A DNA stretch of 64,000 nucleotides from a bacterium (GTDB lineage Bacteria > Patescibacteriota > Patescibacteriia > Veblenbacterales > UBA10138): contig JAGVEX010000015.1 of NCBI GenBank assembly GCA_020057885.1, positions 55,862-119,861 of the forward strand, read 5' to 3'. Positions 1 through 64,000 of this stretch are shown piece by piece. How positions within the stretch are numbered: the first letter of the stretch is position 1; the number at the start of each line of letters is the position of its first letter. The translations under genes and the position numbers were made by a program. Under the pieces are notes generated by a model. It saw nothing but the letters and a program-made list of their open reading frames with translations. It ran no database searches and had not been told where the DNA came from.

Positions 1-1
1 G

Positions 2-478
2 CTGGGTATTGCGCTTTACGGCTTATGGCCTTCGGTTGAAAATAAAAAAGTAGCTAACAAAATGCATTCAAATTTTGAACTCAAACCCGCCTTAACCTGG
101 AAAACGCAAATTGTGGAAGTGCAAATGTTGCCCAAGGGCACGCCAATTGGTTATGACCGATCTTATATAACAAAAAAACCAACGATTATGGCTGTAATTC
201 CGGTTGGTTATTGGGATGGTTATGACAGAAAATTATCAAATTCAAGTGAAGTAATAATTCACAAGACACGAGTGCCAATAATTGGTAGAATTTGTATGAA
301 CATCTCAATGGTTGATATTACCAAAGTTCCTAATGCCAAAGTTGGCGACGAGGTTATTTTAATAGGCAAAGACGGCGAGGCTGAAATAACCGCCGACGAA
401 ATAGCGAAAAAAGTAGAAACAATTAATTATGAGGCAGTAACAAGAATTAATCCTTTATTGCCAAGGGTACTAGTTTAG
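2..478 (+). CDS. alr: Alanine racemase, C-terminal part (5' end lies outside the window)
   Basis: The frame is open from the window start. The translation ...[10 protein letters not shown]... and the C-terminal beta-domain match alanine racemase. It sits immediately upstream of ddl. Confidence 0.8.
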
Positions 479-505
479 TTTCTAGCCAATAGTTCATAGT
501 GTTTT

Positions 506-1630
506 ATGAAAAGTAATAAAATCAAAGTTGGAGTTTTATTTGGCGGGCGTTCAGCTGAACATGAAGTTTCACTTGTTTCAGCGCGTTCGGTAATGAAAGC
601 ACTTGATAAAAAAAAGTATGAAGTTATTCCTATTGGTATTACCAAACAAGGACAATGGTTAGTGGGGGAGAGGGTCGTGGGCTTACTTGAATCAGGCACA
701 AAAATTCCACCACAACTTGCGCAAACTTTACCAGCTGACCCAACAATTAAATCTTTAATTAATTTAAAATCACCCCGACAAATATCAACTAAAGTAGATG
801 TAATATTCTCGGTACTTCATGGAACGTTTGGTGAAGATGGCACAGTGCAAGGATTATTAGAACTTGCCAACATTCCTTATGTTGGTGCTGGGGTTTTGGG
901 CTCGGCTATAGGGATGGATAAAATAGTCCAAAAAATGGCTTTTATGGCCAATAACCTGCCTACACCAGCATTTACCTATTTTACAGCCTCTTCCTGGGCT
1001 CAAAATGGGCCTAAATTAGCCTTAGAGTGTCAAAAACGACTAAAGTTACCTGTCTTTATAAAACCTGCTAATTTGGGCTCTTCTGTGGGTATAAGCAAGG
1101 CCCATAACATAAAGGAACTCAAACAAGCTATTAAACTAGCTTTAAAATATGATAGGCGAATTATTGTGGAAAAAAGTATAGAAAAAGCTATGGAGATTGA
1201 ATGCGCGGTTTTGGGTAATGATAATCCTAAAGCGTCGGTGGCAGGGCAAATTATAGCTTCTAATGAATTCTATGATTACAACGCCAAGTATGTTGATGGA
1301 AAATCAAAAGCTTTAATACCAGCACCACTACCTAAGGCTATTATGAATAAAGTACGGGAGTTGGCAGTGCAAGCCTTTAAAGTTTTGGACTTGGCTGGTA
1401 TGGCACGAGTAGATTTTTTGGTGCAAAAAAATCCTTGGCGAATTTATTTAAATGAGGTTAATACAATTCCGGGTTTTACTTCCATTAGTATGTACCCTAA
1501 ATTGTGGGAAAATTCAGGATTGCCTTACGCTAAATTATTGGACAAACTTATTGCCTTGGCCCTTGAACGTTTTAATGTTAAAACTAAATTATTAACTTCG
1601 TACCGTCCTAAAAAATCATGGTATCGTTAA
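506..1630 (+). CDS. ddl: D-alanine--D-alanine ligase
   Basis: 374 aa. The N-terminal [17 protein letters not shown] motif, an ATP-grasp core and a C-terminal [10 protein letters not shown] motif are typical of Ddl. Confidence 0.9.
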
Positions 1631-2535
1631 CTTCTTGGCGCACCACAGCGCCGCGACCTCGTGCGCGTCGCGATTTTTCACATTCAACTTACCGTACTCC
1701 AACTACAGTGAGGCATCTTTCTCGTGCCTACAATTTAAAATCCAAGTCAAAGTGGCAATATTGGCGCTGGAAAATTTTAGGTACGTTAATTTTATTGGCA
1801 TTGTTAATACTAATATATTCTCCCTTATTTACTATTAAAAACATTATTATAAATAATGCGCCTTCGATCGAAACAGAACAGCGTATTAAACAAATTGTCA
1901 CTAATATAATTCAAGAAAAAAAAATATCTCTATTTCCGCAATCAAGTTTATTATTTTTTAATACCATTGATGCACAAAACACTATAAATAAAGAGTTTTA
2001 TATTGAGGGTTTAAATTTTGTCCGCCATTGGCCTAATGTTTTACGTATTAGCGCCCCCCAGGGTGTTACGGTGGCGGTGTGGTACACTCCAGCCTCTATT
2101 GATAATAAAAACGAAATAGGGGAGAGTGTTTATCTTTTAAATAAAAATGGCGCTTTGGTTCAGCAATTATCACCAAATGCGGTGGTTGACAATGAATTAA
2201 TTGCGATCAAAGAAACGAAATTCGCCGTGCATCAACTTGGTGAGCAAGTAGTTACACAAAAAATTGCTGAATTTATAAATAATCTAAATAATGCCTGGCG
2301 CCAGGAGTTACCACAACTAACGTTGGATTATATAAAATTTGATTCATCTGCCATACCAACACTCCAAATTTATACCAAGGATCAATGGTATGTGTCATTT
2401 TCATCCCAAGAGGACGCTTTGTTGCAAGTGGTTGCCCTAAAACGTTTACTAGATGATAAAATTAAAGGGGATACCAGTAAGCTTGAATATATTGATGTAC
2501 GCTTTGGCACAAAACTTTATTACAAATTAAAATAA
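1618..2535 (+). CDS. ftsQ: Cell division protein FtsQ/DivIB-like (POTRA domain); the start codon is uncertain
   Basis: A short basic N-terminus is followed by a single TM (ILGTLILLALLILIYSPLF) and a POTRA-like region. It follows ddl as in dcw clusters and overlaps ddl by 13 nt. Confidence 0.6.
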   Translation: MVSLTSWRTTAPRPRARRDFSHSTYRTPTTVRHLSRAYNLKSKSKWQYWRWKILGTLILLALLILIYSPLFTIKNIIINNAPSIETEQRIKQIVTNIIQEKKISLFPQSSLLFFNTIDAQNTINKEFYIEGLNFVRHWPNVLRISAPQGVTVAVWYTPASIDNKNEIGESVYLLNKNGALVQQLSPNAVVDNELIAIKETKFAVHQLGEQVVTQKIAEFINNLNNAWRQELPQLTLDYIKFDSSAIPTLQIYTKDQWYVSFSSQEDALLQVVALKRLLDDKIKGDTSKLEYIDVRFGTKLYYKLK

Positions 2536-2537
2536 AA

Positions 2538-2564
2538 GGTGTATGCATAAATTTCGCATACACC
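2538..2564 (+). other. Stem-loop (GGTGTATGC...GCATACACC) directly after ftsQ; no T-run follows, so it may be part of a downstream RNA
   Basis: The inverted repeat was read directly from the sequence. Confidence 0.4.
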
Positions 2565-2570
2565 TGTAGG

Positions 2571-2846
2571 ATGTTCGACCCGTTTTTTTCCTCCGTTTAC
2601 ATAACAGAGTATGCAACCCTACACCCTAAATACTTAAGGGTTGCTAGGCACGCGCATTGGGTGTTATACAGAGCATTTTATTGCTCTAGGCCTGCACCAA
2701 CGCACGCTTGGACACGGTATCTATTGTCTCCTAAAAAAATTGCAGGCCTTTTATTTTGCTTGGCTAGTACTTTATACCAATTGACTATTTTGGGCAAGAT
2801 GGGGGATACCCAAAAAGAATCACTTAAGAAGTCTGTGATTTTATGA
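2571..2846. ncRNA. GC-rich ORF-free segment, candidate structured RNA of unknown class
   Basis: Local GC is clearly higher than the flanks. The only ORF (91 aa, W/H/Y/C-rich) is not protein-like. A GTTCGACC motif is shared with the 45.3 kb noncoding region. Confidence 0.2.
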
Positions 2847-3085
2847 TACTAGACACCCTTAAAAACAATCTGGAGCAAATTAAGAGGTCGTAAAAAATAA
2901 ATATAGATAAAAATATCATACAAAAATCATTATGGAGAATACCAACAATCTAATCATAAGAAATTATCCCCAAAGCTTAGGGGAGACATATAATATCCGT
3001 GTTTTGGCTGAATTTGACCACTTTTTAACTATATGATAAGCTGAGTATAATATCCCTTACACTCAGTTAGATATACTATAAATAT

Positions 3086-4054
3086 ATGGTTAACCCTAAA
3101 ACAAGTTCTCGTGGTCAAGCTGAGATACTTCCCTCACTAGATGACTTTTTGCTTTCTCTACAAACAAATAATTATTCTCCGGAAACTATTTATAATTATG
3201 AAAGGGATTTAAAAGTCTTTGCGGAATTCCTACAGGAGTTAAACTTACCTTTTGCCAAACTTGATAAAAAGGCCATAGATCGCTATAAGGCTTATTTAAC
3301 ATCTAGGGATAGGCTTACCAGTGCTCATATTGCGTCGGAAAAGCGTTTAAAAAGCTATTCCATAAACCGTATGCTCTCAAGTTTAAGAGCTTTTTTAAGA
3401 TACTTAATTGAAATGGATCAGCCTACTCCCCTATCTCCCGAGGCTATAAAATTAGTTAAAACAGAAAAAAAACATCCGCAGGTAGCTGAACTTTATGAAT
3501 TAGTGAAATTAATTGAATCACCTAACGCTTTAGAAAAAAATAAATTAATGGCCTTGCGTAATCGCGCTATGTTAGAAGTGCTTTTTGCCACCGGACTGCG
3601 TATTTCTGAGCTTGTTAATTTAAATAGAACGCAAATTGACAACACTGGACGAATTTTTGTAATGGGCAAGGGTAAAAAGGAACGCTTTGTTTATCTAACG
3701 CCACGTGCTATGAGACATATTGCCACATATTTAAAAACCAGAACTGACAATTTATCATCTCTGTTTATCCCCTATCGCGGAGAAAATTCAGGTAAAACAA
3801 ATAAACACATTTCTACAAATTATTTGCAAATGAAAATTAAACAGTATCGAGAAATATTGCGCATTAACGTGCCTACTTCGGCGCACTCACTAAGACATGG
3901 CTTTGCGACCTATCTCGCTGAACAAGGTGCTAATCCGGCGGCTATTCAAGTACTTTTGGGACATGAATCGCTTGATACTACAACTCGTTATGTGCACGCT
4001 TCGGATAAATATGCCGAAACAACCCATCGTAAATTCCATCCCTTGAAAGAATAG
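3086..4054 (+). CDS. Tyrosine site-specific recombinase, XerC/XerD family
   Basis: 322 aa. The N-terminal SAM-like domain and the C-terminal catalytic region (...HSLRHGFATYLAEQGANPAAIQVLLGHESLDTTTRYVH) carry the R..H..R..Y signature. Confidence 0.85.
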   Translation: MVNPKTSSRGQAEILPSLDDFLLSLQTNNYSPETIYNYERDLKVFAEFLQELNLPFAKLDKKAIDRYKAYLTSRDRLTSAHIASEKRLKSYSINRMLSSLRAFLRYLIEMDQPTPLSPEAIKLVKTEKKHPQVAELYELVKLIESPNALEKNKLMALRNRAMLEVLFATGLRISELVNLNRTQIDNTGRIFVMGKGKKERFVYLTPRAMRHIATYLKTRTDNLSSLFIPYRGENSGKTNKHISTNYLQMKIKQYREILRINVPTSAHSLRHGFATYLAEQGANPAAIQVLLGHESLDTTTRYVHASDKYAETTHRKFHPLKE

Positions 4055-4079
4055 TAAAACATTCACTAATGTTATTACC

Positions 4080-4117
4080 TATGTCAAAAAGTGTCCGGCC
4101 GGACACTTTTTGACATA
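4080..4117. repeat. 38-bp perfect palindrome, TATGTCAAAAAGTGTCCGG|CCGGACACTTTTTGACATA
   Basis: Read directly. It lies 26 nt downstream of the recombinase stop codon. A related palindrome is at 46075-46120. Confidence 0.8.
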
Positions 4118-4181
4118 TTGAATAACTATCATAAATACACAACCAAATCATTATCGCAAATCAGGTCTATAAACCTAAAAA

Positions 4182-5396
4182 TCAATCCATAATCATATTT
4201 GTTTCTGGTGTTTCAACTGTTGGTACTAGGGAAATCTTTTTACGCTGGCATAATACAGTTATAAAAGCCAAGAACATAAAACCAGCAGCTAACCAAAATG
4301 GCAGAGCTGGTTTGATATTAAATAATGCACCAGCGATTAAGGGACCTGCCACCATACCTAAAGACATAATGGAATTCAAAACACCAATCACCTCTCCCCT
4401 GCCATTAAGCGGCGCGGCGCCAACCATTTGGCTTGTCATAACCACACGCAAAACTGATTGACAAATTATATTTAATATCATACCAACAATAAAATAAATT
4501 CCGGCAGGTAAACTCAAAAATATAAAAGCTATAAACATAACCAGTAAAAGCCATAATTGCAAATCGGGTTCGGCAAATTTTTTTAACCAAAAATGCTTTA
4601 AACCAACCCCTTGGTTCAAAGCTATACCAACACCAACGCCAGCCATCAGCCAACCGGTTCCAGCGATTCCAACGTTAAAAATTTGAAGTAAATACAAAGC
4701 CATAACAGATTGCTGTGTAGCAAGAGCCAAACTGAACAAAAACCAAACTGAATATAATGGACGTAATATTTTATTTTTAGCAGCCGCGATTACTGGACGT
4801 AAGGGATGAATTTGCTGCCACCAAACTAGTCCAAATTTATCTGCCAAATGCTTATTAGTTTCTGGCAAAAAGAAATAAACAAATAATAAGTTCAAAGTTG
4901 CCAAAATAGTAACAAACCAAAATGGCGCGTGTGGATGCGCCGAGCCAAGTAAACCTCCAATGGCTGGGCCAATAATAAAACCAATGCCAAAAACAGCTCC
5001 TAAAACTCCCAAATTATGAGTCCTGTCCTTATCGTCAACCGATAAATCGGTAATAACACTATGAGCCGTGGAAATATTGCCAGCTGCCAAACCATCTATA
5101 ATTCTACCTATAAAAAGCCAAATAATAGATGGCGCTAGGGCAAACATTAGCCATCCTAGGGCAGTAGAAAAAATGCTGGCGATTAAAATCGGACGGCGGC
5201 CATATCTATCGGATAAAACTCCCAGTACTGGCGTAGAAAAAAACGAGCATAAAGAAAAAACAGCAAACAAGGTTGTTATGGTGGCCGCACCCACGCCAAA
5301 ATCCAAAACATAAAAAGGCAATGATGGTATAACAATACCAATGCCTATAACATCTACTAAAACAGTTAGAATAATGGCGACTTTTGCTTTTGACAT
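4182..5396 (-). CDS. MFS transporter (drug/tetracycline efflux-like)
   Basis: There are about 12 predicted TM helices, and the N-terminus MSKAKVAIILTVLVDVIGIGIVIPSLP carries the MFS motif. The likely start is MSKAKV, downstream of the ORF-track start. Confidence 0.8.
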   Translation of the reverse strand: MSKAKVAIILTVLVDVIGIGIVIPSLPFYVLDFGVGAATITTLFAVFSLCSFFSTPVLGVLSDRYGRRPILIASIFSTALGWLMFALAPSIIWLFIGRIIDGLAAGNISTAHSVITDLSVDDKDRTHNLGVLGAVFGIGFIIGPAIGGLLGSAHPHAPFWFVTILATLNLLFVYFFLPETNKHLADKFGLVWWQQIHPLRPVIAAAKNKILRPLYSVWFLFSLALATQQSVMALYLLQIFNVGIAGTGWLMAGVGVGIALNQGVGLKHFWLKKFAEPDLQLWLLLVMFIAFIFLSLPAGIYFIVGMILNIICQSVLRVVMTSQMVGAAPLNGRGEVIGVLNSIMSLGMVAGPLIAGALFNIKPALPFWLAAGFMFLAFITVLCQRKKISLVPTVETPETNMIMD

Positions 5397-5553
5397 TAGA
5401 ATTAAATAGTAACAATTACTTAAACAAAAGTCCACGATCAGTAAAGAGTTTAATTTCGACCTAGTATCATATTTTTAGATAGTATTGAACTTGACTTTTT
5501 GAGCTATTCAAGTAAAATCTAATCAATTAAATTGAACCTTAAAAACTCAATAT

Positions 5554-6279
5554 TTGAAAGGTATGGAAATGAAAAGACAAGTTACGGCGCTAATCGTCGT
5601 GGTTACAGTACTCACTATACTGTATACAACTATGTTTGCGCAGCATGAACCTACGCAACCAAACGCTACAAGAGACACCTTGTTTATTAAAGGCATATAC
5701 CACGGCCTTATTGCGCCAGCGACAGCCATCTCGGGATTGTTCACCGCCAGTATTGTTACAGCAGAAAAAAATGAAAAAAAATCTCCATATACTTATGGGT
5801 ATATGATAGGCATATACTTACTGCCGTTTCTCATCGCAGGATTAGACCAGCTGTGTGTGTGGAGAAATGAACGGGGAAACATATCGTTTAGTACTATAGA
5901 CAAAATCTATAAAAAACTTCGCCTAGTGGTGTGGGTCTATCTGGCAGTAATGATACTTTTAACTGTTCTATTTGCGACTTCAAAAATTTCACCGCAGGAT
6001 ATCAATGCACCAATAATCAACTTTAGAATACTTACCGGCTCTGCTGACCAGTTAATCGCGTGCATAGTTTTATTTATTTCTGGTTTAGTTTACCCGATTC
6101 TATTGCTTGGTCACTTAATACTCGGCCCTCTGGACAACTTCTACGGCCTTGGTGCGCCGCTACAACAGCTCTATGGTTGGCAAGCGATTGTCTTACTTAT
6201 TGGCATCTGGATATGGCCAGTAGTGCGAATGGATGAAGATGAGTTTGGCATGCCTAGCTCCGGAGACAGTGGCTGCTAA
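5554..6279 (+). CDS. Hypothetical polytopic membrane protein
   Basis: 241 aa with several hydrophobic segments; no recognisable family. Confidence 0.5.
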   Translation: MKGMEMKRQVTALIVVVTVLTILYTTMFAQHEPTQPNATRDTLFIKGIYHGLIAPATAISGLFTASIVTAEKNEKKSPYTYGYMIGIYLLPFLIAGLDQLCVWRNERGNISFSTIDKIYKKLRLVVWVYLAVMILLTVLFATSKISPQDINAPIINFRILTGSADQLIACIVLFISGLVYPILLLGHLILGPLDNFYGLGAPLQQLYGWQAIVLLIGIWIWPVVRMDEDEFGMPSSGDSGC

Positions 6280-6312
6280 TAAAATAAAAATTATCATCAA
6301 AAAATTGAATGA

Positions 6313-6346
6313 ACCCGCTTGATATCAACCAGAGCGGGTTTTATTT
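6313..6346 (+). terminator. Rho-independent terminator
   Basis: The ACCCGCT...AGCGGGT hairpin is followed by TTTATTT. Confidence 0.6.
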
Positions 6347-6436
6347 ACCTTAAAACTACCCCCTATATCAGGCGGTCCAAAAATCTATAGCTCCATATCA
6401 TGCCTGCCAGTGGCAAGGACGACGTTAGAACTAAGA

Positions 6437-7036
6437 TTATCCTAAACTACGTTTTCGTGCCCAGATGACGCTACCTAAAATTGCAGAACATATTAGAAAT
6501 ATATATATAGGAAACGCGAGTAAAATAAAATTCCATTGACCAACTGCCAAGGCACCAAACAAGCCTGCTAATACAGTTAACACCCAAGATATAATTGATT
6601 CAGAATTAGGATATTCCAGTGATTTCATTATAGTTAACACGCCACCACTAGCATCAATTAGAATCGCTATGAACAAAGCCACAGCTGGTTCTTGAGTAAT
6701 ATACCACAAGACTAGCGCCATAATTGTAAAACTAAAGGCAATAATATCTCTTTTTAGAAAACCACCAATACCATACTTGATAGATACAATAAATATTAAT
6801 AAATCACCAATGGTCTGAACGCCAGGTAACCATAAAGAAGATCCTGCGCCCTTAGCTAACTGAGTCCAAAATAAAATACTTCCTAGTAAAGCCCAAATTA
6901 ACCAGGAAGCCCTTTCTGGTTTAGTACGGTGTGTAAATATACTAAATAAGTACGGGACGAATGATAATAAAATCAAAATACCCGAGATATATCCAAAATA
7001 TTCGGTAAACATAAAAAGATTAAGACTTTGGTACAT
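6437..7036 (-). CDS. Hypothetical membrane protein (about 6 TM)
   Basis: 199 aa, hydrophobic throughout. Confidence 0.5.
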   Translation of the reverse strand: MYQSLNLFMFTEYFGYISGILILLSFVPYLFSIFTHRTKPERASWLIWALLGSILFWTQLAKGAGSSLWLPGVQTIGDLLIFIVSIKYGIGGFLKRDIIAFSFTIMALVLWYITQEPAVALFIAILIDASGGVLTIMKSLEYPNSESIISWVLTVLAGLFGALAVGQWNFILLAFPIYIFLICSAILGSVIWARKRSLG

Positions 7037-7058
7037 ATCTTAATTCCAGTAGTTTAAT

Positions 7059-8033
7059 TTACCAGGAGCATCCCTTTGGACACAAAATAAAATATCCAGC
7101 TAATAAATATAAATATCCTAAAGGAAAAAATTGCAGGCCCAAAAAAGGAATTATCCACCAATAAGAAATTCTTGTTTTTTTAATCCAAAAAACACTTATA
7201 TAAATAAATAAAAGAATTGCAAAAACTACGGGAATTATAAAGGCAGTAACTAAATTAAAATAAAAAACGGCTGTGAGTACTCTAGCAATTATATAATAAA
7301 ATAAAACTGGAATGCATTGTAATAAAACAAAAATTATTGATAACATTAAATACTTAAGAAATTTGTTTTCTTTTAATGGCACAGTTATTTTGGACTGATT
7401 GGGTTCAATATTTATATCGTTAGACATATATTTTGTAGGTATTTTATTAAAAATATAAATTATAAATCCGGCGCTAACACCGAGTGTTAAACTAACACAA
7501 AAAATGGGAATAAAACCTAACCCTAACCAGTCGGCAAACTGCGCCCCAAAAAGAAAACTAAAAAAAACAACTGTTCCAATAATTGTATTAGATTTAATTT
7601 TATCTGCACTCATAGTAGCAACATGTTGTATATTTTTTTTCCTAAATCTCAATCCTATTACAAAACAAGTAGCACAAAATAAACTTAATACCCCCCCCCA
7701 TCCCACCTTTTCAATTTTGACTTCAGTGCCCCAAGCTAAGAAAAAAAATAGTAAAGCAAATATAAGCACTAAAATATATGGACTTTTGGAACGGTACCAA
7801 GACAACAATTCTTGCTTCTGTTCTTCTCCATCAGCACGGAGTGTATGTGCCACGTCTTTAAAGAATAATACTCTAGTACCCCAAACAGTTCCCATGGTAA
7901 TTAAAACAATTAATATCAAAGCTATCTTTGTACTTATATACTGCCCCGATACGAGTTGAAAAATTAGCCAAAGATAAATCACCCCAACAATTGAAATAGA
8001 AAAACATATTTTGATAAATCTTGTAATATTCAT
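7059..8033 (-). CDS. Hypothetical membrane protein
   Basis: 324 aa with multiple TM helices. It contains a C9 run (about 7691-7699) but stays in frame. Confidence 0.5.
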   Translation of the reverse strand: MNITRFIKICFSISIVGVIYLWLIFQLVSGQYISTKIALILIVLITMGTVWGTRVLFFKDVAHTLRADGEEQKQELLSWYRSKSPYILVLIFALLFFFLAWGTEVKIEKVGWGGVLSLFCATCFVIGLRFRKKNIQHVATMSADKIKSNTIIGTVVFFSFLFGAQFADWLGLGFIPIFCVSLTLGVSAGFIIYIFNKIPTKYMSNDINIEPNQSKITVPLKENKFLKYLMLSIIFVLLQCIPVLFYYIIARVLTAVFYFNLVTAFIIPVVFAILLFIYISVFWIKKTRISYWWIIPFLGLQFFPLGYLYLLAGYFILCPKGCSW

Positions 8034-8043
8034 ATAAAAAAAT

Positions 8044-9240
8044 CTATGGTAAATAATCCAACGGATTTACTGGGATGCCATTGGAACGAACTTCAAAATG
8101 TAAATGCGGTCCAGTGGTTAAACTCCCCGCTCCCCTGGTGCCAGGCAAACCGCCGCTGGCGCCTATTATTTGCCCTTTGTTTACAAAAGTACCTTCTTGC
8201 ACATCAATACGGCTAACGTGCCCATAAACTGTAGAAAAACCACCATTATGTACCAACATAATATAGCTATAGCCCAAACCAGCATCTTTGGCGCGCGCCA
8301 CATAGCCCGAAGCCGCCGCTTTAATTGGTGTACTTTGTGCCGTAGGAATATCTATACCAGGGTGTTCAAAATACTTGCGGAAAATATAAGTGGGATCGTA
8401 AAAATAAGTTGAGAGTCCTTTTTTAGCTGTTACCGGCCAAATAAGCACTGTGTTGCCAAACTGATCCAAACTGCCAGAACCAGTTGATTTTAATTTCTTT
8501 CTTACCTCATCTTCCAAATTTTTAATATCGCGGTTAGCCTGTTCTTGTTCTTGGACTGCCTGATAAAGCAACGACTGGAATTTACTCTCAGAAAGTTTGG
8601 TTTGTTTTAATAAATCCTGCTTGGTTTGTTGTTGTACAGTCAAAACAGATTTAGAGGTTGAGAGATCTTCCTTGGTTTTAACTAATTGCGAACGCAAATT
8701 AGCCAAATCCTGTTGGCGGTGCTCCAATTCAGTTTTGAGAGTTTGTAAATTATTAATATTATCTTGTAAATTTCTTTGTAAGGTTTCCAAATAATTTATT
8801 TGTTCAAAAAACTCGCCCAACGATGTATTGAGAACGGCGATTTCTAAAAGGCTACGTTGATCTTCACGGTTAAGTTGACGCAAAGCTTCAGCAATTTTAG
8901 ATTTTTTATCTGTTATATCACGCTCTTTAGCCGCAATATCAAGTGTAACCGACTGTATTTGCAGGGTTGTAGTATTTAACTTAAGTTCGTTGGATTTAAT
9001 ATCAAGCTCTGCCTGCGCGACTTTATCATCTAGCACAGCCATCTGTTGTTTTAAAGTAGCGGCATCACCTTGTTTTTGCGCAATAGCTTTTTGATATTGC
9101 TCAATTTGTTTCTTAAGTTCTTCAATGCGTTGCTGTTTGGTTTGAATTTGATTATTAATTTCAGTAACAGTTTCTGCTCGCGCTACCAAAAATGGTGCAC
9201 TTATAAAAATCAGTAAAAATAAGACTCGAAGAAATTTCAT
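8044..9240 (-). CDS. M23 family metallopeptidase with N-terminal coiled-coil (EnvC/murein hydrolase activator-like)
   Basis: A signal peptide is followed by a long Q/E/K-rich coiled coil. The C-terminus ...HNGGFSTVYGHVS...GPHLHFEV is the LytM/M23 signature. Confidence 0.85.
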   Translation of the reverse strand: MKFLRVLFLLIFISAPFLVARAETVTEINNQIQTKQQRIEELKKQIEQYQKAIAQKQGDAATLKQQMAVLDDKVAQAELDIKSNELKLNTTTLQIQSVTLDIAAKERDITDKKSKIAEALRQLNREDQRSLLEIAVLNTSLGEFFEQINYLETLQRNLQDNINNLQTLKTELEHRQQDLANLRSQLVKTKEDLSTSKSVLTVQQQTKQDLLKQTKLSESKFQSLLYQAVQEQEQANRDIKNLEDEVRKKLKSTGSGSLDQFGNTVLIWPVTAKKGLSTYFYDPTYIFRKYFEHPGIDIPTAQSTPIKAAASGYVARAKDAGLGYSYIMLVHNGGFSTVYGHVSRIDVQEGTFVNKGQIIGASGGLPGTRGAGSLTTGPHLHFEVRSNGIPVNPLDYLP

Positions 9241-9243
9241 AAT

Positions 9244-10698
9244 TTAAGCTAGAACTTTTTGAGCGTCAAGCAAGCGTTTTAAGCATTCTTCGCGTCCCAG
9301 TACAAAAGCTACCTCAAACACATCAGGTGATTGCCGCTCGCCGGTTAAAGCCACACGTACGGGCCACAAAAGCTCACCGCGTGTAAAAGTGCCAGGCCGC
9401 ACCAACACCTCAAAAGCATTGCGCAATTCCTCAACTTCCCATTTTTTATCACCATAATCAATTAATAATTCATAGGCCAATTGCAAGGCTGATTTTGTTT
9501 TAGCCAAATTTCCAGCTTTGGGAATTAAAATATCAGCTGTTAATTTAAAATCGCTTACAAAATACCAATGCGTAAACTCGTTTATATCCTTTAATATTAT
9601 CAAACGGGACTGCAAAATTTGGGTTAGGGCGCGCGTAGTGCCAATTTTCTGTCCAGTGGTTTGAGCTAAAGCTTTATAAAAAGGCTTAAGCAAATTATCT
9701 AATTTAACCAAGGTGAGTTTTTTTATATATTCCGCGTTGAACCAACGCAATTTTTGCATACTAAAAATTGCTCCACCTTTTTGCACTCTATCCAAATCAA
9801 ATTCCTTAACCAATTCTTCTAAGCTAAAAATTTCTCTGTCGTCTTGGGGGTGCCAACCAAGTAATGCCAAAAAATTAGTTAAAGCTTCTGGTAAAAAACC
9901 ATCACGCTCATAAGTTTGCACCCAAACAGCTTCGCCGTCTTTACGTTTGGAGAGTTTAGCGCGCTTATCATTTAACACATTTGGCAAATGCGCAAACTCA
10001 GGCGGCTGCCAGCCAAAAGCTTCGTACAAAAGCAAATGCTTAGGCGTAGATGGCAACCATTCCTCGCCACGTATAACATGTGTAATTTGCATTAAATGGT
10101 CATCTACCACATTAGCCAAGTGGTAAGTGGGAAAGCCATCGGACTTTAAAAGCACTTGATCATCCAAATTGCTATTATCTACACATACTTCACCACGAAC
10201 CTTATCTGTAAAAATTGTTTTACCTTCTGGTACTTTTAAACGAATAACAAATTTCTCTCCCCTTGCCAACCGCTCTTTAACATTATCAGGTGTTAGTTTA
10301 AGGCATTCGCGATCGTATTTTGTAGGCTGCTTTTGTGATTGCTGAAGCTCACGTAAAATTTCCAAACGCGAAAGTTCACAAAAACAATAATAAGCGCTAC
10401 CTTTATCCACTAATTCATGCGCATATTTTTGATAAAGCTCCAAACGCTCTGATTGAATATAAGGCCCAAACTCACCTTTAATATCCGGCCCTTCATCCCA
10501 CTCTAAACCAAGCCACTTTAAACCTTGTAAAATTCTGTCTAAACTGCCAGGTACAAAACGTTCTTGGTCGGTATCTTCTATACGAATAATAAACTTGCCC
10601 TTATTTTTTCGGGCAAACAAATAATTATAAAGCGCAGTACGGGCGCCGCCAATATGAAGTTCTCCGGTTGGTGATGGTGCAAAACGAACACGAAACAT
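9244..10698 (-). CDS. gltX: Glutamate--tRNA ligase
   Basis: The N-terminus RFAPSPTGELHIGGARTALYN carries the HIGH motif, and a KLSKR motif is present; 484 aa. Confidence 0.9.
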   Translation of the reverse strand: MFRVRFAPSPTGELHIGGARTALYNYLFARKNKGKFIIRIEDTDQERFVPGSLDRILQGLKWLGLEWDEGPDIKGEFGPYIQSERLELYQKYAHELVDKGSAYYCFCELSRLEILRELQQSQKQPTKYDRECLKLTPDNVKERLARGEKFVIRLKVPEGKTIFTDKVRGEVCVDNSNLDDQVLLKSDGFPTYHLANVVDDHLMQITHVIRGEEWLPSTPKHLLLYEAFGWQPPEFAHLPNVLNDKRAKLSKRKDGEAVWVQTYERDGFLPEALTNFLALLGWHPQDDREIFSLEELVKEFDLDRVQKGGAIFSMQKLRWFNAEYIKKLTLVKLDNLLKPFYKALAQTTGQKIGTTRALTQILQSRLIILKDINEFTHWYFVSDFKLTADILIPKAGNLAKTKSALQLAYELLIDYGDKKWEVEELRNAFEVLVRPGTFTRGELLWPVRVALTGERQSPDVFEVAFVLGREECLKRLLDAQKVLA

Positions 10699-10786
10699 AC
10701 AAAGTGAAATCCTAAATTCTAATATCTAAATCTTAAACACTTTAACATTTGAATTTTGAAATTAGAATTTGTTTAAATATTAAAAA

Positions 10787-11791
10787 TTAGGGCTTGGGGG
10801 TTAAAATGTTCATCTTCTCTAATTCTACCATAGTTAGGCGGCCTAAGGCTCGTCGCACTGGGTGGAGTGCCAAAATTAGTTTATTATAAGGCACCCACTT
10901 CACTTCGGCGGCTTCGCGCGGATCTGGTTTTAATTTGGGCCTATCTTTAGACAAGCGTATAATAGCCAAACTTTGCTCTTGACCAAAATAAGGTTTCTTC
11001 TCCAAATCTGTTCCTTTTTCCCTTAATTTTTTGGACCAAAGGTATTTATGCACTTGTTCTTTAATTAAAATAGTTTCAAATTGTGTTATCCCAAGCTCTT
11101 CTTTAATCTCTTTTACTAAGGTTTGCTTTAAAGAATCACCTGGTTTAATACCCCCTTGAGGAAACTGCCAATCCCGAATATGATGATCTGAGCGCCTTAT
11201 TAACAAAATCTCGTTTTTGGGGTTAATTACACAAATAGCTAAATTAGGCCGTAATGGTCTTAAAACGCTTCCTGAGGTCAATTTTACGGCTTTGAGCGGC
11301 TTATAAATAGGCCCTTTTGAAGTCAGGATACTTTGAAAAAGGATAAACTGGCTTACTTTGAATAAAAGAGTTGGTATGGTTAATTTCGGGGCTTGTAGTA
11401 GTGTTGTTTTAAGTCGAATTAAAGTAAGGTGTGGCGGCTTAGCATCAGCCGGCATATCTACTTTTTTTACGGCTAGCACAACTTGTTTTTGTAAATTGTA
11501 AAAGTTTTGTGGGTTTTTTATATTCAAAGCTAAAAGTCTTGGTTTGTTATTGGGAATACCAATTAAATCACCAAGACTAATATCAAAATCTGACTCACTC
11601 TCCCCCACTTTCTCTAAAGTTTTTTCTAAAGCTAAAATTTTATCTTGAGGCACGTCACCCAAAAAAGCCAAGGTGAGATGTAAGTTTTTAACTTCAACCA
11701 ACGTTCCCTTTATGGGAGGAAATAAATTATAAATACGCGCTACCTCAGTTTTAATATTTAGTGGTAGTTCAATAGCTATAAATAATCGCAT
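10787..11791 (-). CDS. Fusion of 2'-5' RNA ligase / 2',3'-cyclic phosphodiesterase (ThpR/LigT) with a NUDIX hydrolase
   Basis: The N-terminal half has two H-x-T-x motifs (HLTLAFLG, PHLTLIRL). The C-terminal half has a Nudix box (GGIKPGDSLKQTLVKEIKEELGI). Confidence 0.7.
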   Translation of the reverse strand: MRLFIAIELPLNIKTEVARIYNLFPPIKGTLVEVKNLHLTLAFLGDVPQDKILALEKTLEKVGESESDFDISLGDLIGIPNNKPRLLALNIKNPQNFYNLQKQVVLAVKKVDMPADAKPPHLTLIRLKTTLLQAPKLTIPTLLFKVSQFILFQSILTSKGPIYKPLKAVKLTSGSVLRPLRPNLAICVINPKNEILLIRRSDHHIRDWQFPQGGIKPGDSLKQTLVKEIKEELGITQFETILIKEQVHKYLWSKKLREKGTDLEKKPYFGQEQSLAIIRLSKDRPKLKPDPREAAEVKWVPYNKLILALHPVRRALGRLTMVELEKMNILTPKP

Positions 11792-11889
11792 AATGTGTAC
11801 ATTTTAACATAATTTAGATAATTTTTCCAGAACTTTAGGTTAACTGTATGGTATTGTTATCGGTATTTAAAAGTGCTATAATATATTAT

Positions 11890-13284
11890 ATGAATCAGCG
11901 TTATAAGCGCTTGTTTTTTGTGTTAATAGGGCTTGTGTTAATAACTGGCTCATTTTTACCTGCGCTCGTCCAAGCTCAGGTAGAATTTGATTATAACTAT
12001 ATTCTTTCTGATAATGACATGTTTGATTACCAATCAATGTCTTTTGAGCAAATTCAAAACTTTTTGATTGCCAAAGGAAGCACTTTGGCCACCTACCGTG
12101 ATCCCATAACTTCCCTGCGGGCAGCTGAAGTTATTTATCACACTGCGCAAGATTTTAAAATAAGTCCTAAATTTTTAATAGCCCTTTTACAAAAAGAACA
12201 AAGTTTAATAGAAAATAATAATCCCAGCTTATATAATTATGACTGGGCTACCGGCTACGCCGTATGTGATGGCTGTGATATTAATGATCCTTACCTTCAA
12301 CGTTACAAGGGATTTTATAATCAAGTTTATAATGCCGGCAAAAAAATAAGGCGAGATTATATTCCTAACTTGGAAAATAACGGCCACACTATTTCAGGGT
12401 TAGGCCCTAATCAACCAAAAACAATTGATGGTGTTTTGATAAAACCAGCTAATAACGCTACAGCAATTGTTTACACCTACACGCCACATTTGCACGGCAA
12501 TCAACTGCTCTGGACAATTTGGAATAGATATTTTACTAGAGCTTACCCCGACGGCACACTGCTTAATGTGGAAGGCGAAAAAGAAGTTTGGTTAATTGAA
12601 AATGGACAGCGTCGCAAATTTGCCAACCGAAGCGTATTTTTATCGTACTATGATTCTTTTGATAATGTAATCACTATTAATAAAACTGAACTATTAAAAT
12701 ACTCTGAAGGTGTTCCTATTAGATTCGCCAACTATTCTTTTATACGAACGCCAAAAGGAACTGTCTATTTATTAATAGGTGACGCTATTCGTGGATTTGA
12801 TTCGCGCGAGGCCTTGCGCCGCGTTGGTGTGAGTCCAGAGGAAATTATAAAAGTAAAACAGGAGGATATATTAGATTTTGTTGAAGGCCAACCGATTACT
12901 ATAAAAAGTGTTTATCCTTTAGGCACACTTTTGCAAGTTAAAGAAACTGGTGGAATTTATTGGGTACAAGACGGCATAAAACATCCAATTATGTCACGCG
13001 AAATTTTAAAATCTAATTTTGGCAGCCGGCGCGCTACCAAAATGACAACTAAACAATTAGCTCAGTACGACACGGCCGAACCTGTATTGTTTAAAGAAGG
13101 CGACTTGGTAAGCAGTAAAACAGATCCTGGAACAATTTACTTAATATCAAATAAACAGCGACGACCTTTCGCCTCGGATAAGGCCTTTTCTCAGCTAGGT
13201 TTTGATAAGGCTAATATAATTACCACCAATGACCAATCTTTAACTATTCATGAAATTGGTTCAATGATTAATGAAAGCTTCTAA
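11890..13284 (+). CDS. Hypothetical secreted/anchored protein
   Basis: Signal/TM sequence (RLFFVLIGLVLITGSFLPALVQA); no recognisable family. The start was chosen at MNQRYK. Confidence 0.55.
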   Translation: MNQRYKRLFFVLIGLVLITGSFLPALVQAQVEFDYNYILSDNDMFDYQSMSFEQIQNFLIAKGSTLATYRDPITSLRAAEVIYHTAQDFKISPKFLIALLQKEQSLIENNNPSLYNYDWATGYAVCDGCDINDPYLQRYKGFYNQVYNAGKKIRRDYIPNLENNGHTISGLGPNQPKTIDGVLIKPANNATAIVYTYTPHLHGNQLLWTIWNRYFTRAYPDGTLLNVEGEKEVWLIENGQRRKFANRSVFLSYYDSFDNVITINKTELLKYSEGVPIRFANYSFIRTPKGTVYLLIGDAIRGFDSREALRRVGVSPEEIIKVKQEDILDFVEGQPITIKSVYPLGTLLQVKETGGIYWVQDGIKHPIMSREILKSNFGSRRATKMTTKQLAQYDTAEPVLFKEGDLVSSKTDPGTIYLISNKQRRPFASDKAFSQLGFDKANIITTNDQSLTIHEIGSMINESF

Positions 13285-13289
13285 GCTAT

Positions 13290-14075
13290 ATGCCTCTTAT
13301 ATCAGCCACAATTCTGCCTCATTCTCCCCTACTTTTGCCTGGATTAACTGATGAAGCGCGCGCCGCTGTTAGTAAAACCACCACAGCTATTGGCAGTCTC
13401 AGTGAAAAAATATTGTCACAAAAACCAGATGTTATTTTTATAATATCAGCACACACTGGTTTAGTAGGAGGCTCTAATAAATATGCTTTATTACAAGGAC
13501 CAAAATTTAATTATGTTTTTAACCAGTTTGGTGACTTAGTCACTAGTGGTAGCATTAAAGGGGCTATTGGCTTCACACACCACTTAAAAGAGAAGTTAGA
13601 AACAAAATTCCCCCTACCCCTAGTAAGCGCTGAATTATTACCTTACACTTTTGCCATACCTTTGGTTTGTCTTGGCGCTACTATTAATAGCTTGCCGATT
13701 GCTTGCTTACAAATTCCTAAAGAAATTTCCGCTGACGAAATAAAACGCTTAGCTACATTATTAAGTGAAGAAATTTCCGCTATGCCAGAACGTGTAGCAA
13801 TAATAGCGACTGGTAATCTATCGCATAACAAAGAAACTTCCAACACGCAGGCAAAAATCTTTGATCAGCTTTTTCAGGCGGCTTGCCAAGAAAATTCCCT
13901 AAACAAACTAACTAATATGGATGTATCGGTGCGACGAGAAATAGAAGAATGTTTATGGTCCCCCACTACTTTGCTATATTCTTTATTAGGAGAACAGAAA
14001 GTGTCTACCCAAATAATATCTTATGAAGCTTCTGTTGGAATTGGTTTTTTGGTGGCAGAAATTAATATAGATTAA
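13290..14075 (+). CDS. LigB/MEMO1-superfamily protein (class III extradiol dioxygenase-like)
   Basis: The N-terminal ILPHSPLL and the later IATGNLSH resemble LigB/DODA family motifs. Confidence 0.45.
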   Translation: MPLISATILPHSPLLLPGLTDEARAAVSKTTTAIGSLSEKILSQKPDVIFIISAHTGLVGGSNKYALLQGPKFNYVFNQFGDLVTSGSIKGAIGFTHHLKEKLETKFPLPLVSAELLPYTFAIPLVCLGATINSLPIACLQIPKEISADEIKRLATLLSEEISAMPERVAIIATGNLSHNKETSNTQAKIFDQLFQAACQENSLNKLTNMDVSVRREIEECLWSPTTLLYSLLGEQKVSTQIISYEASVGIGFLVAEINID

Positions 14076-14082
14076 TTCGCCT

Positions 14083-15939
14083 ATGGCTGAAGATATAAAA
14101 ATCGCGGAGGTAGTACTAATACAGAGACTGCCCAGATTAACTCGTGTTTTTGATTATACTTTACCAGCTTCGCTAAAAACCAAACCGGGCGATTTGGTAC
14201 GTGTGCCATTTCGTAAAAAAATGTCAAATAGCGTAATTGTAAAAATTAAACGCTACACTAATATTAAAACACGCCTGTTAGCTGTGGATTCATTACTAGT
14301 AGAACATTTTGTTACTAACTCACAGATAAAATTATCCCAACAAGCCGCTGAACATTTTGGAGTATCATGGAGTTCAACTATGCTTTTGTGCTCTCCTGTT
14401 TTACCCAATCGTCGTTTTACTCCTTTGTTAATAAACAATTCTACCACAACAAAAACCTCTAAAAAACAAAACAAACCGCTAACTATAATATTTGAAAAAA
14501 AGGCTGAACGTGAACAAGTTGTAAAATCTCTTGCCCAAAAAGTGATAGCTCGCCAGCAACAACTATTAATATTGGTGCCGGAATTAAATTATATAGAATC
14601 ATGGTTTAAAATTTTAAAATCAAATTACCAGGTGGTCACCTTTACCTCTGAAGGTACTATTAAAAAGCAACGGCAAACATGGGAAGAGGCCAGAAATGGC
14701 AAGGCACAAATCATTATTGGCACTAGAGCGGCGCTGTGGCTCAATTTTTATAATTTAGGCGGAATAGTAATAGACTATGCGGAAAATGAAAATTATAAAC
14801 AGTATGATCAAAATCCACGCTATAATAGCTTAGAAATAGCCAATTGGCTTGCTAAATTAAATGCGGCCTCTTTGGCCTTACTTACGCCAGCACCCGCTTT
14901 AACTGAATGGTGGCAAACACAACAAAAGCATAATACTTGGAAAAAACTAAGCTCATTAGCGCATAAAGTTAAACTAGTTGATTTAGCTGCCGAACGTCAA
15001 AGCGGTAATCACTCTTTAATTTCATACGAACTACACGAGGCTATAGAAACAAGATTATCTCACTCCAAACAAATTTATCTATATTTGAATAGACGAGGGT
15101 GCGCCACCACCATAACCTGTCGCGATTGTGGATACACTGCCAATTGCCCAACTTGTGAACGTTCGTTGGTTTGGAATGAAAAACAAAACCAGCTCAATTG
15201 TTATAACTGTAATATTAAACAGCCTATTCCACTCCCCTGCCCCAAGTGTCATGGCGTAAATTTACGTTATTTAGGTAGTGGTTTAGAAAAATTAGAAAAT
15301 GAAGTAAAAAAAACATGGCCCAAAATCAAAACTATAACTCTGGAGGGTGAGATAAACAAAGAAATAAAAAATAAAATCGCAGAAGCACAGATAATTTTAG
15401 GAAGTCGTGCCGCCTGGCGTTATTTAGATTTTTCTAAAATTGACTTAATTGGCGCGGTGTTACCAGATGCGGAATTATCCCTACCAGAATTTCGCGCGGC
15501 GGAATCCACTTGGCAAACCATGAGATTTTTTATAACAAATGATGTTAATGAATTAATCATACAAACTTATCGACCAGAACATTATGTTTGGCAAAGCTTG
15601 ATAAAAAATGATTTTAATTTTTTTTACCAAAATGAATTAAAAGAGCGTGATAAATATCAATACCCTCCTTTTTGTAATTTAATCAGATTTACCACTCAAG
15701 CCATAACAGAAAAAGAAGCGCTTACTCAGGCACGTCAAATACGCATTAAAATTATGAACCAAATTAACAAAAACACCACCTTGGTTGGTCCTTACCGCGA
15801 TTATTATAAGCAAGTAAGAGGGCGCTTTCGTTTTCACTTATTACTACGTTACCAGAGCGAATTTAATCCTGAAAAGCTCTGGCCTGTTTTACCAGATGAT
15901 ATACTTATTGACAGGCACCCATATAATGTATTAAGTTAA
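14083..15939 (+). CDS. priA: Primosomal protein N' (PriA)-like, apparently lacking the Walker A P-loop
   Basis: A PriA-like N-terminal 3'BD region is followed by a Cys-rich zinc-binding region (CRDCGYTANCPTCERSL...CYNCN...CPKCHG). No GxGKT/S motif was seen. Confidence 0.55.
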   Translation: MAEDIKIAEVVLIQRLPRLTRVFDYTLPASLKTKPGDLVRVPFRKKMSNSVIVKIKRYTNIKTRLLAVDSLLVEHFVTNSQIKLSQQAAEHFGVSWSSTMLLCSPVLPNRRFTPLLINNSTTTKTSKKQNKPLTIIFEKKAEREQVVKSLAQKVIARQQQLLILVPELNYIESWFKILKSNYQVVTFTSEGTIKKQRQTWEEARNGKAQIIIGTRAALWLNFYNLGGIVIDYAENENYKQYDQNPRYNSLEIANWLAKLNAASLALLTPAPALTEWWQTQQKHNTWKKLSSLAHKVKLVDLAAERQSGNHSLISYELHEAIETRLSHSKQIYLYLNRRGCATTITCRDCGYTANCPTCERSLVWNEKQNQLNCYNCNIKQPIPLPCPKCHGVNLRYLGSGLEKLENEVKKTWPKIKTITLEGEINKEIKNKIAEAQIILGSRAAWRYLDFSKIDLIGAVLPDAELSLPEFRAAESTWQTMRFFITNDVNELIIQTYRPEHYVWQSLIKNDFNFFYQNELKERDKYQYPPFCNLIRFTTQAITEKEALTQARQIRIKIMNQINKNTTLVGPYRDYYKQVRGRFRFHLLLRYQSEFNPEKLWPVLPDDILIDRHPYNVLS

Positions 15940-15965
15940 ATTATTAAATATATTATATTAAGACA

Positions 15966-16442
15966 ATGGCAGAAATTTATCAAACAAGAAATTTTATAGT
16001 AGAAAGCGCAGAAAAACCACATATTACTAGAACTGATGGTGGTCATATCAAAATTGTACCCAAAATAAGAATTATTGACCGTACACAGCTTACAGCCAAA
16101 CAAGCTATTGAATTTATGAGATTAACAATGGTGGCGGGCGAAGCAATGGCTAAAGGACTACAACAACAAGGTATTGATATTGGCAGGATTAATTACCAAG
16201 ACATGAGTAATTGGTCAGTATTTAGTGCAGAAGGACCTTATTTTCATTTACATCTTTACGGCCGTGCCAAAAATGCAAAAATTCAAAAATATGGTGATGC
16301 TGTACATCTACCACAACGCGAAACAGGATTTTATGATAAATTTGAACCACTCAACAAGGAAGATATAATTCAAGTTAAGAAACAAATCGAATTGACTTTG
16401 AAAGAAGAAAAATATCAAGACGACAAATGGGGACTAGTTTAA
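15966..16442 (+). CDS. Hypothetical protein, possible HIT-like
   Basis: 158 aa. The HLHLYGR segment weakly resembles a histidine triad. Confidence 0.35.
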   Translation: MAEIYQTRNFIVESAEKPHITRTDGGHIKIVPKIRIIDRTQLTAKQAIEFMRLTMVAGEAMAKGLQQQGIDIGRINYQDMSNWSVFSAEGPYFHLHLYGRAKNAKIQKYGDAVHLPQRETGFYDKFEPLNKEDIIQVKKQIELTLKEEKYQDDKWGLV

Positions 16443-16447
16443 TATAT

Positions 16448-16930
16448 ATGCTTTCTTTAATTACTCTACCAAACCCAATCTTAAGAAAAGTTGCTGAGGA
16501 TGTTAAATTCCCGGTTGATTCGAATTTTCGTAAATTTATTAAGGAAATGTTTACAGCTATGAAACATTACGACGGTATTGGCTTAGCCGCGCCGCAAGTT
16601 GGCAAAAGTATTCAACTAATGGTCATAAACACGCCCAATAAGCCAACGGCTTTTATCAATCCAGTTGTACTTAAAAAATCTTGGAAAAAATCAGAAGCGG
16701 AAGAGGGCTGTCTTTCTGTTCCAAATGTCTATGGAATGGTAAAAAGATCAAAGAAAATATTGGTTAGTTTTTTTAATATAGATGGTGTGAAGCACGAAGA
16801 ATGGTTGGATGGAATGATAGCGCGAGTATATCAACATGAAGTCGATCATTTAAATGGAATACTATTTATTGACCGAACAAAAAAAATAATTCAAGGGAAA
16901 GAATTATTAGCCGAATATTTAACTAAATAA
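16448..16930 (+). CDS. def: Peptide deformylase
   Basis: Motifs GIGLAAPQVG, EGCLSVP and HEVDHLNG are present. Confidence 0.9.
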   Translation: MLSLITLPNPILRKVAEDVKFPVDSNFRKFIKEMFTAMKHYDGIGLAAPQVGKSIQLMVINTPNKPTAFINPVVLKKSWKKSEAEEGCLSVPNVYGMVKRSKKILVSFFNIDGVKHEEWLDGMIARVYQHEVDHLNGILFIDRTKKIIQGKELLAEYLTK

Positions 16931-16970
16931 TCTATTTAATCATTCATCCGAATGGTTCAATAATAATAAT

Positions 16971-17909
16971 ATGAAATTAGACTCTAGCTTCACTTATTAT
17001 GGTACTTCTGAATTCTCGGCCTCTATACTACAAGGCCTATTAAAAGCTGGGCTAAAACCTAATTTAATTGTTTCCACTATTGCCAAACCAGCCGGCCGCG
17101 GGTTAAAAATCAAACCCGTTCCTGTGGCGCAAATTGCCAAAGAATTAAATCTGCCGCTTTTAGAGGTGAAAACTTTAAAAGACAAAGAGATACAAAAACA
17201 ATTATCTCTTTCTGCCACACCGTTTGCTATTTTGGCTGCTTTTGGAAAAATTATTCCCCCAGAAATTTTAGAGCTTTATCCCAAAGGAATAATTAATGTT
17301 CATCCTTCGCTTTTGCCACTATATCGCGGTCCCGCGCCTATTCAATATGCCATTCGGGATGGTCAGCACCATACGGGCGTAAGTTTGATAATACTAGATA
17401 AAGAAGTTGATCATGGCCCAATTTTAGCTCAAGAAAAATGCCTGATAGAAAAAATTGATAATATTACTTCACTCTCTAATAAATTAGCCGAGATTTCTAT
17501 AAAACTTCTGCTCTCTACTATTAATTCATACTTAGACAATTCACTTTCCCTTATTACACAAGACCATAATAAAGCCACTTTTACAAAAATGATAACGCGT
17601 GAGGATGGTAAGGCTGATTTTTTAAAAAGCGCAATTGAACTTAATAATGAGCGCCGCGCTTTTACACCTTGGCCCGGGCTTTGGACTACTTGGCAAGGTA
17701 AAATAGTCAAATTTTTAGAAACCAAACCAAGTGAACCAAGTTCTGGCACGCCGGGAAAAATTGAATTAATTAACAATGATTTAATAATCCATTGTGGCCA
17801 AGGGGTGTTATTAATTAATTCCCTACAACTTGAGGGTGGTAAACAGTTGTCATCTTCTGAATTTTTAAGAGGTCACAAAGATTTTATTGCGGCCAAACTA
17901 CCATCATAA
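16971..17909 (+). CDS. fmt: Methionyl-tRNA formyltransferase
   Basis: The formyltransferase N-domain (HPSLLPLYRGPAPIQ) and a C-terminal domain are present; it follows def. Confidence 0.9.
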   Translation: MKLDSSFTYYGTSEFSASILQGLLKAGLKPNLIVSTIAKPAGRGLKIKPVPVAQIAKELNLPLLEVKTLKDKEIQKQLSLSATPFAILAAFGKIIPPEILELYPKGIINVHPSLLPLYRGPAPIQYAIRDGQHHTGVSLIILDKEVDHGPILAQEKCLIEKIDNITSLSNKLAEISIKLLLSTINSYLDNSLSLITQDHNKATFTKMITREDGKADFLKSAIELNNERRAFTPWPGLWTTWQGKIVKFLETKPSEPSSGTPGKIELINNDLIIHCGQGVLLINSLQLEGGKQLSSSEFLRGHKDFIAAKLPS

Positions 17910-17913
17910 AAAT

Positions 17914-19008
17914 ATGAATAAATTTATTTGGTTTGTAATACCATTTGCGCTGGCATGTATCCTGATGCCTGTTTTGCTTATTAACAAAGTTAACACCCAA
18001 ATTAAACAATATAACGCCTTTCAGCTCATTAATAATCAAACACAAAATTCAACCAGTGATCTTTTACCAACAACTAGCTCTAAAATATCATTTTTAGCAG
18101 TTGGCGATATTTCCCTTTCCCGGAACGTAGCTGCTCAAATTATAAAACACGACGATCCTTTATTGCCCTTTAAAAATATAGCAAATTTACTCAAATCCAC
18201 TGATTTCAATTTTGCTAATTTAGAATCACCTTTTGCAGGAGGAAATTATTTTGGCAAAACAGGCAGTTTAGTTTTTAATGCACCACTCAATAATATAAAA
18301 GGGCTGGTGGAATATAATTTTAAAATACTAAACCTAGCAAATAACCACGCGCTGGATCAGGGTTTAAGAGGTCTAGAATATACACGTAATTATTTAACTA
18401 AAAACAATATTCAATATACAGGAGTTGGTAATAATCTCACCGAGGCCTGGCAGCCAGTTTTGGTTAAAGCAAATGATATTAAGATTGCTTTTATTGGCGC
18501 GTCTTACAGCTCAATTAACGATAATGCGAAAACCACTAATAATTATGTTGCCAGAATTGAAGATTTAAACATGCTTAAAAATGCCATAGCCAAAGCTAAA
18601 AAAACATCAGATTTTATAGTTGTTGCCATGCATGCGGGTACGGAATACACTTATAAACCGAACGAAAAACAAATAAACTTCGCTCACGCCGCTATTGAGG
18701 CCGGTGCTGATATGGTTATTGGTCATCATCCGCACTGGATACAATCAATTGAACAATATCAAGGCAAATACATTTTTTACAGTTTAGGAAACTTTATTTT
18801 TGATCAAATGTGGAGCCAAGAAACCAAAGAGGGTTTAATGCTTAAAATCATTTTGCAAAAAAATAGCGTGACTAAGCTTTACCAAGTCGAACTAATACCT
18901 ATTATAATAGAAAACTACAGCACTCCACGCTTAGCTAATGAACAAGAAAGTACTACTATGCTAAATCAGATTGGTATTAAAGAGAAAATATTATTTTCAG
19001 ACAACTAA
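17914..19008 (+). CDS. CapA/PgsA-family metallophosphatase-like protein
   Basis: Motifs FLAVGDISLSR, LANNHALDQG, HAGTEY and GHHPHW are present, with an N-terminal TM. Confidence 0.75.
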   Translation: MNKFIWFVIPFALACILMPVLLINKVNTQIKQYNAFQLINNQTQNSTSDLLPTTSSKISFLAVGDISLSRNVAAQIIKHDDPLLPFKNIANLLKSTDFNFANLESPFAGGNYFGKTGSLVFNAPLNNIKGLVEYNFKILNLANNHALDQGLRGLEYTRNYLTKNNIQYTGVGNNLTEAWQPVLVKANDIKIAFIGASYSSINDNAKTTNNYVARIEDLNMLKNAIAKAKKTSDFIVVAMHAGTEYTYKPNEKQINFAHAAIEAGADMVIGHHPHWIQSIEQYQGKYIFYSLGNFIFDQMWSQETKEGLMLKIILQKNSVTKLYQVELIPIIIENYSTPRLANEQESTTMLNQIGIKEKILFSDN

Positions 19009-19061
19009 TCTAAATATTGTTCGTATGAATAGTGTTTAGGTTAGTGATTTATATAAACCAA

Positions 19062-19089
19062 AAACCTCCCGATAAATATCGGGAGGTTT
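19062..19089. terminator. Bidirectional rho-independent terminator
   Basis: The AAACCTCCCGATAAATATCGGGAGGTTT hairpin is flanked by an A-run and a T-run, between convergent genes. Confidence 0.7.
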
Positions 19090-19105
19090 TTCGTTATCTA
19101 AAAAT

Positions 19106-19345
19106 TTAGTAACGAGGAGGACGGCTCTTGCGTAAACAATCGCGACAGCGAATTGTATTTAAACGGGCCGGATCCGGCTGAAATGGCAACTGTGCAACAG
19201 CTGCGCCGCAATCGGCGCACTTAATATTAAGTGCCGAAACATCTATGAGCTGGCGTGGGGCGCGGTTAAAACCGCCACCGAAACCGCCGCGATTACCACC
19301 GCGGAAGCCACCACCTTGCCCATCATCATTATTCTGGTAGGTCAT
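19106..19345 (-). CDS. Small Gly/Arg-rich (RGG/FGG) protein with a C-terminal CxxC...CxxC zinc ribbon
   Basis: 79 aa: GGGFRGGNRGGFGGGF is followed by CADCGAAVAQLPFQPDPARLNTIRCRDC. The ribbon motif recurs in the ATPase at 57219-59081. Confidence 0.55.
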   Translation of the reverse strand: MTYQNNDDGQGGGFRGGNRGGFGGGFNRAPRQLIDVSALNIKCADCGAAVAQLPFQPDPARLNTIRCRDCLRKSRPPRY

Positions 19346-19508
19346 ATAGCGAAATTCACCCCCTTTCTTATAAGCTATTAGGATGAACTTTTTCGCTTAT
19401 GACCTACTTATTATGTAAGCTTTTTACGAAACTCTATCCTAACTGAAAATAAGTATATCACAACATGTATAATCTGTCAAGGGTAAATAAAAAATAAGTC
19501 CCTACATT

Positions 19509-19736
19509 ATGCAGAGACTTATTTGCTTGGTTTTTTTATTCTATTACCACTTTGGATTGTCCAAAGTTTCTTTTGCTTCTTTTATGTGTCGTAAATATGC
19601 AGACACTGATATACAAATACAATCAAATGTTGTAAATTTAGCACGTAAACCATGGAAAAGTTTTTTCCAAATCGATGAATTTTTGTTTTTCATTATATTA
19701 CTCCTATTAGATTGTGAATTTTATTTTTGTTTATAA
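19509..19736 (+). CDS. Possible small hydrophobic protein (doubtful)
   Basis: 75 aa and hydrophobic. A TATAAT-like box lies upstream, but the downstream hairpins are oriented for the minus strand. Confidence 0.2.
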   Translation: MQRLICLVFLFYYHFGLSKVSFASFMCRKYADTDIQIQSNVVNLARKPWKSFFQIDEFLFFIILLLLDCEFYFCL

Positions 19737-19745
19737 AATCAAAAA

Positions 19746-19771
19746 CCCCGTCTTGTTTGTACAAAACGGGG
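19746..19771 (-). terminator. Rho-independent terminator for the minus-strand glycosyltransferase operon
   Basis: CCCCGT...ACGGGG hairpin with a T-run on the minus strand. A second hairpin lies at about 19815-19836. Confidence 0.55.
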
Positions 19772-19910
19772 CTACTTGTGAATTTTAGTTATCTAAACCA
19801 AGACAACATTAAGCTCACGAGGGTAACCCCTCGTGCGGCGGAACAACTAAATTTAAATTAGTAACCATAAGCTTAAAAATAGTATAGGGCATGTTTTAAA
19901 GTCTGTCAAA

Positions 19911-21149
19911 TTAAGATAACTTACTAAAAATTTGATCTAGCATAAGTTTAACCCTTTTATCCCAAGTATGCTGTTCCATAAACGATTGACGTTTAGCTAT
20001 ATCTGTTTCAGAATTTTCTGTTAGGGCCTTGAGTAATTCCTTATTGAATTTTTCCGGAGTATCAGCAGTGTGTATAATTTTGCCAAAATCTTCCAAACCA
20101 ACACTTGGCGTAACCACCACCGGCTTACCCATGGCTAAATATTCATAAAGTTTCATTGAATTAGTGTGGCGATTAAATTCATTGTGTAAATTCGGTATAA
20201 TTGACACATTAAATTCACGTATATAAGCTAAAACTTCATTAAATGGGATTCTACCCAACAGGTGAACATTGGGTAAAGAACGCAATTTTTGATCAACTGC
20301 AAATTTAATACCCGGCCACACTGGTCCGATTAAAACAAATGATTTGGTAGGGTTTAATTTGGCTAAATATTGTAATAAATCGACATCAATTCTATCTTCC
20401 TGCAAAGTGCCTACATACCCAATAATAGGTCGGGGCAGGCTTGCAATATCGCGACCAACCAATTTAGGAGTGTTAGCAATATGTTCCAAACTGATACCAT
20501 TAGGAACAAAAGTACAATAATCCGAACGATCAAAAAATTTCACCAAATCCGGCGAGGTGGTAAAAATTAAATCAGCTTTGTAGCGCATTGTTTGATAATT
20601 CAACTTTAAACGATCTTTAATTTTTGTGTAACTGGAATGCTCCAGCCAATTATCAACCGCGTCGAAAACTGATAATTTTTCATTAAACTTTCCCAAGTAA
20701 CCGACGAAAGTGGGTGTATAAGACCACAACACTATATTTTTCAAATCGAGACGTTTAAGATCGTGTTTTAATCTTTGGTAGACGCTTTGCTCCGACCACA
20801 CTGAGCCAATATCGGAATAATTAAAAAGTTTAAAAGGAATGGCTGAAGGATCTACGCCTTCTAATTTATAACCAGTACGCTCTATTTCAGACTCACGCAC
20901 GGCAACTAATTTATGAGTAATGCCTTGTGAAATAACTTTACCCTGCACACCATGCATTCTGTTTTGCCACCATTGCCTCATGGCCCGTTTCCAAGTGAAC
21001 GGCAAATAATCAACCATTACTATTTTACGCACTCTGTCATCTTTTAATAAAGTGTGTAAAATATGAAAATTACGATTAGAAATTCCTGCCTGCCACTCTG
21101 TGTAGCAAGACATATTAAACATTACAATATCAATTTTTTCCGTAAACAT
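19911..21149 (-). CDS. Glycosyltransferase (GT1/GT4-like fold)
   Basis: 412 aa with glycosyltransferase-like C-terminal half, in a cluster with a GT4 and a flippase. Confidence 0.6.
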   Translation of the reverse strand: MFTEKIDIVMFNMSCYTEWQAGISNRNFHILHTLLKDDRVRKIVMVDYLPFTWKRAMRQWWQNRMHGVQGKVISQGITHKLVAVRESEIERTGYKLEGVDPSAIPFKLFNYSDIGSVWSEQSVYQRLKHDLKRLDLKNIVLWSYTPTFVGYLGKFNEKLSVFDAVDNWLEHSSYTKIKDRLKLNYQTMRYKADLIFTTSPDLVKFFDRSDYCTFVPNGISLEHIANTPKLVGRDIASLPRPIIGYVGTLQEDRIDVDLLQYLAKLNPTKSFVLIGPVWPGIKFAVDQKLRSLPNVHLLGRIPFNEVLAYIREFNVSIIPNLHNEFNRHTNSMKLYEYLAMGKPVVVTPSVGLEDFGKIIHTADTPEKFNKELLKALTENSETDIAKRQSFMEQHTWDKRVKLMLDQIFSKLS

Positions 21150-21152
21150 AAA

Positions 21153-22226
21153 TTAAAATTTATCCAAAAAATTTTTTAATCTTAAAGCCTGCTTCTTCCA
21201 GTTAAAATTATCTATGCCCTCTTGGCCATTCTTACCCAATAACAATCTTTGCGATTCATCATCTAATAATTGACGCATTTTAAACAATAATTCGCCATTA
21301 TTAACTAAAACGCCCCCCACGCCTACTGCTTCTGGAACACCACCAACGCGACTCGCAATAATTGGCTTGCCTGCACGTCTAGCCTCCAAATAAACAATCC
21401 CGAAACCTTCAACATCCACTGTTTCATTTTTTGGCGCTAGCACAAAAATATCACATATATCATACCAAGCAGACAATTCATTGTCATCAACCTCACTTGT
21501 AAAAATAACATTGCAATTCAAACTTTTGGCTTGTTCCTCTAAATTATTCTTTTCCGGACCATCTCCCACTACTACATAAATTAAATTAGAAAACTCGCGC
21601 TGCAGTTGTGGCAAAACTTTTAAAACATCGTCAATCCCTTTTCTTTTAACCAAACGGCTCACAGAAAGTAAAACTAATTTATTTACCAAGTTATAGCGCT
21701 GACGCAAAACTTGCACATCATTACTCAAAGCTGGTTTAAGATTGGAACATGGATATACAACTAACAAATGAGGTTTGTCAGCGCCAGCTTTAATGGCTAA
21801 AGATTTTGTAAATTCACTATTTACCACCACTAAAGTGGCATATTTTAAAATTATTCGCGCCAGCCAGCTCTGCTTTTTATTCGTCTGTGTTAGGGCAATA
21901 TCCAAACCGTGTAAAAAAACAATATATCGCCAACCAAAGGCCAAGCGCATCAATAGCAAAGCTGTGCCAATCGGCAATATTTGTCCTGCACCCAAAAAAC
22001 GCGCCTTGGTTTTAAATTTTAAATAAGGCACTAGCCACAAAAGCGGCAACCAGTGTGGCCAGGCTGACCAATACCAAGATTTTCTAATAACATTTTTTTT
22101 GTCCTCACCATTAACGCAAGTAAAAACCGTAACGTCGTTTAGCTCATCTGCTAAAGCACTATAATACCTTGCCACACCGCCTTTGAGCGGAAAAAAATCT
22201 TCAGTAATCAACAACAGCTTGCTCAT
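21153..22226 (-). CDS. Glycosyltransferase family 4 (group 1)
   Basis: The C-terminal E..GFGIVYLEARRAGKPIIASRVGGVPE motif is present. Confidence 0.8.
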   Translation of the reverse strand: MSKLLLITEDFFPLKGGVARYYSALADELNDVTVFTCVNGEDKKNVIRKSWYWSAWPHWLPLLWLVPYLKFKTKARFLGAGQILPIGTALLLMRLAFGWRYIVFLHGLDIALTQTNKKQSWLARIILKYATLVVVNSEFTKSLAIKAGADKPHLLVVYPCSNLKPALSNDVQVLRQRYNLVNKLVLLSVSRLVKRKGIDDVLKVLPQLQREFSNLIYVVVGDGPEKNNLEEQAKSLNCNVIFTSEVDDNELSAWYDICDIFVLAPKNETVDVEGFGIVYLEARRAGKPIIASRVGGVPEAVGVGGVLVNNGELLFKMRQLLDDESQRLLLGKNGQEGIDNFNWKKQALRLKNFLDKF

Positions 22227-23671
22227 ACAATTTGGCGTTTGAGTAAAACTTTAAACAAGGTTAATATTTCAACCCAAGTTACTCCTTTAAAATAAACTAA
22301 ACAAACTGCGTAGACTAATCCAGCTAATGGTATAACCAATGTAAAATGTAAAATATTTTTAAATACCATAGCCACAAAAAGCATTATCAATCCAGCCAAT
22401 ATAATTCGAAGTAATCTTGCGGTGAGCCATTTTTTATTGTAAACAACTAGCTTGCGCGCCACCATCCAACCAAGAATAAATAATACCAAGGTGCTTAAAA
22501 AAGAAGCTATGGCGGCGCCAAGGGGGCCTATTTTGGGTATTAACAACAAATTAAAAACTATGCTCGAGGTAGCGGCTAAGGCTAAATTAAGGGTGTTTCT
22601 TTTTTGTCGATTACAAGCCGGTAAAAGTGCGCCTACCGGAAAAGAAATAAAAACAAAAGGCAAACTTAACATTAAAATAATTAAAGGCCAAATTGATTCT
22701 GTATATGCCGGATAAATAGAATGAATAATGTTTGGTGTAAGCGAAGCTATGCCAAAAGAAACCGGTACAGCAATGGCGGTTAAATAAACTATGCCGCGGG
22801 CAAAAGTTTCACCAAGCTTTTGTGGCTCTTTACCAAAATAAGCGCTAAAACCAGGAAACAATGAAGCGGAAAAAGCAGTAGGAATAAATTGCAGAGCAAA
22901 AGTAATTTTATAAGCCACGCTATAAATACCAACTGCCCTATCTCCCGAAAGTAAAGAAAGAAAAACTGTGTCTATATAGCCATAAACTCGCGTCAAAATA
23001 GCCGCTACGGTAAAGGGCCAAGCAATAATAAAAAGCGCACGCCAGCCTTGCCAATTTAAAATTGGTTTAATGTGTAACTGAAAACGCCATTTTAACTGCC
23101 AAAGCGCGTAAACAAAATTAACCAAAGCTCCGAATATTAAAGCTCCCATAAAAAACCTCAGATCGTGGGTAAAATGCGCTACCGTAAATCCAGCCGCCGC
23201 TACTGCTGTTTGAAAAACAATTGTGCCTATGCTTTCCCATGATAAATTTTGAAAGCCACGAATGGTAGCATAGGTTGATAGCACAAAAGAATCCAACAGC
23301 ATTACTATGCTTGCCAAATAAACCAACTGACGCGTAATTTCTGGATAACCTAAAAGGTTAATAGTTAAAGCAACTAAGCCTATTACCATTAAACCAACTA
23401 CGGCCTTAAAGCCAAAAACTAATCGTACATATCTTTCGGCGATTGACTTATCGCGCGCCACTTCACGAGTTAAAACTGGCGCCAAACCAAGATCCAATAA
23501 AACAGAAAATATGGTGGTAAGTGAAAGTGCAAAAACATATTTTCCGATGTTAGTAGGGCCTAAAGTACGCGCTAAAAAGGTGAAATACAAAAACGAGATC
23601 ACCTTTTGGGCGACCAAGGCAAAAGTGAAATAACTGGTGTTTCGTGCAAGCACAGCAGGCTCCGCGGACAT
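22223..23671 (-). CDS. Oligosaccharide/polysaccharide flippase (Wzx-like, MOP superfamily)
   Basis: 482 aa with about 12-14 TM helices and a typical Wzx N-terminus. Confidence 0.75.
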   Translation of the reverse strand: MSAEPAVLARNTSYFTFALVAQKVISFLYFTFLARTLGPTNIGKYVFALSLTTIFSVLLDLGLAPVLTREVARDKSIAERYVRLVFGFKAVVGLMVIGLVALTINLLGYPEITRQLVYLASIVMLLDSFVLSTYATIRGFQNLSWESIGTIVFQTAVAAAGFTVAHFTHDLRFFMGALIFGALVNFVYALWQLKWRFQLHIKPILNWQGWRALFIIAWPFTVAAILTRVYGYIDTVFLSLLSGDRAVGIYSVAYKITFALQFIPTAFSASLFPGFSAYFGKEPQKLGETFARGIVYLTAIAVPVSFGIASLTPNIIHSIYPAYTESIWPLIILMLSLPFVFISFPVGALLPACNRQKRNTLNLALAATSSIVFNLLLIPKIGPLGAAIASFLSTLVLFILGWMVARKLVVYNKKWLTARLLRIILAGLIMLFVAMVFKNILHFTLVIPLAGLVYAVCLVYFKGVTWVEILTLFKVLLKRQIV

Positions 23672-23723
23672 AGTATTATTATAAATAAAAAATGGTTAAA
23701 AATCAACCATTATAATCAATAAA

Positions 23724-24131
23724 CTATACTACAAACAACTCTTTAATTTTTTGAGCCACTTCAGTTGGAACAAAATTATGCTGCGATAATTTACCAAGTT
23801 CTATCCACTCTAAAATATATATGTTATTTGGTGTTGCGCGTAATTTTTCTTCACCAACTATTGCCAAATTACCGGTGGTATTTTTAACTAAAAAGCATAT
23901 TGACTTGTTATAGCCTCCAATATTATCTAAAGTAAATATCTCTCTTATGTTATTTATTTTTAAATTTAATTCTTCCTTCACTTCTCTTATAAGAGCTTCC
24001 TCTGGCGTCTCATTGTCTTCAATTGCTCCACCAGGTAGTACGTAATAATTCTTACCATCACGCAGACGATTAATTAACAAAATTTTTTCATCTACAATAA
24101 TTACGGCTGATACTCTAATATTTGTTCTCAT
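23724..24131 (-). CDS. NUDIX hydrolase
   Basis: Nudix box GGAIEDNETPEEALIREVKEELNL. Confidence 0.8.
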   Translation of the reverse strand: MRTNIRVSAVIIVDEKILLINRLRDGKNYYVLPGGAIEDNETPEEALIREVKEELNLKINNIREIFTLDNIGGYNKSICFLVKNTTGNLAIVGEEKLRATPNNIYILEWIELGKLSQHNFVPTEVAQKIKELFVV

Positions 24132-24152
24132 ATTCTATAACTATAACACAAA

Positions 24153-24174
24153 ATCCACGCCCTAGGGCGTGGAT
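24153..24174 (-). terminator. Terminator hairpin downstream of rpsI
   Basis: ATCCACGCCCTAGGGCGTGGAT with flanking A-run and T-run. Confidence 0.6.
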
Positions 24175-24186
24175 TTTTTTTAAATA

Positions 24187-24744
24187 TTAACGTTTGCTGA
24201 ATTGCGGGGCGCGGCGGGCTTTTTTAAGGCCATACTTTTTGCGCTCCTTAACACGTGAATCGCGGGTTAAAAATCCAGCGGTGCGGAGATTTTTGCGAAG
24301 TTCTTCGTCAAGAATCAAAATAGCGCGAGCAATACCATGCCTTACCGCCTCAGCTTGACCCGTTTTACCACCACCAGACACCTTTACGCGTATATCAACT
24401 TTTGTATCTAACCCAACTAACTTTAACGGTTGCATTACTATTAATTGATAATCGTATGTTGAAAAATATTTTTGAAATTCCAAATTATTAATAGTAATTT
24501 GTCCACTACCTTTAGCATAAAGCCTAACACGCGCCACAGCTTCTTTGCGTCTGCCAACAGTGGCTATAAAATCATAAGAGGTCTTTGGCAAAACTTTTTC
24601 GCCAGTCTCTTTGGGTTTTACAGCATGAGAAACATGGTGCTCAATTTTTGTCTTGGGTACAGTGGGTATTTTTTTTACCACAGGCTTAACAGTCTTTTTA
24701 GGCACTGTTTTTGTAACAGTTTTTTTAATAGCAGTAGTTGTCAT
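24187..24744 (-). CDS. rpsI: 30S ribosomal protein S9 with a Lys/Thr-rich N-terminal extension of about 55 aa
   Basis: C-terminus ...[18 protein letters not shown]...[25 protein letters not shown]. Confidence 0.9.
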
Positions 24745-24747
24745 ACT

Positions 24748-25125
24748 TTAAACTTCTCCTCTACGGTAAATTTTAAGATTACGCAAAAAACGAGAATTTA
24801 AACGATTTTTAGGTAGCATTCCTCGTATTGAACGACGCACCAACCTAACTGGGTCTTTAGTAAACTCCTGCTGCAAAGTAGAAGTTTTCATACCACCCGG
24901 ATAACCACTGTAATGATGGTAAGTTTTAACTTCTAATTTTGTACCTGTAAAAAGCAACTGTTCGATATTGATAATAAAAACCTGCACATTAGGAACAATG
25001 TTAGGCGCAAAAGTAACTAAATTTTTACCACGCAATACATTAGCCGCTTGTGTGGCCACGCGACCCAAGCTTTTGCCAGCGGCATCAATTACTACTTTTG
25101 TCATTTTAACTTCTTTCTTAGACAT
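24748..25125 (-). CDS. rplM: 50S ribosomal protein L13
   Basis: KEVKMTKVVIDAAGKSLGRVATQAANVLRGKN; the start was chosen at MSKKEV. Confidence 0.85.
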   Translation of the reverse strand: MSKKEVKMTKVVIDAAGKSLGRVATQAANVLRGKNLVTFAPNIVPNVQVFIINIEQLLFTGTKLEVKTYHHYSGYPGGMKTSTLQQEFTKDPVRLVRRSIRGMLPKNRLNSRFLRNLKIYRRGEV

Positions 25126-25129
25126 AAAT

Positions 25130-25480
25130 TTAGATAAATTCAATTTGTACCATAGCCGCTCTATCGCCCTGGCGAGAAGCTAATTTGGTAATTCTAGTAT
25201 AACCACCTGCTCTTTTTACATAACGAGGTCCCAACACCTCCAATAACTTACGCACAGAGCCTTCAGTCGGCAAGCGCCTTATTAACAAACGGCGATTAGC
25301 CAGGCTAGGATTTTTAGCTATTGTAACTAAACGCTCAACATAAGAACGAATCACCCGCGCTTTAGCATTGGTGGTTTTTACTTTTTCATAAAGCACTAAA
25401 CTCTGCGCCAAATTTTTAATAAGGGCGCGGCGTGGACCAACTTTACGATCTAAAATTTTACCTGACTTACGATGTCTCAT
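25130..25480 (-). CDS. rplQ: 50S ribosomal protein L17
   Basis: MRHRKSGKILDRKVGPRRALIKNLAQSLV... Confidence 0.9.
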   Translation of the reverse strand: MRHRKSGKILDRKVGPRRALIKNLAQSLVLYEKVKTTNAKARVIRSYVERLVTIAKNPSLANRRLLIRRLPTEGSVRKLLEVLGPRYVKRAGGYTRITKLASRQGDRAAMVQIEFI

Positions 25481-25513
25481 AAAAACTAATAACTATAAAC
25501 TTAAAATTAATTA

Positions 25514-26305
25514 TTATTCCTTTTTGGGACGGCCTCGTTTCTTAGTTGGCTTAGCCTCCGGCTCAGCCTCAGACTCGTCTTCATTTTTAACTTCTACTTC
25601 TTGCTCTTGTGCGGATACCAGTTTCTGACCAACCACAACCATAAAATGATCTATTAAAATTTGGCTAGCTTGTTTAACAGCATCGAGTGGAGTAATACTG
25701 CCATCGGTAGTAACGTCCAAACTAAGCTTGTCATAATTTGTCATTTGCCCTACACGCACATTCTCAACGTTATAACCAACGCGACGGCAAGGAGTAAAAA
25801 TAGCATCCACTGCGATAGTGCCAATATCCAATTTACGGCCCTCATGACTTTCTACCGGTACGTATCCCCTGCCCTGTTCGATTGTAAATTCAACTTCTAA
25901 AGAAGCTTTTTTTTCTGTGAGTGTGGCTAAATGCAAATCTTTATTTAAAATTTCTACGTCACTAGTGGCGCTAATATCAGCGGCTGTAACCTCACGTTCA
26001 CCTGTAGCTTTAAGATTAACTTTGACTGGTTCGGCTGAATAACTTTTAAAACGAAGTTGTTTAACATTAAGCAAAAAATCCACCATATCCTCTTTCATAC
26101 CAACCAATGAGGAAAATTCATGATCAACGCCAATAATCTTAACAGCTGTAACTGCCGCGCCTGGCAAAGAAGATAATAACACGCGCCTTAGAGCATTACC
26201 CAAGGTAGTACCATAACCAGGATAACACGGCTCAATAACAATACGCGCTTGGTTGGTATCCAATTTTTCACTAGTAACATGTTGGGGAAGTGATAATGCC
26301 TCCAT
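25514..26305 (-). CDS. rpoA: DNA-directed RNA polymerase alpha subunit, NTD only, with an AT-hook-like basic tail instead of alpha-CTD
   Basis: The alpha-NTD is present (ARIVIEPCYPGYGTTLGNALRRVLLSSLPG). The protein ends after an acidic stretch with PTKKRGRPKKE and has no helix-hairpin-helix CTD. Confidence 0.85.
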   Translation of the reverse strand: MEALSLPQHVTSEKLDTNQARIVIEPCYPGYGTTLGNALRRVLLSSLPGAAVTAVKIIGVDHEFSSLVGMKEDMVDFLLNVKQLRFKSYSAEPVKVNLKATGEREVTAADISATSDVEILNKDLHLATLTEKKASLEVEFTIEQGRGYVPVESHEGRKLDIGTIAVDAIFTPCRRVGYNVENVRVGQMTNYDKLSLDVTTDGSITPLDAVKQASQILIDHFMVVVGQKLVSAQEQEVEVKNEDESEAEPEAKPTKKRGRPKKE

Positions 26306-26332
26306 AAATTTATATGTTAAAAAGTACAAAAA

Positions 26333-26947
26333 TTAACGAGAGTAGAATTCTACTATTAATTTAATATCAAATGGCGGCTTAATTTGTTCAACATTTGGTA
26401 AGCCCACTAATTTAGCCATAAATTCCTTGGGATCAATTACCAACCAATCATAAACTACCGGCTGTTTACCCCAAGATTTAACCAAATTAATAAAATATGC
26501 TTTTTTAGCACTAATAGGATCAACACTAATAGTTTGACCAACTTTTACCGTATAAGATGATATATCAACCTTGCGCCCATTAACAAAAATATGGCCATGG
26601 TTAACCAGTTGGCGTGCGCCTTGGCGAGTTTTACTTAAACCCATACGATACACAATGTTATCGAGTCTGGTCTCAAGTAATTGTAATAACAGTACGTCGG
26701 TAGCGCCTTTTTTATTTATAGCCATTTCATAATAACGACGGAATTGACGCTCTAATATGCCATAAATCCAACGCGCCTTTTGCTTTTCTCGCAACTGCAA
26801 ACCGAATACTGTCAATTTGCCGCGCCCCTTAATACCATGAACACCTGGCGGATAATTGCGCTTAACTACTGGACACTTGTCAGTAGTACACATGCGCTCA
26901 CCTACGCGGCGGCACAAACGATGTTTAGGACCTATATGTCTTCCCAT
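26333..26947 (-). CDS. rpsD: 30S ribosomal protein S4
   Basis: MGRHIGPKHRLCRRVGERMCTTDKCPVVKRNYPPGVHG. Confidence 0.9.
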   Translation of the reverse strand: MGRHIGPKHRLCRRVGERMCTTDKCPVVKRNYPPGVHGIKGRGKLTVFGLQLREKQKARWIYGILERQFRRYYEMAINKKGATDVLLLQLLETRLDNIVYRMGLSKTRQGARQLVNHGHIFVNGRKVDISSYTVKVGQTISVDPISAKKAYFINLVKSWGKQPVVYDWLVIDPKEFMAKLVGLPNVEQIKPPFDIKLIVEFYSR

Positions 26948-26973
26948 AAAAAATTAACAAAAATTCAAATTAA

Positions 26974-27444
26974 CTATACGCGGCGCGGACGACGAGGTCG
27001 GCAACCGTTATGTGGTATAGGGGTTATATCTTTAATAGACAATACATTAAAACCATTAGCATAGAGCGCGCGAATAGCGGCCTCGCGTCCCACACCAACT
27101 CCTTTAACAAAAATATCTACATCTTTAACTCCAAAGTCATTAATTTTTTCTGCAATTGTGCGTACTACTACACCAGCGGCATAAGGAGTAGATTTTTTAG
27201 GACCCTTAAAACCAACTTTACCTGTTGAACAAGAAACTAAAGTATTACCACCTTGGTCAGTTACAGTAACAATTGTATTGTTGTACGTCGCTAAAATGTG
27301 GGCTTGAGCGCGCGTAACCTGCCTCTTTTTTTTAGCACGACGACGCGGAGCAGATACAGTAGCAGACTTTTCGCTATCAGTAACTGCTGGGGTTGCCTCC
27401 ACCGGCGCGGTTGATTCTTTTTTAGTTACTTTTTCAGTTGGCAT
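26974..27444 (-). CDS. rpsK: 30S ribosomal protein S11 with an N-terminal extension
   Basis: HILATYNNTIVTVTDQGGN...GPKKSTPYAAG... Confidence 0.9.
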   Translation of the reverse strand: MPTEKVTKKESTAPVEATPAVTDSEKSATVSAPRRRAKKKRQVTRAQAHILATYNNTIVTVTDQGGNTLVSCSTGKVGFKGPKKSTPYAAGVVVRTIAEKINDFGVKDVDIFVKGVGVGREAAIRALYANGFNVLSIKDITPIPHNGCRPRRPRRV

Positions 27445-27499
27445 AAAATTAGTTCAAAATTCCTAATAAACAACTAATAACTATAAATTAAAAAATTAA

Positions 27500-27889
27500 T
27501 TAAGTCTTTTGTGCGGATGGTTTACGGCCACTTCCCATTGTTCGACGCACATTGCCACGTACCGTACGAGAATTAGTTTTAGTTCTCTGACCTCTTGCTG
27601 GTAAATGTCTAGAGTGACGCGTGCCTCGATAAGCGCCAATTTCTTTTAGACGCTTAATATTCATCATTACCTCACGGCGTAAATCACCCTCTACTTTAAA
27701 GCTTTTTTCAATAAAATCTCTTAAACGAGCAACTTGTTCTTCGGTAAGATCTTCGGTGCGAGTATTAAAATCTATTTTAGTGTCAGTAAGAATTTTTTGT
27801 GATAATGGCAAACCAATACCATAAAGATAAGTAAGAGCGTATTCAATACGCTTGCCTTTTGGTAAATTAACTCCAGCTATACGTGCCAT
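27500..27889 (-). CDS. rpsM: 30S ribosomal protein S13
   Basis: [26 protein letters not shown]. Confidence 0.9.
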
Positions 27890-27914
27890 AAAAAATTAAA
27901 TAAATTCCAAATAA

Positions 27915-28028
27915 TTAACCTTGGCGCTGTTTATGCTTAGGATTACTGCAAATCACAACTAACCGCTTCTTACGGCGTACCACATGACATTTTGAACAAA
28001 TCTTTTTTACTGAAGCTCTAACTTTCAT
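27915..28028 (-). CDS. rpmJ: 50S ribosomal protein L36 (37 aa; too short for the ORF track)
   Basis: Manual translation of the minus strand gives [37 protein letters not shown]. It sits between infA and rpsM as expected. Confidence 0.85.
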
Positions 28029-28051
28029 AGAATTAGTTTCTGATTCTAAAA

Positions 28052-28309
28052 TTAAAATCTATAAACTATCCGCCCTTTAGTTAAATCATAAGGGGTCATT
28101 TCTATTTTTACCCTATCTCCCGGGATAAGTCTTATTTTAAACAAACGCATTTTACCTGATAAGTGAGCTAGAATTTCGTGGCCATTATCAAGCTTAACAT
28201 GAAAAGTAGCCGAAGGCAGGAGTTCTTCTATTACCCCCTCAACCTCCAGGAATCCCTTGGGATTTACCTGTATGTTGCTCGCAGATGAAACTTCTTTAAT
28301 ATCAGACAT
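28052..28309 (-). CDS. infA: Translation initiation factor IF-1
   Basis: [31 protein letters not shown]...IVYRF; S1-like fold. Confidence 0.9.
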
Positions 28310-28482
28310 GTCCTATGGTTTGCCTCTGGAGCTAAAATAAAATTATGCCTAGCCTGAGTTTGTATCTCACGGCCCGACATAACGTCATCTGAGCTTGAGG
28401 CTTCCCCAGAATTAACACGGTCTAACCCGTGTTTAATAATGTTTTGTTAACTGTTAAAACGCTACTCTAGTATAGAAGTTTT

Positions 28483-29163
28483 TCAATTAATGTCAAGGAT
28501 AATGGTGATAGCAGATGGGTTGGAAGGTGCTTTTTGGCTAATCTTAGCAAAAAAACTAGGGTATAAACTAACTGATACCAAAGCTACCCCCGGCTGATGT
28601 TTAATCCATTCTTCTATATCGGATAATTGTTTTCCAACTAAGCGATTTTCCCAATCTAATAGTGGAAACTGCGGGTAAAATTGAGCTTGCACAGCTGCAT
28701 TTACTGTAAAAGAACGCTCTGAACGATTTTTTATTGGATTCTGCCAGGTAACATTAAATGTACCCGGGCGCATTATTCTATGCTCACCGATTTTTTGATA
28801 TAAAGAATTGTTTATCAATTTATTAACAAATACATCATCAACTAGTAATTTTTTATCATCATCTAAATTGTAAAAACGCCAACCTGACCTAGCAACCTCA
28901 AACTCTTGGCTAGATGAAGTAACAAGTTGGCCAGGAATAACGCCTACGTTAAAATTAGGTTCTTTTAAATCTAAATCTATCTTAATTGGCACACCAATTT
29001 TAACTAATTCAAACTCCGGCTTAACCACCACGCGTACGCGCGGCCAAATCAAAGTGCTTAAACTAACAAGCAATAAAAATACTGCTACTAAAAAAATATA
29101 CAACCAAAATTTGCCACGCTTACTGACAGGCACTGTTTGTATATGAGCCGCATAATCAGTCAT
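28483..29163 (-). CDS. Hypothetical membrane-anchored protein
   Basis: 226 aa with an N-terminal TM; no family recognised. Confidence 0.5.
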   Translation of the reverse strand: MTDYAAHIQTVPVSKRGKFWLYIFLVAVFLLLVSLSTLIWPRVRVVVKPEFELVKIGVPIKIDLDLKEPNFNVGVIPGQLVTSSSQEFEVARSGWRFYNLDDDKKLLVDDVFVNKLINNSLYQKIGEHRIMRPGTFNVTWQNPIKNRSERSFTVNAAVQAQFYPQFPLLDWENRLVGKQLSDIEEWIKHQPGVALVSVSLYPSFFAKISQKAPSNPSAITIILDIN

Positions 29164-29174
29164 GGGATCAAGCT

Positions 29175-31016
29175 TTATTTACCAACTACTGCTTTAAGGC
29201 GTCTAATACCGGCCGCTACTGCTTCCTCTTTGATAATTTTAAAACTGCCAATTTGTCCAGTATGTTCCACGTGCGGCCCGCCGCAAATTTCCGCTGAGTA
29301 AGCTTGCCCTGAATCAACTGAAGGGTCGCCTACGAAATAAACTTTTACCTGATTGCCTAACTTGACGTATTTATCTTCAAACAAACCAATGGCGCCTTTT
29401 TGTTTGGCCTCATCTACCGACAACATTTCAAAATGCACTGGCACATCAGCTTTAATTTTTTCATTCACAATTTTTTCCACTTGAGCTATTTCTTCGGCTG
29501 TCATTTTGGCGGGATGAGAAAAATCAAACCGCAAACGTTCGGCATTTATGTTGCTCCCCTTTTGCGCCACATGTTCGCCTAACACCTGCCGCAGGGCCTG
29601 ATGCAAGAGATGGGTAGCGGTATGATACTTAACCACTATTTCAGAATTATCAGCTAATCCCCCTTTAAACATCCCAACAGATGCTGTTTGTGAAGATTTT
29701 TGGTGTTTTTTTAACTCATTAGAATACTCTGAAGCTATTTCTTCTTTTCTATTTATTAAACTAAGGTTTGGTGTTTTAAAAGTCTGACATAAACGATCCC
29801 ATTCCTCAAAAATAAGCTGAAAACGCAAACCGTGGGTTTGATATAAATTAAAAAAATCTTTACCACCTACAAGCTTAATTTCACCAAGTGTCCTATAAAA
29901 ATCATATAATCTCCTAACCTCTGGCAATCCTTCAGTGATGGCTTTGTTATATTTTTTTTCTTCAATAATTAACTCATCAATTATAAAATCACTGTTTTTT
30001 TGTAATTCTGAATAAATATTTTTAAAAATAGATATAATAATTTCAGCCACCGGAACAACTAAACCATCTTTTACACCAATTAATTTACCACGTTCGATGG
30101 TTTCACGAATCAAACGCCTGACCACATAACCCTGCCCCACATTTGATGGTGAAATACCGTGTGAATCTCCCATGATAAATACCGCCGCTTTAATATGATC
30201 AGCAATAATTCGAATAGCTTTCTCATTCGGTTTAACAGCTAACTCTTTAATCTTGGAAATTATTGGTTCAAATTCCTGAATAGCAAATACATTATCATAA
30301 CCATTTAAAACAGCCAAAGTACGCTCTAAGCCCATCCCTGTATCCACATTCCTTTGTTTTAGTGGTTCAAATTTGCCATCAGCTGTCTTGCTATACTGCA
30401 TAAATACATCATTCCAAATTTCCACCCAACGCTTATCTTTTGGATCAAAAACTTTAGGCGCAGGTTCCTCGCCCACCCAATAAAACATTTCCGTATCCGG
30501 ACCACACGGGCCTGTTAACCCAGCTGGACCCCACCAGTTATCATCCCTGCCCAAAAAAACTATCCGTTCTTTTTGTATACCTTGCTCCTGCCACAACTTA
30601 GCTGACTCATTATCTTGCTCAATATTATTTTTTTCTTCACCCTCAAAACAAGTCACGGCCAATTTTTCTATTGGTAGACCCAACTCTTTAGTTAAAAATT
30701 CAAAACTCCAACTAATTGCTTCCTTTTTCCAGTAGTCACCGAGCGACCAATTACCAAGCATCTCAAAAAAAGTTAAATGCACATCATCGCCAACTTCATC
30801 TATATCCCCTGTCCTAATACATTTTTGGCAAGAAGTTAAACGCTTACCACAAGGATGCTCTTCCCCTAAAAGACAAGGCACCAATGGATGCATACCAGCG
30901 GTGGTAAATAAAACCGTTGGATCGTTTTCGGGAATCAAAGAAGCAGAAGGAATTATCGTATGTCCTTTAGCTCTAAAAAAATCTAAATATTTTTGCCGTA
31001 GTTCTTGAGACGTCAT
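29175..31016 (-). CDS. alaS: Alanine--tRNA ligase, short form lacking the C-terminal C-Ala domain
   Basis: The class II catalytic core (FTTAGMHPLVP) and the editing domain (HTATHLLHQALRQVLGEHVAQKGS) are present. At about 613 aa it is far shorter than the usual length near 870 aa. The start was chosen at MTSQEL. Confidence 0.85.
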   Translation of the reverse strand: MTSQELRQKYLDFFRAKGHTIIPSASLIPENDPTVLFTTAGMHPLVPCLLGEEHPCGKRLTSCQKCIRTGDIDEVGDDVHLTFFEMLGNWSLGDYWKKEAISWSFEFLTKELGLPIEKLAVTCFEGEEKNNIEQDNESAKLWQEQGIQKERIVFLGRDDNWWGPAGLTGPCGPDTEMFYWVGEEPAPKVFDPKDKRWVEIWNDVFMQYSKTADGKFEPLKQRNVDTGMGLERTLAVLNGYDNVFAIQEFEPIISKIKELAVKPNEKAIRIIADHIKAAVFIMGDSHGISPSNVGQGYVVRRLIRETIERGKLIGVKDGLVVPVAEIIISIFKNIYSELQKNSDFIIDELIIEEKKYNKAITEGLPEVRRLYDFYRTLGEIKLVGGKDFFNLYQTHGLRFQLIFEEWDRLCQTFKTPNLSLINRKEEIASEYSNELKKHQKSSQTASVGMFKGGLADNSEIVVKYHTATHLLHQALRQVLGEHVAQKGSNINAERLRFDFSHPAKMTAEEIAQVEKIVNEKIKADVPVHFEMLSVDEAKQKGAIGLFEDKYVKLGNQVKVYFVGDPSVDSGQAYSAEICGGPHVEHTGQIGSFKIIKEEAVAAGIRRLKAVVGK

Positions 31017-31029
31017 AATCAAACTAATT

Positions 31030-32160
31030 TTACCAAATAAACCCCTTTTTTTCAACTTTTTCAATAACTGCGCTACCAACTACTTCTAAATTATTTTTTA
31101 CCTTGCGGTAAAATACGGCTGACTGACCGGGGGTAATAGCCCGCTGTGGTTTAATAAACTTAACACGCAGTCCTGTACTAATTTTACTAACTTGAGCTTT
31201 AAAAACCGGATGGCGATAGCGGTGCCTAACCAAAAAAGTAGCCGGCAATTTAGGCGCCGTTTCTGCTACCCAATGAACTTTTTCAGCTATAAATTTGCTA
31301 GCTAGTAAATATTTCTGCTCAACTAATTTACCAACAATTAAAGTATTAGCTTTCCATTTCCGCCCAATAACATACCACGGCCCGCCAGCTAATCCCATAC
31401 CGTGCCTTTGGCCAATAGTATAAAAAGCTAAACCAATGTGTTTGCCCAAAACGCGGCCTTTGGTATCCACAATCGGTCCGGGCTTTTCCTGCAGTCTAGT
31501 ACGCAAAAAATCTTCTACTTTAACTTCGCCAATAAAACAAATGCCAACGCTATCGGGCTTGGCTGCCACTGGCAATTTAAGTTTCTTAGCCAATTGGCGT
31601 ACTTCAACTTTAGTCATTCCGCCTACTGGAAATAAAATATGTTTTAATTGATGCTGAGTTAAAGTGCAAAGAAAATAAGATTGATCTTTTTCTTTATCAA
31701 TACCATTTAATAAATGAAATTGCCATTTGCGATTTGCCATTTGCGATTTGCCAACTTTCGCGTAGTGTCCTGTGGCAATAAAATCCGCACCTGACTCCAG
31801 TGCTCTTTTTAAAAACAAAGGGATCTTTACAAATTGATTACAGCGAATATCCGGGTTAGGTGTACGACCACGCGCGTATTCCTTAAAAAAATAATCTATC
31901 ACATCGCGTCGATACTCTTTTTCAAAATCCCAAACCTCAAAAGGTATTTTTAATTTTTGCGCAACTTTTTTAGCATCATCACGCTCGCGAGTCCACTGGC
32001 ACTCCCCTGCTAAATTAAGATGCGTGCCTGTCCAATTTTTCATAAATACAGCATGCACATCGTAACCCTGCTTTTTTAAAAGGTATGCTGAAACAGCGGA
32101 ATCAACTCCACCGGATAAACCGATAAAAACTTTAACCTTACTCTGGCCCATAATTTTCAA
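31030..32160 (-). CDS. mnmA: tRNA-specific 2-thiouridylase
   Basis: The PP-loop SGGVDSAV is present, with MnmA-like central and C-terminal domains. Confidence 0.85.
   Translation of the reverse strand: MKIMGQSKVKVFIGLSGGVDSAVSAYLLKKQGYDVHAVFMKNWTGTHLNLAGECQWTRERDDAKKVAQKLKIPFEVWDFEKEYRRDVIDYFFKEYARGRTPNPDIRCNQFVKIPLFLKRALESGADFIATGHYAKVGKSQMANRKWQFHLLNGIDKEKDQSYFLCTLTQHQLKHILFPVGGMTKVEVRQLAKKLKLPVAAKPDSVGICFIGEVKVEDFLRTRLQEKPGPIVDTKGRVLGKHIGLAFYTIGQRHGMGLAGGPWYVIGRKWKANTLIVGKLVEQKYLLASKFIAEKVHWVAETAPKLPATFLVRHRYRHPVFKAQVSKISTGLRVKFIKPQRAITPGQSAVFYRKVKNNLEVVGSAVIEKVEKKGFIW
31716..31756. repeat. Tandem duplication of a 14-mer (GCCATTTGCGATTT, about 2.5 copies) inside mnmA
   Basis: Read directly. 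It encodes ...KSQMANRKWQ... in frame. Confidence 0.6.
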
Positions 32161-32211
32161 ACAAAAAAGTGAGTAAAATTACCCACCTTTTATTGTATCA
32201 TAAACGCGTGA

Positions 32212-33153
32212 TTATTCCGTAACTAACTCGGCTAGCACAACATATCGCTTAAGCGCCGTACCAATAGGCCAGGAGGTCTGCAAGGTCAACAAACGGCTCT
32301 TGTAGTCATTTTGGCCCAAATAATGCGTGTCAGAAGCGGCTACCACCTTACTCTCGGTGACTTTATAAGTGTAAACCTTGCCATTATGATCGCTTAACAA
32401 AATTTCAGCGCCAATTTTTATTTTAGGTAATACAGCAAACACAGTTCTATACTTCCCATTGCTCCACCAATAATCACTGGAATGCCCAAAAATATACACG
32501 TTGCCATACTCACCAGGATTTACTGTACCTGGATAATGAACCACGCCGTTTTTCAAACCTGCCTGAAAAGAATCCTCGTTGGCCTGCTCAACATAAATTA
32601 CCGGCACTAATAAATTAAGACTAGAAATAGAAAGTGTGTCAGCGGACAAGCTTTCTGCTGGTTTAGTTTGAGACTTAGGTGAAACTAAGGTGGCAATAAA
32701 ATTATTAGCGTTGCTTAAATTAGGTACCAAATATCGGTGATAATCAACTGGATTAACATACCAAAGCTCGCCAAGATTTTGCACTTGAATAAATAATTTA
32801 CCACTCTGTTTTTTAGCAAAGCTAAGATTAAGTTTTGTACGAGCAGTAGAAGATGAATAGTCAATCTCCAAGCCGCCCATAGGAATACGAGCTAGATCAG
32901 CATTAGTAATTCCAATCGGTTTTAAATTTGCCGGCAAACTTAAAACTTTCTTTATAGAAGAAGCGTTATTAGAACTCTGATTTTGTTGATTATCGCTTTG
33001 TGCTTGGGTAGCGGTTGGTTGCAATTGAGACACTATTATCGGCTCAGTTGAGTATCTCAAATTAGCCCAAATATACTGGGCGTTAAATGCCACTAATGCA
33101 ACCACACTCAAAATTAAGGCCCAACCAATTGTCCGCCAAGGATTTGTATTCAT
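32212..33153 (-). CDS. Sortase-family protein whose predicted catalytic Cys is replaced by Ser (TLQTSWP instead of TLxTC)
   Basis: An N-terminal TM and linker precede VHYPGTVNPGEYGNVYIFGHSS (His motif). The segment LLTLQTSWP...KRY aligns to the TLxTC...R signature. The Ser codon is TCC at 32272-32274. It is adjacent to an LPRTG protein. Confidence 0.6.
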   Translation of the reverse strand: MNTNPWRTIGWALILSVVALVAFNAQYIWANLRYSTEPIIVSQLQPTATQAQSDNQQNQSSNNASSIKKVLSLPANLKPIGITNADLARIPMGGLEIDYSSSTARTKLNLSFAKKQSGKLFIQVQNLGELWYVNPVDYHRYLVPNLSNANNFIATLVSPKSQTKPAESLSADTLSISSLNLLVPVIYVEQANEDSFQAGLKNGVVHYPGTVNPGEYGNVYIFGHSSDYWWSNGKYRTVFAVLPKIKIGAEILLSDHNGKVYTYKVTESKVVAASDTHYLGQNDYKSRLLTLQTSWPIGTALKRYVVLAELVTE

Positions 33154-33158
33154 ATTAA

Positions 33159-35885
33159 TTAATTGCTAACCCAATCTTTACCAACTTCCTTAAAACCAAT
33201 GACAAATAAAGCCAAAACCGGCAAAGCTAATAATATCGCCATAGGAAAACCTGTACGGGGAAGCTCTGTTGTAACACCAAGAACTTTTGGTACAGGTGGT
33301 GTTGTGATCGTCACACTCGCACTTTTTATTGTAGAGCAACCAACGCCACCGTTAAATTTAGCATAAACTGTTTTAATTCCATCACCTGATAATAATATCC
33401 AACTATGTGTTGGGGCTGGTGTTTCATAACTAGAGCCACTAAGATTAGCATTATTACTCAAAGCTATACCAGTTATGGTACTAGGATAAGTAAGATTTAA
33501 TGTTACGTTTGTTCCTGTAACAACAGGCCCTTCTACAATAGAAAAAACAAAATTGGCTGGATTAAAACCAGTACAAAAATCTCCACCACCTCCGCCGCCG
33601 CCTCCACCTCCCCCACCTTGGTCATCGTTAATCACTACACAAGTTTTTGTTTCACCAGCGGCAATAGTACCAGAACAATCGGAACCTAAACTCTTGCTAT
33701 AACCGAGTGATGAAACTTCATCAACACTATAACTGCCAGCATCCAAAGTAACAGTAGTACCTGCTTCGTCACCAGCGAATGAAGCGCTGGAGACGTTAGT
33801 ACCAGTTACGTTCATAGTAAAGTCGGCAACTGTTTTAGTTTTACCATTATCATTAATCACGTGTTTTTTTACAATTAAAGTTGCAGAAGATGGGGGTGTT
33901 GGTACATCACTATTAGTAATGGTACAAGTTTTACTCTCACCAACTAACAAAGCTGTTACGCCAGTACTGTCGCAATCGCCACTAAAAACAGCATTATAAC
34001 CCGTAGGAGTGGTGTCTTCACTCACAGTGTAAGTTCCGGGCAATAAAGTGTAAGAAACGCCTGTTTCAGAACCTACTGCTGGAGAACCAGCCACTTCCAA
34101 AATACCTTGTTTTAAATGTAAATTAAAATCAGTTGAAGTCTTTGTGCCACCGTGAGTATTAATAACCAACTTAATCACTTTAATAATACCGTGACTGGGC
34201 GGTGGTGGAGCATCGTCATCATTCGTTATAGTACAGGTCTTAGTTTCACCAATCGCAATAGTACCAGCACAATCAGTACCTAAGGTTTTAGTATATCCAT
34301 CAACTGTAGTTTCATCTACGCTGTAACTGCCAGCATCCAAAGTAACAGTAGTACCTGCTTCGTCACCTGCAAATGAAGCACTGGAGACGTTGGTACCAGT
34401 TACGTTCATGGTAAAATCGGCAGCTGTTTTAGTTTTACCATTATCATTAATAACGTATTTTTTTACAATAAGTTGTGGTTGAATATCATCATTAGTTATG
34501 GTACAAGTTTTAGTTTCACCAATCGTAATAGTGCCAGTACATTCATCTGAAGTACTAGAAGTATAATCAGCTACTGCTGTTTCAGAAACTAAGTATGTGC
34601 CAGCATCTAGGGTAACAGTTGTACCGGTATCCGAACCCGCAAAACTAGCAGATGAAACATTAGTACCCATGATATTCATAGTAAAATCCGCAGGAACTTT
34701 TATTCCACCATTGTCATTTATCACTTGTTTTTTCACAATAAGCTGTGGTGGAATATCATCGTTAGTTATAGTACAAGTTTTAGTTTCAGAAACTGCTAAA
34801 ATAACTGTGCCGTCTGTTGCGCAATCACTGGTAATAGAAGTCTTGTTATAACCAACTGGCGCAGTATCTTCACTCACGGTGTAAGTTCCTGGTAATAAAG
34901 TGTAGGTAGTGCCAGTGGTAGACCCAACTATTGGCGAACTAGCAACATCCACACCGGTATCCATAACATGAAGCATAAAGTCAGCGGCTGTTTTAGTACC
35001 GCCGTTATCATTTACTACCTGTTTTTTTATAATTAACGTACCAGTAGTTGGCGGTGGTGGAGCATCATCATCGTTTGTCACGGTACAAGTTTTGGTTTCA
35101 CCAACTGCGATAGTGCCAGCGCAGTCTGTACCTAGAGCTTTGGTGTATCCATCAACTGCAGTTTCATCTACGCTGTAACTGCCAGCATCCAAAGTAACAG
35201 TAGTACCTGCTTCGTCACCAGCGAATGAAGCGCTGGATACGTTGGTGCCTGTTACATTCATAGTAAAATCGGCAGCTGTTTTAGTTTTACCATTATCATT
35301 AATCACGTGTTTTTGAACAATTAAAGTAGCTTTACAATCTTTTGTCACACTAGTGTGGGTGGTATTACTAGAAACCCAAACAGTAAAATTCCCATATTCC
35401 AATGATGTAGCACGAGCTATATTTGTAATATCAAACGTATCACAAGAACTTGGTGTATTTACTGCGGCTGTCCAAACAATTTGACCAGCTTGACCTGGTG
35501 TTAAAGTATGTGCGTTCCAGGTTAAAGTACGGCTACCACTTTGGTATAAAGGAATTGCATAATAAGCAGTTGATATATTGCTACTAGTAGTAGAGTTAAC
35601 AAAAGTTAAATTAACATCTACTACGTCCTGCACTTTAATACCACCGCCCGTACAATTGGCAGTACCAGTATTTTTTATATCTATAGTGTAAGTTAAAGTA
35701 TCACCCGGATTAGCTGTGGCCGAACTCACCTGCTTAGTAAGAGTGAGGATACATTGCCCCGTGGCATTAACAGATGTCGGCGCTATAGCAATGTTGGTAG
35801 ATACCAACCCTGTTATTAACAAAGTGGCAAAAATACCAATTGTCCACCACCGCCAAGGTAACTTTTTGAATTTAAATATAAACAT
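33159..35885 (-). CDS. LPXTG (LPRTG) cell-wall-anchored surface protein with DUF11-like N-domain, several near-identical prealbumin-fold (Cna-B/SpaA-like) repeats and a Gly12 linker
   Basis: 908 aa with an N-terminal signal. The unit LIVKKHVINDNGKTKTAADFTMNVTGTNVSSASFAGDEAGTTVTLDAGSYSVDE...TKTCT.TNDD recurs. The C-terminus LPRTG, a hydrophobic stretch and KEVGKDW form a sortase sorting signal. Confidence 0.8.
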   Translation of the reverse strand: MFIFKFKKLPWRWWTIGIFATLLITGLVSTNIAIAPTSVNATGQCILTLTKQVSSATANPGDTLTYTIDIKNTGTANCTGGGIKVQDVVDVNLTFVNSTTSSNISTAYYAIPLYQSGSRTLTWNAHTLTPGQAGQIVWTAAVNTPSSCDTFDITNIARATSLEYGNFTVWVSSNTTHTSVTKDCKATLIVQKHVINDNGKTKTAADFTMNVTGTNVSSASFAGDEAGTTVTLDAGSYSVDETAVDGYTKALGTDCAGTIAVGETKTCTVTNDDDAPPPPTTGTLIIKKQVVNDNGGTKTAADFMLHVMDTGVDVASSPIVGSTTGTTYTLLPGTYTVSEDTAPVGYNKTSITSDCATDGTVILAVSETKTCTITNDDIPPQLIVKKQVINDNGGIKVPADFTMNIMGTNVSSASFAGSDTGTTVTLDAGTYLVSETAVADYTSSTSDECTGTITIGETKTCTITNDDIQPQLIVKKYVINDNGKTKTAADFTMNVTGTNVSSASFAGDEAGTTVTLDAGSYSVDETTVDGYTKTLGTDCAGTIAIGETKTCTITNDDDAPPPPSHGIIKVIKLVINTHGGTKTSTDFNLHLKQGILEVAGSPAVGSETGVSYTLLPGTYTVSEDTTPTGYNAVFSGDCDSTGVTALLVGESKTCTITNSDVPTPPSSATLIVKKHVINDNGKTKTVADFTMNVTGTNVSSASFAGDEAGTTVTLDAGSYSVDEVSSLGYSKSLGSDCSGTIAAGETKTCVVINDDQGGGGGGGGGGGGDFCTGFNPANFVFSIVEGPVVTGTNVTLNLTYPSTITGIALSNNANLSGSSYETPAPTHSWILLSGDGIKTVYAKFNGGVGCSTIKSASVTITTPPVPKVLGVTTELPRTGFPMAILLALPVLALFVIGFKEVGKDWVSN
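33700..35330. repeat. Three near-identical intragenic nucleotide repeats of about 280 nt (about 33700-33880, 34200-34480, 35040-35330) in the LPXTG protein gene
   Basis: The three copies are nearly identical at the nucleotide level. Confidence 0.7.
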
Positions 35886-36004
35886 AAAATGTGATTTAAA
35901 TTAAAAATGAGATCCTATTAATAATTAAGATCCCTACATTCTTAACATATATAGTAAAAATAATCAATAATTTATTTTCCACAACAACTATACTCACGAA
36001 ACGA

Positions 36005-36898
36005 CTATTTATTTAAAGCGGCTCTGGTGATTGGTCCTACAAAACCAGTTGCGGTAATACCATTTTTACGCTGATAAGCTTGTACGGCTCTAAAAATAGA
36101 CCAACTAAAATAGGTTGATATTTTCCCTTTATAAAAGCCTAAGATCGTTAAACGTTTTTGCAATTCTTTTACATCATTATCCCACATTCCTAGCCACATA
36201 TTATGTGTGAAAGAAAAATTAACCACACCAGAAACTATACCTGAAATTTTAGGTGGTTTATTATTACCGTTATTATTGTTGCTATTGTTGTTATTACTGC
36301 CGTTATTATTATTATTGTTATTTGAATTATCATTATTTGTTGTACCACCGCCGCCACCGCTTTGTGTTGTAATTAAACCAAGCAAGGGGGTACTGGCAGT
36401 AAACAATGTTCCTTCGCCTGAAACGCCGACTTGAATATCAAATCCTACGCTGCCATTTTGATAATTATTATTTGCTGAATTATTAAATGTTACTGCAAAA
36501 TTATATTGCGTTTGTACGCCGCTTGCTATTTCCGAAAGATTTGTTACGTCATTGTCATACAAACTTCCTAAGGTGCCTATGTAAAGAGTTGCAGTATTTT
36601 GAGTGATAACAACATTCAACTGCGAAGCTAAATTATCATTATCAATAAACGAATTTAACTTTACACCAATAAGTTTTGGGGTTGAGGTATTGTTTGTTAC
36701 CTTAACATAACGAGTTACTGTATTGCCGGGCAAAAAATTTACTTCGCTAAACAGTGGTTTATATTCAAATTCAATTAAAATATTGGGTGCAACAGGTGTA
36801 GCTAAAGCTGAATGTGGCCAAACAAAAAATAATGAAAAAGCGCCAAGTATAACTAAGCTTAATTTTATAATATTAAATTTCTCAAAAAAACTATTCAT
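36005..36898 (-). CDS. Secreted protein with N-terminal beta-rich domain, poly-Asn/Gly/Ser low-complexity linker and C-terminal peptidoglycan-binding domain (PG_binding_1-like)
   Basis: Classical signal peptide (ALA|TP). The linker is NNNNNNNGSNNNNSNNNN. The C-terminus VKELQKRLTILGFYKGKISTYFSWSIFRAVQAYQRKNGITATGFVGPITRAAL matches the PG-binding repeat. Confidence 0.65.
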   Translation of the reverse strand: MNSFFEKFNIIKLSLVILGAFSLFFVWPHSALATPVAPNILIEFEYKPLFSEVNFLPGNTVTRYVKVTNNTSTPKLIGVKLNSFIDNDNLASQLNVVITQNTATLYIGTLGSLYDNDVTNLSEIASGVQTQYNFAVTFNNSANNNYQNGSVGFDIQVGVSGEGTLFTASTPLLGLITTQSGGGGGTTNNDNSNNNNNNNGSNNNNSNNNNGNNKPPKISGIVSGVVNFSFTHNMWLGMWDNDVKELQKRLTILGFYKGKISTYFSWSIFRAVQAYQRKNGITATGFVGPITRAALNK

Positions 36899-36906
36899 AA
36901 ATATTA

Positions 36907-37974
36907 TTAATTAATTGGCGCGGTGCCATCATTGGGTGTTAAAGGGACCAAGGTTGGTTCTGGTAAAATTGGGTCCTCTACTGGTGCTAAGGGATCAATT
37001 GGAGGAATTAATTCATCAGTTGGTGTAATTAGAGAAGTCGTTTCAATTACTGGATCGCTCGGAATTATAGGCTCGTTAACTAATACATCGGTGGATAAAA
37101 TTTCAATTACCGCATCTGGGTCAAGACTTTCTTGGGTGCCTAATACTTTTGGATTAATTACAGTGCCATCATCAATAATACTTGAACTGCGTGGTAGGCA
37201 CCAAGTACCAGCCGTAACAGTACCGCTTATTTGCGCGGTATCGGTAAAGTAGCCAACGCCATAACTCGGGGCTTCCAACTGCCAAGCTTTAAACAAAATA
37301 TTAAAATTACAAGCCTTGCCACGCAAACTCTCATTATTACTGGTAAGCTTTAAAGCAAAAGTCCAATCTTCTGGTGTGCTAAACTCAAAAGCCCCACTGC
37401 TAAATCCTACCAAAGAACCTGTATATACGGTGTTACCTTTTAGCATAGCTGTTAGTTCTAAAGCTACACATAAGTCTCCACTTACAACATCAGACTCAGT
37501 TGAATATTTAAAATTAATCGCGCCGGTTTGTGTTAATAATACTGGCAAGGCAGTGGTTTCATTGGGCTTAATAGCCAAATTACTGCCTGCTGGCTGATAC
37601 TCCCCTGCCACGGCATTCAAACTTAATGAAATGGTAGATAAATTATTATCTATTGACTCTTCGGTATCGCTAAAATAAGAACTAGTGCCAATTATTCCTG
37701 TTAATTCAGTTGCTAATAAGGCGATTATGGCCACTAGCGTGCCACCCTTCAAAACAAACCTTCTTAATAATATTCTATTTGCTTTACGGCGTTGTAATTT
37801 GTGTAAAATTATTTTGTAACCTCTATACACCCTGCGCTCAGACCGATACATAGCCAAAACCAATTTGCGCCCGCGTTTAAAATACAAAGCCACCGCTTTG
37901 TGTGCACGTCGAACATAGCGTTGTAACACTCTGCTTATTTTTCGCACTCGGCGTTGTAATTTTAGCTGACGCAT
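36907..37974 (-). CDS. SipW-cognate-signal family protein with an unusually long Arg/Lys-rich N-terminal region and a Pro-rich C-terminal tail
   Basis: A highly basic N-terminus of more than 35 aa precedes a TM, then GTSSYFSDTEESIDNN (SipW-cognate-like motif). The C-terminus is PIIPSDPVIETT...PILPEPTLVPLTPNDGTAPIN. Confidence 0.55.
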   Translation of the reverse strand: MRQLKLQRRVRKISRVLQRYVRRAHKAVALYFKRGRKLVLAMYRSERRVYRGYKIILHKLQRRKANRILLRRFVLKGGTLVAIIALLATELTGIIGTSSYFSDTEESIDNNLSTISLSLNAVAGEYQPAGSNLAIKPNETTALPVLLTQTGAINFKYSTESDVVSGDLCVALELTAMLKGNTVYTGSLVGFSSGAFEFSTPEDWTFALKLTSNNESLRGKACNFNILFKAWQLEAPSYGVGYFTDTAQISGTVTAGTWCLPRSSSIIDDGTVINPKVLGTQESLDPDAVIEILSTDVLVNEPIIPSDPVIETTSLITPTDELIPPIDPLAPVEDPILPEPTLVPLTPNDGTAPIN

Positions 37975-37983
37975 AAATTAAGC

Positions 37984-38559
37984 TTAAACTATCTTAGTTT
38001 CTGCTTTCTTTTTATTTCTTAGCTTAGCTATTTCCTGCCACACTTTTTTGCCTTCGTCGTACATAAGAATAAGTGCTGGCAAAATAACTAATACTGCAAA
38101 ACCAATCGGCTTTTTAGCCGCCGCCACACCATAACCAACGTAAGGCATACTGAATAGTGTTTTGCCAATTACATCGCGTCCGCGCACCTCACGCATATCT
38201 TGGTTATTATTGGCATCACCTTTGGTTAGATAAACTGGGCGACCAGAATCATTTTTTACTTCCACAATACGATGCGTAGTGGGCGGTTTAACTTTAGAAA
38301 ATGGTCCAAAAGTAATAATATCACCTACTTGATAACTACTAGCTGGTCTAACTACCACCACGCTGCCAGTTTTAATCGCCGGCTCCATGGAGCCCGATTG
38401 CACCACAAAAGCTTTAATTCCACCCGGTATGGGCAAAGCGGAAGAAATTAAGACCAACACAATAAACAGCGCTACGGCCAAAAACGCGTAGGAAAGTATT
38501 TTATAAATTGTATCAATAACTTTTTTCATAAATAAACTATTTTTTATTATGGCGCGCAA
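37984..38559 (-). CDS. sipW: Signal peptidase I, SipW/ER/archaeal type (S26B-like)
   Basis: An N-terminal TM is followed by VVQSGSMEPAIKTGSVVVV (catalytic Ser box) and TTHRIVEV (His box), then a C-terminal TM. At about 180-191 aa the size fits. Confidence 0.75.
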   Translation of the reverse strand: MRAIIKNSLFMKKVIDTIYKILSYAFLAVALFIVLVLISSALPIPGGIKAFVVQSGSMEPAIKTGSVVVVRPASSYQVGDIITFGPFSKVKPPTTHRIVEVKNDSGRPVYLTKGDANNNQDMREVRGRDVIGKTLFSMPYVGYGVAAAKKPIGFAVLVILPALILMYDEGKKVWQEIAKLRNKKKAETKIV

Positions 38560-41267
38560 TATTGCACGTGTTCTGCTATATTAACAGCTTCCAACCGATT
38601 TTTCATTGCTTCAAACTGAGTATAAGTAGCACTGGGATTATTCAGCAACGCATCAGCCTGCGCGGCTAATTGCGCTAAAGTAATACTTTCACCCGGCACT
38701 TGTCCTCCTCCTGCCCCAAAATAAGCAATACTAAATTTAAGCGCTAATAATTGCCCTCTTACTCTATTGCGCATGGTATCAGAATAACGGACAAATACTT
38801 CCTGAGCTTGAAATGCCGTACTAATTATTTCACTGCCTAAAATTTGCGGTAAAATCCATTGGCTAGGATGATTTATCCAATAACCTTTTGATTTAACTTG
38901 TAAATCTACACATTGCAACGGATCGTCATTAGTTACGGTGCAAGTTTTGGTTTCGCCTTGAACAATAATACCGCCGCAGCCCGCACCAATTGTTTTGGTG
39001 TAACCAAAGCTATCAACCTCGTCAACAATATAAGTGCCCGGCTCAACAGTAACTGCTGTACCATCTTCGGAACCAGGTAAATTAAGCACCATTCCGCTAT
39101 TCATACTTATTTTCATGGTGAAATCTCGGGCTTGTTTAGTGCCGCCATTATCATTAATAACGTGTTTTTTTACAAGCAAAATTGTATCACAGGTAGAACG
39201 CGTGCCTGTGGTATGTACTGTGTTACTCTCCACCCACTGCCAATTTAATTCATTAGCAGAAATTCGGGCAGTATTAGGAATATCAAATGGACCACAAGGC
39301 GGCTGCTTAATATTAGCGCTCCAGCTTACCCAACCCGATTGTCCCGGAACAACTGTGTGCGCGTTCCAGCGTAAAATACTGCCGTCAAATACCGAACCAT
39401 AATAACCCGCGTCAACATTACTGGAATGGGTTTCAGTAACATAAGTCAAAAGCGGATTAACCGTATCTTCTATCTTTACTCCCCCGCCCGTACAATTCAG
39501 CTTGCCAATATTCTTAAAATTAATAGTATAAGTTAACTGCTCACCCGGATTAGCAGTAGTTTTATTAACCTGTTTAGTAATTTGCAAAATACACTTAGGC
39601 GGCACGTAAACATCATTGTTTGTCACTATACAAGTTTTAGTTTCTCCGACCGCGATAGTACCAGCACAATCGGCGCCTAGAGTTTTATTATAATCAGCTA
39701 CAAAATTTTCATCCACGCTATAAGCTCCCGCGTCAAGCGTTACGTTAGTACCAGTTTCGGAGCCAGTAAACGAAGGCATTGAAACATTTGTACCAGTAAC
39801 ATTCATAGTGAAATCAGCTGCCAACTTAATACCGCCATCATCGTTAATTACGTGCTTTACTACTATCAAATGAGCGTGCTTATCCTCTGGCGGTTGGCAA
39901 ATAAAATTCGGATTATTGCGCGCTTGTTCAACTTGGAATGATAAATCAACTTTCAGCGAATCGGTTTGCGATTCGTTACCCATAGTAGAACCATTACAAT
40001 TAAGACTGTTAGCACTAATATTAGCGGTCAGAGTGCCGGCGCACCACGCTAAACCAACATAACTAGTTGTATCGCCAGCTAAAGCTCCAGCAACGGGCGT
40101 ATACAAGGCATAATATTTATTATCAAATGCCTCTTGAGCTGTTACAGGATTAGATAACAATGGTTCTTCGCCAGGCTCCCAAATATTATCGCCATCATCG
40201 CGCCATATAAATACTGTAACGTGTTCGCCGAGTTCGCCATTACCCGGGCCGTCGGTTGAATCTACCAATGCCTCTGGTTTGGTTAAACCATTATCGTCAT
40301 CTCTTAAATTGGTGGCCAAAAGACAGGCGTAAGCATCGTTTGTATCCACGTGCAAGCTTATAGTGTTCTCACCTTTATCGTTTGGCTTAACGCTATTTAA
40401 ATCAAAAAATTTAGTAGTAGGACCCAGATCAGTTAACTCCCAAGTGCTGGCGCAACTCTGCCCGACTAATGAATTCGAACGGCAATCTAAATTAGAAAGT
40501 TTTACTTCATCTAAAAATACTCCGTAACTTTCGTCCAGTCCGCCGCCCACAAACTCCACACGCGTAGTGGTGGATGTAGTAATTACTTCGTATTCATAAT
40601 ATTCCCAAGCTGTATTGCTAATAGCCGAACCATTGGCCGCCAAATCTGCCACTTGTGTACCGCCCAAATTAACTTTGAGTTTATTATTATCCGCTCCTGT
40701 GCCAGGCCGCGGCGAAAACTTAAAGCTTAAGCGATATTTATTGCCAACTACAGTATTCACATCCTGATAAATTTTTACCAAAGCCGGCTCGCCGTTTAAG
40801 CTACCATTTGGCCCATCCCAATCTGCATCAAGCTCGGCATATTGATTACCACTGCTTGGCAACCAACCATTCACGCCACGGTGAAACTCCACTTGAGCAA
40901 TCAGCGGCCTAATAGCCGACCCAAATGTTGTTTGGGTTCCTACCCATTCTACATTCCAACCAAGCGAGAGGGTACCCGAGGGGTAAATATCCCATTTTTT
41001 ATCCGAAGTTACTGTTGGATTCTCAAAATCACCATTTTGTAACAAATTAGTGCTGGTTGGTACGCAAGATTGTACCCACACGCCATCTTTACAAACTATG
41101 CCATTGTAATGCCCTTGGCTATCTACTTTAAGATTCAAATCACCCGCCACAAACGTATTGCCATTTGAAGATTCAGTATCACTAACAAAAGCACCAGTGC
41201 CACCGGTGATGATTATCACCCCCGCACCTATTGCTAATATTGCTAATAATAATTTCTTGGCTGACAT
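38547..41267 (-). CDS. Large secreted protein with SipW-cognate (TasA/camelysin-like) signal and N-module, followed by a DUF11-like domain and prealbumin-fold (Cna-B-like) repeats
   Basis: The N-terminus MSAKKLLLAILAIGAGVIIITGGTGAFVSDTESSNGNTFVAGDLNLKVDS matches the cog_SipW_sig-like pattern (GT.A.FSDTE.S..N.F.AG.L.L). Repeats such as LVKKHVINDNGGTKQARDFTM are shared with the LPXTG protein. Confidence 0.75.
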   Translation of the reverse strand: MSAKKLLLAILAIGAGVIIITGGTGAFVSDTESSNGNTFVAGDLNLKVDSQGHYNGIVCKDGVWVQSCVPTSTNLLQNGDFENPTVTSDKKWDIYPSGTLSLGWNVEWVGTQTTFGSAIRPLIAQVEFHRGVNGWLPSSGNQYAELDADWDGPNGSLNGEPALVKIYQDVNTVVGNKYRLSFKFSPRPGTGADNNKLKVNLGGTQVADLAANGSAISNTAWEYYEYEVITTSTTTRVEFVGGGLDESYGVFLDEVKLSNLDCRSNSLVGQSCASTWELTDLGPTTKFFDLNSVKPNDKGENTISLHVDTNDAYACLLATNLRDDDNGLTKPEALVDSTDGPGNGELGEHVTVFIWRDDGDNIWEPGEEPLLSNPVTAQEAFDNKYYALYTPVAGALAGDTTSYVGLAWCAGTLTANISANSLNCNGSTMGNESQTDSLKVDLSFQVEQARNNPNFICQPPEDKHAHLIVVKHVINDDGGIKLAADFTMNVTGTNVSMPSFTGSETGTNVTLDAGAYSVDENFVADYNKTLGADCAGTIAVGETKTCIVTNNDVYVPPKCILQITKQVNKTTANPGEQLTYTINFKNIGKLNCTGGGVKIEDTVNPLLTYVTETHSSNVDAGYYGSVFDGSILRWNAHTVVPGQSGWVSWSANIKQPPCGPFDIPNTARISANELNWQWVESNTVHTTGTRSTCDTILLVKKHVINDNGGTKQARDFTMKISMNSGMVLNLPGSEDGTAVTVEPGTYIVDEVDSFGYTKTIGAGCGGIIVQGETKTCTVTNDDPLQCVDLQVKSKGYWINHPSQWILPQILGSEIISTAFQAQEVFVRYSDTMRNRVRGQLLALKFSIAYFGAGGGQVPGESITLAQLAAQADALLNNPSATYTQFEAMKNRLEAVNIAEHVQYCAP

Positions 41268-41301
41268 TTGATAAATTGATTACTTAATATTATCTAAATT
41301 A

Positions 41302-42678
41302 TTAATTGAATGTTTGATTAGTATTCACGGCGTTGTATGTACTTGTGATAGGGCTAGACCATGTGAAATCAGAATATTCGTTTCCTGTTCCTTGAAGCTG
41401 TAAAGAATAACCTATAGGGGTAGTAGATGATTCAGTAACACCAATGTCAACCGACATCATACCAGCAGCCGGACCGTTTGCGGCTGTAAAACTACCACCA
41501 TAACTTAAAAATTTAACGACTGTATTATCCGACTTTACGAGTGCAAGACCATCAGGTGAACCATTCTGGACGCTAACCTTAGCAAACCACAATGTACCAA
41601 AACCTCCTTGTTGACTAGGAATTGTACTGGAAAGATTTATAGTGTCGTAACTTGCTTGATTGCTACCATTATACAAAACGACTTTCCAACCAATTAAATC
41701 CGTACCTGCAACGCCTGCAATTTCCACACCTTCATTGGCATCTGTCCCGGTATTGTCATAATGAATCTCATTAATCCATACCTTAGCTACCTCGCAAGCA
41801 TCCCCAATGCCGTTACTATCTGAATCTAGTTGGTCAGGATTAGAAATATTCGAACAATTGTCACAAACGTCCCCGACACCGTCCGCATCTGTATCTATTT
41901 GATCAGGATTATAAGTTGCAGGACAATTATCTCGCGCGTCAGCTATACCATCAACATCACCATCCACTGACAAAGGAATACATCGGAAATTGGTATTATT
42001 TCTGGCCTGCACTACATTAAAAGAAATATCACCAATCAGACTATCGGTTTGCACTTTATTTCCGATTCCAGCAGGTAAATTCCAAGAGACGCCAAGATAT
42101 CCAATTGTTCCGCTCGGCAATGCTCCCGTGCCTGTGGTTGAATCGTAAACCGGTAATACGCCGTTTATTGGATAACCAGTAGCCAATGTTTGCTCAGTTC
42201 CATTTTGGATATTGTCGCCAGCAACTCCTCCCCCTGTACCATCGTCTCTCCAAACAGTCCAAACCATAGTATTTTGTAATTCACCTTCGCCGGCTCCGCC
42301 AGTCGTATCAACCACACTTTCTGGTTCGGTTAATCCATTATCATCGCTAGTCAAATTGACAACTTCCGCGCAAACCCAGGCATCGTTGTTTATCACATGC
42401 AAACTAATAGTGTTCTCGCCGTAGTCGCCTGGCTTAACATCAGAAAAGTTAAAAAACTTATCACTAGTTGGAACCAAATCTTTCAACTTCCATAAACCAC
42501 ATTCGCTTGAGGCAACACCATTGTAACTGCACTGACTATCAACCTTAAGGTCAATCGCTCCGGCAGTAAAGGTATTACCAGTGGAAGTTTCAGTATCGCT
42601 AAACAAAGCGCTGGTACCAGCCACCACCACAGCCCCAACGGCTGCAAGAATGCTTAAACTTAAAATAATTTTCTTCAT
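41302..42678 (-). CDS. Secreted protein with SipW-cognate signal and TasA-like N-module, thrombospondin type-3-like Ca-binding repeats and a C-terminal lamin-tail domain (LTD)
   Basis: The N-terminus is MKKIILSLSILAAVGAVVVAGTSALFSDTETSTGNTFTAGAIDLKVDS. TSP3-like repeats follow (DGDVDGIADARDNCPATYNPDQIDTDADGVGDVCDNCSNISNPDQLDSDSNGIGDAC). The LTD-like segment is VWINEIHYDNTGTDANEGVEIAGVAGTDLIGWKVVLYNG. Confidence 0.75.
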   Translation of the reverse strand: MKKIILSLSILAAVGAVVVAGTSALFSDTETSTGNTFTAGAIDLKVDSQCSYNGVASSECGLWKLKDLVPTSDKFFNFSDVKPGDYGENTISLHVINNDAWVCAEVVNLTSDDNGLTEPESVVDTTGGAGEGELQNTMVWTVWRDDGTGGGVAGDNIQNGTEQTLATGYPINGVLPVYDSTTGTGALPSGTIGYLGVSWNLPAGIGNKVQTDSLIGDISFNVVQARNNTNFRCIPLSVDGDVDGIADARDNCPATYNPDQIDTDADGVGDVCDNCSNISNPDQLDSDSNGIGDACEVAKVWINEIHYDNTGTDANEGVEIAGVAGTDLIGWKVVLYNGSNQASYDTINLSSTIPSQQGGFGTLWFAKVSVQNGSPDGLALVKSDNTVVKFLSYGGSFTAANGPAAGMMSVDIGVTESSTTPIGYSLQLQGTGNEYSDFTWSSPITSTYNAVNTNQTFN

Positions 42679-42875
42679 ATAAATTAGAGTTAAACTAAAT
42701 TATTTTGGGCTATTGGCTACTAGCTATATGCTAATAGCTATTTAACGCCTCGGCTCTCTCCGCAAATTTTTTCGATTTACGAAGAGGAGCAGGCTTTAAA
42801 CGCCTAACGCGGTTATTGTTGTTTTTGTAACCAAATAAATGGTTAGAGCAACTAATTGCTTAGATATAACGATAA

Positions 42876-44258
42876 TTATGGTAACGGATTGTCGTCGTTC
42901 GTGATAGTACAAATAATGGCTTCGCCTTCATCAAGCGTAGCTGTACCACCGAGCACGGCTGGACACTTAATATTTCCAATAATAGATACGAAGGTGTAGC
43001 CCACGCGCCCTACCTCATTAATAGTGTGCGGAATGTTTGAATTTACCGCCACCGAGGTATTGTTTTGAACAAGGTTGCCGTCAATATTAAGGCCGAACAT
43101 AGTTGGTCCAGCGGTACCACCATTGTCATTAATCACGTTTTTTATAAGCGTGATATTACCAGGCAAGTCATTATTTACTATAGTGCAAGATTTGTTATCA
43201 CCTGCATTAAGAGTAACTTGACCAAACTGATCACAATCGGGTCCACTGAACGATGCTACATATCCCATAATACCTGTCTCGGTCACCACATAGTTACCTG
43301 GTGGTACCTGAACTGGTACGCCAGATGTAACTGGAAATGGTGTCATGTAATTATCAACAAATAATTGATAATCACCAACGACATTATTACCGCCATTATC
43401 ATTTACAATTTCTTTAGTAACTGTAATAGTTGCGAGTCGAGGTTTACCGTCGCAAGTGTAATTTGGATTGTGTCGAGCTTGTACAGCGCGGAAAGCAATA
43501 TCCATCGTCACGCCATCAGTTTGGCTTTCGTTGCCAAGCTGAGTACCGTTACAAGTAAACCCAGAACCCTGCGCTCCCAAAGGACTATCATAGTCGCCTG
43601 GTGTAACAGGATTAAGAGTCATTGTGCCATAGCACCAACCTTTGGCAATATAGTAAGTTTCGCCACCTAGCGCCGGGCCGGGTACACCGGTCCAAACGTT
43701 TGTATTGGCATCAGCCAAAACAGCTGAAAACTTTTTATCCTCACCAAATAAACTTAGGATGGTTTGCTCGCCGTCAGAAAGCAAGGTTTCGCCTTGTTCC
43801 AAAACATTGTCGCCATCATCCACCCACCAAACCATTTTAACCAAGTTGCCAAGTTCACCATCCCACGTATCATTCACGTCTTCTGGTGCGTCAACTATAA
43901 GCTCTGGTTCGGTAGATGAAATATCGTTGTTAGTTGTAAGCGACATATCCAAACACAAGTATGCGTCGTTGTTGTTAACGTGGAGAGAAATAGTATCCTC
44001 ACCCTCGTCATCTGGCTTTAGATCGGTAAAGTTGATAAGTAAGAGCCCGTTGCCTAAATCCGAAGGGCCGAAAGTAGTTATATCCGAAATCGCTCCGTTA
44101 TAGTAACTCTCGTTATCTACTTTAAGATCAATCGCGCCAGCCACAAAAACGTTACCGCTAGCTGTTTCGGTGTCGCTTAAGAAAGCGCTAGTCGCTCCAA
44201 AACCGACAACCACAGCTAAGGCTCCAATAACCGCTAAACTGAAAATTATTCTTTTCAT
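42876..44258 (-). CDS. Secreted protein with SipW-cognate signal and TasA-like N-module plus C-terminal prealbumin-fold repeats
   Basis: The N-terminus is MKRIIFSLAVIGALAVVVGFGATSAFLSDTETASGNVFVAGAIDLKVDN. C-terminal repeats include ITVTKEIVNDNGGNNVVGDYQLF...PGNYVVTETG..GY and ITLIKNVINDNGG. Confidence 0.75.
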   Translation of the reverse strand: MKRIIFSLAVIGALAVVVGFGATSAFLSDTETASGNVFVAGAIDLKVDNESYYNGAISDITTFGPSDLGNGLLLINFTDLKPDDEGEDTISLHVNNNDAYLCLDMSLTTNNDISSTEPELIVDAPEDVNDTWDGELGNLVKMVWWVDDGDNVLEQGETLLSDGEQTILSLFGEDKKFSAVLADANTNVWTGVPGPALGGETYYIAKGWCYGTMTLNPVTPGDYDSPLGAQGSGFTCNGTQLGNESQTDGVTMDIAFRAVQARHNPNYTCDGKPRLATITVTKEIVNDNGGNNVVGDYQLFVDNYMTPFPVTSGVPVQVPPGNYVVTETGIMGYVASFSGPDCDQFGQVTLNAGDNKSCTIVNNDLPGNITLIKNVINDNGGTAGPTMFGLNIDGNLVQNNTSVAVNSNIPHTINEVGRVGYTFVSIIGNIKCPAVLGGTATLDEGEAIICTITNDDNPLP

Positions 44259-44335
44259 AGCAGTGCATCTTTCCTCTTACCCTAATGCTGAAATCTAAAT
44301 AATCTCAAAATTAAGTTTGAGGAAAGTGGAGTTAG

Positions 44336-45184
44336 TTAGCGCCTGGTAGGAAGTACGCAAGTAAAGTTAGGGTTGTTTCTGGCTTGTTCAACACGGAAAG
44401 CTATGTTAGCTGTCATGGTGTCGGTCTGAGCAATGTTACCCAATCCATTACCATCGCAAGTTATGATTGCATTAGCAGTTGGTGTCGCGGCGGTTACATT
44501 CATTGTACCTGCGCACCAAGCCAAACCAATGTATCTTGTTGTATTACCTGCCAAAGGACCAGTGATGGAATTAGCTAAGGTGTAAGACTTGCCACCAAGT
44601 ACGTCGCTGGCTGGACCATAAAGGTTAGAGAATAACTGTTGCTCGCCTGCTTCCCAAATATTGTCGCCATCATCTGCCCAAGCAGTGAAGTAAATGCCTT
44701 GTGCGAGGTCACCAGTTGTGGTTCCATCGGAAGCATTTAGTACTGAGCCATCTACCAAGTCTTCAGGAGTTGTAATGCCATTGTCGTCGTTTGCAGTAAT
44801 ATCTACATCAACACAGGCATAAGCGTCGTTGCTGTCAACGTGAAGCGAGATTGTATTCTCACCAGAGTCGCCAGGCTTAACATCCAAAAAATTAAAAAAC
44901 TTTTGTGCACCAAGATCAGCTAGCTCCCAAGAACCATCGCAAGGTGTTCCGGCCTTTGGATAAGCGGCATCACCAGACCAAATATATGGATATTGACCAT
45001 CTGTAGTAGCAACACAAACATTACCATTGTAGTGTTGTTCACTATCAACAGTTAAATCGATAGCGCCAGCAGTAAAGGTGTTACCAGTGGATGTTTCAGT
45101 ATCACTGAAAAAAGCAGTGGTGCCAGCAACTACCACAGCCCCAACGGCTGCGAGAATTGCCAAGCTTAAAAGAATTTTCTTCAT
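44336..45184 (-). CDS. Secreted TasA/camelysin-like protein with SipW-cognate signal (shortest paralog, candidate major subunit)
   Basis: The N-terminus is MKKILLSLAILAAVGAVVVAGTTAFFSDTETSTGNTFTAGAIDLTVDS. It shares the core module (KFFNF.DVKPGD.GENTISLHV, WCAG, QTD...F..EQARNNPNF.C) with the other paralogs. Confidence 0.75.
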   Translation of the reverse strand: MKKILLSLAILAAVGAVVVAGTTAFFSDTETSTGNTFTAGAIDLTVDSEQHYNGNVCVATTDGQYPYIWSGDAAYPKAGTPCDGSWELADLGAQKFFNFLDVKPGDSGENTISLHVDSNDAYACVDVDITANDDNGITTPEDLVDGSVLNASDGTTTGDLAQGIYFTAWADDGDNIWEAGEQQLFSNLYGPASDVLGGKSYTLANSITGPLAGNTTRYIGLAWCAGTMNVTAATPTANAIITCDGNGLGNIAQTDTMTANIAFRVEQARNNPNFTCVLPTRR

Positions 45185-45265
45185 AGTATTTTATAAGGTT
45201 AATTGTTAATTAGTTGCTTCTGCTTTCAGCCCAATAAATTAGGATAAAAGCGAAGCTTTACGTCA

Positions 45266-45285
45266 TTAGAAATATAAATTTCTAA
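45266..45285. promoter_or_regulatory. Inverted repeat TTAGAAAT-ATAA-ATTTCTAA, about 80 nt upstream of the first TasA-like gene; candidate operator
   Basis: 8-bp arms with a 4-nt spacer in the upstream region of the minus-strand gene starting at 45184. Confidence 0.35.
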
Positions 45286-45299
45286 TTGATGTGGCACGG

Positions 45300-45580
45300 T
45301 TTTATTTTTAATAACGTTTATCGCAACGTTTAAGCGTTCGACCTTTGGTGGCCACATCGAGGGCTGAGGGTTAAAGCAAGGCACGTGCCCGGCATTACTT
45401 ACACCCTTAGCCCCCTTTTGGCCAAACCGAGATTGCCAAACTAATGAAGCCTCCACGGGCTTACGCCCGCGGTATCCTTCATTTCGCCTTGCACATTCAT
45501 CTACGACTTTACGGTCATAGTCTTCTGCGAAGGCGGATAAAAATTTAGCATGCCCCGTCTAACCACAAGGTGTGTGGCTT
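45300..45580. ncRNA. GC-rich ORF-free stretch within a 1.08-kb intergenic region; candidate structured RNA (class undetermined)
   Basis: GC is well above the flanks, with several short hairpins (for example CGGGCTTACGCCCG). The only ORF is not protein-like. The conserved cores of RNase P, SRP and tmRNA could not be recognised by eye. Confidence 0.2.
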
Positions 45581-46074
45581 AAAAATTATTAATTAATTTA
45601 ATTCTTCAGTTTGTGTTTTTCTTTTTTTCCAAAACAAAAAACCACTACTATAAAAATAAAGTAGTGGCTCCATTAGAGCACTTGGCAAAAAAATTGTGAT
45701 AACACCATTTCTTTAACCTATGTGACATTTTAATATAAGGTTACTACACAATTTAATAATTAAGCTGTCTAGGCCTTTTCATCTCGGTTTATTACCTTAC
45801 CGCACCACTAATAGGCTGTCAAGAAAAAGTTATGCACAACCCCCTTTTCCCCCAACCTCAAAACAAACCAACCGAACACTAAACTTATTCAGTTATAAAA
45901 TTTATGCCAATTTTAAAGCGTTTTATTTATTAATCCCTAACTAATACTAACTAGTAGGCGTTAGCATTAACCTAAATGAACCATCTGCTGGTTTACCCGC
46001 CTGCGACTCGATTGAACTCAGCAAAATTCGGTACGCAAGGTGGATAGGAGCAAAAATACGTAAATCATAAATTA

Positions 46075-46120
46075 ACCAACATAACACTTTTTGACGGCCG
46101 TCAAAAAGTGTTATGTTGGT
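46075..46120. repeat. 46-bp perfect palindrome ACCAACATAACACTTTTTGACGG|CCGTCAAAAAGTGTTATGTTGGT
   Basis: Read directly. It shares the GTCAAAAAGTGT / ACACTTTTTGAC half-site with the palindrome at 4080-4117, but with the arm order swapped around a GGCC core. Confidence 0.8.
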
Positions 46121-46211
46121 GATTTAGAGTTGTGCTTTGCGTTAATGAATCCTCCACAAGCTTACTGCAGATAGGCCGAGCAGATGCGAAGGTGGACAAA
46201 AACAAAAATAA

Positions 46212-46231
46212 GGCCGGACTCTAGTCCGGCC
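46212..46231 (-). terminator. Rho-independent terminator for the CAP-domain gene
   Basis: The GGCCGGACT-CTA-GTCCGGCC hairpin is followed on the minus strand by TTATTTTTGTTTTTG. Confidence 0.7.
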
Positions 46232-46264
46232 TTTAAGTTATAACCAACAATTTTACTCCAAGAC

Positions 46265-47575
46265 TTAAATTATAGTCAGTAATAGCGCCAACCCCACCAC
46301 CGCCAGCGAATGGCTTACAACTGAAACGTGCTGCACGCGGATTTTGATGAAGATATTAAGCAACAGCGCGGCTACCAAAAATACTACAAAATAAAAATAA
46401 AATTGGGTAACCGAATCGTCAAGATTACGTACTGTAAAAAAACCTAAAATTTTAGCAAACTTATTCGTGCCTTCGTTAAATACATAAAACTGTTGCGTGG
46501 AAACTTTAGGCGCTAACCACACTAACGATTTAGTATCAACTGAATCATCGCTTCCTATAACCATGGCTGATAACAATTCCCCGCCTTTACTAAATTGATC
46601 AGGATTAAACGCTATACTCCCCTGCCACACATCGTTATTTTGTTTAATTAAAACTACCGCTTCCGCAACCAACCGAACCACTACTGCTTTGGCATTTGTA
46701 ACTTTAATTTGTACTTGATAAGAATTATTATCTTGTAATACTTTCAAGCTTGATTCGTCAATAATGGGTTTAAGTACAACCGGTACTGGTTTTGCCACCG
46801 CACTAACTGGTGTTTTGGGAACAATAACAGCCGACTCCACCTCACCCGTAGTACTACCTGCTGTAACCGGCTCTAGCACTGGTTTGGGTGCTGGTGTATT
46901 GGTATTAGCATTAATAACAGGGGCAACTACCTCTTTAGTAACTGGTTTAATGGTTGTTGCTAAAGCTGTTTTAATTGGTGAGGCAAAATGCTCTACCACT
47001 ATAGTGGTATCAAAACCCTCAAATGTACCCATGGCCACGCCTACGCCTATCTCGGTATATTTGGGCATAACAATATTGGCGCGGTGCGTAGGGCTAGCGA
47101 GCCAGCCTGCTTGCAAATTCTCGGCGGTGGTAAAATGTACTGCTAAATTTTCACCAGCATAAGTATATTTGTAACCAGCTTTAGCAAACCAATCCCAGGG
47201 CGTGGCGCCTGCGGGACTAGTGTGCGCGAAATACTGATTCAAAAGCATATCCTCGGCTTTAGCTTGCGCGGAGGCGGTTAGCTTGTCATTCAACTTTAAA
47301 TCACCCAAACTTAAATTTTCTCTGGTTTGATTTGTTAGCTCAACAATATTCTGTGGCGTAATAGCGCTAGAAAATAAACTGGAAGAAGGTAGTGCAATAG
47401 GCACCACTACTACCAAAACTTTTAACAAAATTAAAATAACGCTATAGCCAATAAGCACATTGTGCTTTAAAGCGTGCGGGTGATAATTGTTGCCAGCGTG
47501 CGGAATAAAATGATCCCACAGGTGGCGGCCTGCTTTTTTGGTGTGCCTTGATATATGCTGAATGGCTTTTGACAT
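46265..47575 (-). CDS. Membrane-anchored CAP/SCP/PR-1 (YkwD-like) domain protein with Pro/Val/Thr-rich linker and C-terminal TM
   Basis: The CAP domain reads AQAKAEDMLLNQYFAHTSP...GENLA...PTHRANIVMPKYTEIGVGV. Confidence 0.7.
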   Translation of the reverse strand: MSKAIQHISRHTKKAGRHLWDHFIPHAGNNYHPHALKHNVLIGYSVILILLKVLVVVVPIALPSSSLFSSAITPQNIVELTNQTRENLSLGDLKLNDKLTASAQAKAEDMLLNQYFAHTSPAGATPWDWFAKAGYKYTYAGENLAVHFTTAENLQAGWLASPTHRANIVMPKYTEIGVGVAMGTFEGFDTTIVVEHFASPIKTALATTIKPVTKEVVAPVINANTNTPAPKPVLEPVTAGSTTGEVESAVIVPKTPVSAVAKPVPVVLKPIIDESSLKVLQDNNSYQVQIKVTNAKAVVVRLVAEAVVLIKQNNDVWQGSIAFNPDQFSKGGELLSAMVIGSDDSVDTKSLVWLAPKVSTQQFYVFNEGTNKFAKILGFFTVRNLDDSVTQFYFYFVVFLVAALLLNIFIKIRVQHVSVVSHSLAVVGLALLLTII

Positions 47576-47658
47576 ATATTATAAGCTCATTTAATAGCTT
47601 TTAACTTAACATTGTATACTACTTTAGATTAGCAATTTTGTCAAGAATTGTACAATTA

Positions 47659-49614
47659 CTATGGTAGATTAAAATTTTGTAAATATGGCTTAACAATTTC
47701 ATCTGGTTTGCCTTTCAATAATTTAAGATAATTATTAAATTTAATTTTAGCTTCAGCCACACTCCCTGTTTCATAAAGCACAATACCCCAATTGCGATAA
47801 AAATCACTCCGATTAAACAAATAAGGTTCGGCTGCCTGATAAATCGATAATAATACTGGAAGTTGGTTGCCATCTAAAATAATCCAATAAGTATATAGCT
47901 GTAGTAAAGCCTGATAATAATTTGTCTTAGGCAAACCCTGAACCTTAGCTATATTAAAATAACCCAAACTTAATTTAATTTTATCTAAAACTAATTTAAT
48001 ATCTGTTTCATCGGAAATATCTATAATATAACTACCCGCCCACAAAGACCGATAAACTGATTCCACTGGGTTATATGTTACTGCTACACCAAACTCATGT
48101 TCCGCTAATTTAACCTGCCCCACAGCTATGGCCCTTGAACCACTACCAGCATAAGCATCTGCTTGCCAGCTACTAATATTTTTATAAAGCAATACTGCTG
48201 TTAAAATTGAACATAAAACCACTAAAAAATAACGCCAATTATAATTTTTATAATTTGACTCAGTTGAAATTGGTAATTCTTCAGATTTGTTTACGCTAAG
48301 GGTTAAAGCTATTACTAAATAAAAATATACTAGCGAGGTTATGGTATCAAAATTAAACAAACCAATTATTATATAAGCTATGAGTGATGCTAATAAGGCA
48401 CTATAATAAATATTTAATTCGGTTTCAGTAGCAGCGCGGCGGGCATTCCATAAATAATATATTATATAAACCATTAGGGCCAACAAGAGAAAAGTTGCAA
48501 CAACACCTACACTCAAGGCAGTATCTAAAAATATATTATGCGCCCTATCAAATGGCTGTGGTTCAAAATTAAAGGGTGAGGGTGTTTTTTCGGCGAGTAA
48601 ATAAAAGGTATCTGGTCCGTAACCAAAGAGTGGTTTTGTTACGACATGATTTAAGGCAACTCCCCATATCCACAACCTTACGCCGCCACTGTCATTTTGT
48701 ATATTAAAGGCGCTTACCAAGCGTTTTGTTAATACGCTATTATTATTTGCTGAATGATTTATAAAAAAATAACCGGCGACCAAAACAAAAAGCGTAACAA
48801 CAAAAAACAAAATGCGATTTTTAGTAAAATGAAACTTATCCTTAATTAATATAATAGCTAGTACAACCAATGAAATCGTTACTGCCAACCAAACACTGCG
48901 TGATAATGTAAAAACCGTCGCTATTAATCCCACAATCAAGGTAACAGCATTAAATATTCGTTTATAAATATTTTTACTCACTAACAAAGAATAAACAACC
49001 AGTGGTAATACCAGTGCCAAATATGCTCCTAAAAAGTTAGGATGACCTAGGGTGGCAAAAGAACGTCTTGGCCAACCAGGAGTAGCAACGCGCAAACCTT
49101 CCTTAAACCCAGGAAGGTCAATGCCAAAGTGTTGTAAAATAGCATACACCGAAATAAAAAATGTCACCACAGCCACACCGTCTAGTAACATCTTAAATAT
49201 CTGCTGACGTCGTAAAGTAATTCTTAACAAAAAATAAAATACAAAAACGTGTAAGAGTGTAAATAAGCCAAACCAACGTTCATATGTCCCCCACCAGCTA
49301 ATTCTAGGAAAAATTGAAAAAATAGTAGCTAGTGTAGTAATGCCAAAAATACCAACTATAAGCAAATCAGCTGGTGATTTTTTTAATAAATTAATTATCT
49401 CTCCACAAAAATTACTCCAATTGTCAAAAGTAAATATTAACTTTGCGGCCCATATAAAAAACAAAACTTCCACGCCTATACGAAACCATATAATTTTATT
49501 AAACTCAAAAACATTTAACGTTCTAATATCAAAAATAAGAGGTAGAGCCAATAATAAAGCTAGCACACCTATATCTAAACATTTTTGATAATTTTTGGAT
49601 TTAACTATTAACAT
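47659..49614 (-). CDS. O-antigen ligase/polymerase-family (Wzy_C-like) polytopic membrane protein with C-terminal TPR-like region
   Basis: About 10-12 TM helices and a TLSRSVWL motif in a periplasmic-loop-like region; the C-terminal 180 aa are soluble and helical. Confidence 0.6.
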   Translation of the reverse strand: MLIVKSKNYQKCLDIGVLALLLALPLIFDIRTLNVFEFNKIIWFRIGVEVLFFIWAAKLIFTFDNWSNFCGEIINLLKKSPADLLIVGIFGITTLATIFSIFPRISWWGTYERWFGLFTLLHVFVFYFLLRITLRRQQIFKMLLDGVAVVTFFISVYAILQHFGIDLPGFKEGLRVATPGWPRRSFATLGHPNFLGAYLALVLPLVVYSLLVSKNIYKRIFNAVTLIVGLIATVFTLSRSVWLAVTISLVVLAIILIKDKFHFTKNRILFFVVTLFVLVAGYFFINHSANNNSVLTKRLVSAFNIQNDSGGVRLWIWGVALNHVVTKPLFGYGPDTFYLLAEKTPSPFNFEPQPFDRAHNIFLDTALSVGVVATFLLLALMVYIIYYLWNARRAATETELNIYYSALLASLIAYIIIGLFNFDTITSLVYFYLVIALTLSVNKSEELPISTESNYKNYNWRYFLVVLCSILTAVLLYKNISSWQADAYAGSGSRAIAVGQVKLAEHEFGVAVTYNPVESVYRSLWAGSYIIDISDETDIKLVLDKIKLSLGYFNIAKVQGLPKTNYYQALLQLYTYWIILDGNQLPVLLSIYQAAEPYLFNRSDFYRNWGIVLYETGSVAEAKIKFNNYLKLLKGKPDEIVKPYLQNFNLP

Positions 49615-49716
49615 TAATTGTTTATAAAAACAGCCTTATTATACAACTAGGGCGCACAAGGCGCCCTAGGTATTATAAACTATTTTCTTAGATTGCTAAA
49701 CGCATATCATCTGCTA

Positions 49717-51279
49717 TTATTTTGTGATTACCGACACAATCGTGCCCCAAACTTTTTGTATAAAATTCTTATCTTGGTTGCCACTAGGATCCGACGCCCG
49801 CACTATATAATAGGTTGGAGTTGGCAAGGCCGGACGTTTAATAAGATATCGTAAAGCTTTAGTGGCAAAACTCTGATAATTTAGTGAGCTACTCGCAAAA
49901 TAAGGTACCACTGTGGTTGACCAAATGGGACGCGTAAAATCAAAACCACTTGGCTTGGTAGCCTCATAAATCTTATAAGTTAGAGGTGTGGAAGCAGAGA
50001 CTTTTTTATAACTGTCTAAATCAACACCCGGCAACCAACTAAAATAGGCACTTTTAACATTATTAACTGGTTTTAGTGGTTCGATTTTTTCTAAGCCTTT
50101 GAAATTAGGGGCATATACATCTTTGGGGCCAAGGCATTTTTGATACTCATGAGTATGATCGCCAAAGTAAGCCCATGCCAAACGGTACGATCCGTCTGGG
50201 TTTGTCTTCCAATCAAGATCGTTTACACCAGGCGTAAACCACCCGGACCACGCACCCGAGAACCATTGAATACGGTAATTCTTTATCTCTGGGTGTTTGG
50301 CGCTATCCAATGTACTAAATTCAGATGTTCGCAAAGGGGCTTCCTTAACTATCTGGAACGACGCACAGAAAGAAGGATCACGAACTACAACATCTATGGT
50401 CTGCATATCGCCTAACCCAGAAGAATCCGCCACCTTGAATGTTGCTCGATACTTACCTGCAGTTGTAAAAAAATTAAAAAACTTACCATCTGCATTTACT
50501 TGGGTCGGCATACCTGCACCTAAGCTAAAACTATAAGTTAATGGGCTGTTGTTTGGATTATTAACTTCGACCTTAAATTGAGCTGAACCCTTAACATCTA
50601 TGGTACGCGTACCATAGATGTATTTAATCATGGATCCATTTCCAATAACAATGTTTTTTGCATACACATTATTACCCTCATTTGATTCGGATACAACTTT
50701 ATTAACATCAACCACAACTTGAATATTATTTGTACCCGCTACAAAGTGCTGATCAAGAAGAGCAAGTATATGGGGGCTATATTTACCATTTGGCTGGAGA
50801 TATGTTCCCTGTTGGATCTTATCAAGAATAATTTCATTATTAGTCAAATTTGTTACAACAATCCTAAAATCAGATAATACTTCTCCTTGTCCTAAATTGG
50901 AAATATCAAATTCAACATACTTGTACATATTATTCGAAACGATACTTGGCCCAACCTTAAAATTACTTATTGCAAGATCGGGTAACGATAATATTGGTCC
51001 ACTAAAACTACAAACCAACCACTGAGCCACATCAACCAAACAAGGCATTACACTCACAATGTCGCTACCCAAATTATAATCTGATATGTTAAATATAGAT
51101 GGAGTTACTGCATTATTTGTATTATACCAATTAGCCAGTAATGCACTTGCAGTTAGTCTGTGAATCTCATTGTTATATATAAGATAATAAGAACCACTAT
51201 AATTTAATAAAGTATTGTCAGGATATTTATCAACAATGGGAGCGCCCATTAAATAACTCAGCCATAATACGTCTGGCAT
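49717..51279 (-). CDS. Hypothetical secreted beta-rich protein
   Basis: 520 aa; Ig/PKD-like segments; no confident family. Confidence 0.45.
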   Translation of the reverse strand: MPDVLWLSYLMGAPIVDKYPDNTLLNYSGSYYLIYNNEIHRLTASALLANWYNTNNAVTPSIFNISDYNLGSDIVSVMPCLVDVAQWLVCSFSGPILSLPDLAISNFKVGPSIVSNNMYKYVEFDISNLGQGEVLSDFRIVVTNLTNNEIILDKIQQGTYLQPNGKYSPHILALLDQHFVAGTNNIQVVVDVNKVVSESNEGNNVYAKNIVIGNGSMIKYIYGTRTIDVKGSAQFKVEVNNPNNSPLTYSFSLGAGMPTQVNADGKFFNFFTTAGKYRATFKVADSSGLGDMQTIDVVVRDPSFCASFQIVKEAPLRTSEFSTLDSAKHPEIKNYRIQWFSGAWSGWFTPGVNDLDWKTNPDGSYRLAWAYFGDHTHEYQKCLGPKDVYAPNFKGLEKIEPLKPVNNVKSAYFSWLPGVDLDSYKKVSASTPLTYKIYEATKPSGFDFTRPIWSTTVVPYFASSSLNYQSFATKALRYLIKRPALPTPTYYIVRASDPSGNQDKNFIQKVWGTIVSVITK

Positions 51280-51297
51280 CTTAATAATGGAGTTCTG

Positions 51298-53520
51298 TCA
51301 ATTGGGATACATTGTTGAAAGTTTAGCTTCTGGAATTTTATGTAATATATTAGGATACGATACGGCATAAACATTAACAAAACCGCTATCGGACATTTTT
51401 TGGACTAATTTAGTACCAGGCCTAATTGTTATATTTTTGTCCATTGGCAAACTAGTAAGTGTAGAAATCGCTACGGTCTTTACATTAGAAAAATCTTTAT
51501 ACCAAGAGAAATAAGTTTCCACATTAGGAAAAAGCAAACGTTTAATACCATCAAAATAATATACGGATGGATCACCAGCCCCTTTAATCACATCACCAGC
51601 TACTATACCAAGGTTACTGCCCTGCACACTCATCATATTACCCCAAAGTGGTAAGGTAACACGTGTATTTGGTTGACTTCCACTAAAACCTATGCCAGAC
51701 ACGCCCAAGCGGTAAGCACCACTCGCCTGTCCTGATAAATCAGCTTTAATTGTCAATATTTTACTGGTATTATTGGCTACGCTAACTGGCGTTAATATAT
51801 CGGCATAAAGCCAACCATGTGTCGGATTTGAAAGATTAAGTGACGCCGCACTACCTATTAACGTAGAGTCATCAAAAATCTTTATATTTGATAAAGCTGA
51901 CAAATTTGCAGAATCAGAATTTATCTGTAAATTATTAAGAGTAACATTACCACCTGTGGCGCTTAACTTTATTCTGGTAAATGTAACGCCAGTTTGACTG
52001 GAAGGAATATTGGCTGCTGCTGGACTAGATGCATCAAGTGCTACAGATAAAGTTGATGTAGCAGTAGATAGAACAGTCATCAAATTGCCATATAGGGGAA
52101 ATGCTACATTAACGCTTGTAGGTGCATGCTCAGAATTATAACCCAATCCAATTAAACCTAACCTATATGAACCACTAGCATTAGAGCCAACATCGGCCAC
52201 TAATCTTAAAACCATAGTGGAATCCTTTTTTATAGTTTGTGGTGCAATTGAAATACTAGTCCATTTATAAGAAGGGTCTGTAAAATTCAAAGTTGATGAA
52301 CTGCCTAATAATGTAGTGCCATAATAAACGCTAATATTAGACAAGGCTGAAACATTAAGCGCGTCAGAATTAATTTGAACTGTATTTATAGAAACATCCC
52401 CACCGATAGCTGAAAATTTTATTGTAGTAAAAAGCACGTTAGTTCCCCCAGCATTTATATTGCTAGCCATAGGAGATGCTGCATCTAACACTGCGGATAA
52501 TTTTGTACTTATTGGTAAGGGCGCAAAATTGGCAATTATAGACTTATTTGCGCTAATAGAAACAGTACAAGTTAATCCTGCAACACTACTACAACCAACC
52601 CAACTTACAAATGATGATGCTGCGCTGGCTGTAGCGGTTAATGTTACTACTGATTCAGATGCAAATGAAGCGTTACAAGAAGAACCGCAATTAATTCCTG
52701 TAATTCCTGTTGGGCTACTTGTAACTAAATCCGCGTCAGTACCGTTTTTAGTAACAGTTAAAGTATAATTATTTATAACCACATTTGTAGTAGTAACAAA
52801 TGATTTAACCACACTTACAGAACTACCAACGCTACTATTAGCTATGGCGCAATAATAATACGTTGTACTAGGTAATAAACCAGTAATAATACGCGAAACT
52901 GTAATAGGACTAGATCCGGTGAAAACGCTACTCGCACTAATTTGTGACAGGTTACTACATGTTGATTGTACAGGACTATACCTAAATGCAACTGAAGTTG
53001 ATACACCATTAGGATTTACTAAGGCGCTTAGAGTTGCTGAATTAGTAGTTATGCTTGTGGCGGCATTAATGGTGACGTAAGGAAGCTCTAATGGTATGGG
53101 TACAAAATTAGCTGTCACAGCTTTATTTGCATTTAAACTTAATACGCAAGTACTAGCTGTACCAGTACAACTACCTCCCCAACCATTAAAAATACTTCCA
53201 CTTGCCGCCGTAGCGGTTAAAGTAACAACGGAATTAGCAACATAACTAACAGAACATGTAGAGCCACAATTTATACCTGTCGGTGCGCTTATGACTGCTC
53301 CAGAGCCACTTTTAGTTACTGAAATGGTATAAGAAGATGGCCTAATTATTATTGGAACATCTTCCCCTGGTGCTGTGGCAGCCGAGGCTAATTGCGTAAT
53401 CATTGCGCTATAAAACAAAATACCCATCACTAATAGACTGGCTGAACCAATAAAATGATGGGGTTTATTTAACTTAGTTAAATTATGTAGCGGAGCTACA
53501 TGATAATGCAATTTTTTCAT
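51298..53520 (-). CDS. Large secreted protein with divergent InlB B-repeat-like Cys-containing modules and FN3-like domain
   Basis: Signal/TM sequence. Repeated modules such as GINCGSTCSVSY...LTATAASGSIFNGWGGSCTGTASTC...ANF and GINCGSSCNASF...FVSWVGCSS. Confidence 0.55.
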   Translation of the reverse strand: MKKLHYHVAPLHNLTKLNKPHHFIGSASLLVMGILFYSAMITQLASAATAPGEDVPIIIRPSSYTISVTKSGSGAVISAPTGINCGSTCSVSYVANSVVTLTATAASGSIFNGWGGSCTGTASTCVLSLNANKAVTANFVPIPLELPYVTINAATSITTNSATLSALVNPNGVSTSVAFRYSPVQSTCSNLSQISASSVFTGSSPITVSRIITGLLPSTTYYYCAIANSSVGSSVSVVKSFVTTTNVVINNYTLTVTKNGTDADLVTSSPTGITGINCGSSCNASFASESVVTLTATASAASSFVSWVGCSSVAGLTCTVSISANKSIIANFAPLPISTKLSAVLDAASPMASNINAGGTNVLFTTIKFSAIGGDVSINTVQINSDALNVSALSNISVYYGTTLLGSSSTLNFTDPSYKWTSISIAPQTIKKDSTMVLRLVADVGSNASGSYRLGLIGLGYNSEHAPTSVNVAFPLYGNLMTVLSTATSTLSVALDASSPAAANIPSSQTGVTFTRIKLSATGGNVTLNNLQINSDSANLSALSNIKIFDDSTLIGSAASLNLSNPTHGWLYADILTPVSVANNTSKILTIKADLSGQASGAYRLGVSGIGFSGSQPNTRVTLPLWGNMMSVQGSNLGIVAGDVIKGAGDPSVYYFDGIKRLLFPNVETYFSWYKDFSNVKTVAISTLTSLPMDKNITIRPGTKLVQKMSDSGFVNVYAVSYPNILHKIPEAKLSTMYPN

Positions 53521-53650
53521 TTTTATTTTTCCTTTTTACTTAATATATTTAAATTATATTAAGCATTAATATTTATTTTAGGCTAATATTAGCCAATTCT
53601 ATATACATTATAGCATACAATACAAAAAAAATCAAGCCGTTTCAACAAAA

Positions 53651-53676
53651 AAACAGACTTTTTTGAAAGCCTGTTT
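53651..53676 (-). terminator. Rho-independent terminator downstream of the ferredoxin gene
   Basis: The AAACAGAC...GCCTGTTT hairpin has a T-run on the minus strand. Confidence 0.55.
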
Positions 53677-53702
53677 TTTAAATGTATTAAATTTATAAAT
53701 AA

Positions 53703-53951
53703 TTAAGGATAAATTTGTTTGCCTGTATCATCCTCAATAAAAACCGCGTTGGTCGGACAAGATTTTGCGGCCTCCAACACCATTTTTTCATCAGCCGAAA
53801 ATTTAGAAAATTCCACCCACTCGCTTGTTTTGCTGCCGTCGCTAGATTTGATCACGGCTTTACCCTCTTCATCTAACTCAAATACTTCTGGCAAAAGCGC
53901 AATGCAAGAAGCCGCGCTAATGCATAATTCTCTATCTACTCTAACTCGCAT
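53703..53951 (-). CDS. Small single-cluster ferredoxin
   Basis: 82 aa: DRELCISAASCIALLPEVFEL...AAKSCPTNAVFIED (Cys ligands C..AASC...CP). Confidence 0.65.
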   Translation of the reverse strand: MRVRVDRELCISAASCIALLPEVFELDEEGKAVIKSSDGSKTSEWVEFSKFSADEKMVLEAAKSCPTNAVFIEDDTGKQIYP

Positions 53952-54015
53952 AATAATTTATGGTTAAAAATTAATTGTTAATTTTATTGTTTTTAATTAG
54001 ATTCCTTCGTCGCCC

Positions 54016-54100
54016 GCCCAAAGCGTGCTCCTCGCAATGACATTAATGTATAATTACGAATCAATATCGTCATTGCGAACGAAGTGAAGCAATCTCTCTA
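54016..54100. promoter_or_regulatory. Extended imperfect inverted repeat (CTTCGTCGC...CGCAATGAC / GTCATTGCGAACGAAG) between the EamA gene and the ferredoxin gene
   Basis: Read directly: 9-bp and 6-bp paired arms with a 22-nt bulge. Confidence 0.3.
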
Positions 54101-54119
54101 TTCATAATTCAGTATTCAA

Positions 54120-54536
54120 CTATAAAGCAATTAAGACGGCCCCGGCGGCCATTAATATGGTACCGGCTATAACTTTAAAGGTCAAACTTTCGCCCAAAAT
54201 AAGCGCCGCTAAAACTACTGTGAACACTAAGGATAATTTATCAATTGGTGCCACCTTGGAGGCCGCTCCCACTTTAAGCGCGTAAAAATAAAACAACCAA
54301 GAAAGCGCTGTGGCAATAGCAGATAAAAATAAAAACAACCATGTCTTACTACCAATGCTTCCTAATTCATTTGTCTTACCTTGAAACAGCACAATCGCCC
54401 AAGCAAAGGCTAAAATAAAAACCGTACGAATAGCAGTGGCTAAGTTTGAATTTACATCTTTAATTCCAATTTTCGCCAAAATGGCGGTAAGCCCGGCGAA
54501 TAAAGCAGAAAGTAAAGCGGCGGTTACCCAAGACAT
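54120..54536 (-). CDS. EamA-like small transporter (DMT superfamily)
   Basis: 138 aa with 4 TM helices; N-terminus MSWVTAALLSALFAGLTAILAKIGIKDV. Confidence 0.7.
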   Translation of the reverse strand: MSWVTAALLSALFAGLTAILAKIGIKDVNSNLATAIRTVFILAFAWAIVLFQGKTNELGSIGSKTWLFLFLSAIATALSWLFYFYALKVGAASKVAPIDKLSLVFTVVLAALILGESLTFKVIAGTILMAAGAVLIAL

Positions 54537-54643
54537 AAAAATTAAATCTAAATTTCAAAATCCAAAATCCAAAACAATTAAGGATAAATTTTTTAAGAAG
54601 TGAATTTAGGACTTGTTTAAAATTAATGATTAGAAACTGTTTA

Positions 54644-56140
54644 TTATTTTATAAACACTACATTATTTTTACGAGCAGCAGCGAGTCCGAGTTGTAAACG
54701 TTCCTTACTCGCGGCATACAAAGTAAATAATTTATCGCCCTTTTTCACTTTATTGCCCCAATCGACATGTGTATGAATACCGGCGATTTTTTCGTGCGGT
54801 GCGCCCAAATTCATACAAATTTCATTAATCGCGCGATCGTGTATCAAAACAACTTTACCGGATTTTTTGGAATGAATTTCATAACGGAAAGCGCCCGTAG
54901 CAATTTCTTCTGATTTAATATTATAATTACCACCCTGCGCCTTAATAATCTCTTGCATTTTTTTCCAAGCCGCGCCATTTAACAATTGCTTTTGCGCAAT
55001 TTTTTTACCTTGTCCTTTGCGGCAATAACCCTTAAGCTCCAAAAGTTCACCAGCCAAATAAATTGATTTACGCTCTAAATCGTGCGGGCGTAATTTATGT
55101 TGCTGTAAAACGCGCAACACATCACGCGCTTCCAGCGCTGGCCCAATACCGCGTCCTATTGGCTCACGCGCCAAGGTTTTAATAACCTTTACTTTCATAT
55201 GGAACTTACGCCCAAGCCATTCAAACTTTTTCTGTAATTGATTGGCTGTGCGCATATTAGGAATTTTGGTAGTTTCGCCAATCGGCATATCAATAACCAA
55301 ATAATCCACCCCCATGGCCACTTTTTTAGCCATTATGGAAACTATCATTTTATCGTAAGGCTCAAGGGCTAACGGTCTTGAGATTTTTATAATTTTATCA
55401 TCGGCTGGGGCAATATTAAGCCCACCGCCCCACACCAAACAAGCTTTGGTTTTTTTAACTATTTCCTTAATCTGCTTCATGGAAAAACTTACCGGCGCCA
55501 ACACTTCCATCGTATCAGCAGTACCGGCTGGCGAAGTTATGGCGCGCGAAGACGTTTTGGGAATATAAATCCCGAGCGAGGCAATAATGGGAATCACCAC
55601 CATAGTTGTGCGGTTACCTGGCAAGCCGCCGACTGAATGTTTATCTACCACCTTTGTTGGCAGATCCATTTTTTCACCTGTATTGGCAATTGATTTGGCT
55701 AGATAATAAAGCTCGTCTTTGGAATACGGCTTAACAAAACCAGAGGCCACGAAATAAGTAATCTCGGGTATTGATAATTTATTTTGGGTTATATCAGAAA
55801 TAATTGAATGAATTTCCTCATAGCCCAAAGGCTTGCCCAACATTTTTTTCTTAATAGCCTGAATAGATGGTGGGCGCGATATAATAGATACTTCCACCAC
55901 GTCACCCTCCTCAATATTACGGCCGCGCCAAACCTCACGAAACAAGCCCACGCGCCCCGGCATTACTTTGGCTTTACTAGTATCAGCCGATACGACCAAT
56001 TTGGATCTATTACTCCATTTAAGCTCTATTCTATCGCCTGCCTGTATGCCTAAACTTTCGGCCTCGGCTTCATTAAGCACTGCAATAATTTCGTTGCCGG
56101 CGGAAAAATCTAATTTTTTTGACTTTAGATAAAATGACAT
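54644..56140 (-). CDS. AMP phosphorylase (thymidine phosphorylase family, archaeal DeoA-type)
   Basis: 498 aa. An N-terminal extra domain precedes the pyrimidine-nucleoside phosphorylase core (DKHSVGGLPGNRTT...SSRAITSPAGTADTMEVL). It is adjacent to an R15P isomerase. Confidence 0.7.
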   Translation of the reverse strand: MSFYLKSKKLDFSAGNEIIAVLNEAEAESLGIQAGDRIELKWSNRSKLVVSADTSKAKVMPGRVGLFREVWRGRNIEEGDVVEVSIISRPPSIQAIKKKMLGKPLGYEEIHSIISDITQNKLSIPEITYFVASGFVKPYSKDELYYLAKSIANTGEKMDLPTKVVDKHSVGGLPGNRTTMVVIPIIASLGIYIPKTSSRAITSPAGTADTMEVLAPVSFSMKQIKEIVKKTKACLVWGGGLNIAPADDKIIKISRPLALEPYDKMIVSIMAKKVAMGVDYLVIDMPIGETTKIPNMRTANQLQKKFEWLGRKFHMKVKVIKTLAREPIGRGIGPALEARDVLRVLQQHKLRPHDLERKSIYLAGELLELKGYCRKGQGKKIAQKQLLNGAAWKKMQEIIKAQGGNYNIKSEEIATGAFRYEIHSKKSGKVVLIHDRAINEICMNLGAPHEKIAGIHTHVDWGNKVKKGDKLFTLYAASKERLQLGLAAARKNNVVFIK

Positions 56141-56160
56141 AAATAAAAGCTTCGCTTTTA

Positions 56161-56175
56161 CCCCGCGGAGCGGGG
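56161..56175 (-). terminator. GC hairpin (CCCCGC-GGA-GCGGGG) between the R15P isomerase and AMP phosphorylase genes
   Basis: Read directly. Confidence 0.35.
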
Positions 56176-56268
56176 TGGTCCGCCACGGCGAACCAAAATA
56201 CTAAATTCGAAATCCCTGCCTACCGGTAGGCTGGCTAAACTCTAAACAACATATGAATAAAAAATTAA

Positions 56269-57201
56269 TTATTTAGATAGCCAAGGATAATGCTGTTTAA
56301 CTAATTTTACCACTTGCTTGGGTTTAATTATACCAAATTCACAAATAATACCAGTAATATACTTAGCAGGCACTTTATCAAAGGCATAATTTATTATTTT
56401 TGTGCCGCGTGGCGCATGCGGCCACAGCTCTTGCCGCGGGCGCAATTCAATTTTACTCTCCCCTTTCATATCTGCCTTTAAAAGTGTAGCGGCAATATAA
56501 ACTGGAATTTTAGAATCATAAGCCGCTAAAGCAATGCCAAAACTACCAATTTTATTTAACACCGACCCATCGCGTGCTATGCTATCAGCGCCCAATAAAA
56601 CTAAATTGATTTTAACATCATCCCCCGAGTGGTTAGAAACCAACCAGGCCGCTGCACTGTCGGCTACCATTGCACAGGGTATTTTAGAGTGACGCAAATG
56701 CTTGTCAGTAATATGACCTTGAAACAAAGGCCTGGTTTCGGTGTGATAAACTTTAAATCTTTTCCCCTTGCGATGCGCGGCCAACAAAACTTTTTCCGCC
56801 AATGAAGAATGGCAATGTGTAAAAATATTTCTTTTGGCGGTAAGCGCCACAACTCCGGCGTGACTTAATTTATTTTCAGCTTGTTTTAAATAAGCTTCCA
56901 ATTTAACCACCAGTTGTTCAACTAATTTATTCCAATTTGATTTATTTAAATTAACTGCTCGCTTTTTTAATTCATATACAAACCACCGACTAATATTGCG
57001 TGCCAACGGTTCGGTAGGTCTTAAATTAGCCAAGTCTTCCTGTATTTTGGCTAGACTTTTCCAATCGGCTTTGGTAGTTGGTATTTTTTCAGATTTAGCA
57101 TAATGCGACAAAGCCTGCAAAGTGGTTTGCGCTACCAGTGTTGCGCCCTGAATATGAACACTTAACAAATCCTTCTTAAAATTCTTGAGGGAGTTTGACA
57201 T
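56269..57201 (-). CDS. Ribose-1,5-bisphosphate isomerase (eIF-2B alpha/beta/delta-like, e2b2 family)
   Basis: 310 aa. The C-terminal LLGADSIARDGSVLNKIGSFGIALAAYDSKIPVYIAA is typical of the e2b2/MtnA family. Confidence 0.65.
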   Translation of the reverse strand: MSNSLKNFKKDLLSVHIQGATLVAQTTLQALSHYAKSEKIPTTKADWKSLAKIQEDLANLRPTEPLARNISRWFVYELKKRAVNLNKSNWNKLVEQLVVKLEAYLKQAENKLSHAGVVALTAKRNIFTHCHSSLAEKVLLAAHRKGKRFKVYHTETRPLFQGHITDKHLRHSKIPCAMVADSAAAWLVSNHSGDDVKINLVLLGADSIARDGSVLNKIGSFGIALAAYDSKIPVYIAATLLKADMKGESKIELRPRQELWPHAPRGTKIINYAFDKVPAKYITGIICEFGIIKPKQVVKLVKQHYPWLSK

Positions 57202-57218
57202 ATTTTTACTAAAAATAA

Positions 57219-59081
57219 TTACTCATCAAATCTAATTACTTGCCCGGGCTGCAATTTTTTAAAATTGGACTCAGCTTTGTTATTTTCTTCTGACATATGC
57301 TGATCTACCGAGCGAGCATTAAAAGAAACCGGTTTGCGAGCTAAGGCTTCTTCTAAAGAAATACTAGGTGGCGGCGTTGGCACTAGTGGCTGTGCCATGA
57401 CCAACGGACTAGCTGTTTTTTCTTCCGGTACTGGCGGTAAAGCATTTTCAACTGTCGGCAAATCAACCGGTGCTTGTGCTGGGCCTTGGGTTGCATTTGT
57501 TACCACTAACCTTGGTTTTGGTTTGGCAATTATTCCTTGTCGCACCCGTTTCATATCTTCTTTGCAATAAACCGCCCTAATGCCGTCGGGCTTAAATGGT
57601 AATTGCACCTTACGTTTGCAAACCCAGCATTCTGCCTCAAAAAGCTCCCGTTCCGGATTTAAATTCAAACGCGGTGGCTCATTGGAAGTGGTGGCCGCCC
57701 CGCGCTGTTTAAACGAAGCTGGCACATTACGATACATCATTTCTTCGGGATCAAGCGAACGAGAATCTTCGTGGGCGGATCCTTTAAACGTTTCCTCCAC
57801 GCCTGCCCAACGCAAAATTTTCTCCTCTACCACTGTTCTATTCTTAGCATAACGTTCACGTGATACTCTAATAATTTTATCGCGGTTATTAGTGCGCTGA
57901 GAAATTGGCGGTAAAGTAGTAGCGCTAAAGGCGGAACTAGTAACACCATCTATCATTAATTTTAAATAAATATGATAGTTGGGCAAAGATACTAAATCCG
58001 TCTGCATAAAAGTTGGCTCAAATTCCGGCTCTAAATATTCGGCATCTTCTGCGCCGATGCGGAATATAATCATAGTACCAACGTTGCCAAAAACTGAGGC
58101 TTTAACCTCGTCACCTAATTGCTCAATATATTGGTGAGCCATAATTAAATCCAAGCGATATTTACGCGCTTCTGACAGAATGTTGGCAAAACTTTCTGTG
58201 GCAAAATTTTGAAACTCGTCTACATAAAGAAAAAAATCTTGGCGTTCTTCTTCGGGAGTATCAATGCGGCTCATTGCCGCCAGCTGGATTTTTGTAATCA
58301 TCATAGCGCCAAGTAGCGCTGAGTTATCTTCACCCACCCTACCTTTGGACAAATCCATCAACAAAATTTTACGTCCATCCATAATTTCTCGCAAATCAAG
58401 AGTGGATTTGGATTGGCCAACAATATTGCGAATAATAGCCGAAGATAAAAATTGGCCAATTTTATTTTGGATAGGTGAAATAGCTTCCGTACGGAATTTT
58501 TCATTGTAATTTTCATATTCATCAATCCAGAAAGAACGTACCACCGGATCACTTAATTTATCCAAAACTTTTCGGCGAAAATATTTATCCACTAAAATAC
58601 GTGTAATACCAAGCAAAGTGGAGCCAGGATATTCTAAAAGCGATAATATGGCATTACGTAAAATGTATTCCAAGCGCGGCCCCCAGGAATCAGCCCAAAT
58701 TTTCTTAAACACACCAATCAAACCCGAAGCTACCAAATGACGATACCTTGGATCCACTGCCTCCAAGGGGTTAAAAGCTACTGGGTAATCAACATCCGAA
58801 GGATTAAAATACACTACGTCGTTTACGCGACTAGAAGGGATTATATCCAAAATCTTTTCCACCAAATCACCGTGCGGGTCAACTACTGCCACACCAAAAC
58901 CAGCGCGGATATCGCTCGCTATCATATTTTCAAGCATGACAGATTTACCCGTACCAGATTTACCAATTACATACATATGGCGACGGCGATCGTCCAGCTT
59001 AATACCGAATTTCCGCGATTGATTGCGAAAATTAGTTTCGGCAAAAGGAGTGATATTGTAACGTGGGGTCAACTCTTCCAT
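57219..59081 (-). CDS. FtsK/HerA-superfamily P-loop ATPase (TraD/VirD4 coupling-protein-like), soluble, with C-terminal zinc ribbon and Pro-rich tail
   Basis: Walker A HMYVIGKSGTGKS, Walker B FFLYVDEFQNF and an AHQ motif are present. The C-terminal ECWVCKRKVQLPFKPDGIRAVYCKEDMKRV is followed by a PAQAPVDLPTVENALPPVPEEK tail. Confidence 0.55.
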   Translation of the reverse strand: MEELTPRYNITPFAETNFRNQSRKFGIKLDDRRRHMYVIGKSGTGKSVMLENMIASDIRAGFGVAVVDPHGDLVEKILDIIPSSRVNDVVYFNPSDVDYPVAFNPLEAVDPRYRHLVASGLIGVFKKIWADSWGPRLEYILRNAILSLLEYPGSTLLGITRILVDKYFRRKVLDKLSDPVVRSFWIDEYENYNEKFRTEAISPIQNKIGQFLSSAIIRNIVGQSKSTLDLREIMDGRKILLMDLSKGRVGEDNSALLGAMMITKIQLAAMSRIDTPEEERQDFFLYVDEFQNFATESFANILSEARKYRLDLIMAHQYIEQLGDEVKASVFGNVGTMIIFRIGAEDAEYLEPEFEPTFMQTDLVSLPNYHIYLKLMIDGVTSSAFSATTLPPISQRTNNRDKIIRVSRERYAKNRTVVEEKILRWAGVEETFKGSAHEDSRSLDPEEMMYRNVPASFKQRGAATTSNEPPRLNLNPERELFEAECWVCKRKVQLPFKPDGIRAVYCKEDMKRVRQGIIAKPKPRLVVTNATQGPAQAPVDLPTVENALPPVPEEKTASPLVMAQPLVPTPPPSISLEEALARKPVSFNARSVDQHMSEENNKAESNFKKLQPGQVIRFDE

Positions 59082-59084
59082 AGA

Positions 59085-60494
59085 TTAATCAACAAAGGGC
59101 AAATTAGATGGCGGCCCGCCTTTGCCACCAGTTTCCGAAACAGCTTGCGCGCCAGACATGGGTTTTAAATAGCCTCCCAAAGTAGGTAAAAGAGTTGGTG
59201 GTTCAGATTTTTTGGTTTCCGTTTTTTTAACCAATGGCGCCTTCACTGTTACAACTGGGAAATGGTAAAGGGAGGCCAACTCTTCGGTATTTAAAATAAA
59301 GCCATGCCCTAATCCCCTATGAGCGCTGCGTATTTTATATGATTTAAGAATACTTTTTTGTTTGCGGTTAATACGAGATTGCTTAAGAAAATATTCAGCT
59401 TTGGTTGTTACTCGTTTACCAGGCAAAAAACCGTTCATATTTAAAGCGGTAAATTGCTGAATAGCTCCCACTACGGCCGATACTCCTCTGCCCTTTAAAA
59501 AAGTTTCACGTTTACCCCAATAAACCAATCTGAGTTTTGAGTGAAAACCAATTTTAGAAGCTTTGTGTTCAATTCCTTCTACTACAGCTTTCTCGCCAGG
59601 AGTGAGTTTGGTAATATCACGGACTATCTCTACCTCTTTACCACCACTGTATTCGTTGCCGCACCAATTTGGCTCAAAAATACCGGCAAAAGCTATTTCC
59701 ACAATTACACAAACAGTATTCAATGGTAATTCTACAAACAACCAATATATCATACCATGCCCGGAGTGTTTTTTATGTTCAACTATTTTTTTAACCTCAG
59801 CGGCGGATTCAGCTTTCCAGTGATCACTGCAAGGTGTTACTAATAATTGTAGCCAAACATCTTCGTCTGTATTAACGCGGCTTAAAATTTCCAATAAGGC
59901 CGCCATGGGATCTTTAAAATCGCCGGAAAGCGTATGCTCAAAATCGGGATAAGTGCGTAGGGGATAAGCGCTTTTTTTAGTAAGCGCAAACTCTGTGCCC
60001 CATAAATCATAAGCATCTGTATCAAAATCAAGTGGCACGCGATCTACATAATCTTCCACTTCGGTAATTTCAGCATCGGGATATTGTGCGTAAATTGAAG
60101 ATTCTATTAAATCGCGATAGTCAGCTGGTGTGCGAATTAAAAATTGTATGTAACCACCCAAGCTAACAATTTCAAAACTAAAAGATTCTTGGTGCTTGCC
60201 CTGCCACAAACGCTGGTAAATAGTACCCTTGCTATAAGTAGCGGCTAAACTAGAAAAAATTTGTTCCACCGCACGCGGACTTTGCTCGGTTTCTTTGGGT
60301 ACATCTATCGCAAGTAATACATAACGAATATTATGCTCATACTGATGCTTGCGTGAAGTAAGCCACGAAGTCCACGCTGCCCACAAGGCTGGCAAAACAG
60401 CAAAGATCCAGCCGCCATTAATGAAAATCCACCAAGCAACCGTAATCGGATCGCTGGTAGGCAAACCGCTAAGATACGTATTCAAATTTATCAT
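59085..60494 (-). CDS. Hypothetical membrane-anchored protein (partner of the ATPase)
   Basis: 469 aa; an N-terminal TM pair (WWIFINGGWIFAVLPALWAAW) is followed by a soluble domain. The 3' end abuts the ATPase gene by 3 nt. Confidence 0.45.
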   Translation of the reverse strand: MINLNTYLSGLPTSDPITVAWWIFINGGWIFAVLPALWAAWTSWLTSRKHQYEHNIRYVLLAIDVPKETEQSPRAVEQIFSSLAATYSKGTIYQRLWQGKHQESFSFEIVSLGGYIQFLIRTPADYRDLIESSIYAQYPDAEITEVEDYVDRVPLDFDTDAYDLWGTEFALTKKSAYPLRTYPDFEHTLSGDFKDPMAALLEILSRVNTDEDVWLQLLVTPCSDHWKAESAAEVKKIVEHKKHSGHGMIYWLFVELPLNTVCVIVEIAFAGIFEPNWCGNEYSGGKEVEIVRDITKLTPGEKAVVEGIEHKASKIGFHSKLRLVYWGKRETFLKGRGVSAVVGAIQQFTALNMNGFLPGKRVTTKAEYFLKQSRINRKQKSILKSYKIRSAHRGLGHGFILNTEELASLYHFPVVTVKAPLVKKTETKKSEPPTLLPTLGGYLKPMSGAQAVSETGGKGGPPSNLPFVD

Positions 60495-60496
60495 AT

Positions 60497-61633
60497 TTAT
60501 GTTTGATTGTTTGGTGTTGCCAAAGTATACCGACCATCGGGCAATCTTTGGAATTTTTGTTTATTAGTAAGTGCTAAATGAATAGTCCCCTTTTTAACTA
60601 AACGTTGTTTAAGAATATCTTCTACAATTTGGGAACGATCAAGCGGTCCTTTGGTTTTTAAAATTTCCACTAAAATATCCGCCACCACTCCAGGATTAAA
60701 ACCCCACTCTTTAAGCGCATAAATTCCGCGACCAACCAGCACATATTTTTTATCCATAATAAGTTCATTGTGCACCGTGGGCGGATAAGCCATTTTATGA
60801 TCAAATTTCTGCTCATTAACAAGTTTAGTAATTTCTCTAAAATGCAAAGGCTTACCGTGTTTTTTTAGGACCAGATAAATTTTATCATTCATGCGCTTAG
60901 GGCTAACTGTTTGCCAATGTGTTAAACCCCACTCACCAAAAGTATTGCTGCGCACGTTAACACTTAATTCTAATAGCCCCACAGCCAAACGACCGTCATT
61001 TAAACTACCGCCCAAAGGACTAGGCAAATTAGCTCGCGCTAGCTCACGCACTAATTCATCCTCTGAAATAGGGTGGCCCTTAGTGCTAATAAAATCTTGC
61101 GCGTGATTGATGATATTAGTTATAGCTTCAAGCGAAGCATTTCTTAATCGCCAACCCAAAATAAATTCTGTTTCCTCGCCGCCTAAACTTGCTACCACAT
61201 CAGTTAAAATTTCGCTTAAATAAAAATTAATAACATTCAAGCTGGCGCCATCGCCTGATTCTTGCAGTAAGTGACCAAGCTTTTCACTGGTAGCGGCACC
61301 ACTCTCGCCTTCTAAAACTTCTACCACGACTTGGCGAATCGGCCGCAACAATTCTTGGGCGCGCTTGCCTTGAACTATTTTTTGTACTGCTAATCGCTGA
61401 ATTTGGCGAATACGCTCGCGTGTTACCTGAAAAGAATTACCAATGCTTTCCAAAGTCTCCGACTCACTGCCAGAAAAACCAAAACGGCGCGCCAATACTT
61501 GCCGCTCACGCTCTCCCAACCCTTGCAAAAGTTCCGTTAATACTGCCTGCGGCCTAAAATGCTCGCGATGCGAAACCTGCTGGGTGGAGATTATTTTATC
61601 TAAAATTGATTCTTGGTCTTGATTCATAGACAC
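60497..61633 (-). CDS. Protein with N-terminal sigma-70 region-4 HTH only (no region 2) plus a 270-aa C-terminal domain of unknown function
   Basis: ERERQVLARRFGFSGSESETLESIGNSFQVTRERIRQIQRLAVQKI matches sigma-70 region 4. Confidence 0.55.
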   Translation of the reverse strand: MSMNQDQESILDKIISTQQVSHREHFRPQAVLTELLQGLGERERQVLARRFGFSGSESETLESIGNSFQVTRERIRQIQRLAVQKIVQGKRAQELLRPIRQVVVEVLEGESGAATSEKLGHLLQESGDGASLNVINFYLSEILTDVVASLGGEETEFILGWRLRNASLEAITNIINHAQDFISTKGHPISEDELVRELARANLPSPLGGSLNDGRLAVGLLELSVNVRSNTFGEWGLTHWQTVSPKRMNDKIYLVLKKHGKPLHFREITKLVNEQKFDHKMAYPPTVHNELIMDKKYVLVGRGIYALKEWGFNPGVVADILVEILKTKGPLDRSQIVEDILKQRLVKKGTIHLALTNKQKFQRLPDGRYTLATPNNQT

Positions 61634-61805
61634 AAAGATAATAGTATGGGATACTATATATTTAGTATATCATAATTATCCAATCCTGTCAATAGATAAA
61701 ATTTTCAACCAACAGGGGCAATAACTTACTTAATACCTTTTAAATTATTTTAACTTCTTGCATATACTACGACTGCCTTTCTTTATTGGAAGATAATACC
61801 GTAAT

Positions 61806-62845
61806 TCAATTAAAATTATTACGTAGGTTGTTAGATATAGAGAATCCATCACAATGCTTCAAAGCACCCAAATATGATTGCACGGATTGCTTAAAACTAT
61901 CCTCATTTAACTCACCTCGTAAAACTTCATTCTGTTTAAAAAATAACTTTTTAAATATCCTATGCTTTGTACTGGTCCTAAGCACAATATGGTAAGGCAA
62001 AACTACATAGCCTAAAAAATCTATGCCTTGACTTAGCTTACACTGTATAATCTTATTGGGGTGAAGCTCAAGTGACAAATTGTCATTCAAAAAATTCTGT
62101 ACCTTTGGTATTAGTGCATCCAATTTAATTGGATCATCATTAACCATTATAAAATCATCAGCATAGCGAAAGTAGTGTCGTACTTTTAATTCGTGTTTTA
62201 TAAATTGGTCTAATTCGTTTAAATATATGTTGGCAAAAATCTGCGAGGTCAAATTACCAATGGGTAATCCTATATTTTTTGATTGTATACCCATTAACGC
62301 CCCCCCCCCCCGACACTTCCTGGAAAACTACTAATTACCTCATCAAGTAACCAAAGTATCTGGGCATCTTTAACCCTGCTCTTTATTATATTTAATAGTT
62401 TTTGGTGATTGATGCTGTGAAAAAATCTCTTTATATCACATTTCAAAGCATAAACTGGCCGAGTGTAGTTAACACTTAATGCTCTCAAACTGTGATTTAA
62501 GTTCTGAATAGCTAAGTGAGTGCCTTTATTCAGACGAGAAGAGTAGGAATGATAAATAAACGTGGCATTAAAAACATTATCAAGGTAATCAAAAATAACG
62601 TGATGAATCAACCTATCTCTAACGCCTGCCTTGCTTATCAATCTCGGCTTAGGGTCGCAGATACGAAATGTCTGATACGGCCTGTGGCGATAGGCTTGCT
62701 CCAAAAGCTCGTTAGATAAAAAGAAAACATTATCTTCAAGATGACGTTCAAATTGAAGCACATCCATCTTACTGAGCTTGCCCTTCTTAAACTGATCCCA
62801 GGCTCTGAATAAATTTTCAGGGCTTATTAACTCTTCATAAATCAT
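61806..62845 (-). pseudogene. DGR-type reverse transcriptase, split by a frameshift in a G12 (C12 on plus strand, 62300-62311) homopolymer; a +1 G would restore a single 345-aa ORF
   Basis: ORF-A (62294-62845) has RT motifs 1-2 (PKP..G..R...RD..IHHV...SYSSR.NKGTH.A). ORF-B (61806-62294) has motifs 4-7 (GLPIGNLTSQIFANIYLNELD, YADDFIM, QGIDFLGYVV). There is no maturase or endonuclease domain. Confidence 0.8.
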
Positions 62846-63202
62846 ATGAATAATTATACCAGTACAACTGAAATACCCATCATCAAAAAATTATACGATT
62901 TGTACAAAACGTATTACGACTATCAAACCCTATTTAGCAAACGAGACAAGTACGCTCTGGGCAGTAAATGCGAACAGTATATATTTTCAACCTTTGAGCT
63001 AATACTGGCTGCCAGCAGTGCAGCTAAACAGAATAAAATGACTTTAATACAACAAGCCAATGTAAAGTTTGATACGCTTAAAGTACTATTTAGATTAGCA
63101 AAAGATTTAAAAATGTTAGATATTAAAAAATATACTGTTATTCAAGGATACCTACAGGAGATAGGACGTATGTTGGGTGGCTGGCAACGCTCACTTATAT
63201 AA
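62846..63202 (+). CDS. Avd-like four-helix-bundle protein (23S rRNA-IVS protein family), DGR accessory variability determinant candidate
   Basis: 118 aa. The helical pattern IPIIKKLYDLYKTY...ELILAASSAAKQNK...VLFRLAKDLKML...QEIGRMLGGWQRSL matches four-helix-bundle/Avd proteins. Its start codon abuts the RT start codon back-to-back (CAT|ATG). Confidence 0.65.
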   Translation: MNNYTSTTEIPIIKKLYDLYKTYYDYQTLFSKRDKYALGSKCEQYIFSTFELILAASSAAKQNKMTLIQQANVKFDTLKVLFRLAKDLKMLDIKKYTVIQGYLQEIGRMLGGWQRSLI

Positions 63203-63248
63203 GCAAAACTCCCCATAGTGGAGAGCTTTGCTAGTACCTAAAAACAAT

Positions 63249-63367
63249 CGAGAGAAGACAAGACCACCAGAGTAATTGTCATTCGCATTGCCGAGATTGC
63301 TCTTGTTGTCGAACTTGAGCTTGTCGTCATTGGCCTTCAGATAGAGCGACTTCTCAGGCTGCTGCCA
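63249..63367 (-). repeat. DGR template repeat (TR), template sense on the minus strand
   Basis: 119 nt homologous to 63749-63867. At every mismatch the plus strand has T (minus-strand A). In the VR frame it encodes AAY/AAG-rich codons (K,Y,K,N,K,K,N,K,S,N,N,N,Y). Confidence 0.85.
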
Positions 63368-63641
63368 AATTGTGCTTACATCCTCCCTTTTTCACCAGAG
63401 CCCTAAATTTTATTTTAGGTCCCTTGAATTTTATTCGGCCTCGCTAAGCCCTAGAAGTAAGCACGTAGTGTCTAGGTACACCGTATACGCTCTTGTAATC
63501 CCTGCCTGCCGTAGGCAGGCGTAAACTACAGGACTCTGATACGTTTGCGTGTTCTAGGATTTCGGCGACCCCAATCCGTAAATCGGGGTACATTAGCCTA
63601 CTCTCAAGCTTAAGTATATAGTTTTTTGATAAAAAGAAAAA

Positions 63642-63670
63642 CAGGGTTTGCGATATTTTGCAAAACCCTG
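63642..63670 (-). terminator. Hairpin (CAGGGTTTGC...GCAAAACCCTG) with a minus-strand T-run, about 75 nt downstream of VR
   Basis: Read directly; candidate target-gene terminator and DGR homing-associated stem-loop. Confidence 0.5.
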
Positions 63671-63744
63671 TTTGATATTTCTTTGAAGACCAAAGGTCAA
63701 AAGCCATTGTCCAAAGGACAAGTGGCCGAAGTCCAAAGCCCTCA

Positions 63745-64000
63745 CTACCGAGAGAAGACAAGACCACCAGAGCAACAGTCATTCGCATCGCCGAGATCGC
63801 CCTCGCCGTCGAACCTGAGCTCGTCGTCATAGGCCCCCAGACAGAGCGACCGCTCAGGCTGCTGCCATTGAAGAGCGGACAAATCATATCCTGGGGTATT
63901 TACATCACGGGCCAGTGTTTCTGTGTACATTATATGGCCGATAACTCTCTCAAAACCAGCTAAACTAATTTGTTCTGGCAGTGTTGCCATCTGCTCACGC
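63745..64000 (-). CDS. DGR target gene, 3' portion (5' end lies outside the window); the variable region encodes the C-terminal 40 aa
   Basis: The frame is open to the window edge and the stop codon is at 63745-63747. The C-terminus reads ...WQQPERSLCLGAYDDELRFDGEGDLGDANDCCSGGLVFSR. The VR (63749-63867) differs from the TR at 17 positions, all TR-adenine sites. Confidence 0.75.
   Translation of the reverse strand, partial: REQMATLPEQISLAGFERVIGHIMYTETLARDVNTPGYDLSALQWQQPERSLCLGAYDDELRFDGEGDLGDANDCCSGGLVFSR
63749..63867 (-). repeat. DGR variable repeat (VR)
   Basis: Pairs with the TR. Identity at the 3' end (minus strand, CTCTGGTGGTCTTGTCTTCTCTCG) forms an IMH-like invariant segment. Confidence 0.85.

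Follow-up and report, generated by a model that had tools for sequence, protein, structure and literature searches.

An RNA polymerase alpha subunit without the C-terminal domain and with a conserved AT-hook-like tail in Patescibacteria

[quoted passage not shown] The minus-strand ORF translation contains EQEVEVKNEDESEAEPEAKPTKKRGRPKKE, and the C-terminal end of the protein reads VVGQKLVSAQEQEVEVKNEDESEAEPEAKPTKKRGRPKKE, followed by tandem TAA TAA codons. The start codon, an ATG at 26305, agrees with the invariant M1 in an alignment of 35 homologues. A database search has identified Kerfeldbacteria and Veblenbacteria as the closest named relatives of the window organism.

Table 1. Positions of the features discussed in the text. 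All positions are those of the window, except in the last row, where they are those of the named loci of relatives.
Feature	Position	Strand	Basis or remark
rpoA coding sequence	25514..26305	(-)	Translation: 263 codons and a TAA stop
Second in-frame TAA after the rpoA stop	25511-25513	(-)	Sequence
Alpha N-terminal domain (NTD) with insert domain, residues 1-228	25622..26305	(-)	Dimerisation and RNAP assembly; Pfam, structure match, AlphaFold2
Linker KLVSAQEQEVEVKNEDESEAEPEAK, residues 229-252, acidic and disordered, no conserved column	25550..25621	(-)	pLDDT and relatives
AT-hook KKRGRPKK, residues 255-262	25520..25543	(-)	P253-T254 before, E263 after; conservation
Gap between rpoA stop and rplQ start, 33 nt	25481..25513	(-)	Sequence and ORF list
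rplQ (L17), downstream operon neighbour	25130..25480	(-)	ORF translation
rpsD (S4), upstream operon neighbour	26333..26947	(-)	ORF translation
S9, 185 aa	24187-24744	(-)	
S11, 156 aa	26974-27444	(-)	
Promoter-like site TTGACA-16-TATACT	28496..28469	(-)	11 of 12 consensus positions
Promoter-like site with following leader of ~160 nt, then infA	28310-28496	(-)	
Alanyl-tRNA synthetase, 634 aa	29175-31079	(-)	Pfam
Sortase and large surface proteins	32212-44258	(-)	
AMP/thymidine-phosphorylase-like and IF-2B/e2b2 genes	54644-57201	(-)	
TrwB/VirD4-like coupling ATPase	57219-59081	(-)	
Bare-type rpoA loci of relatives	L009 6001-6687; L014 1182-1889; L016 4714-5397; L017 6001-6669		

The content of the window is typical of Patescibacteria (CPR), and its GC content is 35-43%. 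From about 19.9 kb onward nearly all genes are on the minus strand, and the GC skew is persistently negative. No tRNA, no rRNA and no Rfam family at threshold came out of the Rfam and tRNA scans, which covered all 64 kb. A sortase gene adjoins genes for three large SpaA_2/DUF11 surface proteins with a prealbumin-like fold and for a thrombospondin-repeat protein, and this is likely to be a pilus or adhesin cluster of the kind typical of episymbiotic CPR. An AMP/thymidine-phosphorylase-like gene lies beside an IF-2B/e2b2 (ribose-1,5-bisphosphate isomerase-like) gene, and the two are an archaeal-type nucleotide salvage pair common in CPR. A further gene encodes a TrwB/VirD4-like coupling ATPase with a treble-clef zinc finger.

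Pfam detects in RpoA both the insert domain (PF01000, E = 4.8e-30, residues 55-171) and the dimerisation domain (PF01193, E = 4.6e-24, residues 25-221), in agreement with the first-pass annotation, which had described a product of about 263 aa with a normal NTD. Two NCBIfam equivalogs score above their cut-offs, NF003519 with 288.2 bits (cut-off 277) and TIGR02027 with 274.3 bits (cut-off 227.8), and the same scan gives a weak match to NF001988. The NCBIfam rpoA models are 298-344 positions long, and they match this protein only over model positions 1 to about 248; six of the eight sub-models for bacterial RpoA (PRK05182) score under their cut-offs because the portion corresponding to the alpha C-terminal domain (CTD) is missing. 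The best relative of solved structure, B. subtilis alpha (6wvj, E = 1.2e-66), matches residues 16-245 only, and AlphaFold2 with a 36-sequence alignment predicts the NTD confidently, with a pLDDT of about 90 up to residue 230. No match to the alpha-CTD family PF03118 is found in RpoA even at E <= 10, and its absence had been predicted beforehand. The protein is thus an RpoA by its NTD, its equivalog scores and its synteny, and it departs from the family in having no CTD. The intactness of the NTD sequence indicates that the subunit still dimerises and scaffolds the beta and beta' subunits.

Past the NTD, the chain runs through an acidic linker of about 25 aa into the AT-hook. An acidic stretch followed by an AT-hook-like end, PTKKRGRPKKE, had already been read here, and these peptides and their coordinates agree with the translation. 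AlphaFold2 gives a pLDDT below 50 for residues 233-256, and the pLDDT averages 38, 30, 42 and 44 in the successive 10-residue blocks that run from residue 231 to the C-terminus. The tail is accordingly predicted to be disordered, with the AT-hook falling in the disordered segment. The hook has the G-R-P core, the preceding Arg and the Lys or Arg residues on both flanks by which an AT-hook is defined in sequence. The Pfam AT_hook model PF02178 aligns with residues 254-262 at 11.6 bits (E = 0.28), below its gathering score of 17.4, and it matches 26 of 36 relatives with a best E of 0.013, the gathering score being reached by none; such a sub-threshold score is expected from a single copy of eight residues. 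Neither the window nor about 250 kb from 17 hook-type loci contains any ORF other than rpoA in which a GRP has basic flanks. Judged from these sequences, the AT-hook is weak as a single Pfam match and far beyond chance as a conserved feature.

The database searches yielded 346 pooled proteins having a full NTD, and 122 of them, which are 44-90% identical and come from independent assemblies, carry a GRP tail. The residues of the hook in these 122 proteins are K(119)-K(122)-R(121)-G-R-P-K(118)-K(122), with G, R and P present in 122/122. Conservation of the KRGRPKK tail in related genomes, which the first-pass annotation had put forward as a check, therefore holds for the core. Within the alignment of 36 proteins, K256, R257, G258, R259, P260 and K262 are invariant. 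Each of the 122 tails contains one GRP and no more, and the hook lies 3-11 residues from the C-terminus in all of them. The linker of the 122 relatives is 20-61 aa long (median 32), consists of Asp or Glu at 32% of its residues and has a median net charge of -6, and it is unalignable, with zero conserved columns. At the nucleotide level, the hooks of 17 loci together use every codon for Arg (six), for Gly (four) and for Pro (four). Since synonymous codons vary so freely, selection acts on the peptide and not on a nucleic-acid signal, and a conserved DNA or RNA element at this position, such as an rplQ leader or a ribosome-binding site, was ruled out for the same reason. These alignments indicate that the hook is under strong purifying selection at the protein level and that the linker is constrained only in its acidity and flexibility. 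Degenerate hooks, namely KKKIGRPKK, SKRGRHKK, KKRGKVKK and KKKKSRPKK, are seen inside the hook clades.

Other terminal differences are found among the neighbouring genes. The ribosomal proteins S9 and S11 have long N-terminal extensions that are rich in Lys, Thr and Pro or are basic (for example ...APRRRAKKKRQ), and these look like disordered basic add-ons akin in style to the RpoA tail. Alanyl-tRNA synthetase retains its catalytic and tRNA_SAD domains and has no C-terminal DHHA1/C-Ala region in Pfam, an apparent further loss of a terminal domain.

The RpoA proteins of CPR fall into four C-terminal types. The CTD is kept in type (a), found in Saccharibacteria-labelled MAGs, Doudnabacteria and Woykebacteria. 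An acidic linker is followed by an AT-hook in type (b), found in Veblen-, Kerfeld- and Kuenenbacteria and some Parcubacteria, and by a lysine-rich tail such as KPKKKKASKKK in type (c), found in Uhr- and Magasanikbacteria and Minisyncoccota. Type (d) is a nearly bare NTD of 233-236 aa, found in Falkowbacteria and the Parcubacteria MAG GW2011_GWA2_40_23; it ends 4-14 residues past the NTD without a basic tail, which implies an RNAP whose alpha would lack any C-terminal element in contact with DNA. In a neighbour-joining tree of the NTD, the hook and lysine-rich types are intermingled, and five CTD-bearing proteins of the Doudnabacteria type are sister to the 55-member hook clade containing the window protein. 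The nesting of the Doudnabacteria type among hook clades has a bootstrap value of 60%, and hook monophyly has one of 10%. The Doudnabacteria-type proteins P0066, P0070, P0081, P0085 and P0120 keep the CTD on linkers that are basic and not acidic, and their NTDs are 61-62% identical to that of the window RpoA, a value above that of many hook-type proteins. Many CPR-like loci, among them L003, L009, L017 and L018, bear titles such as 'uncultured Gammaproteobacteria bacterium (binchicken)', and since their RpoA sequences and synteny resemble those of Patescibacteria, these titles are probable taxonomic mislabels. Since sister lineages have lysine-rich tails or none, comparison of the sequences shows the hook as one of several solutions, and neither AT-specific reading nor, given the bare forms, a tail as such is indispensable.

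The DNA upstream of promoters was also inspected. Upstream of -35-like sites in hook-type loci, A/T content is no more than background, 65% against about 60% for the genome, a figure taken from 27 sites in an A/T-rich background that are too few to compare tail types. The strongest promoter-like site near the operon lies within the 3' end of the upstream ORF and is followed by a leader and infA; no obvious proximal A/T tract accompanies this one site, and Rfam finds no known leader or riboswitch before infA. The GC content of the loci has a median of 0.41 for the hook type and 0.47 for the lysine-tail type (p = 0.003, with kinship ignored). A composition proxy based on GARP/FYMINK in 122 versus 42 proteins did not reproduce an association with GC (p = 0.40), and the idea that hook tails are tied to low genome GC was dropped because the smaller p value was not repeated in this larger set.

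The alpha-CTD binds UP elements, mediates class I activation by CRP-type activators and contacts sigma region 4 and NusA. The first-pass annotation had proposed that the tail is a minimalist functional replacement of this domain. The structural part of that proposal stands, in that the NTD is normal, the CTD is gone and an acidic linker with an RGRP core is in its place, whereas the functional part is what we infer from sequence, structure prediction and analogy. In evolution, the globular alpha-CTD would have been swapped for a disordered tail made of an acidic spacer of about 25 residues and a single AT-hook. Two such tails per RNAP would leave the NTD where the alpha linker normally does, on the upstream face of the holoenzyme, and an extended spacer could reach up to roughly 80-90 Å. 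We favour, with some reserve, the reading that the AT-hook contacts the minor groove of A/T-rich DNA upstream of promoters. The purifying selection on the hook, the predicted disorder of its tether and the precedents of WhiB7 and CarD make reading of A/T-rich DNA the best-supported interpretation. The hook would thereby give a boost in promoter binding like that of an UP element and independent of activators, with a sequence-biased affinity as for the alpha-CTD on UP elements. A single AT-hook alone binds DNA weakly. The acidic spacer probably prevents the tail from settling on the DNA backbone, and it may reduce binding that is not specific, like the acidic segments of HMGA and CarD. In such a scheme, the reading of UP elements would be replaced and the docking of activators, that is, class I activation and the contact with sigma region 4, would be lost. 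The loss of activator docking fits the small regulator repertoire of CPR. It also fits the notable absence of CRP/FNR-type activators from CPR (PMC12531629).

A short rpoA could in principle be an artefact of a frameshift or misassembly, or one half of a split gene whose CTD is encoded elsewhere, and the CTD scan of this genome, which spans the 64-kb window, gives such a reading some room. The scan used a custom CTD HMM built from six CTD-bearing relatives and the E. coli CTD sequence. In the window, read in all six frames, neither this HMM (best E = 1.5) nor tblastn (best E = 0.75) found a separate CTD. The HMM also detected nothing in the 6 kb on either side of rpoA at 41 loci of CTD-less relatives, while it matched 41 of 41 CTD-bearing loci as a positive control; the scan of related loci covered about 0.9 Mb. 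A protein search with a CTD-only query returned no candidates of any kind, and hence no weight is placed on it with regard to stand-alone CTD proteins. We know of no route by which an untethered CTD would join RNAP. Within the gene, the tandem stops are followed by rplQ after a gap of only 33 nt, so that there is no coding room for a hidden CTD. Moreover, the proteins from the database search include more than 100 RpoA of Patescibacteria, 253-283 aa long, in which PF01000 and PF01193 are the sole domains, and the short form recurs with identical architecture in more than 120 independent assemblies, the rpoA of some CTD-less relatives being on contigs of 0.5-1.3 Mb; recurrent frameshift or misassembly is thereby excluded. 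Both a CTD in a separate ORF nearby and a truncation through assembly error or frameshift had been raised in the first-pass annotation, and neither is borne out by these searches, so that an artefact or a split gene is highly improbable. We are almost certain that this rpoA encodes a genuine CTD-less alpha with an AT-hook under selection.

The main rival to minor-groove reading of A/T-rich DNA is that the tail is a non-specific polycationic tether to DNA, which would raise the general affinity for DNA, the association with the nucleoid or the one-dimensional search for promoters and would read neither A/T tracts nor UP-like elements. The lysine-rich tails that sit on the same acidic spacer in Uhrbacteria, Magasanikbacteria and Minisyncoccota, their interleaving with hook clades in the NTD tree, the degenerate hooks within those clades and the lack of a GC association in the larger data set are all consistent with such a tether. 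Charge alone, however, needs neither an invariant Gly, Arg and Pro in every one of the 122 tails nor a single copy at a fixed distance from the C-terminus, and Lys and Arg are not freely swapped inside the core, so that we consider the tether rather unlikely. It is also conceivable that the target of the hook is not promoter DNA but nascent or structured RNA, another factor in transcription or translation, or, in an autoinhibitory switch, the acidic spacer of the same chain. GRP-type hooks also bind RNA, HMGA tails reportedly self-interact and resemble the acidic spacer and basic end seen here, and no promoter-upstream signal was found at the 27 sites and the one site near the operon. On the other hand, the tail sits at the attachment point of the CTD, a domain with the conserved task of binding the minor groove upstream of -35. 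In addition, it lacks the basic clusters that extended RNA-binding hooks have 12-15 residues to each side of their core, its upstream flank is acidic, and no candidate partner is evident within the window. A target other than promoter DNA is therefore less probable still than the polycationic tether, and contact of the AT-hook with A/T-rich promoter-upstream DNA is the reading that we prefer.

What is new here is a bacterial RNAP alpha whose predicted DNA-binding C-terminal module is an AT-hook. In the openly searchable full-text literature, with subscription-only literature lying outside the search, we found no publication that connects Patescibacteria or CPR with the alpha-CTD or with an AT-hook in RpoA. 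There is the tentative possibility, to which we give somewhat less than even weight, that in a large part of CPR the alpha-CTD, a module regarded as universal in bacteria, has been discarded and replaced, possibly repeatedly, by a minimal disordered tail with an AT-hook, by a lysine tail like that of histone H1 or by nothing, and that promoter recognition there is distinct and largely independent of activators, the RNAP core itself bearing a eukaryote-style AT-hook. If the preferred reading is true, the 8-residue hook would be the smallest known DNA-reading element within an RNAP core subunit. A large and environmentally abundant bacterial radiation without the alpha-CTD would change which features of promoter recognition are taken to be shared by all bacteria. 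It would also matter for annotation and marker-gene work, since the HMMs for RpoA presume a CTD.

Compared with the canonical RpoA of E. coli and B. subtilis, the protein has the same NTD and the same position in the operon, and it is predicted to carry likewise, on a flexible tether at its C-terminal end, an element that binds the DNA minor groove, in two copies per enzyme. It differs in that the helix-hairpin-helix CTD of about 80 aa (PF03118) is absent and its place is taken by an AT-hook of 8 residues, borne on a linker that is longer and acidic, which leaves activators, sigma region 4 and NusA without a folded surface to contact. An alpha-like assembly domain that lacks an alpha-CTD is also what archaeal RpoD and eukaryotic Rpb3/AC40 have, whereas the present sequence is clearly bacterial, as the rpoA equivalogs are passed, and carries a predicted DNA-binding hook in addition. 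HMGA1/2 share the R-G-R-P core with Lys/Arg flanks, the intrinsic disorder and an acidic segment in the same polypeptide, but their hooks number three, and they act as free architectural proteins of chromatin and not as subunits of a polymerase. When the tail is compared with an HMGA-like domain, the acidic segment by the hook is present, and a single GRP is found where such a domain has three to four hooks.

Two bacterial systems, which are the nearest analogues of this tail, provide precedents for an AT-hook at a promoter. Mycobacterium WhiB7 is bound to region 4 of sigma-A, and the AT-hook at its C-terminus occupies the minor groove at an AT-rich motif (PMC10243135). WhiB7 is, however, a separate, inducible Fe-S factor that docks on sigma, whereas the hook here belongs to a constitutive core subunit in two copies, and Pfam finds no Wbl domain in the protein. 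Myxococcus xanthus CarD consists of an RNAP-binding domain, an acidic segment and RGRP hooks, and its binding site is AT-rich and lies upstream of the promoter on which it acts, where it maximises activation; its hook domain is functionally replaceable by other basic disordered domains and is interchangeable in this way in related species (PMC4374960). The order of an RNAP-associated folded domain, an acidic disordered segment and a basic RGRP hook is the same in the two proteins, and the interchangeable basic tails of CarD parallel the alternation between hooks and lysine-rich tails in the RpoA of CPR. In contrast, CarD has four hooks, binds beta and CarG and is an accessory protein confined to myxobacteria, while a single hook is fused to alpha here. 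By analogy, the precedents of WhiB7 and CarD make it plausible that the hook of this alpha subunit acts on A/T-rich DNA upstream of promoters.

Follow-up and report, generated by a model that had tools for sequence, protein, structure and literature searches.

The only sortase encoded in the 64-kb window (the whole stretch of DNA analyzed) carries serine at the position of the catalytic cysteine. Judging from the aligned sequences, this replacement is a conserved and fixed trait of a monophyletic clade of Patescibacteria. The 313-aa protein is probably an active serine-nucleophile sortase dedicated to a single LPRTG adhesin; the serine version is likely to work because the trait is conserved across a whole clade that adjoins its own LPRTG-tagged surface protein. 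Whether these proteins represent the first natural serine-nucleophile sortases, with the His-Cys-Arg set rebuilt to His-Ser-Arg (Gln at position -2, Asp at His+3) and an oxyester acyl-enzyme that links a single dedicated LPRTG adhesin to the wall of the cell, appears evenly balanced. A natural serine sortase is not reported in the full-text literature searched, which mostly leaves subscription journals outside, so that this absence is not proof.

Domain organization and active site of the sortase

The sortase gene locates at 32212..33153 on the minus strand, directly next to the gene of a 908-aa protein (33159..35885, minus strand), both ORFs being as described in the initial annotation. The sortase-like layout noted there is borne out by a full-length match to Pfam family PF04203 (Sortase, MEROPS family C60; aa 174–311, 76 bits versus a cut-off of 26.6, profile positions 1–125 of 125). 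This Pfam envelope marks the catalytic domain (32221..32634, minus strand), in which strands 217–222, 287–295 and 302–310 hold the His, Ser and Arg motifs, respectively. The catalytic domain forms the C-terminal part of the protein and is preceded by an extra folded middle domain (aa ~70–165) and an N-terminal membrane anchor (about aa 8–30, IGWALILSVVALVAFNAQYIWAN; 33064..33132, minus strand) recognized from the sequence and from AF2 helices 5–23 and 25–36. The AF2 model has a mean pLDDT of 84.8, with values above 90 in the sortase domain; the N-terminal helix (aa 5–36) and the strands of the sortase domain are predicted with high confidence. All of the top 50 Foldseek matches in the PDB were sortases (E-values down to 1.5e-10, target-normalised TM up to 0.77), and the model together with these matches displays the eight-stranded sortase beta-barrel.

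Phmmer alignments to the class D and class C structures 4d70 and 8t28 set 'lltlqtSwpigtalkRy' opposite 'lltlvtCtplgintHR', so that Ser294 matches the Cys and Arg303 the Arg of these structures. Ser294 (TCC; 32272..32274, minus strand), identified as the nucleophile position already in the initial annotation, thus stands at the end of beta7 where the catalytic Cys of the TLxTC motif would be expected (TLQT-S-WP versus TLxT-C), as verified by the PDB alignments and at the codon level. The protein contains no Cys at all, so a true TLxTC motif is not hidden elsewhere in it. An alternative genetic code or recoding was considered and rejected, since table 11 gives long, uninterrupted ORFs and Ser294 is specified by a plain TCC.

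The remaining catalytic residues are in place: His224 of the FGHSSD motif (CAT; 32482..32484, minus strand) after beta4, and Arg303 (CGA; 32245..32247, minus strand), aligned to the Arg of solved sortases, in strand beta8. Both codons were verified, and both residues are invariant in 217 sequences of the Ser clade and 35 of its Cys-type relatives. In the AF2 model, His224 locates just past strand 217–222, Ser294 ends strand 287–295 and Arg303 resides within strand 302–310, a predicted placement that is the canonical beta4/beta7/beta8 layout. Two further residues draw attention, i.e. Gln292 (CAG; 32278..32280, minus strand) two residues ahead of Ser294, and Asp227 (GAT; 32473..32475, minus strand) three residues past His224.

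Conservation and phylogeny of the Ser clade

Conservation of the serine in related CPR genomes, a check proposed in the initial annotation, was found to be complete: Ser occupies position 294 in all 217 clade members of a combined alignment drawn from many independent samples. The TLQTS motif recurs in the best 120 homologs except for one with a frameshifted tail, and an additional 100 representatives, taken at 50 % identity, also have Ser. The motifs YIFGHSSD / QTS[YW]P.GTA occur in at least 171 GTDB species representatives, and an identical sortase protein is present in a separate Logan assembly. Six codons encode Ser294 in the clade (TCT, TCG, TCC, TCA, AGC and AGT), 79 of 83 genes using TCN and four AGY. 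The closest relatives of the AGY-using genes all use TCN, implying that the codon switched in two steps repeatedly while Ser was maintained by selection. The related loci belong to Patescibacteria, in agreement with the CPR placement proposed initially, and the host is a groundwater-type ultra-small bacterium of this group.

Most Ser-clade domains (169 out of 217) are devoid of any Cys. Residues G203, G214, G217, F222, G223, H224, S225, S226, Q292, S294, G298 and R303 are invariant in the clade, D227 being nearly so, and the catalytic-set residues stay fixed while pairwise identity drops to 27–42 %, a pattern indicating that the catalytic set is under purifying selection. Each residue invariant in the Cys clade is conserved to at least 93 % in the Ser clade, and conservation of His, Arg, Thr(-1) (Thr293), GHSS and P.GT equals or exceeds that in the Cys sister clade.

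Clade-specific changes accompany the serine at Gln292, Asp227, Tyr220, Phe222 and Ala300. Gln292 co-varies perfectly with Ser, being present in every Ser-clade sequence (100 %) and in none from the Cys clade (0 %), where Met, Ile or Val is found; Asp227 is enriched in the Ser clade (97 % versus 23 %). A neighbour-joining tree computed with columns 292 and 294 masked separates a monophyletic Ser clade (217/0) from the Cys relatives (35/0). The distribution of these residues suggests one evolutionary switch from Cys to Ser with co-adaptation.

The LPRTG partner protein and its pairing with the sortase

The 908-aa protein is the candidate cognate substrate, and the stop codon of its gene lies 5 nt ahead of the sortase ATG. 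It comprises, in this order, a signal peptide, DUF11, six SpaA_2 prealbumin-like repeats (Pfam SpaA_2, 1.3e-45 over six stretches, next to DUF11 and SpaA matches), a poly-Gly linker, a C-terminal domain and the sorting signal; its gene harbours diverged DNA repeats of ~270–290 nt. The SpaA/SpaA_2 domains are generic stalk domains. A class C-type pilin-polymerising sortase system was considered and rejected, the YPK pilin motif being absent from the 908-aa protein.

The C-terminus reads VLGVTTE-LPRTG (motif at aa 875–879; 33249..33263, minus strand), followed by FPMAILLALPVLALFVIGF and KEVGKDWVSN; the membrane helix (aa 880–898) and the tail (aa 899–908) are encoded at 33162..33248 (minus strand) and were assigned from the sequence, with a layout as in related loci. 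No other C-terminal signal of the LPxTG type occurs in the 64-kb window. The designation as a textbook sortase substrate in the initial annotation holds for the motif, the hydrophobic helix and the presence of a tail, but not for the charge of the latter, which with two Lys plus Glu and Asp is about 0 and less basic than in a textbook tail. Overall, the locus combines a membrane-anchored enzyme with a protein bearing an LPxTG-like motif, hydrophobic helix and charged tail, as in the sortase family.

LPRTG proteins homologous to the 908-aa protein are encoded upstream of the sortase in related loci. In at least 60 of 80 species-level Ser-clade loci, the directly upstream gene on the same strand encodes a protein whose C-terminus consists of VLGxxxLP(R/K)TG, membrane helix and basic tail (49 of 80 by strict automated LPxTG detection, the others added by manual inspection of the remainder); roughly one locus in four lacks an LPRTG gene next to the sortase. 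Because the same adjacency recurs in this many related loci, the association of sortase and LPRTG protein is far beyond chance. Of 63 related tails, 60 have LPRTG and three have LPKTG, with a conserved P.VLGA.TE ahead of the motif and a median of 26 residues, including 2–4 basic ones, past the motif Gly. In the Cys sister clade, 80 loci were inspected without a clear case of an adjacent LPxTG protein, and none of the 80 Ser-clade loci has a Cys sortase within +/-10 kb. LPRTG signals in CPR are not reported in the full-text literature searched, where matches to 'LPRTG' are sortagging and hydrogel papers.

Relation to known sortases

The best match in sequence and fold is to class D sortases (Clostridium perfringens SrtD, PDB 4d70; NCBIfam NF033746 / NF058671), the resemblance to classes C and E being looser. 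Shared with class D are the N-terminal anchor, the eight-stranded barrel, the His after beta4, the Arg in beta8 and an LPxTG-type substrate; many class B–F enzymes are likewise encoded beside a dedicated substrate. In contrast to class D, the protein has Ser for the TLxTC Cys, the motif set FGHSSD / TLQTS[WY]P.GTA..R and the extra middle domain, and the sorting signal of its clade is strictly LP(R/K)TG with a conserved VLG upstream. None of the NCBIfam models reached its cut-off (SrtD 55.5/140, class D 50/165, class E 38.9/160, class C 33.7/160, class F 28.6/166, GN 30.9/158, TIGR01076 sortase_fam 36/39.35).

The Cys-type sister clade from Patescibacteria (TLMTC.P.GT..R, GHSS[YND]) has up to 52 % domain identity to the Ser clade and shares with it the GHSS, HYPGT, P.GT and Arg motifs as well as the host phylum, but retains Cys, has Met/Ile/Val at position -2, mostly lacks Asp227 and shows no clear adjacent LPxTG gene. 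This sister clade probably belongs to the sortase 'fam000526', which has been reported for over half of the CPR genomes (PMC6744442). Patescibacteria are rich in Cys-type sortases: a metagenome scan using a 10-sequence subset of the 35 Cys relatives as query gave more than 535 confirmed stretches.

According to reviews, all sortases use His-Cys-Arg (PMC8225981), and activity of the S. aureus SrtA mutant C184S is 'decreased dramatically' (PMC4827206). This laboratory mutant has the same formal nucleophile substitution as the Ser clade, but as a single change in a Cys-adapted site, whereas the natural clade has additional fixed changes near the site, maintained across deep divergence.

Nucleophile exchange within one fold has precedents in folds unrelated to sortase. 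In the PA clan, chymotrypsin uses Ser and picornain 3C uses Cys, and papain-like families with Ser likewise exist (PMC10318531). Transpeptidation by Ser acyl-enzymes onto peptidoglycan amines has its precedent in the serine DD-transpeptidases (PBPs). For the sortase / L,D-transpeptidase fold, no Ser/Cys swap is described in the literature searched.

Proposed mechanism and alternative explanations

In the proposed mechanism, the 908-aa adhesin-like precursor would be exported by means of its N-terminal signal peptide and retained in the membrane through its C-terminal helix, and its LPRTG motif would be bound in the sortase groove. His224 could then act as general base to activate Ser294 for attack on the Thr-Gly bond, and Arg303 would hold the substrate in position and stabilise the oxyanion. 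The resulting acyl-O-Ser (oxyester) intermediate would replace the usual thioester and be resolved by an amine, presumably on a peptidoglycan precursor, leaving the adhesin attached to the wall. The co-changes at Gln292, Asp227, Tyr220, Phe222 and Ala300 may reflect retuning of the active site for a serine nucleophile.

If the Ser clade is active, the sortase fold, like those of chymotrypsin and papain, can work with a second nucleophile, and Gln292, Asp227, Tyr220 and Phe222 represent a natural experiment on making Ser work where C184S fails. Such an enzyme would be a thiol-independent transpeptidase with strict LPRTG specificity, insensitive to oxidation and thiol inhibitors, and could serve as a new protein-ligation enzyme reading LPRTG without need of a free thiol. 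Its activity would also reveal the display route of probable host-attachment proteins in many uncultured ultra-small bacteria, and thiol-directed sortase inhibitors as well as Cys-based annotation rules would miss enzymes of this kind.

The near inactivity of C184S in SrtA implies that a good sortase takes more than the Ser itself and hence counts against an active enzyme, as do the quarter of clade loci without an adjacent LPRTG gene and the weakly basic tail of the 908-aa protein.

The arguments for catalysis would apply identically to an active serine endopeptidase that hydrolyses LPRT/G instead of performing transpeptidation. Such a protease would be dedicated to maturing or shedding the adhesin (or a matrix/fibre protein) by freeing it from its membrane anchor. 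Oxyesters are less prone than thioesters to aminolysis relative to hydrolysis, and besides a SipW-type peptidase, the gene cluster encodes secreted proteins of the TasA type, whose matrices are attached non-covalently. This explanation is nevertheless unlikely: both the membrane-anchored enzyme and the full substrate layout (motif, TM helix and charged tail) match those of wall-anchoring systems exactly, PBPs demonstrate that amines can resolve Ser acyl-enzymes, and some loci adjoin ORFs read as ftsW-murG.

The initial annotation also considered a catalytically dead pseudo-sortase, which would bind the LPRTG motif of its neighbour as retention factor, chaperone or display regulator and leave any covalent chemistry to a Cys sortase elsewhere. 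The behaviour of C184S, the reviewed uniformity of the His-Cys-Arg set and the abundance of Cys-type sortases in Patescibacteria would agree with such a role. Pseudoenzymes usually relax the rest of their catalytic set, whereas His224, Arg303, Thr293, GHSS and P.GT are invariant or nearly so here, and Ser is retained in 217/217 members over two codon families. Binding alone leaves unexplained why position 294 is exclusively Ser (never Ala, Gly or Thr) and why Gln292 co-varies with it perfectly, and at all 80 loci a Cys sortase is absent within +/-10 kb. Given this conservation pattern, an active Ser enzyme is more likely than a dead one, and the pseudo-sortase is quite improbable; the Ser-nucleophile variant, likewise put forward initially, draws support from this pattern, the co-changes and the LPRTG partner.

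That one base was misread or misassembled, or that an ordinary Cys sortase was inactivated by mutation very recently, is conceivable since TGC and TCC are one transversion apart, but has a negligible probability in view of Ser in 217/217 members from many independent samples and assemblers, the six codons, the identical protein in the Logan assembly and the at least 171 GTDB species representatives with the motifs.

Neighbouring genes and DNA features

A scan of the whole window against Rfam gave no match, and a promoter/terminator scan of 31800–38800 yielded counts close to those of shuffled controls, no terminator being reported for the 5 nt that separate substrate and sortase genes. In four related loci, the Ser sortase directly follows ftsW-murG-like ORFs (read from C-terminal sequences, no annotation), which would fit a link to lipid II.

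Further genes for secreted proteins locate on the same strand upstream of the gene for the LPRTG protein. Encoded there are a secreted protein with a peptidoglycan-binding domain (36005..36898, minus strand; Pfam PG_binding_1, 57.5 bits) and a SipW/archaeal-type signal peptidase I (37984..38559, minus strand; NCBIfam TIGR02228, 115 bits versus a cut-off of 51.85), which scored 122 bits with the SipW equivalog model, below the cut-off of 190. Adjoining is a run of surface proteins (38547..45184, minus strand) with Pfam Peptidase_M73 N-terminal, SpaA_2, DUF11 and TIGR04088 matches. TasA/camelysin-type SipW-dependent signal peptides were recognized in those encoded at 38547–41267, 41302–42678 and 44336–45184; the fourth (42876–44258) has a SpaA_2 match only. 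Among these context genes, TIGR04088 scored 26.5 versus a cut-off of 19, and PF12389 N-terminal matches 22.5–28.4 versus 22.5.

The combination of a SipW/archaeal-type peptidase with TasA/camelysin-type signal peptides resembles SipW-TasA secretion in the Bacillus biofilm matrix and constitutes a second, separate export route in the same cluster. Besides the window, 4 of 80 related loci have SipW-type genes near the Ser sortase, the link being one of co-location only. A 906-aa protein of the surface run has DUF11 and SpaA_2 repeats in common with the LPRTG protein, and the two genes share DNA repeats.

Sortase homologue with serine in place of the catalytic cysteine

The ORF at 32212–33153 (minus strand) encodes a protein of 313 amino acids, whose sortase-like layout, proposed in the initial annotation, was borne out by a match to the entire Pfam Sortase profile (PF04203; residues 174–311; 76 bits versus a cut-off of 26.6), by an AlphaFold2 model and by Foldseek, the best 50 matches of which against the PDB are sortases only (classes D, C, A and E). 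In phmmer alignments to solved sortases, the segment LLTLQTSWPIGTALKRY pairs with LLTLVTCTPLGINTHR in 8t28, a class C enzyme from Actinomyces, and 4d70, a class D enzyme from Clostridium perfringens, aligns in an equivalent way; both place Ser294 in the catalytic Cys column and Arg303 in the catalytic Arg column. Together with a check of the codons (minus strand; Ser294, TCC, 32272–32274; His224, CAT, 32482–32484; Arg303, CGA, 32245–32247), these alignments confirm the serine formerly read at the nucleophile position. A true TLxTC cysteine elsewhere in the protein was likewise considered and not found, since none of the 313 residues is a cysteine. The AlphaFold2 model (109 homologs) has a mean pLDDT of 84.8, exceeding 90 in the sortase domain, and places His224 just past strand 217–222, Ser294 at the end of strand 287–295 and Arg303 within strand 302–310, which is the canonical β4/β7/β8 arrangement as modelled.

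By sequence and fold, class D sortases are the nearest characterized relatives, followed by classes C and E; the NCBIfam class models and TIGR01076 all scored the protein below their cut-offs. While it belongs to the Pfam superfamily, it lacks the TLxTC cysteine that defines the sortase family. Judged from its sequence, it would work like a sortase, departs in one defining feature from the family as currently described and fits none of the classes A–F. Méheust et al. (2019, PMC6744442) described a sortase family present in over half of the CPR genomes and did not remark on its nucleophile. A full-text literature search, incomplete in coverage so that an earlier mention is possible, retrieved no description of a natural Ser sortase. 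Serine at this position goes against what is stated universally for an intensively studied enzyme family.

The catalytic domain is preceded by a small extra domain (residues ~70–165; 32659–32946, minus strand), which follows the membrane helix; it is confidently folded (pLDDT about 80–95), contains the motif GKLFIQVQNLGELWYVNPVDYHRYLV and has no Pfam match. The relatives P0007–P0014 carry bacterial TSP3 repeats (PF18884) at this place, and most members of the Ser clade have no insert there. Some clade members are much larger fusion proteins with a C-terminal Ser-sortase domain, namely P0120 (517 aa, locus L033), which carries a DUF11 domain, P0139 (673 aa) and P0149 (919 aa).

Pairing with an LPRTG protein

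The gene directly upstream (33159–35885, minus strand) encodes a protein of 908 amino acids and its stop codon is separated from the ATG of the sortase gene by 5 nt. The protein comprises an N-terminal signal peptide, DUF11, six SpaA_2 prealbumin-like repeats and a poly-Gly linker, and ends in ...PKVLGVTTE-LPRTG-FPMAILLALPVLALFVIGF-KEVGKDWVSN. Its earlier description as a textbook sortase substrate holds for motif and hydrophobic helix, but the tail is less basic than in textbook cases. Searched with a family profile and a motif scan, the 64-kb window contains a single sortase and a single LPxTG-type C-terminal signal.

Related Ser-sortase loci (80, ±10 kb each) contain 81 sortase genes, all of Ser type, and no Cys sortase within the ±10 kb retrieved. 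In at least 60 of these 80 loci, the same-strand gene directly upstream ends in a complete sorting signal, whereas inspection of 80 loci of the Cys sister clade, i.e. the nearest Patescibacteria relatives retaining the TLxTC cysteine, yielded no LPxTG neighbour and only one dubious non-LPxTG match. The Ser clade therefore appears, from these gene neighbourhoods, to consist of enzymes each dedicated to one partner substrate, with a sorting signal that is unusually strict: 60 of 63 partner tails carry LPRTG and three LPKTG, followed by a hydrophobic helix and 2–4 basic residues. Almost all partners (L001–L080; window 33264–33290) share P-x-V-L-G-(A/E)-x-T-(E/D) directly before LPRTG, and this conserved segment hints that recognition may extend upstream of the pentapeptide. 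In the subgroup of the window (window, L001–L003), the Arg/Lys-rich tail is replaced by G(K/R)(E/D)W.

Among the Ser loci devoid of an adjacent substrate, the sortase gene follows ftsW- and murG-like ORFs in four (L015, L043, L048, L072) and a uvrA-like ORF in three (L027, L035, L046), these calls being our reading of C-terminal sequences rather than annotations. Both ftsW and murG are genes of lipid II synthesis.

Conservation of the serine

The best 120 homologs among 5.8 billion proteins display TLQTS[WY]P.GTA..R in all but one frameshifted tail. When 1.84 billion representatives (50 % identity clusters) were searched exhaustively with HMMER, 4420 matches were obtained at E ≤ 1e-3; within the best 150 of these, the Ser form extends down to about 124 bits, below which Cys relatives with TLMTC.P.GT..R appear. 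The combined alignment of 252 domains comprises 217 Ser and 35 Cys sequences. The survey of related CPR homologs suggested in the initial annotation established serine as a trait of one patescibacterial clade. Pairwise identity in the Ser group drops to 27 %, with G203, G214, G217, F222, G223, H224, S225, S226, D227, Q292, S294, G298 and R303 invariant or nearly so. Positions that never vary among the Cys relatives all reach at least 93 % conservation in the Ser group, which gives no sign of relaxed constraint. Cysteine is absent altogether from 169 of the 217 domains.

Of 83 genes, 79 specify Ser294 with TCT, TCG, TCC or TCA and four with AGC or AGT, the closest relatives of the latter all using TCN. 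Since a switch between TCN and AGY requires two substitutions, the use of both codon families is a textbook sign that serine itself has long been under selection. Given the 217 Ser domains, both codon families and an identical 313-aa protein on a separate Logan-assembled contig (run SRR6489855), the formerly considered single-base error (TGC to TCC), or any other artefact, is virtually discounted. On comparative sequence grounds, Ser294 is neither a sequencing error nor the mark of a dying gene.

Evolution and distribution of the Ser clade

A neighbour-joining tree computed with the two diagnostic columns masked separated all 217 Ser sequences from all 35 Cys sequences, each set forming its own clade, which suggests a single switch from cysteine to serine. 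Position 292 (nucleophile −2) is Gln in 100 % of the Ser clade and in 0 % of the Cys clade (Met, Ile or Val instead), position 227 (His +3) is Asp in 97 % versus 23 %, and positions 220, 222, 243 and 300 are Tyr, Phe, Pro and Ala in the Ser clade and differ in the Cys clade. As strand periodicity puts 292/294 of β7 and 220/222/224 of β4 on the same side, the clade-specific changes should line the active-site face.

A scan of GTDB (one genome per species; motifs YIFGHSSD and QTS[YW]P[IVL]GTA) yielded 200 stretches, 171 of which were confirmed, with labels of Doudnabacteria, Veblenbacteria, Kerfeldbacteria, Parcubacteria group and Patescibacteria group. The gene order LPRTG protein, sortase, mnmA, alaS is common to the window and Veblenbacteria-labelled loci, and the AlaRS of the window shares 69 % identity with that of locus L005, so that the window probably derives from this part of the Patescibacteria. 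In L005 (9821–11377), likewise labelled Veblenbacteria, the tails of the sortase and of the upstream substrate are both out of frame, the latter reading VLGVTT before the frame is lost where LPRTG is expected; this points to a low-quality assembly or to a pair in decay.

In metagenomes, sortases of the Cys sister clade are abundant (>535 confirmed stretches). Many of them carry, C-terminal to the catalytic domain, roughly 40 additional residues with a conserved E(A/M/V/Q)LPI at the very end (loci L111, L128, L130, L134, L135, L141, L144, L150, L153, L157, L158 and L160), and none of these extension-bearing genes adjoins one for an LPxTG protein. Some Cys-clade loci (L105, L106, L125) harbour, within 8 kb and on the other strand, an additional and more distantly related Cys sortase (LILYTCWP...), which scores about 50 bits against the Ser-clade profile, and hence multiple sortases per genome occur in these bacteria.

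Predicted function

The protein of the window has a sortase fold and a membrane anchor, its His, Ser and Arg are invariant, and it is inherited together with a protein having every feature of a sortase substrate. It probably acts as an active Ser sortase, i.e. a transpeptidase. The LPRTG precursor would be exported and retained by its C-terminal helix, whereupon Ser294, activated by His224, would attack the Thr-Gly bond of LPRTG to form an acyl-O-Ser intermediate in place of the usual thioester. This intermediate would then be resolved by an amine, which presumably belongs to lipid II or peptidoglycan, so that the DUF11/SpaA_2 stalk protein becomes wall-anchored. That transpeptidation via a Ser acyl-enzyme is chemically feasible is known from serine DD-transpeptidases. 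The main argument against activity is the C184S variant of Staphylococcus aureus SrtA, in which this single change nearly abolished activity (PMC4827206). Gln292, Asp227 and the strand changes are obvious candidates for making serine competent in the Ser clade. The invariant residues and the partner would also suit an active enzyme that is purely hydrolytic, serving as a maturation or shedding protease, which we regard as rather unlikely. A non-catalytic, LPRTG-binding pseudo-sortase would agree with the near-inactive SrtA variant, less readily with the invariant His, Ser and Arg, and is deemed unlikely. The Ser-variant reading of the initial annotation is thus supported by the comparative data, and sharpened to a conserved, monophyletic clade with a strict LPRTG partner.

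Probable surface-structure gene cluster

Upstream of the pair, all on the minus strand, genes were detected for a peptidoglycan-binding-domain protein (36005–36898), a protein with an odd internal TIGR04088 match (36907–37974), a SipW/archaeal-type signal peptidase (37984–38559) and three TasA/camelysin-type signal-peptide proteins (38547–41267, 41302–42678 and 44336–45184), one of which has DUF11 and SpaA_2 repeats in common with the LPRTG protein. The combination of signal peptidase and TasA/camelysin-type proteins is also found upstream of the Ser sortase in four further loci (L049, L074, L038, L036). Its recurrence, and its position adjoining the pair, suggest that the genes between about 32.2 and 45.2 kb form a surface-structure cluster, combining surface fibres and adhesin, with two export/anchoring routes. 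The LPRTG protein contains 12 consecutive Gly from residue 757 (33590–33630, minus strand) and the peptidoglycan-binding protein long Asn/Gly-rich low-complexity stretches, both possibly slippage-prone linkers. Further upstream, a protein with a CAP (cysteine-rich secretory protein) domain is encoded at 46265–47575 (minus strand); in 22 of the 80 related loci, homologs of it are encoded no more than 10 kb from the Ser sortase.

Follow-up and report, generated by a model that had tools for sequence, protein, structure and literature searches.

SpaA_2 and DUF11 domains shared by an LPRTG protein and a SipW-type TasA-like protein encoded side by side in a Patescibacteria bacterium

Introduction

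The presumed lifestyle of Patescibacteria (CPR) is attachment to host cells. Characterised surface structures are, to our knowledge, still few in this group. DUF11 and SpaA_2 domains typically serve as stalks in fibrillar adhesins; DUF11, now named CLIPPER, has been shown to be an isopeptide domain of the CnaA-like type, and SpaA_2 is predicted to be one of the CnaB-like type (PMC12617251). TasA homologues have been noted before in Patescibacteria by means of PF12389 (PMC9245690). Pam pili (PamA/PamB) are CPR-specific extracellular filaments formed by donor-strand exchange, with several paralogous subunits per operon and a proposed membrane or wall anchor protein, and their pilins have Ig-like folds, Sec signal peptides and PapD/FimC-like membrane-anchored chaperones (bioRxiv 10.64898/2026.03.03.709456).

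In this study, a stretch of 64,000 nt of DNA from an uncultured ultra-small bacterium of the Patescibacteria, the whole of which is termed the window, was analysed. The window probably contains two separate surface-protein systems, which are neighbours and draw on the same set of widespread stalk domains. One of them (36005-45184) is an operon of the tasA-sipW type in a version conserved in CPR bacteria, and the other (32212-35885) is a separate two-gene cassette, which consists of an LPRTG gene and the gene of a sortase homologue. An initial annotation of this DNA described a single adhesive module displayed in two modes, with recent amplification within one gene; its observation is confirmed in part, and its interpretation is supported in part. 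Most of the finding is ordinary, except that the neighbouring sortase lacks the catalytic cysteine.

Results

Features of the locus

The features of the locus are summarised in Table 1. No family match is obtained when the whole 64-kb window is scanned with Rfam, and a promoter/terminator scan gives counts close to the shuffle expectation.

Table 1. Position of the genes, domains and repeat units of the two systems in the window
Feature	Position	Strand	Evidence or remark
Sortase homologue, 5 nt downstream of A	32212..33153	(-)	PF04203 76 bits
LPRTG surface protein A, 908 aa	33159..35885	(-)	ORF list, Pfam
Sorting signal of A	33162..33263	(-)	LPRTG, hydrophobic stretch, tail KEVGKDWVSN
C-terminal beta module of A, aa 769-874	33264..33581	(-)	Ends KVLGVTT
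Gly12 linker of A	33582..33617	(-)	
SpaA_2 unit A6, type a	33621..33878	(-)	82-83% nt identity to A1 and A4
SpaA_2 unit A5, type b'	33906..34184	(-)	
SpaA_2 unit A4, type a	34215..34472	(-)	86% nt, 93% aa identity to A1
SpaA_2 unit A3, type a', diverged	34485..34742	(-)	66-71% nt identity to A1, A4, A6
SpaA_2 unit A2, type b, 94 aa	34755..35036	(-)	
SpaA_2 unit A1, type a	35067..35324	(-)	Lys5 / YSVDE / CTVTN motif, Cys68/Cys80 pair
DUF11/CLIPPER of A, aa 44-185	35331..35756	(-)	PF01345 42 bits, TIGR01451 40.8 bits; straight after signal peptide
297-aa accessory protein	36005..36898	(-)	PF01471 57.5 bits
355-aa accessory protein	36907..37974	(-)	
SipW-type (archaeal/ER-type) signal peptidase I	37984..38559	(-)	TIGR02228 115 bits (cut-off 51.85); NF046067 122 bits
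SipW-type protein B, 906 aa	38547..41267	(-)	ORF list, Pfam, HMM
Cys-bounded helical domain, C-terminus of B	38550..38921	(-)	AF2 model, pLDDT 92.6
SpaA_2 unit B2	38922..39179	(-)	
DUF11/CLIPPER of B	39183..39599	(-)	PF01345 37.9 bits
SpaA_2 unit B1	39612..39869	(-)	
TasA-like N-module of B, aa 27-457	39897..41189	(-)	N-module HMM E 6.5e-100
DUF642 / choice-of-anchor-C insert in N-module of B, aa 74-257	40497-41048	(-)	PF04862 27.4 bits, TIGR04362 52 bits
Three further TasA-like N-module paralogues (458, 460, 282 aa)	41302..45184	(-)	

LPRTG protein A and its sortase homologue

Protein A consists of a signal peptide, a DUF11/CLIPPER domain, six SpaA_2 units (PF19403, 154 bits), the Gly12 linker, a C-terminal beta module and the LPRTG sorting signal in this order. 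The LPRTG motif is located at aa 875-879 and is followed by FPMAILLALPVLALFVIGF and then by the tail. Protein A, the sole LPXTG-type ORF of the 64-kb window, thus has a signal peptide at its N-terminus and, at its C-terminus, an LPXTG motif with a hydrophobic stretch and a charged tail, the last of which bears no net positive charge. Covalent binding of this protein to peptidoglycan is putative, and the protein would form a rod of one DUF11 and six SpaA_2 units. Its beta module is also found before LPRTG in P0106, P0112, P0129 and P0147, and before a PG_binding_1 domain in a 1007-aa protein of a relative. No close full-length homologue of protein A is present among 1,303 matches, and no orthologue of its N-terminal 199 aa is found in GTDB genomes or JGI metagenomes. 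A sortase-polymerised pilin of the SpaA type was also considered and rejected, because neither protein A nor protein B contains a YPK or PK[ND] motif; the sortase next to A gives 33.7 bits on the class C model, as compared with a cut-off of 160.

The sortase homologue contains no cysteine, and alignments place a serine of its LLTLQTSWP motif at the position of the catalytic cysteine. Canonical thioester catalysis is therefore impossible for this protein. It retains the His (FGHS) and Arg residues that align with those of solved sortases, so that only the cysteine of the His-Cys-Arg triad is missing, and its scores on the NCBIfam sortase class models are all far below the cut-offs. Serine is found at the same position in all 80 relatives fetched, 44 of which contain no cysteine whatsoever. 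An ORF ending in LP[RKV]TG is located directly upstream in 46 of the 80 loci of these serine-type sortases, and 20 of these 46 ORFs contain SpaA_2, whereas a gene of an N-module protein or sipW adjoins in only one of the 80. Serine catalysis is predicted for the homologue in the window. A natural serine sortase is not described in the literature searched. If active, serine-type sortases would be natural cysteine-free transpeptidases, which are of interest to enzymologists and for protein-ligation work.

SpaA_2 and DUF11 domains of proteins A and B

The initial annotation reported that the LPRTG and SipW-type proteins share domains, and this sharing is real: each protein contains one DUF11/CLIPPER domain, and SpaA_2 units are present six times in A and twice in B (PF19403, 56 bits for B). 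K5, YxVxE (around position 54), CxVxN (around position 84) and a Cys pair are conserved at the motif level in all eight units. The SpaA_2 units thus appear to combine a Pfam match with a triad of Lys (first strand), Glu and Asn (last strand), and isopeptide bonds are predicted for those of both proteins. Candidate DUF11 residues for a Lys/Asp/Asn triad such as that of PDB 9IFR lie in LTKQV, VQDVV and TNIA, as read from the sequence; a search of PDB sequences with the DUF11 domain of A gives no match. The shared domains are known or predicted isopeptide stalk domains (PMC12617251) and not adhesive heads, so that the term "adhesive module" previously given to them does not hold.

The six units of A are arranged in the order a-b-a'-a-b'-a (A1 to A6), which had been missed in the initial annotation. 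The linker DAPPPPSHGI between A4 and A5 parallels the linker DAPPPPTTGT between A1 and A2. The nucleotide identities among A1, A4 and A6 are 86.0, 82.9 and 82.2% over 258 nt, and their protein identities (84-93%) are higher than these values. In contrast, A2, A3 and A5 show only 53-71% nucleotide identity to any unit. The protein identity of A2 is 56% to A5, 56-58% to A1, A3 and A4, and 51% to A6. Three nucleotide-similar copies are located where they had been placed (A1, A4 and A6), but their description as almost identical copies of 280 nt is overstated.

The TasA-like operon

The four N-module paralogues, including protein B, share a TasA-like jelly-roll of approximately 250 aa behind a SipW-type signal peptide. 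The signal peptides of the 282-, 458- and 460-aa paralogues give 31.8, 30.9 and 19.8 bits respectively on TIGR04088, for which the cut-off is 19, and that of protein B gives 18.1 bits, slightly below this cut-off. Behind the signal peptide, the 282-aa protein is a bare module, the 458-aa protein contains TSP3 and an LTD-like region, and the 460-aa protein contains two SpaA_2 units. Protein B is composed of the N-module with its DUF642 insert, B1, DUF11, B2 and the helical C-terminal domain in this order; it matches a Patescibacteria contig at 100%, and its homologues come from organisms named Patescibacteria, Kaiserbacteria or Paceibacteria. The helical domain is a candidate functional head. 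Its model gives no specific PDB match, and the LPRTG protein P0106 has the same domain immediately behind its signal peptide. The passenger of 450 aa and the insert of 180 aa are perhaps unfit for a regular fibre, so that the 906-aa protein could be monomeric, or could occur as a minor subunit or at the tip.

In the 355-aa accessory protein, a basic extension at the N-terminus is followed by a SipW-type signal peptide and a core related to TasA; in 10 loci, a homologue of this protein forms a fusion with SipW. The 297-aa accessory protein has a Sec signal peptide, a core that shows homology to the 355-aa protein (hhalign 96% to the family of the latter, with locus-derived homologues), a poly-Asn linker and PG_binding_1. 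A homologue search with the 297-aa protein gives merely itself and its orthologue. A homologue in L058 ends in a C-terminal LPKTG and has an adjacent sortase. The 297-aa protein is a candidate for the tether that probably connects the fibre to the wall.

The operon, with tandem TasA-like paralogues, sipW and two accessory genes, is conserved across Patescibacteria. At least two N-module paralogues are present in 77 of the 82 surveyed loci, sipW in 74, a homologue of the 355-aa protein in 34 and one of the 297-aa protein in 20, and the N-module is fused to SpaA_2 in 42. A C-terminal extension of at least 30 aa past the module is present in 162 of the 222 N-module proteins of these loci, and a C-terminal anchor in none of them. 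The two display modes proposed in the initial annotation are broadly supported, because protein A ends in a sortase sorting signal and protein B starts with a SipW-dependent TasA-like module. They appear to be alternatives to one another, given the absence of an anchor from all 222 proteins.

Discussion

The similarity between A1, A4 and A6 could mean that these units arose by recent intragenic amplification and that the copy number of the array varies between strains. The units share exact runs of up to 44-62 nt, nt 1-165 are 90-92% identical (dS 0.32-0.36), and a super-unit of a, linker and b is present twice with nearly identical linker starts. Nevertheless, dS over the whole units is 0.60-0.73 (dN/dS 0.05-0.19), identity drops to 68-76% in nt 166-258, where dS is saturated or exceeds 1.3, and the b units of the duplicated super-unit differ by a dS of 1.35, indicating that the duplication of the super-unit is itself old. 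A second complete copy of gene A, with which the number of units could be compared, was not found among the matches, GTDB genomes and JGI metagenomes mentioned above. Recent amplification is therefore quite unlikely, and of the "recent duplication or gene conversion" previously proposed, only partial gene conversion is retained. A1, A4 and A6 contain uninterrupted stretches of 20 identical codons (permutation P <= 0.0003), and the identity of their 5' parts to one another exceeds that to the orthologue of the nearest relative (84.7%). These figures, which come from three units of 258 nt, fit old paralogues partly homogenised by gene conversion rather than fresh amplification, and the conversion of the 5' two-thirds would postdate the split from the nearest sequenced relative. 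High protein identity of repeats did not mean recent duplication in this case, and this calls for caution. It is still less likely that the array or its copy number is an artefact of collapsed, expanded or chimeric repeats. The copy number is taken from a single assembly, both independent Logan contigs stop at the borders of the array, and the exact 908-aa protein is missing from the protein collection that contains its neighbours. Contig L001 stops 54 nt inside A1, and L082, an independent contig of the same strain, starts at window position 33569, 12 nt (4 codons) downstream of Gly12, and shows 100% identity to the window across 7,949 nt. On the other hand, 14-47% of the nucleotides differ between units, the linkers are distinct, the ORF of gene A is intact, no unit has lost the conserved motif or the cysteine pair, and repeated 31-mers span merely 39-78 nt, a length that normal paired reads can bridge. 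The Logan assembly uses k = 31, which explains the fragmentation without any error in the window. The hazard for assembly mentioned in the initial annotation thus exists, but its form is fragmentation and not collapse. Least probable, to the point of being hardly credible, is a recent exchange within the genome, by duplication or shuffling between the LPXTG and SipW-type genes, as the source of the shared domains. B1 is the nearest relative of A1, A4 and A6 in the window outside gene A (69-76% protein identity), and the two DUF11 regions show 73% identity in their 5' 100 nt. However, A1 is 75% identical to B1 and 78% identical to units of the unrelated proteins P0142, P0039 and P0011, B1 is 74% identical to P0179, and DUF11 of B is closer to that of P0106 (60%) than to that of A (50% over 139 aa). 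In addition, dS between the units of A and B1 is saturated, and B1 and B2 have clear orthologues in a relative. Since A and B are no closer to each other than to unrelated proteins, the SpaA_2 module, as judged from these identities, is a common stalk building block and not the product of a locus-specific exchange.

For the operon, SipW would cleave the signal peptides of the N-module proteins, and the N-modules are predicted to polymerise by giving their N-terminal strand to a neighbouring subunit, as in TasA and AbpA fibres. The parts behind the N-module would then hang off the fibre, these being SpaA_2, DUF11, SpaA_2 and the helical head in the 906-aa protein, and the PG_binding_1 protein would tether the fibre to the wall. 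Alternatively, the 906-aa protein may not be displayed on a fibre, and its N-module may serve only for secretion and folding, the protein being soluble or loosely associated with the wall, in which case the resemblance to TasA would reflect a generic jelly-roll fold. The similarity of the N-module to the B. subtilis TasA sequence is not significant (hhalign probability 2.5%), a profile search of PDB sequences gives no TasA and only a chance hit to Pvc7, and the match to PF12389 (Peptidase_M73, the TasA/camelysin family; 28.4 bits for the 282-aa paralogue, then 22.9 and 22.5, as compared with a cut-off of 22.5) is restricted to the signal-peptide region, at residues 4-50 and profile positions 4-50 of 196. 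This alternative is unlikely, however, because two independent fold searches against the entire PDB both place TasA at the top, the first three Foldseek entries being 5of2, 5of1 and 8aur (probability 1.00, 0.99 and 0.94 respectively), so that the modelled N-module has the jelly-roll fold of the TasA family. A SipW-type peptidase usually adjoins, as described above, and two to five tandem paralogues are usual. Moreover, T22, D28, E30, N35, F37, G40, D43 and L44 of the N-terminal strand are invariant, and this strand is disordered in the AF2 model of the monomeric 282-aa paralogue (pLDDT 68.6), as expected of a donated strand.

The fibre reading can be extended, tentatively and with more doubt than belief, to a general display scaffold of Patescibacteria, in which paralogous N-modules would co-polymerise by strand donation and bear passengers that can replace one another, for example isopeptide stalks with a helical head at the tip, lectin-like inserts, and TSP3 or LTD domains. 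A base protein would fix the fibre to the wall through a PG_binding_1 domain or an LPXTG signal, and, in parallel, a CPR-wide sortase clade with a serine nucleophile would attach the LPRTG stalk proteins. Passenger-bearing TasA-like fibres were not found in the literature searched; if it holds, this model would make TasA-type fibres carriers of adhesins in addition to matrix scaffolds. As the present locus shows, much of the large-surface-protein repertoire of Patescibacteria can be read as known stalk modules on two anchoring chassis, and this reading aids the annotation of many "hypothetical" proteins, since 4,219 cluster representatives match the profile of the TasA-like module.

Comparison with known systems

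The operon resembles TasA/TapA/SipW of Bacillus subtilis and archaeal AbpA in the N-terminal motif (A)F(F)SDTE..NTFTAG.IDL, the KPGD motif and the SipW-type signal peptide. An archaeal/ER-type signal peptidase is adjacent, and accessory proteins are encoded beside it, as in TasA/TapA/SipW; the best PDB matches of the jelly-roll are TasA and then AbpA. It differs from the TasA system in that four tandem paralogues replace one major subunit, most members of the family carry C-terminal passenger domains, one paralogue carries a DUF642 insert, and the accessory proteins are themselves TasA-related, one of them being fused to SipW in some loci. The profile of its N-module is not significantly similar to B. 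subtilis TasA, and fibre formation is predicted for the operon. The Pam pili, compared here by description, likewise have a multi-paralogue CPR operon, a donor-strand filament, such as is predicted here, and a proposed anchor protein. In contrast, the present locus encodes TasA-like jelly-roll modules and a SipW peptidase, and no chaperone-like gene is detected in it. A Pam-pilus reading was set aside, because the fold and machinery are different and the fold search with the N-module gives TasA and not chaperone-usher pilins.

Protein A resembles fibrillar adhesins and MSCRAMM-type LPXTG proteins (Cna B, SdrD B repeats, CLIPPER/DUF11, SpaA_2) in its CnaB-like tandem, signal peptide, single CnaA-like DUF11 and LPXTG signal near a sortase gene, and it matches the stalk architecture given in PMC12617251. 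Unlike known fibrillar adhesins, it has no recognisable adhesive head, DUF11 itself being the distal domain; its host is a CPR bacterium, and its partner sortase has a serine at the nucleophile position. This sortase homologue has in common with the housekeeping sortases of classes A, D and E the sortase fold family, the His and Arg residues and a gene that adjoins that of an LPRTG substrate, but the cysteine of their TLxTC motif is replaced by serine in the homologue and in 80 of its 80 relatives.

Gene order and domain content

The source organism is a Patescibacteria (CPR) bacterium. Homologues of its SipW-type protein B bear names such as Patescibacteria, Kaiserbacteria and Paceibacteria, and one database protein is 100% identical to B. 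Every gene at 29175-45184 is located on the minus strand. The genes, the SpaA_2 units of A and B (A1-A6 and B1-B2) and the other features discussed here are listed in the table. mnmA and alaS come after the sortase gene in transcription order. SipW-dependent-type signal peptides are detected by Pfam and NCBIfam on the four paralogues sharing a TasA-like N-terminal module (N-module) and on the 355-aa protein, and the match of B to the camelysin/TasA family is restricted to residues 4-50. In the LPRTG protein A, the C-terminal LPRTG is followed by a hydrophobic stretch and a short tail, and no other ORF of this kind is present in the 64-kb window. Upstream of the first TasA-like gene, a stretch of 1,080 nt contains no ORF of at least 60 aa and has no Rfam match, and approximately 730 nt of it is 77% identical to the corresponding region of L001, a Logan contig of the nearest relative. 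Two strong terminator-like hairpins come after the preceding gene. This stretch may function as a long leader or have a regulatory role.

Positions of the genes, domains and repeat units
Feature	Position	Strand	Remarks
Stretch upstream of first TasA-like gene	45185-46264		
Terminator-like hairpin	46210-46233	-	
Terminator-like hairpin	46076-46119	-	
282-aa N-module paralogue	44336-45184	-	First in transcription order
460-aa N-module paralogue	42876-44258	-	
458-aa N-module paralogue	41302-42678	-	
B, 906 aa	38547-41267	-	DUF642/choice-of-anchor C, two SpaA_2, one DUF11 (Pfam, NCBIfam)
DUF642/choice-of-anchor C domain of B	40497-41048	-	
SpaA_2 B1	39612-39869	-	
SpaA_2 B2	38922-39179	-	
C-terminal domain of B	38550-38921	-	124 aa
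191-aa signal peptidase I	37984-38559	-	Archaeal/ER type, SipW kind; TIGR02228, 115 bits (cut-off 51.85)
355-aa accessory protein	36907-37974	-	SipW-dependent-type signal peptide (Pfam, NCBIfam)
297-aa accessory protein	36005-36898	-	C-terminal PG_binding_1 domain (Pfam, NCBIfam)
A, 908 aa	33159-35885	-	One DUF11 (PF01345, 42 bits), six SpaA_2 stretches (PF19403, 154 bits)
SpaA_2 A1	35067-35324	-	
SpaA_2 A2	34755-35036	-	
SpaA_2 A3	34485-34742	-	
SpaA_2 A4	34215-34472	-	
SpaA_2 A5	33906-34184	-	
SpaA_2 A6	33621-33878	-	
313-aa sortase homologue	32212-33153	-	Sortase domain, 76 bits

Domains shared by A and B

The initial annotation proposed that A and B share a DUF11-like domain and a prealbumin-fold repeat, the latter corresponding to SpaA_2. 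This sharing is real, and the DUF11 domains of the two proteins are 50% identical over 139 aa. Judging from sequence comparison with 701 units extracted from 142 database proteins, it is not special to these two genes. Units in the database homologues P0142, P0039 and P0011 are 78% identical to A1, as compared with 75% for B1, and B1 is 74% identical to one unit of P0179. For A2, A5, B2 and both units of the 460-aa protein, foreign units are as close as, or closer than, any unit in the window. The DUF11 domain of B is more similar to that of P0106 (60% identity) than to that of A. SpaA_2 arrays are very common, with more than 1,300 significant proteins among the candidates scored, and are found in Patescibacteria, Actinomycetota and DPANN archaea. 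According to a survey published in 2025 (PMC12617251), DUF11 is renamed CLIPPER and one such domain has been solved with a Lys-Asn isopeptide bond, SpaA_2 is predicted to form a CnaB-like isopeptide domain that frequently contains a disulfide, and both are described as stalk elements of fibrillar adhesins. Lys5, the glutamate of YxVxE, the asparagine of CxVxN and the Cys68/Cys80 pair are kept in all eight units of A and B. Because of the stalk role described in the survey and the presence of these residues in every unit, stalk is a better name for the shared module than adhesive module, as it had been called.

History and assembly of the repeat array

The units of A are arranged in the order a-b-a'-a-b'-a, in which A1, A4 and A6 are of type a, A3 is a diverged form of it (a'), and A2 and A5 are b and b'. 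The three a-units had been regarded as almost identical at the nucleotide level, owing to recent duplication or gene conversion. However, their pairwise nucleotide identities are only 86.0, 82.9 and 82.2% (93, 85 and 84% for the protein), with longest exact runs of 44-62 nt, dS of 0.60-0.73 and dN/dS of 0.05-0.19 (Nei-Gojobori). The identity is mosaic. Nucleotides 1-165 are 90-92% identical with dS of 0.32-0.36, and nucleotides 166-258 are 68-76% identical with dS that is above 1.3 or saturated. The 3' third contains an excess of mismatched codons (Fisher P of 8.5e-5 to 0.005), and identical-codon runs of 20 exceed those in shuffles for two of the pairs (P = 0.0003 and 0.0001). The A1-A2 and A4-A5 linkers both begin with DAPPPP and share 17 identical bases, which shows that an a-b super-unit has been duplicated; its b halves show dS of 1.35 and its a halves dS of 0.73. 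Over the first 615 nt, gene A is 84.7% identical to L001 in nucleotide sequence, less than the paralogous a-units share in their 5' part; the B orthologue of L001 is 87% identical in protein. These results indicate that the duplications in the array are old, and that the 5' part of the a-units has been gene-converted around or after the split from the L001 relative. Recent duplication is therefore unsupported, because of the high dS values, especially those of the 3' part, while gene conversion is supported by the long identical-codon runs and by the 5' identity exceeding that to L001.

The array had also been considered to be prone to assembly collapse, and two independent contigs do break at it. 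L082, a Logan contig of the same strain (SRR6489855) that matches 7,949 nt of the window with 100% identity, begins at position 2317 of gene A, just past a Gly12 tract, and the L001 contig stops 54 nt into A1, so that the count of six units comes from a single assembly. Within gene A, the stretches occupied by repeated 31-mers measure 39-78 nt. As Logan uses k = 31, breaks of this kind are to be expected and are no sign of error. Collapse of the array is unlikely, because the units are 14-47% divergent from one another and the frame is intact. Neither an exact nor a near-identical match to the 908-aa protein is found in a collection of 15 billion proteins, in which other proteins encoded by this contig (the sortase, 906-aa and 297-aa proteins) are present.

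TasA-like module and its operon

The N-module consists of approximately 250 aa, starting at the SipW-type cleavage region and ending with a (Q/R)xRNNPxFxC motif. When the 282-aa paralogue was modelled with AF2 using 22 sequences, the pLDDT was 68.6, with a core near 80 and a disordered N-terminal strand. The top three Foldseek matches of this model are TasA entries (probability of 1.00, 0.99 and 0.94), whereas comparison of the sequence profiles of the N-module and TasA, with the TasA query checked against 8AUR, is not significant. The N-module is therefore described as TasA-like in fold and context, and would be a distant member at best. Behind this module, the 458-aa paralogue has calcium-binding repeats of thrombospondin type 3 and weakly matches a lamin-tail domain (LTD); LTD is also present in 355-aa protein homologues at loci L017, L023 and L074. 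In B, the lectin-like DUF642 domain is inserted within the N-module. The same type of insertion is found in P0003, P0005, P0007 and P0013, in which the N-module spans approximately 430 aa.

The context of the N-module was analyzed for 82 loci (80 GTDB loci identified with the N-module profile, L001 and the window). At least two tandem N-module genes are present in 77 of them, a SipW-type peptidase in 74, and fusion of the N-module to one or two SpaA_2 units in 42. Among the 222 N-module proteins encoded by these loci, 162 extend at least 30 aa past the module, and none has a C-terminal anchor. An exhaustive search with the N-module profile gives 4,219 cluster representatives, the best 150 of which are mostly 400-660 aa with the module at the N-terminus. 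In the proposed model, SipW would mature the N-module subunits, which would polymerise by strand donation, by analogy to TasA and AbpA, for which this mechanism has been shown (PMC9245690). The passengers would project from the fibre, and the 297-aa family would fix it to the wall.

The 355-aa family, with homologues in 34 of the 82 loci, is linked to the N-module via the signal peptide and first strand (hhalign 97%). Its core is in turn linked to the N-domain of the 297-aa protein (hhalign 96%, 107 columns), which lacks the SipW-type N-terminal strand and has homologues in 20 loci. The anchor of the 297-aa family varies, being PG_binding_1 in the window and LPKTG, with a sortase after it, in L058 (15408-17525). 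In L023 (9990-12110), a sortase comes after the 297-aa homologue, on which no LPXTG-type signal is detected. The 297-aa protein is suggested to be a wall-anchoring base subunit. The 355-aa protein has a highly basic extension of approximately 75 aa ahead of its signal peptide. In 10 of the 34 loci (L003, L004, L007, L009, L010, L014, L020, L040, L042 and L053), SipW carries the homologue of this protein as an in-frame C-terminal fusion, which would make a peptidase with a substrate-like domain of its own.

C-terminal helical domain of B

The C-terminal domain of B comes after SpaA_2-DUF11-SpaA_2 and is bounded by two cysteines. It is modelled with high confidence (pLDDT 92.6, pTM 0.86) as a helical bundle, in which the first and last strands pair and the ends meet; no specific PDB match is found for this model. 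In the LPRTG protein P0106, this domain directly follows the signal peptide, and in P0112 and P0003 it is internal. Thus, P0106 has the helical domain at the N-terminus and the wall anchor at the C-terminus, while B has the domain at the C-terminus and the presumed fibre attachment at the N-terminus. This mirror arrangement fits the earlier proposal that one payload is presented in two display modes, but the payload would be the helical domain, not the repeats. P0003, in which DUF11 comes after the helical domain, is a counter-example to this arrangement.

LPRTG protein and cysteine-free sortase

A shares its architecture with P0129 and P0147 (signal peptide, DUF11, SpaA_2 array, C-terminal module and ELPRTGFP), and contains no pilin motif. 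In L001, an additional gene for a 1007-aa protein (15541-18564; VWA, SpaA_2 and SdrD_B) has been inserted and separates the PG_binding_1 gene from the orthologue of the LPRTG gene. This protein contains the C-terminal module of A up to KVLGVTT, followed by PG_binding_1 instead of LPRTG, and represents another anchor swap. The SpaA_2/DUF11 proteins P0008, P0015, P0019 and P0054, of Saccharimonadia-like origin, have LVNTG instead of LPXTG ahead of a terminal hydrophobic tail and basic residues; this ending may be a variant sorting signal.

The sortase homologue beside A is devoid of cysteine. The sequence at its TLxTC motif is LLTLQTSWP, and its His (IFGHSS) and Arg (LKRYVV) are kept. HMMER alignments place the serine opposite the catalytic cysteine of the solved sortases 4D70 and 8T28. 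When JGI metagenomes were scanned with patterns drawn from other parts of the protein, 222 relatives were found, and 80 loci (L084-L163) were fetched. All 80 have serine at the cysteine position and the FGHS motif, and 44 have no cysteine at all. An ORF ending with LP[RKV]TG and a hydrophobic tail directly precedes the sortase in 46 of the 80 loci (38 of the 56 with at least 600 nt upstream, and 8 among the others), and 20 of these ORFs carry SpaA_2. The motif is LPRTG in 37, LPVTG in 2 and LPKTG in 2, as counted in a slightly narrower neighbour window with 41 of the 46 ORFs. This conserved pairing with putative substrates argues that the serine-type sortase is functional. An N-module or sipW gene is nearby in only one of the 80 loci, and a sortase of any kind is present in only 4 of the 82 TasA-like loci. 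Because the two kinds of loci rarely co-occur, the LPRTG gene and the sortase gene are regarded as an independent cassette, which happens to be located beside the TasA-like operon in this lineage. No description of cysteine-free, serine-type sortases was found in the searchable open-access literature.

Comparison with known systems

The initial observation is partly confirmed and its interpretation partly supported. No description was found of a clade of such sortases, or of TasA-like modules routinely bearing passenger domains in Patescibacteria; the sortase and the fibre-display model are the more interesting parts, if confirmed. The locus itself is composed of known kinds of parts, which are isopeptide stalk domains, a TasA/SipW-type system and an LPXTG/sortase cassette.

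Follow-up and report, generated by a model that had tools for sequence, protein, structure and literature searches.

A nucleotide salvage route that incorporates CO2 is known from Thermococcus and from many CPR bacteria. In CPR it involves a RuBisCO of Form II/III, III-like or III-c (PMC5113843, Wrighton et al. 2016; PMC6389311, Jaffe et al. 2019), and in published CPR loci the RuBisCO gene lies between e2b2 and deoA (PMC6389311). The closest archaeal counterparts of the two feeder enzymes are the Thermococcus kodakarensis AMP phosphorylase (Tk-AMPpase, a TK0353-type DeoA homologue; PDB 4ga4, 4ga5 and 4ga6) and the ribose-1,5-bisphosphate (R15P) isomerases PH0208 of Pyrococcus horikoshii and TK0185 of T. 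kodakarensis (5yfj and 3a11). In haloarchaea, the R15P isomerase is followed by a ribulose-1,5-bisphosphate (RuBP) phosphatase and a ribulose-1-phosphate aldolase, without RuBisCO (PMC9700705).

We analysed a 64,000-nucleotide stretch (the window) of a Patescibacteria contig, JAGVEX010000015.1, in which a deoA homologue and an e2b2 gene are adjacent (Table 1). Both open reading frames are present exactly where the sequence-only reading had placed them, on the minus strand and with the lengths it gave. [quoted passage not shown] Both are real genes under strong purifying selection (dN/dS against the close relative L162: phosphorylase 0.021, e2b2 0.093).

Table 1 Features of the salvage locus and its surroundings (window positions)
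Feature	Position	Strand	Details
Single-cluster 4Fe-4S ferredoxin	53703..53951	-	82 aa; PF13459/PF13370; conserved downstream neighbour
EamA-family half-size membrane transporter	54120..54536	-	138 aa; PF00892, E 1.3e-23; conserved downstream neighbour
Predicted AMP (nucleoside-monophosphate) phosphorylase with extra N-terminal domain	54644..56140	-	498 aa; TIGR03327, 4ga5 match
Spacer, the ‘slot’ in which relatives carry RuBisCO	56141..56268	-	128 nt; GC-rich hairpins shortly before the phosphorylase start codon
CPR-type e2b2 protein, predicted R15P isomerase	56269..57201	-	310 aa; PF01008, active-site columns
TrwB/DUF87-type ATPase with zinc finger	57219-59081	-	Upstream block, Pfam
DUF8128 protein	59085-60494	-	Upstream block, Pfam
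sigma70_r4/HARE-HTH protein	60497-61633	-	Upstream block, Pfam

We consider it highly likely that the pair accounts for the first two steps of the CO2-incorporating AMP/nucleoside salvage (pentose bisphosphate) route. The phosphorylase would cleave nucleoside 5′-monophosphates by phosphorolysis to the free base and R15P, which the e2b2 protein would isomerize to RuBP through a Cys/Asp pair. The 204.8-kb contig very probably encodes, at another place, a Form III-like RuBisCO, which would then add CO2 and water to give two molecules of 3-phosphoglycerate, which would enter lower glycolysis. We infer the enzymatic activities, the co-transcription and the joint working of the three proteins. As in the published CPR pathway (PMC5113843, PMC6389311), the three components are probably present in one Patescibacteria genome, and deoA and e2b2 are paired. 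Unlike in the usual CPR salvage loci, RuBisCO lies outside the slot between e2b2 and deoA, and the pair is embedded in a block of sigma-like, DUF8128 and ATPase genes, followed by genes for EamA and ferredoxin.

The assignment of the 498-aa protein to the thymidine phosphorylase family was borne out by matches to all three Pfam domains of that family (PYNP_C, Glycos_transf_3 and Glycos_trans_3N). These domains are common to DeoA and pyrimidine-nucleoside phosphorylases (PyNP) and thus also fit an ordinary thymidine or pyrimidine-nucleoside phosphorylase that acts on nucleosides, and NCBI labels several close relatives ‘thymidine phosphorylase’. On the NCBIfam AMP_phos equivalog (TIGR03327, EC 2.4.2.57) the protein scores 542.3 bits and covers profile positions 2–492 of 500, a result that clears the cut-off of 535 bits by only 7 bits. 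The pyrimidine and thymidine phosphorylase models, however, give 123–210 bits against cut-offs of 269–571, including 210 bits against a cut-off of 409 for the pyrimidine-nucleoside phosphorylase model.

Structural comparison points the same way. Residues 8–495 align to residues 6–490 of Tk-AMPpase (4ga5; E 1.6e-112), a full-length match that includes the N-terminal domain of about 85 residues, and scores are 380 bits for Tk-AMPpase versus at most 124 for PyNP and thymidine phosphorylase (TP) structures. The extra N-terminal domain proposed from the sequence is present: residues 1–90 precede the pyrimidine-phosphorylase core and align to the N-terminal domain of 4ga5, whereas PyNP and TP structures align only from query residue 93–97 onwards. 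The two core motifs, HSVGGLPGNRT and KTSSRAITSPAGTAD, correspond to HSIGGVPGNKT and KTSSRAITSAAGTAD in Tk-AMPpase, and to HSTGGV-GDTTT and KMSGRGLGHTGGTID in PyNP 7m7k. Both take the AMPpase form rather than the PyNP form in this alignment, with HSxGGxPGN(K/R)T and KTSSRAITSxAGTAD common to Tk-AMPpase and the window protein. The gene is also conserved beside e2b2 and RuBisCO. With profile scores, structure scores and two motif variants all favouring AMPpase over DeoA/PyNP, we regard a nucleoside-specific phosphorylase as very unlikely, and retain AMP phosphorylase as the predicted activity of this protein, which unlike Tk-AMPpase is bacterial (Patescibacteria) and has a cut-off margin of a few bits.

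The 310-aa protein belongs to the e2b2 family, as had been proposed (PF01008 IF-2B, E 9e-55), and its translation contains the peptide cited in support of that proposal, GADSIARDGSVLNKIG. Its best NCBIfam model is the R15P isomerase equivalog TIGR00511 (EC 5.3.1.29), at 166.4 bits and below the cut-off of 314.1; we therefore file it as a CPR-type e2b2 homologue rather than as a member of the equivalog, and predict that it acts as an R15P isomerase. The sub-threshold score, together with a score only 6 bits lower on the generic eIF-2B_rel model (160 bits), would also fit a methylthioribose-1-phosphate isomerase (MtnA) or an aIF2B-like protein with no enzymatic role, and some relatives are indeed named ‘translation initiation factor eIF-2B’ or ‘S-methyl-5-thioribose-1-phosphate isomerase’. 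The MtnA models, however, score lower and far below their cut-offs (TIGR00512, 136.6 bits versus 279). The best PDB matches are the R15P isomerases of Pyrococcus (122 bits) and Thermococcus (110 bits), with MtnA at 84 bits or less. Within the IF-2B family the protein sits on a Patescibacteria/DPANN branch, and it is closest to archaeal R15P isomerases. In a neighbour-joining tree it clusters with RuBisCO-linked CPR and archaeal e2b2 proteins and with the Pyrococcus R15P isomerase, apart from two MtnA proteins, a split without bootstrap values. These two references, from Bacillus and Klebsiella, were verified by context, as their genes adjoin mtnK.

Active-site residues further separate these possibilities. 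Contacts with RuBP were read from the Pyrococcus crystal structure (PH0208; PMC5789824), in which the catalytic Cys135 and Asp204 correspond to Cys133 and Asp202 of the Thermococcus enzyme (PMC5789824, PMC6423476). The window protein keeps both, within THCHS and GADS, along with Arg65, Ser137, Gln166, Asn214, Lys215 and Lys240. Asn214 and Lys215 bind the sugar. Ser137 and Lys240 are the 5-phosphate ligands, which tell a bisphosphate substrate from methylthioribose-1-phosphate; the MtnA pair is Ala/Thr and Thr, and all CPR e2b2 proteins examined keep both except L061 (Ala at 137). MtnA is of the same Pfam family as the 310-aa protein and has the catalytic Cys/Asp and the RPT and NK motifs in common with it, but has R-G-A-P, C-N-(A/T)-G and Thr240 where the window protein has Q-G-A-T, C-H-S-S and Lys240. 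The presence of the catalytic Cys and Asp, in an alignment that left out regulatory eIF2B subunits, argues against a purely regulatory protein. Unlike MtnA genes, the e2b2 gene has no methionine-salvage neighbours: neither mtnK nor any other methionine-salvage gene was found among the approximately 50 window proteins scanned, and e2b2 is always paired with AMPpase. We therefore judge an MtnA or aIF2B-like identity to be extremely improbable, and return to the predicted R15P isomerase, which both the tree and the 5-phosphate ligands absent from MtnA favour.

Some features set this predicted isomerase apart from PH0208 and TK0185. Of the 1-phosphate ligands, Arg65, Gln166 and Lys215 are kept and Arg22 is replaced by Gln, as in all CPR and several DPANN and Asgard homologues examined, RuBisCO-adjacent ones included; in addition, Lys138 is replaced by Ser and Glu237 by Thr. 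The AMP activator site at the PH0208 subunit interface (Arg124, Arg190, Lys194, Asn209, Arg229, Trp231 and Asp290; PMC5789824) is not conserved in the 310-aa protein, which has Ala, Ala, Ser, Asp, Lys, Pro and Thr instead, and is likewise lacking across the CPR e2b2 homologues examined. These differences are common to every CPR e2b2 protein examined, those beside RuBisCO included, and the CPR-type isomerase may be regulated unlike the archaeal enzyme. The e2b2 proteins from the e2b2–RuBisCO–AMPpase clusters L082 and L085 have exactly this active-site pattern. The idea that the change of Arg22 to Gln and other active-site changes mark lineages without RuBisCO in the slot was rejected, as the pattern recurs in e2b2 proteins encoded beside RuBisCO.

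The archaeal-type AMP salvage pair put forward by the sequence-only reading is thus supported on both of the points at which it had said beforehand that it could fail: the phosphorylase sides with AMPpases, and the e2b2 protein with R15P isomerases. To our knowledge, no enzyme of the CPR AMPpase clade or of the CPR e2b2 clade has been assayed.

That reading had also held that no RuBisCO gene lies in the window. Consistent with this, the PS00157 or relaxed active-site motif occurs in none of the six frames, and tblastn of the window with 11 RuBisCOs returned only noise. It had left RuBisCO as either elsewhere or absent; the records favour the first option. P0370, a Form III-like RuBisCO of 484 aa, has a record that gives one contig of 204,809 bp from NCBI, JGI and Logan. 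The records of the AMPpase, e2b2 protein and ATPase of the window give the same length and sources, and the contig-size profile of P0370 matches that of the window phosphorylase. On the basis of equal contig size and sources, the third enzyme is very probably encoded on the contig of the window, outside the window itself. P0370 has both RuBisCO Pfam domains (PF02788 and PF00016) and matches form III RuBisCO structures (E 1e-84). The motifs AAESSTGTWT, GNIAG, KPKVG, FIKDDE, HAHRAMH, LHIG, SGGLHPG and GGGVLGHP are readable, which we take to be the RuBisCO active-site motifs, carbamylated Lys included. On the NCBIfam type III RuBisCO equivalog P0370 scores 391 bits, below the cut-off of 497. It is a member of the P0257 cluster; P0257 itself shares 76% identity with the L082 query, and further matches in the L082 RuBisCO search bear the name ‘Form III-like’.

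In a second record of P0370 (the Logan copy L171, from a sibling run), the RuBisCO gene adjoins genes for RNase J and PPIase, and RuBisCO sits in a separate RNase J–SLT–PPIase–RuBisCO–PycTM block. Relatives carry the RuBisCO block near PGA_cap and a zinc-finger gene; the window has only those two genes in common with them (17869-19396), and the block itself is absent. A link by tetranucleotide composition between the RuBisCO contig L169 and the sister strain L162 (correlation 0.98) was dropped because the unrelated locus L082 also gives 0.95–0.97.

The distance between RuBisCO and the pair raises the question of whether the pair feeds a RuBisCO-independent route, such as the haloarchaeal non-carboxylating pentose bisphosphate pathway, or another use of R15P. 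RuBisCO is not linked to the pair here, and none lies within 10 kb of it in the related loci L162–L165; a RuBisCO-free downstream route does exist in haloarchaea (PMC9700705), and deoA and e2b2 have been argued to predate RuBisCO in CPR (Jaffe et al., PMC6389311). Against such a route, what looks like a bona fide RuBisCO is on record for a contig of equal size and sources, the e2b2 active site does not differ from that of RuBisCO-linked relatives, and a Pfam scan of the approximately 50 window proteins found no PRK, HAD phosphatase, aldolase (FucA type included) or ribose-1-phosphate kinase. We consider a RuBisCO-independent route improbable and favour salvage through the Form III-like RuBisCO.

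The genomic context was compared across 80 loci from a GTDB scan with the AMPpase alignment, among the listed matches of which none is closer than 58% identity. At least 12 related loci (L002, L004, L007, L039, L053, L070, L082–L085, L113 and L123) have the RuBisCO gene directly between those for e2b2 and the phosphorylase, whereas here and in L162–L165 e2b2 adjoins AMPpase. The spacer that occupies the slot in the window has a predicted RNA fold of −40.5 kcal/mol (z = −2.66). Its hairpin segments occur once in the window and are missing from the 73-nt spacer of L162; in L163 and L164 the spacer measures 0–10 nt. Neither a motif scan nor tblastn found a RuBisCO remnant in the spacer or elsewhere in the window. 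The hairpin-rich spacer could uncouple the transcription of e2b2 and the phosphorylase. Scans of positions 53400-61900 for promoters and terminators gave counts no higher than in shuffled sequence, and tRNA and Rfam scans of the window were empty.

Downstream of the pair, the EamA gene follows the phosphorylase by 1–51 nt in L162–L165 (85–98% identity) and, among the loci compared, is found only in those without RuBisCO in the slot. The ferredoxin gene lies downstream in L162–L165 and immediately after the phosphorylase in L082. The EamA half-transporter and the ferredoxin may be functional accessories of the pathway, for example in the export of released bases. The upstream block, on the same strand as e2b2, ends 17 nt before it and recurs in the same gene order in L004, L082, L085, L120, L123 and L162–L165; we regard this block as genomic context, outside the salvage pathway.

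The histories of the genes differ. Only the gene for AMP phosphorylase sides with the lineage in which RuBisCO fills the slot; every flanking gene tested sides with the other lineage. This discordance suggests, with fairly good support, that the phosphorylase gene was replaced singly, the donor being a neighbouring CPR lineage. RuBisCO may have moved to, or been acquired at, the separate RNase J/PPIase locus. A stronger reading would treat the whole as a remodelled module rather than a plain archaeal copy, with deoA replaced, RuBisCO placed at the RNase J/PPIase locus and EamA and ferredoxin as accessories; we think this rather unlikely.

The salvage pathway in CPR has been in the literature since 2016, and the locus is an ordinary, already annotated case of it: as the pathway is published and the proteins are rightly named in JGI and NCBI, the locus adds no new biology. 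The details that it adds are a RuBisCO unlinked from its two feeder enzymes, a variable RuBisCO position and a separate history of the phosphorylase. Between close lineages, RuBisCO occupies the slot between e2b2 and deoA in some and a PPIase-linked block in others. An unlinked and shifting RuBisCO and a distinct phosphorylase history accord with published work that depicts RuBisCO as a mobile gene, and a phosphorylase history apart from that of its neighbours qualifies the published view of vertical deoA inheritance in CPR bacteria. Through the salvage pathway, these metabolically minimal bacteria can convert nucleotides that they scavenge to 3-phosphoglycerate, and from it gain ATP.

The window contains two minus-strand open reading frames of 498 and 310 amino acids, separated by 128 nt, as described in the sequence-only reading, and the peptide GADSIARDGSVLNKIG that it quoted is present in the 310-aa translation. 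The window has a GC content of 35-43% and encodes ribosomal proteins, glycosyltransferases, aminoacyl-tRNA synthetases, a sortase, and surface proteins that are large and rich in repeats. Almost all close homologues of the two proteins belong to metagenome-assembled genomes of Patescibacteria (CPR), the nearest named groups being Kerfeldbacteria and Veblenbacteria, and sequences identical to both have already been released on a contig of 204,809 bp that is found in NCBI, JGI and Logan.

Coordinates of the features discussed
Feature	Position	Strand	Remark
AMP phosphorylase gene	54644-56140	-	498 aa
Intergenic spacer	56141-56268		palindrome and hairpins
e2b2 gene	56269-57201	-	310 aa
Block upstream of e2b2	57219-61633		three genes
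Tyrosine recombinase	3086-4054		phage integrase family
NUDIX hydrolases	10787-11791, 23724-24131		one fused
PGA_cap and zinc-finger genes	17869-19396		
Glycosyltransferase/flippase cluster	19911-23671		
Sortase and surface-protein cluster	32212-45184		
Diversity-generating retroelement	61806-63990		
Reverse transcriptase, first ORF	62294-62845	-	overlaps second ORF
Reverse transcriptase, second ORF	61806-62294	-	contains YADD
bAvd	62846-63202	+	part of retroelement
124-nt repeat pair	63244-63367, 63744-63867		part of retroelement

The longer protein has the three Pfam domains of the thymidine/pyrimidine phosphorylase family. It exceeds the cut-off of the curated NCBIfam equivalog AMP_phos (542.3 bits; cut-off, 535) and those of the archaeal-type phosphorylase models, whereas pyrimidine and thymidine phosphorylase models give 123-210 bits, far under their cut-offs. 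In a comparison with proteins of solved structure, residues 8-495, which include the additional N-terminal domain, align with the AMP phosphorylase of Thermococcus kodakarensis (4ga5; E = 1.6e-112); pyrimidine-nucleoside and thymidine phosphorylases of the ordinary type reach at most 124 bits and align only from residue 93. Two core motifs, HSVGGLPGNRT and KTSSRAITSPAGTAD, have the AMP phosphorylase form and differ from HSTGGV-GDTTT and KMSGRGLGHTGGTID of pyrimidine-nucleoside phosphorylases. The protein thus qualifies as a member of the AMP phosphorylase family rather than as a DeoA, and what had been observed and proposed for the pair was right.

The shorter protein, e2b2, is a full-length member of PF01008. 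Its best NCBIfam model is the ribose-1,5-bisphosphate (R15P) isomerase equivalog, for which its 166 bits fall below the cut-off of 314; the generic eIF-2B_rel and MtnA models give 160 and 137 bits, respectively. Because the protein lies outside this equivalog by its curated definition, we examined the active-site residues. Crystal structures of Pyrococcus PH0208 define contacts with the 1-phosphate (Arg22, Arg65, Gln166 and Lys215), the 5-phosphate (Ser137, Lys240 and backbone amides) and the sugar (Asp204, Asn214 and Lys215), with catalysis by Cys135 and Asp204 (PMC5789824, PMC6423476). Aligned with MAFFT, the window protein retains every one of these residues except Arg22, which is Gln. This substitution is general in CPR homologues and occurs in several archaeal ones; proteins encoded directly beside RuBisCO have it too, so it probably does not mark a loss of activity here.

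Two MtnA references, encoded by genes adjoining mtnK in Bacillus velezensis and Klebsiella, have a C-N-(A/T)-G motif and Thr at the Lys240 position. By contrast, the window protein and nearly all CPR e2b2 proteins examined have C-H-S and Lys240 (the exception, at locus L061, has Ala at position 137); with Ser137 and Lys240, the side chains expected for the second phosphate are present. In a neighbour-joining tree of a larger set, built without bootstrapping, the protein falls within a CPR clade that holds RuBisCO-adjacent members, and this clade joins the Pyrococcus enzyme and DPANN/archaeal e2b2 proteins and is separate from both MtnA references. Because none of the aligned CPR homologues conserves the site at which AMP activates the Pyrococcus enzyme, their regulation probably differs. 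Although it lies outside the strict equivalog definition, the protein is best seen as an e2b2 homologue of CPR type, very probably with R15P isomerase activity.

We compared the loci that encode AMP phosphorylase homologues in JGI metagenomes and GTDB genomes, supplemented by exact-protein look-ups. The conserved order is SecDF, sigma70_r4/HARE-HTH, DUF8128, a TrwB/DUF87 ATPase with a zinc finger, e2b2, RuBisCO (variable), AMP phosphorylase, EamA (variable) and ferredoxin. RuBisCO lies between e2b2 and AMP phosphorylase in at least 12 loci, L002, L004, L007, L039, L053, L070, L082-L085, L113 and L123, in agreement with the arrangement reported for CPR by Jaffe et al. 2019 (PMC6389311). This slot is empty, with the two genes directly adjoining, in the window and in L162, L163 and L164/L165 (identity to the window for e2b2 and AMP phosphorylase: 86% and 97%, 59% and 67%, and 62% and 69%, respectively). 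None of these loci has a RuBisCO within 10 kb either side of the pair, and all have a gene for a 138-aa EamA transporter after AMP phosphorylase. Many other CPR loci have AMP phosphorylase without either e2b2 or RuBisCO nearby. The block upstream of e2b2 (sigma70_r4/HARE-HTH, DUF8128 and the ATPase, whose C-terminus carries a treble-clef zinc finger) occupies the same position in divergent Patescibacteria (L004, L082, L085, L123 and L162-L165).

Six-frame motif and protein-versus-DNA searches found nothing resembling RuBisCO in the 64-kb window, as the sequence-only reading had stated; of its two options for the gene, elsewhere or absent, the first is favoured. A protein-collection search with the enzyme of L082, the nearest relative with RuBisCO in the slot, returned Form III-like enzymes, including those on contigs of the L082 clade, and none on a contig of 204,809 bp among cluster representatives. 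In three relatives (a MAG of Kerfeldbacteria, a contig of the L162 sample and a Parcubacteria-type cluster), this RuBisCO is encoded elsewhere, the gene order there being RNase J, SLT, a 530-aa protein, PPIase, RuBisCO and PycTM. Listing cluster members yielded P0370, a 484-aa protein named ribulose-bisphosphate carboxylase large chain and recorded on a 204,809-bp contig from NCBI, JGI and Logan, figures identical to those for the window's proteins. P0370 and the window's AMP phosphorylase also share a contig-size profile (one of 5-10 kb, one of 0.2-1 Mb), and the Logan copy of P0370 has the RNase J-PPIase context. P0370 contains the two RuBisCO domains as well as the motifs of the active site, and it matches form III structures (E = 1e-84). 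Its score is under the NCBIfam type III equivalog cut-off, as expected of the divergent Form III-like class. We consider it highly likely that this RuBisCO is encoded on the contig that carries the window, beyond the window's limits. Haloarchaea use RuBP without RuBisCO (PMC9700705), but a comparable route here is unlikely because P0370 is recorded.

The history of the AMP phosphorylase gene appears to differ from that of its neighbours. We compared pairwise identities and neighbour-joining bootstraps (50 replicates) for five genes from the same taxa. For AMP phosphorylase, the window and its sister strain L162 group with the clade that has RuBisCO in the slot (L082 and the contigs of P0131, P0134 and P0135) in 50/50 replicates, whereas they group with the empty-slot clade (L163, L164 and allies) for e2b2 (47/50), the ATPase (49/50), DUF8128 (48/50) and the sigma-like protein (50/50). 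The window's AMP phosphorylase is 83% identical to that of L082 and nearer the in-slot clade across its whole length; its EamA is of the native type (85-88% identity to L163/L164). The simplest reading of these trees, which hold few taxa, is that the AMP phosphorylase gene alone would have been replaced before the lineages of the window and of L162 diverged; they suggest a source lineage with RuBisCO between e2b2 and AMP phosphorylase.

Against L162, dS is 0.6-1.0 across all seven block genes and dN/dS is 0.021 for AMP phosphorylase and 0.093 for e2b2, indicating strong purifying selection on both. The e2b2 gene starts 17 nt past the ATPase gene. Consensus promoter and terminator scans performed no better than on shuffled sequence, so we infer co-transcription of the block only from spacing and synteny. 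The spacer upstream of AMP phosphorylase is 128 nt long with GC-rich hairpins, 73 nt in L162 without them, and 0-10 nt in other relatives. Its window-specific insertions, absent in L162 and without a second copy elsewhere in the window, comprise a perfect palindrome, GCCTACCGGTAGGC, and a run of three GC-rich hairpins (fold z = -2.66) that end just ahead of the start codon. These insertions may act as an attenuator or a terminator, or may be the scar of an insertion.

Other parts of the window have features of their own. The genes for PGA_cap and a small zinc-finger protein share synteny with the edge of the Kerfeldbacteria MAG's RuBisCO block (compared with L168 and L170), and PriA-Def-Fmt adjoins this block in another relative; in the window, a different glycosyltransferase/flippase cluster replaces the block (GT2, Zip, PycTM, RuBisCO, PPIase, SLT and RNase J). 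The reverse transcriptase of the retroelement is split at a Gly-rich stretch (GSVGGGGR), as it also is in the independent Logan contig L001. Mismatches in the repeat pair all fall on T of the first copy (plus strand; A on the minus strand), an adenine-specific TR-to-VR pattern, and the VR lies at the 3' terminus of an ORF on the minus strand whose start may fall beyond the window end. The sortase gene of the pilus- or adhesin-like cluster precedes very large secreted proteins of 908 and 906 aa, which contain internal repeats of 270-594 nt; the cluster also has paralogous SpaA/TSP3-type surface proteins (repeat families D1-D6 and D8-D10). The tyrosine recombinase adjoins an MFS transporter and several ORFs without a Pfam match, and may mark the edge of a mobile element.

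One of the two NUDIX hydrolases has a phosphoesterase of the LigT/2',5'-RNA-ligase type fused to it. Such enzymes can yield nucleoside monophosphates and might in this way supply the AMP phosphorylase. Both genes of the pair are already annotated as salvage enzymes in a known pathway, and the pair adds one more example of the nucleotide-salvage pathway already described for CPR bacteria (PMC5113843, PMC6389311).
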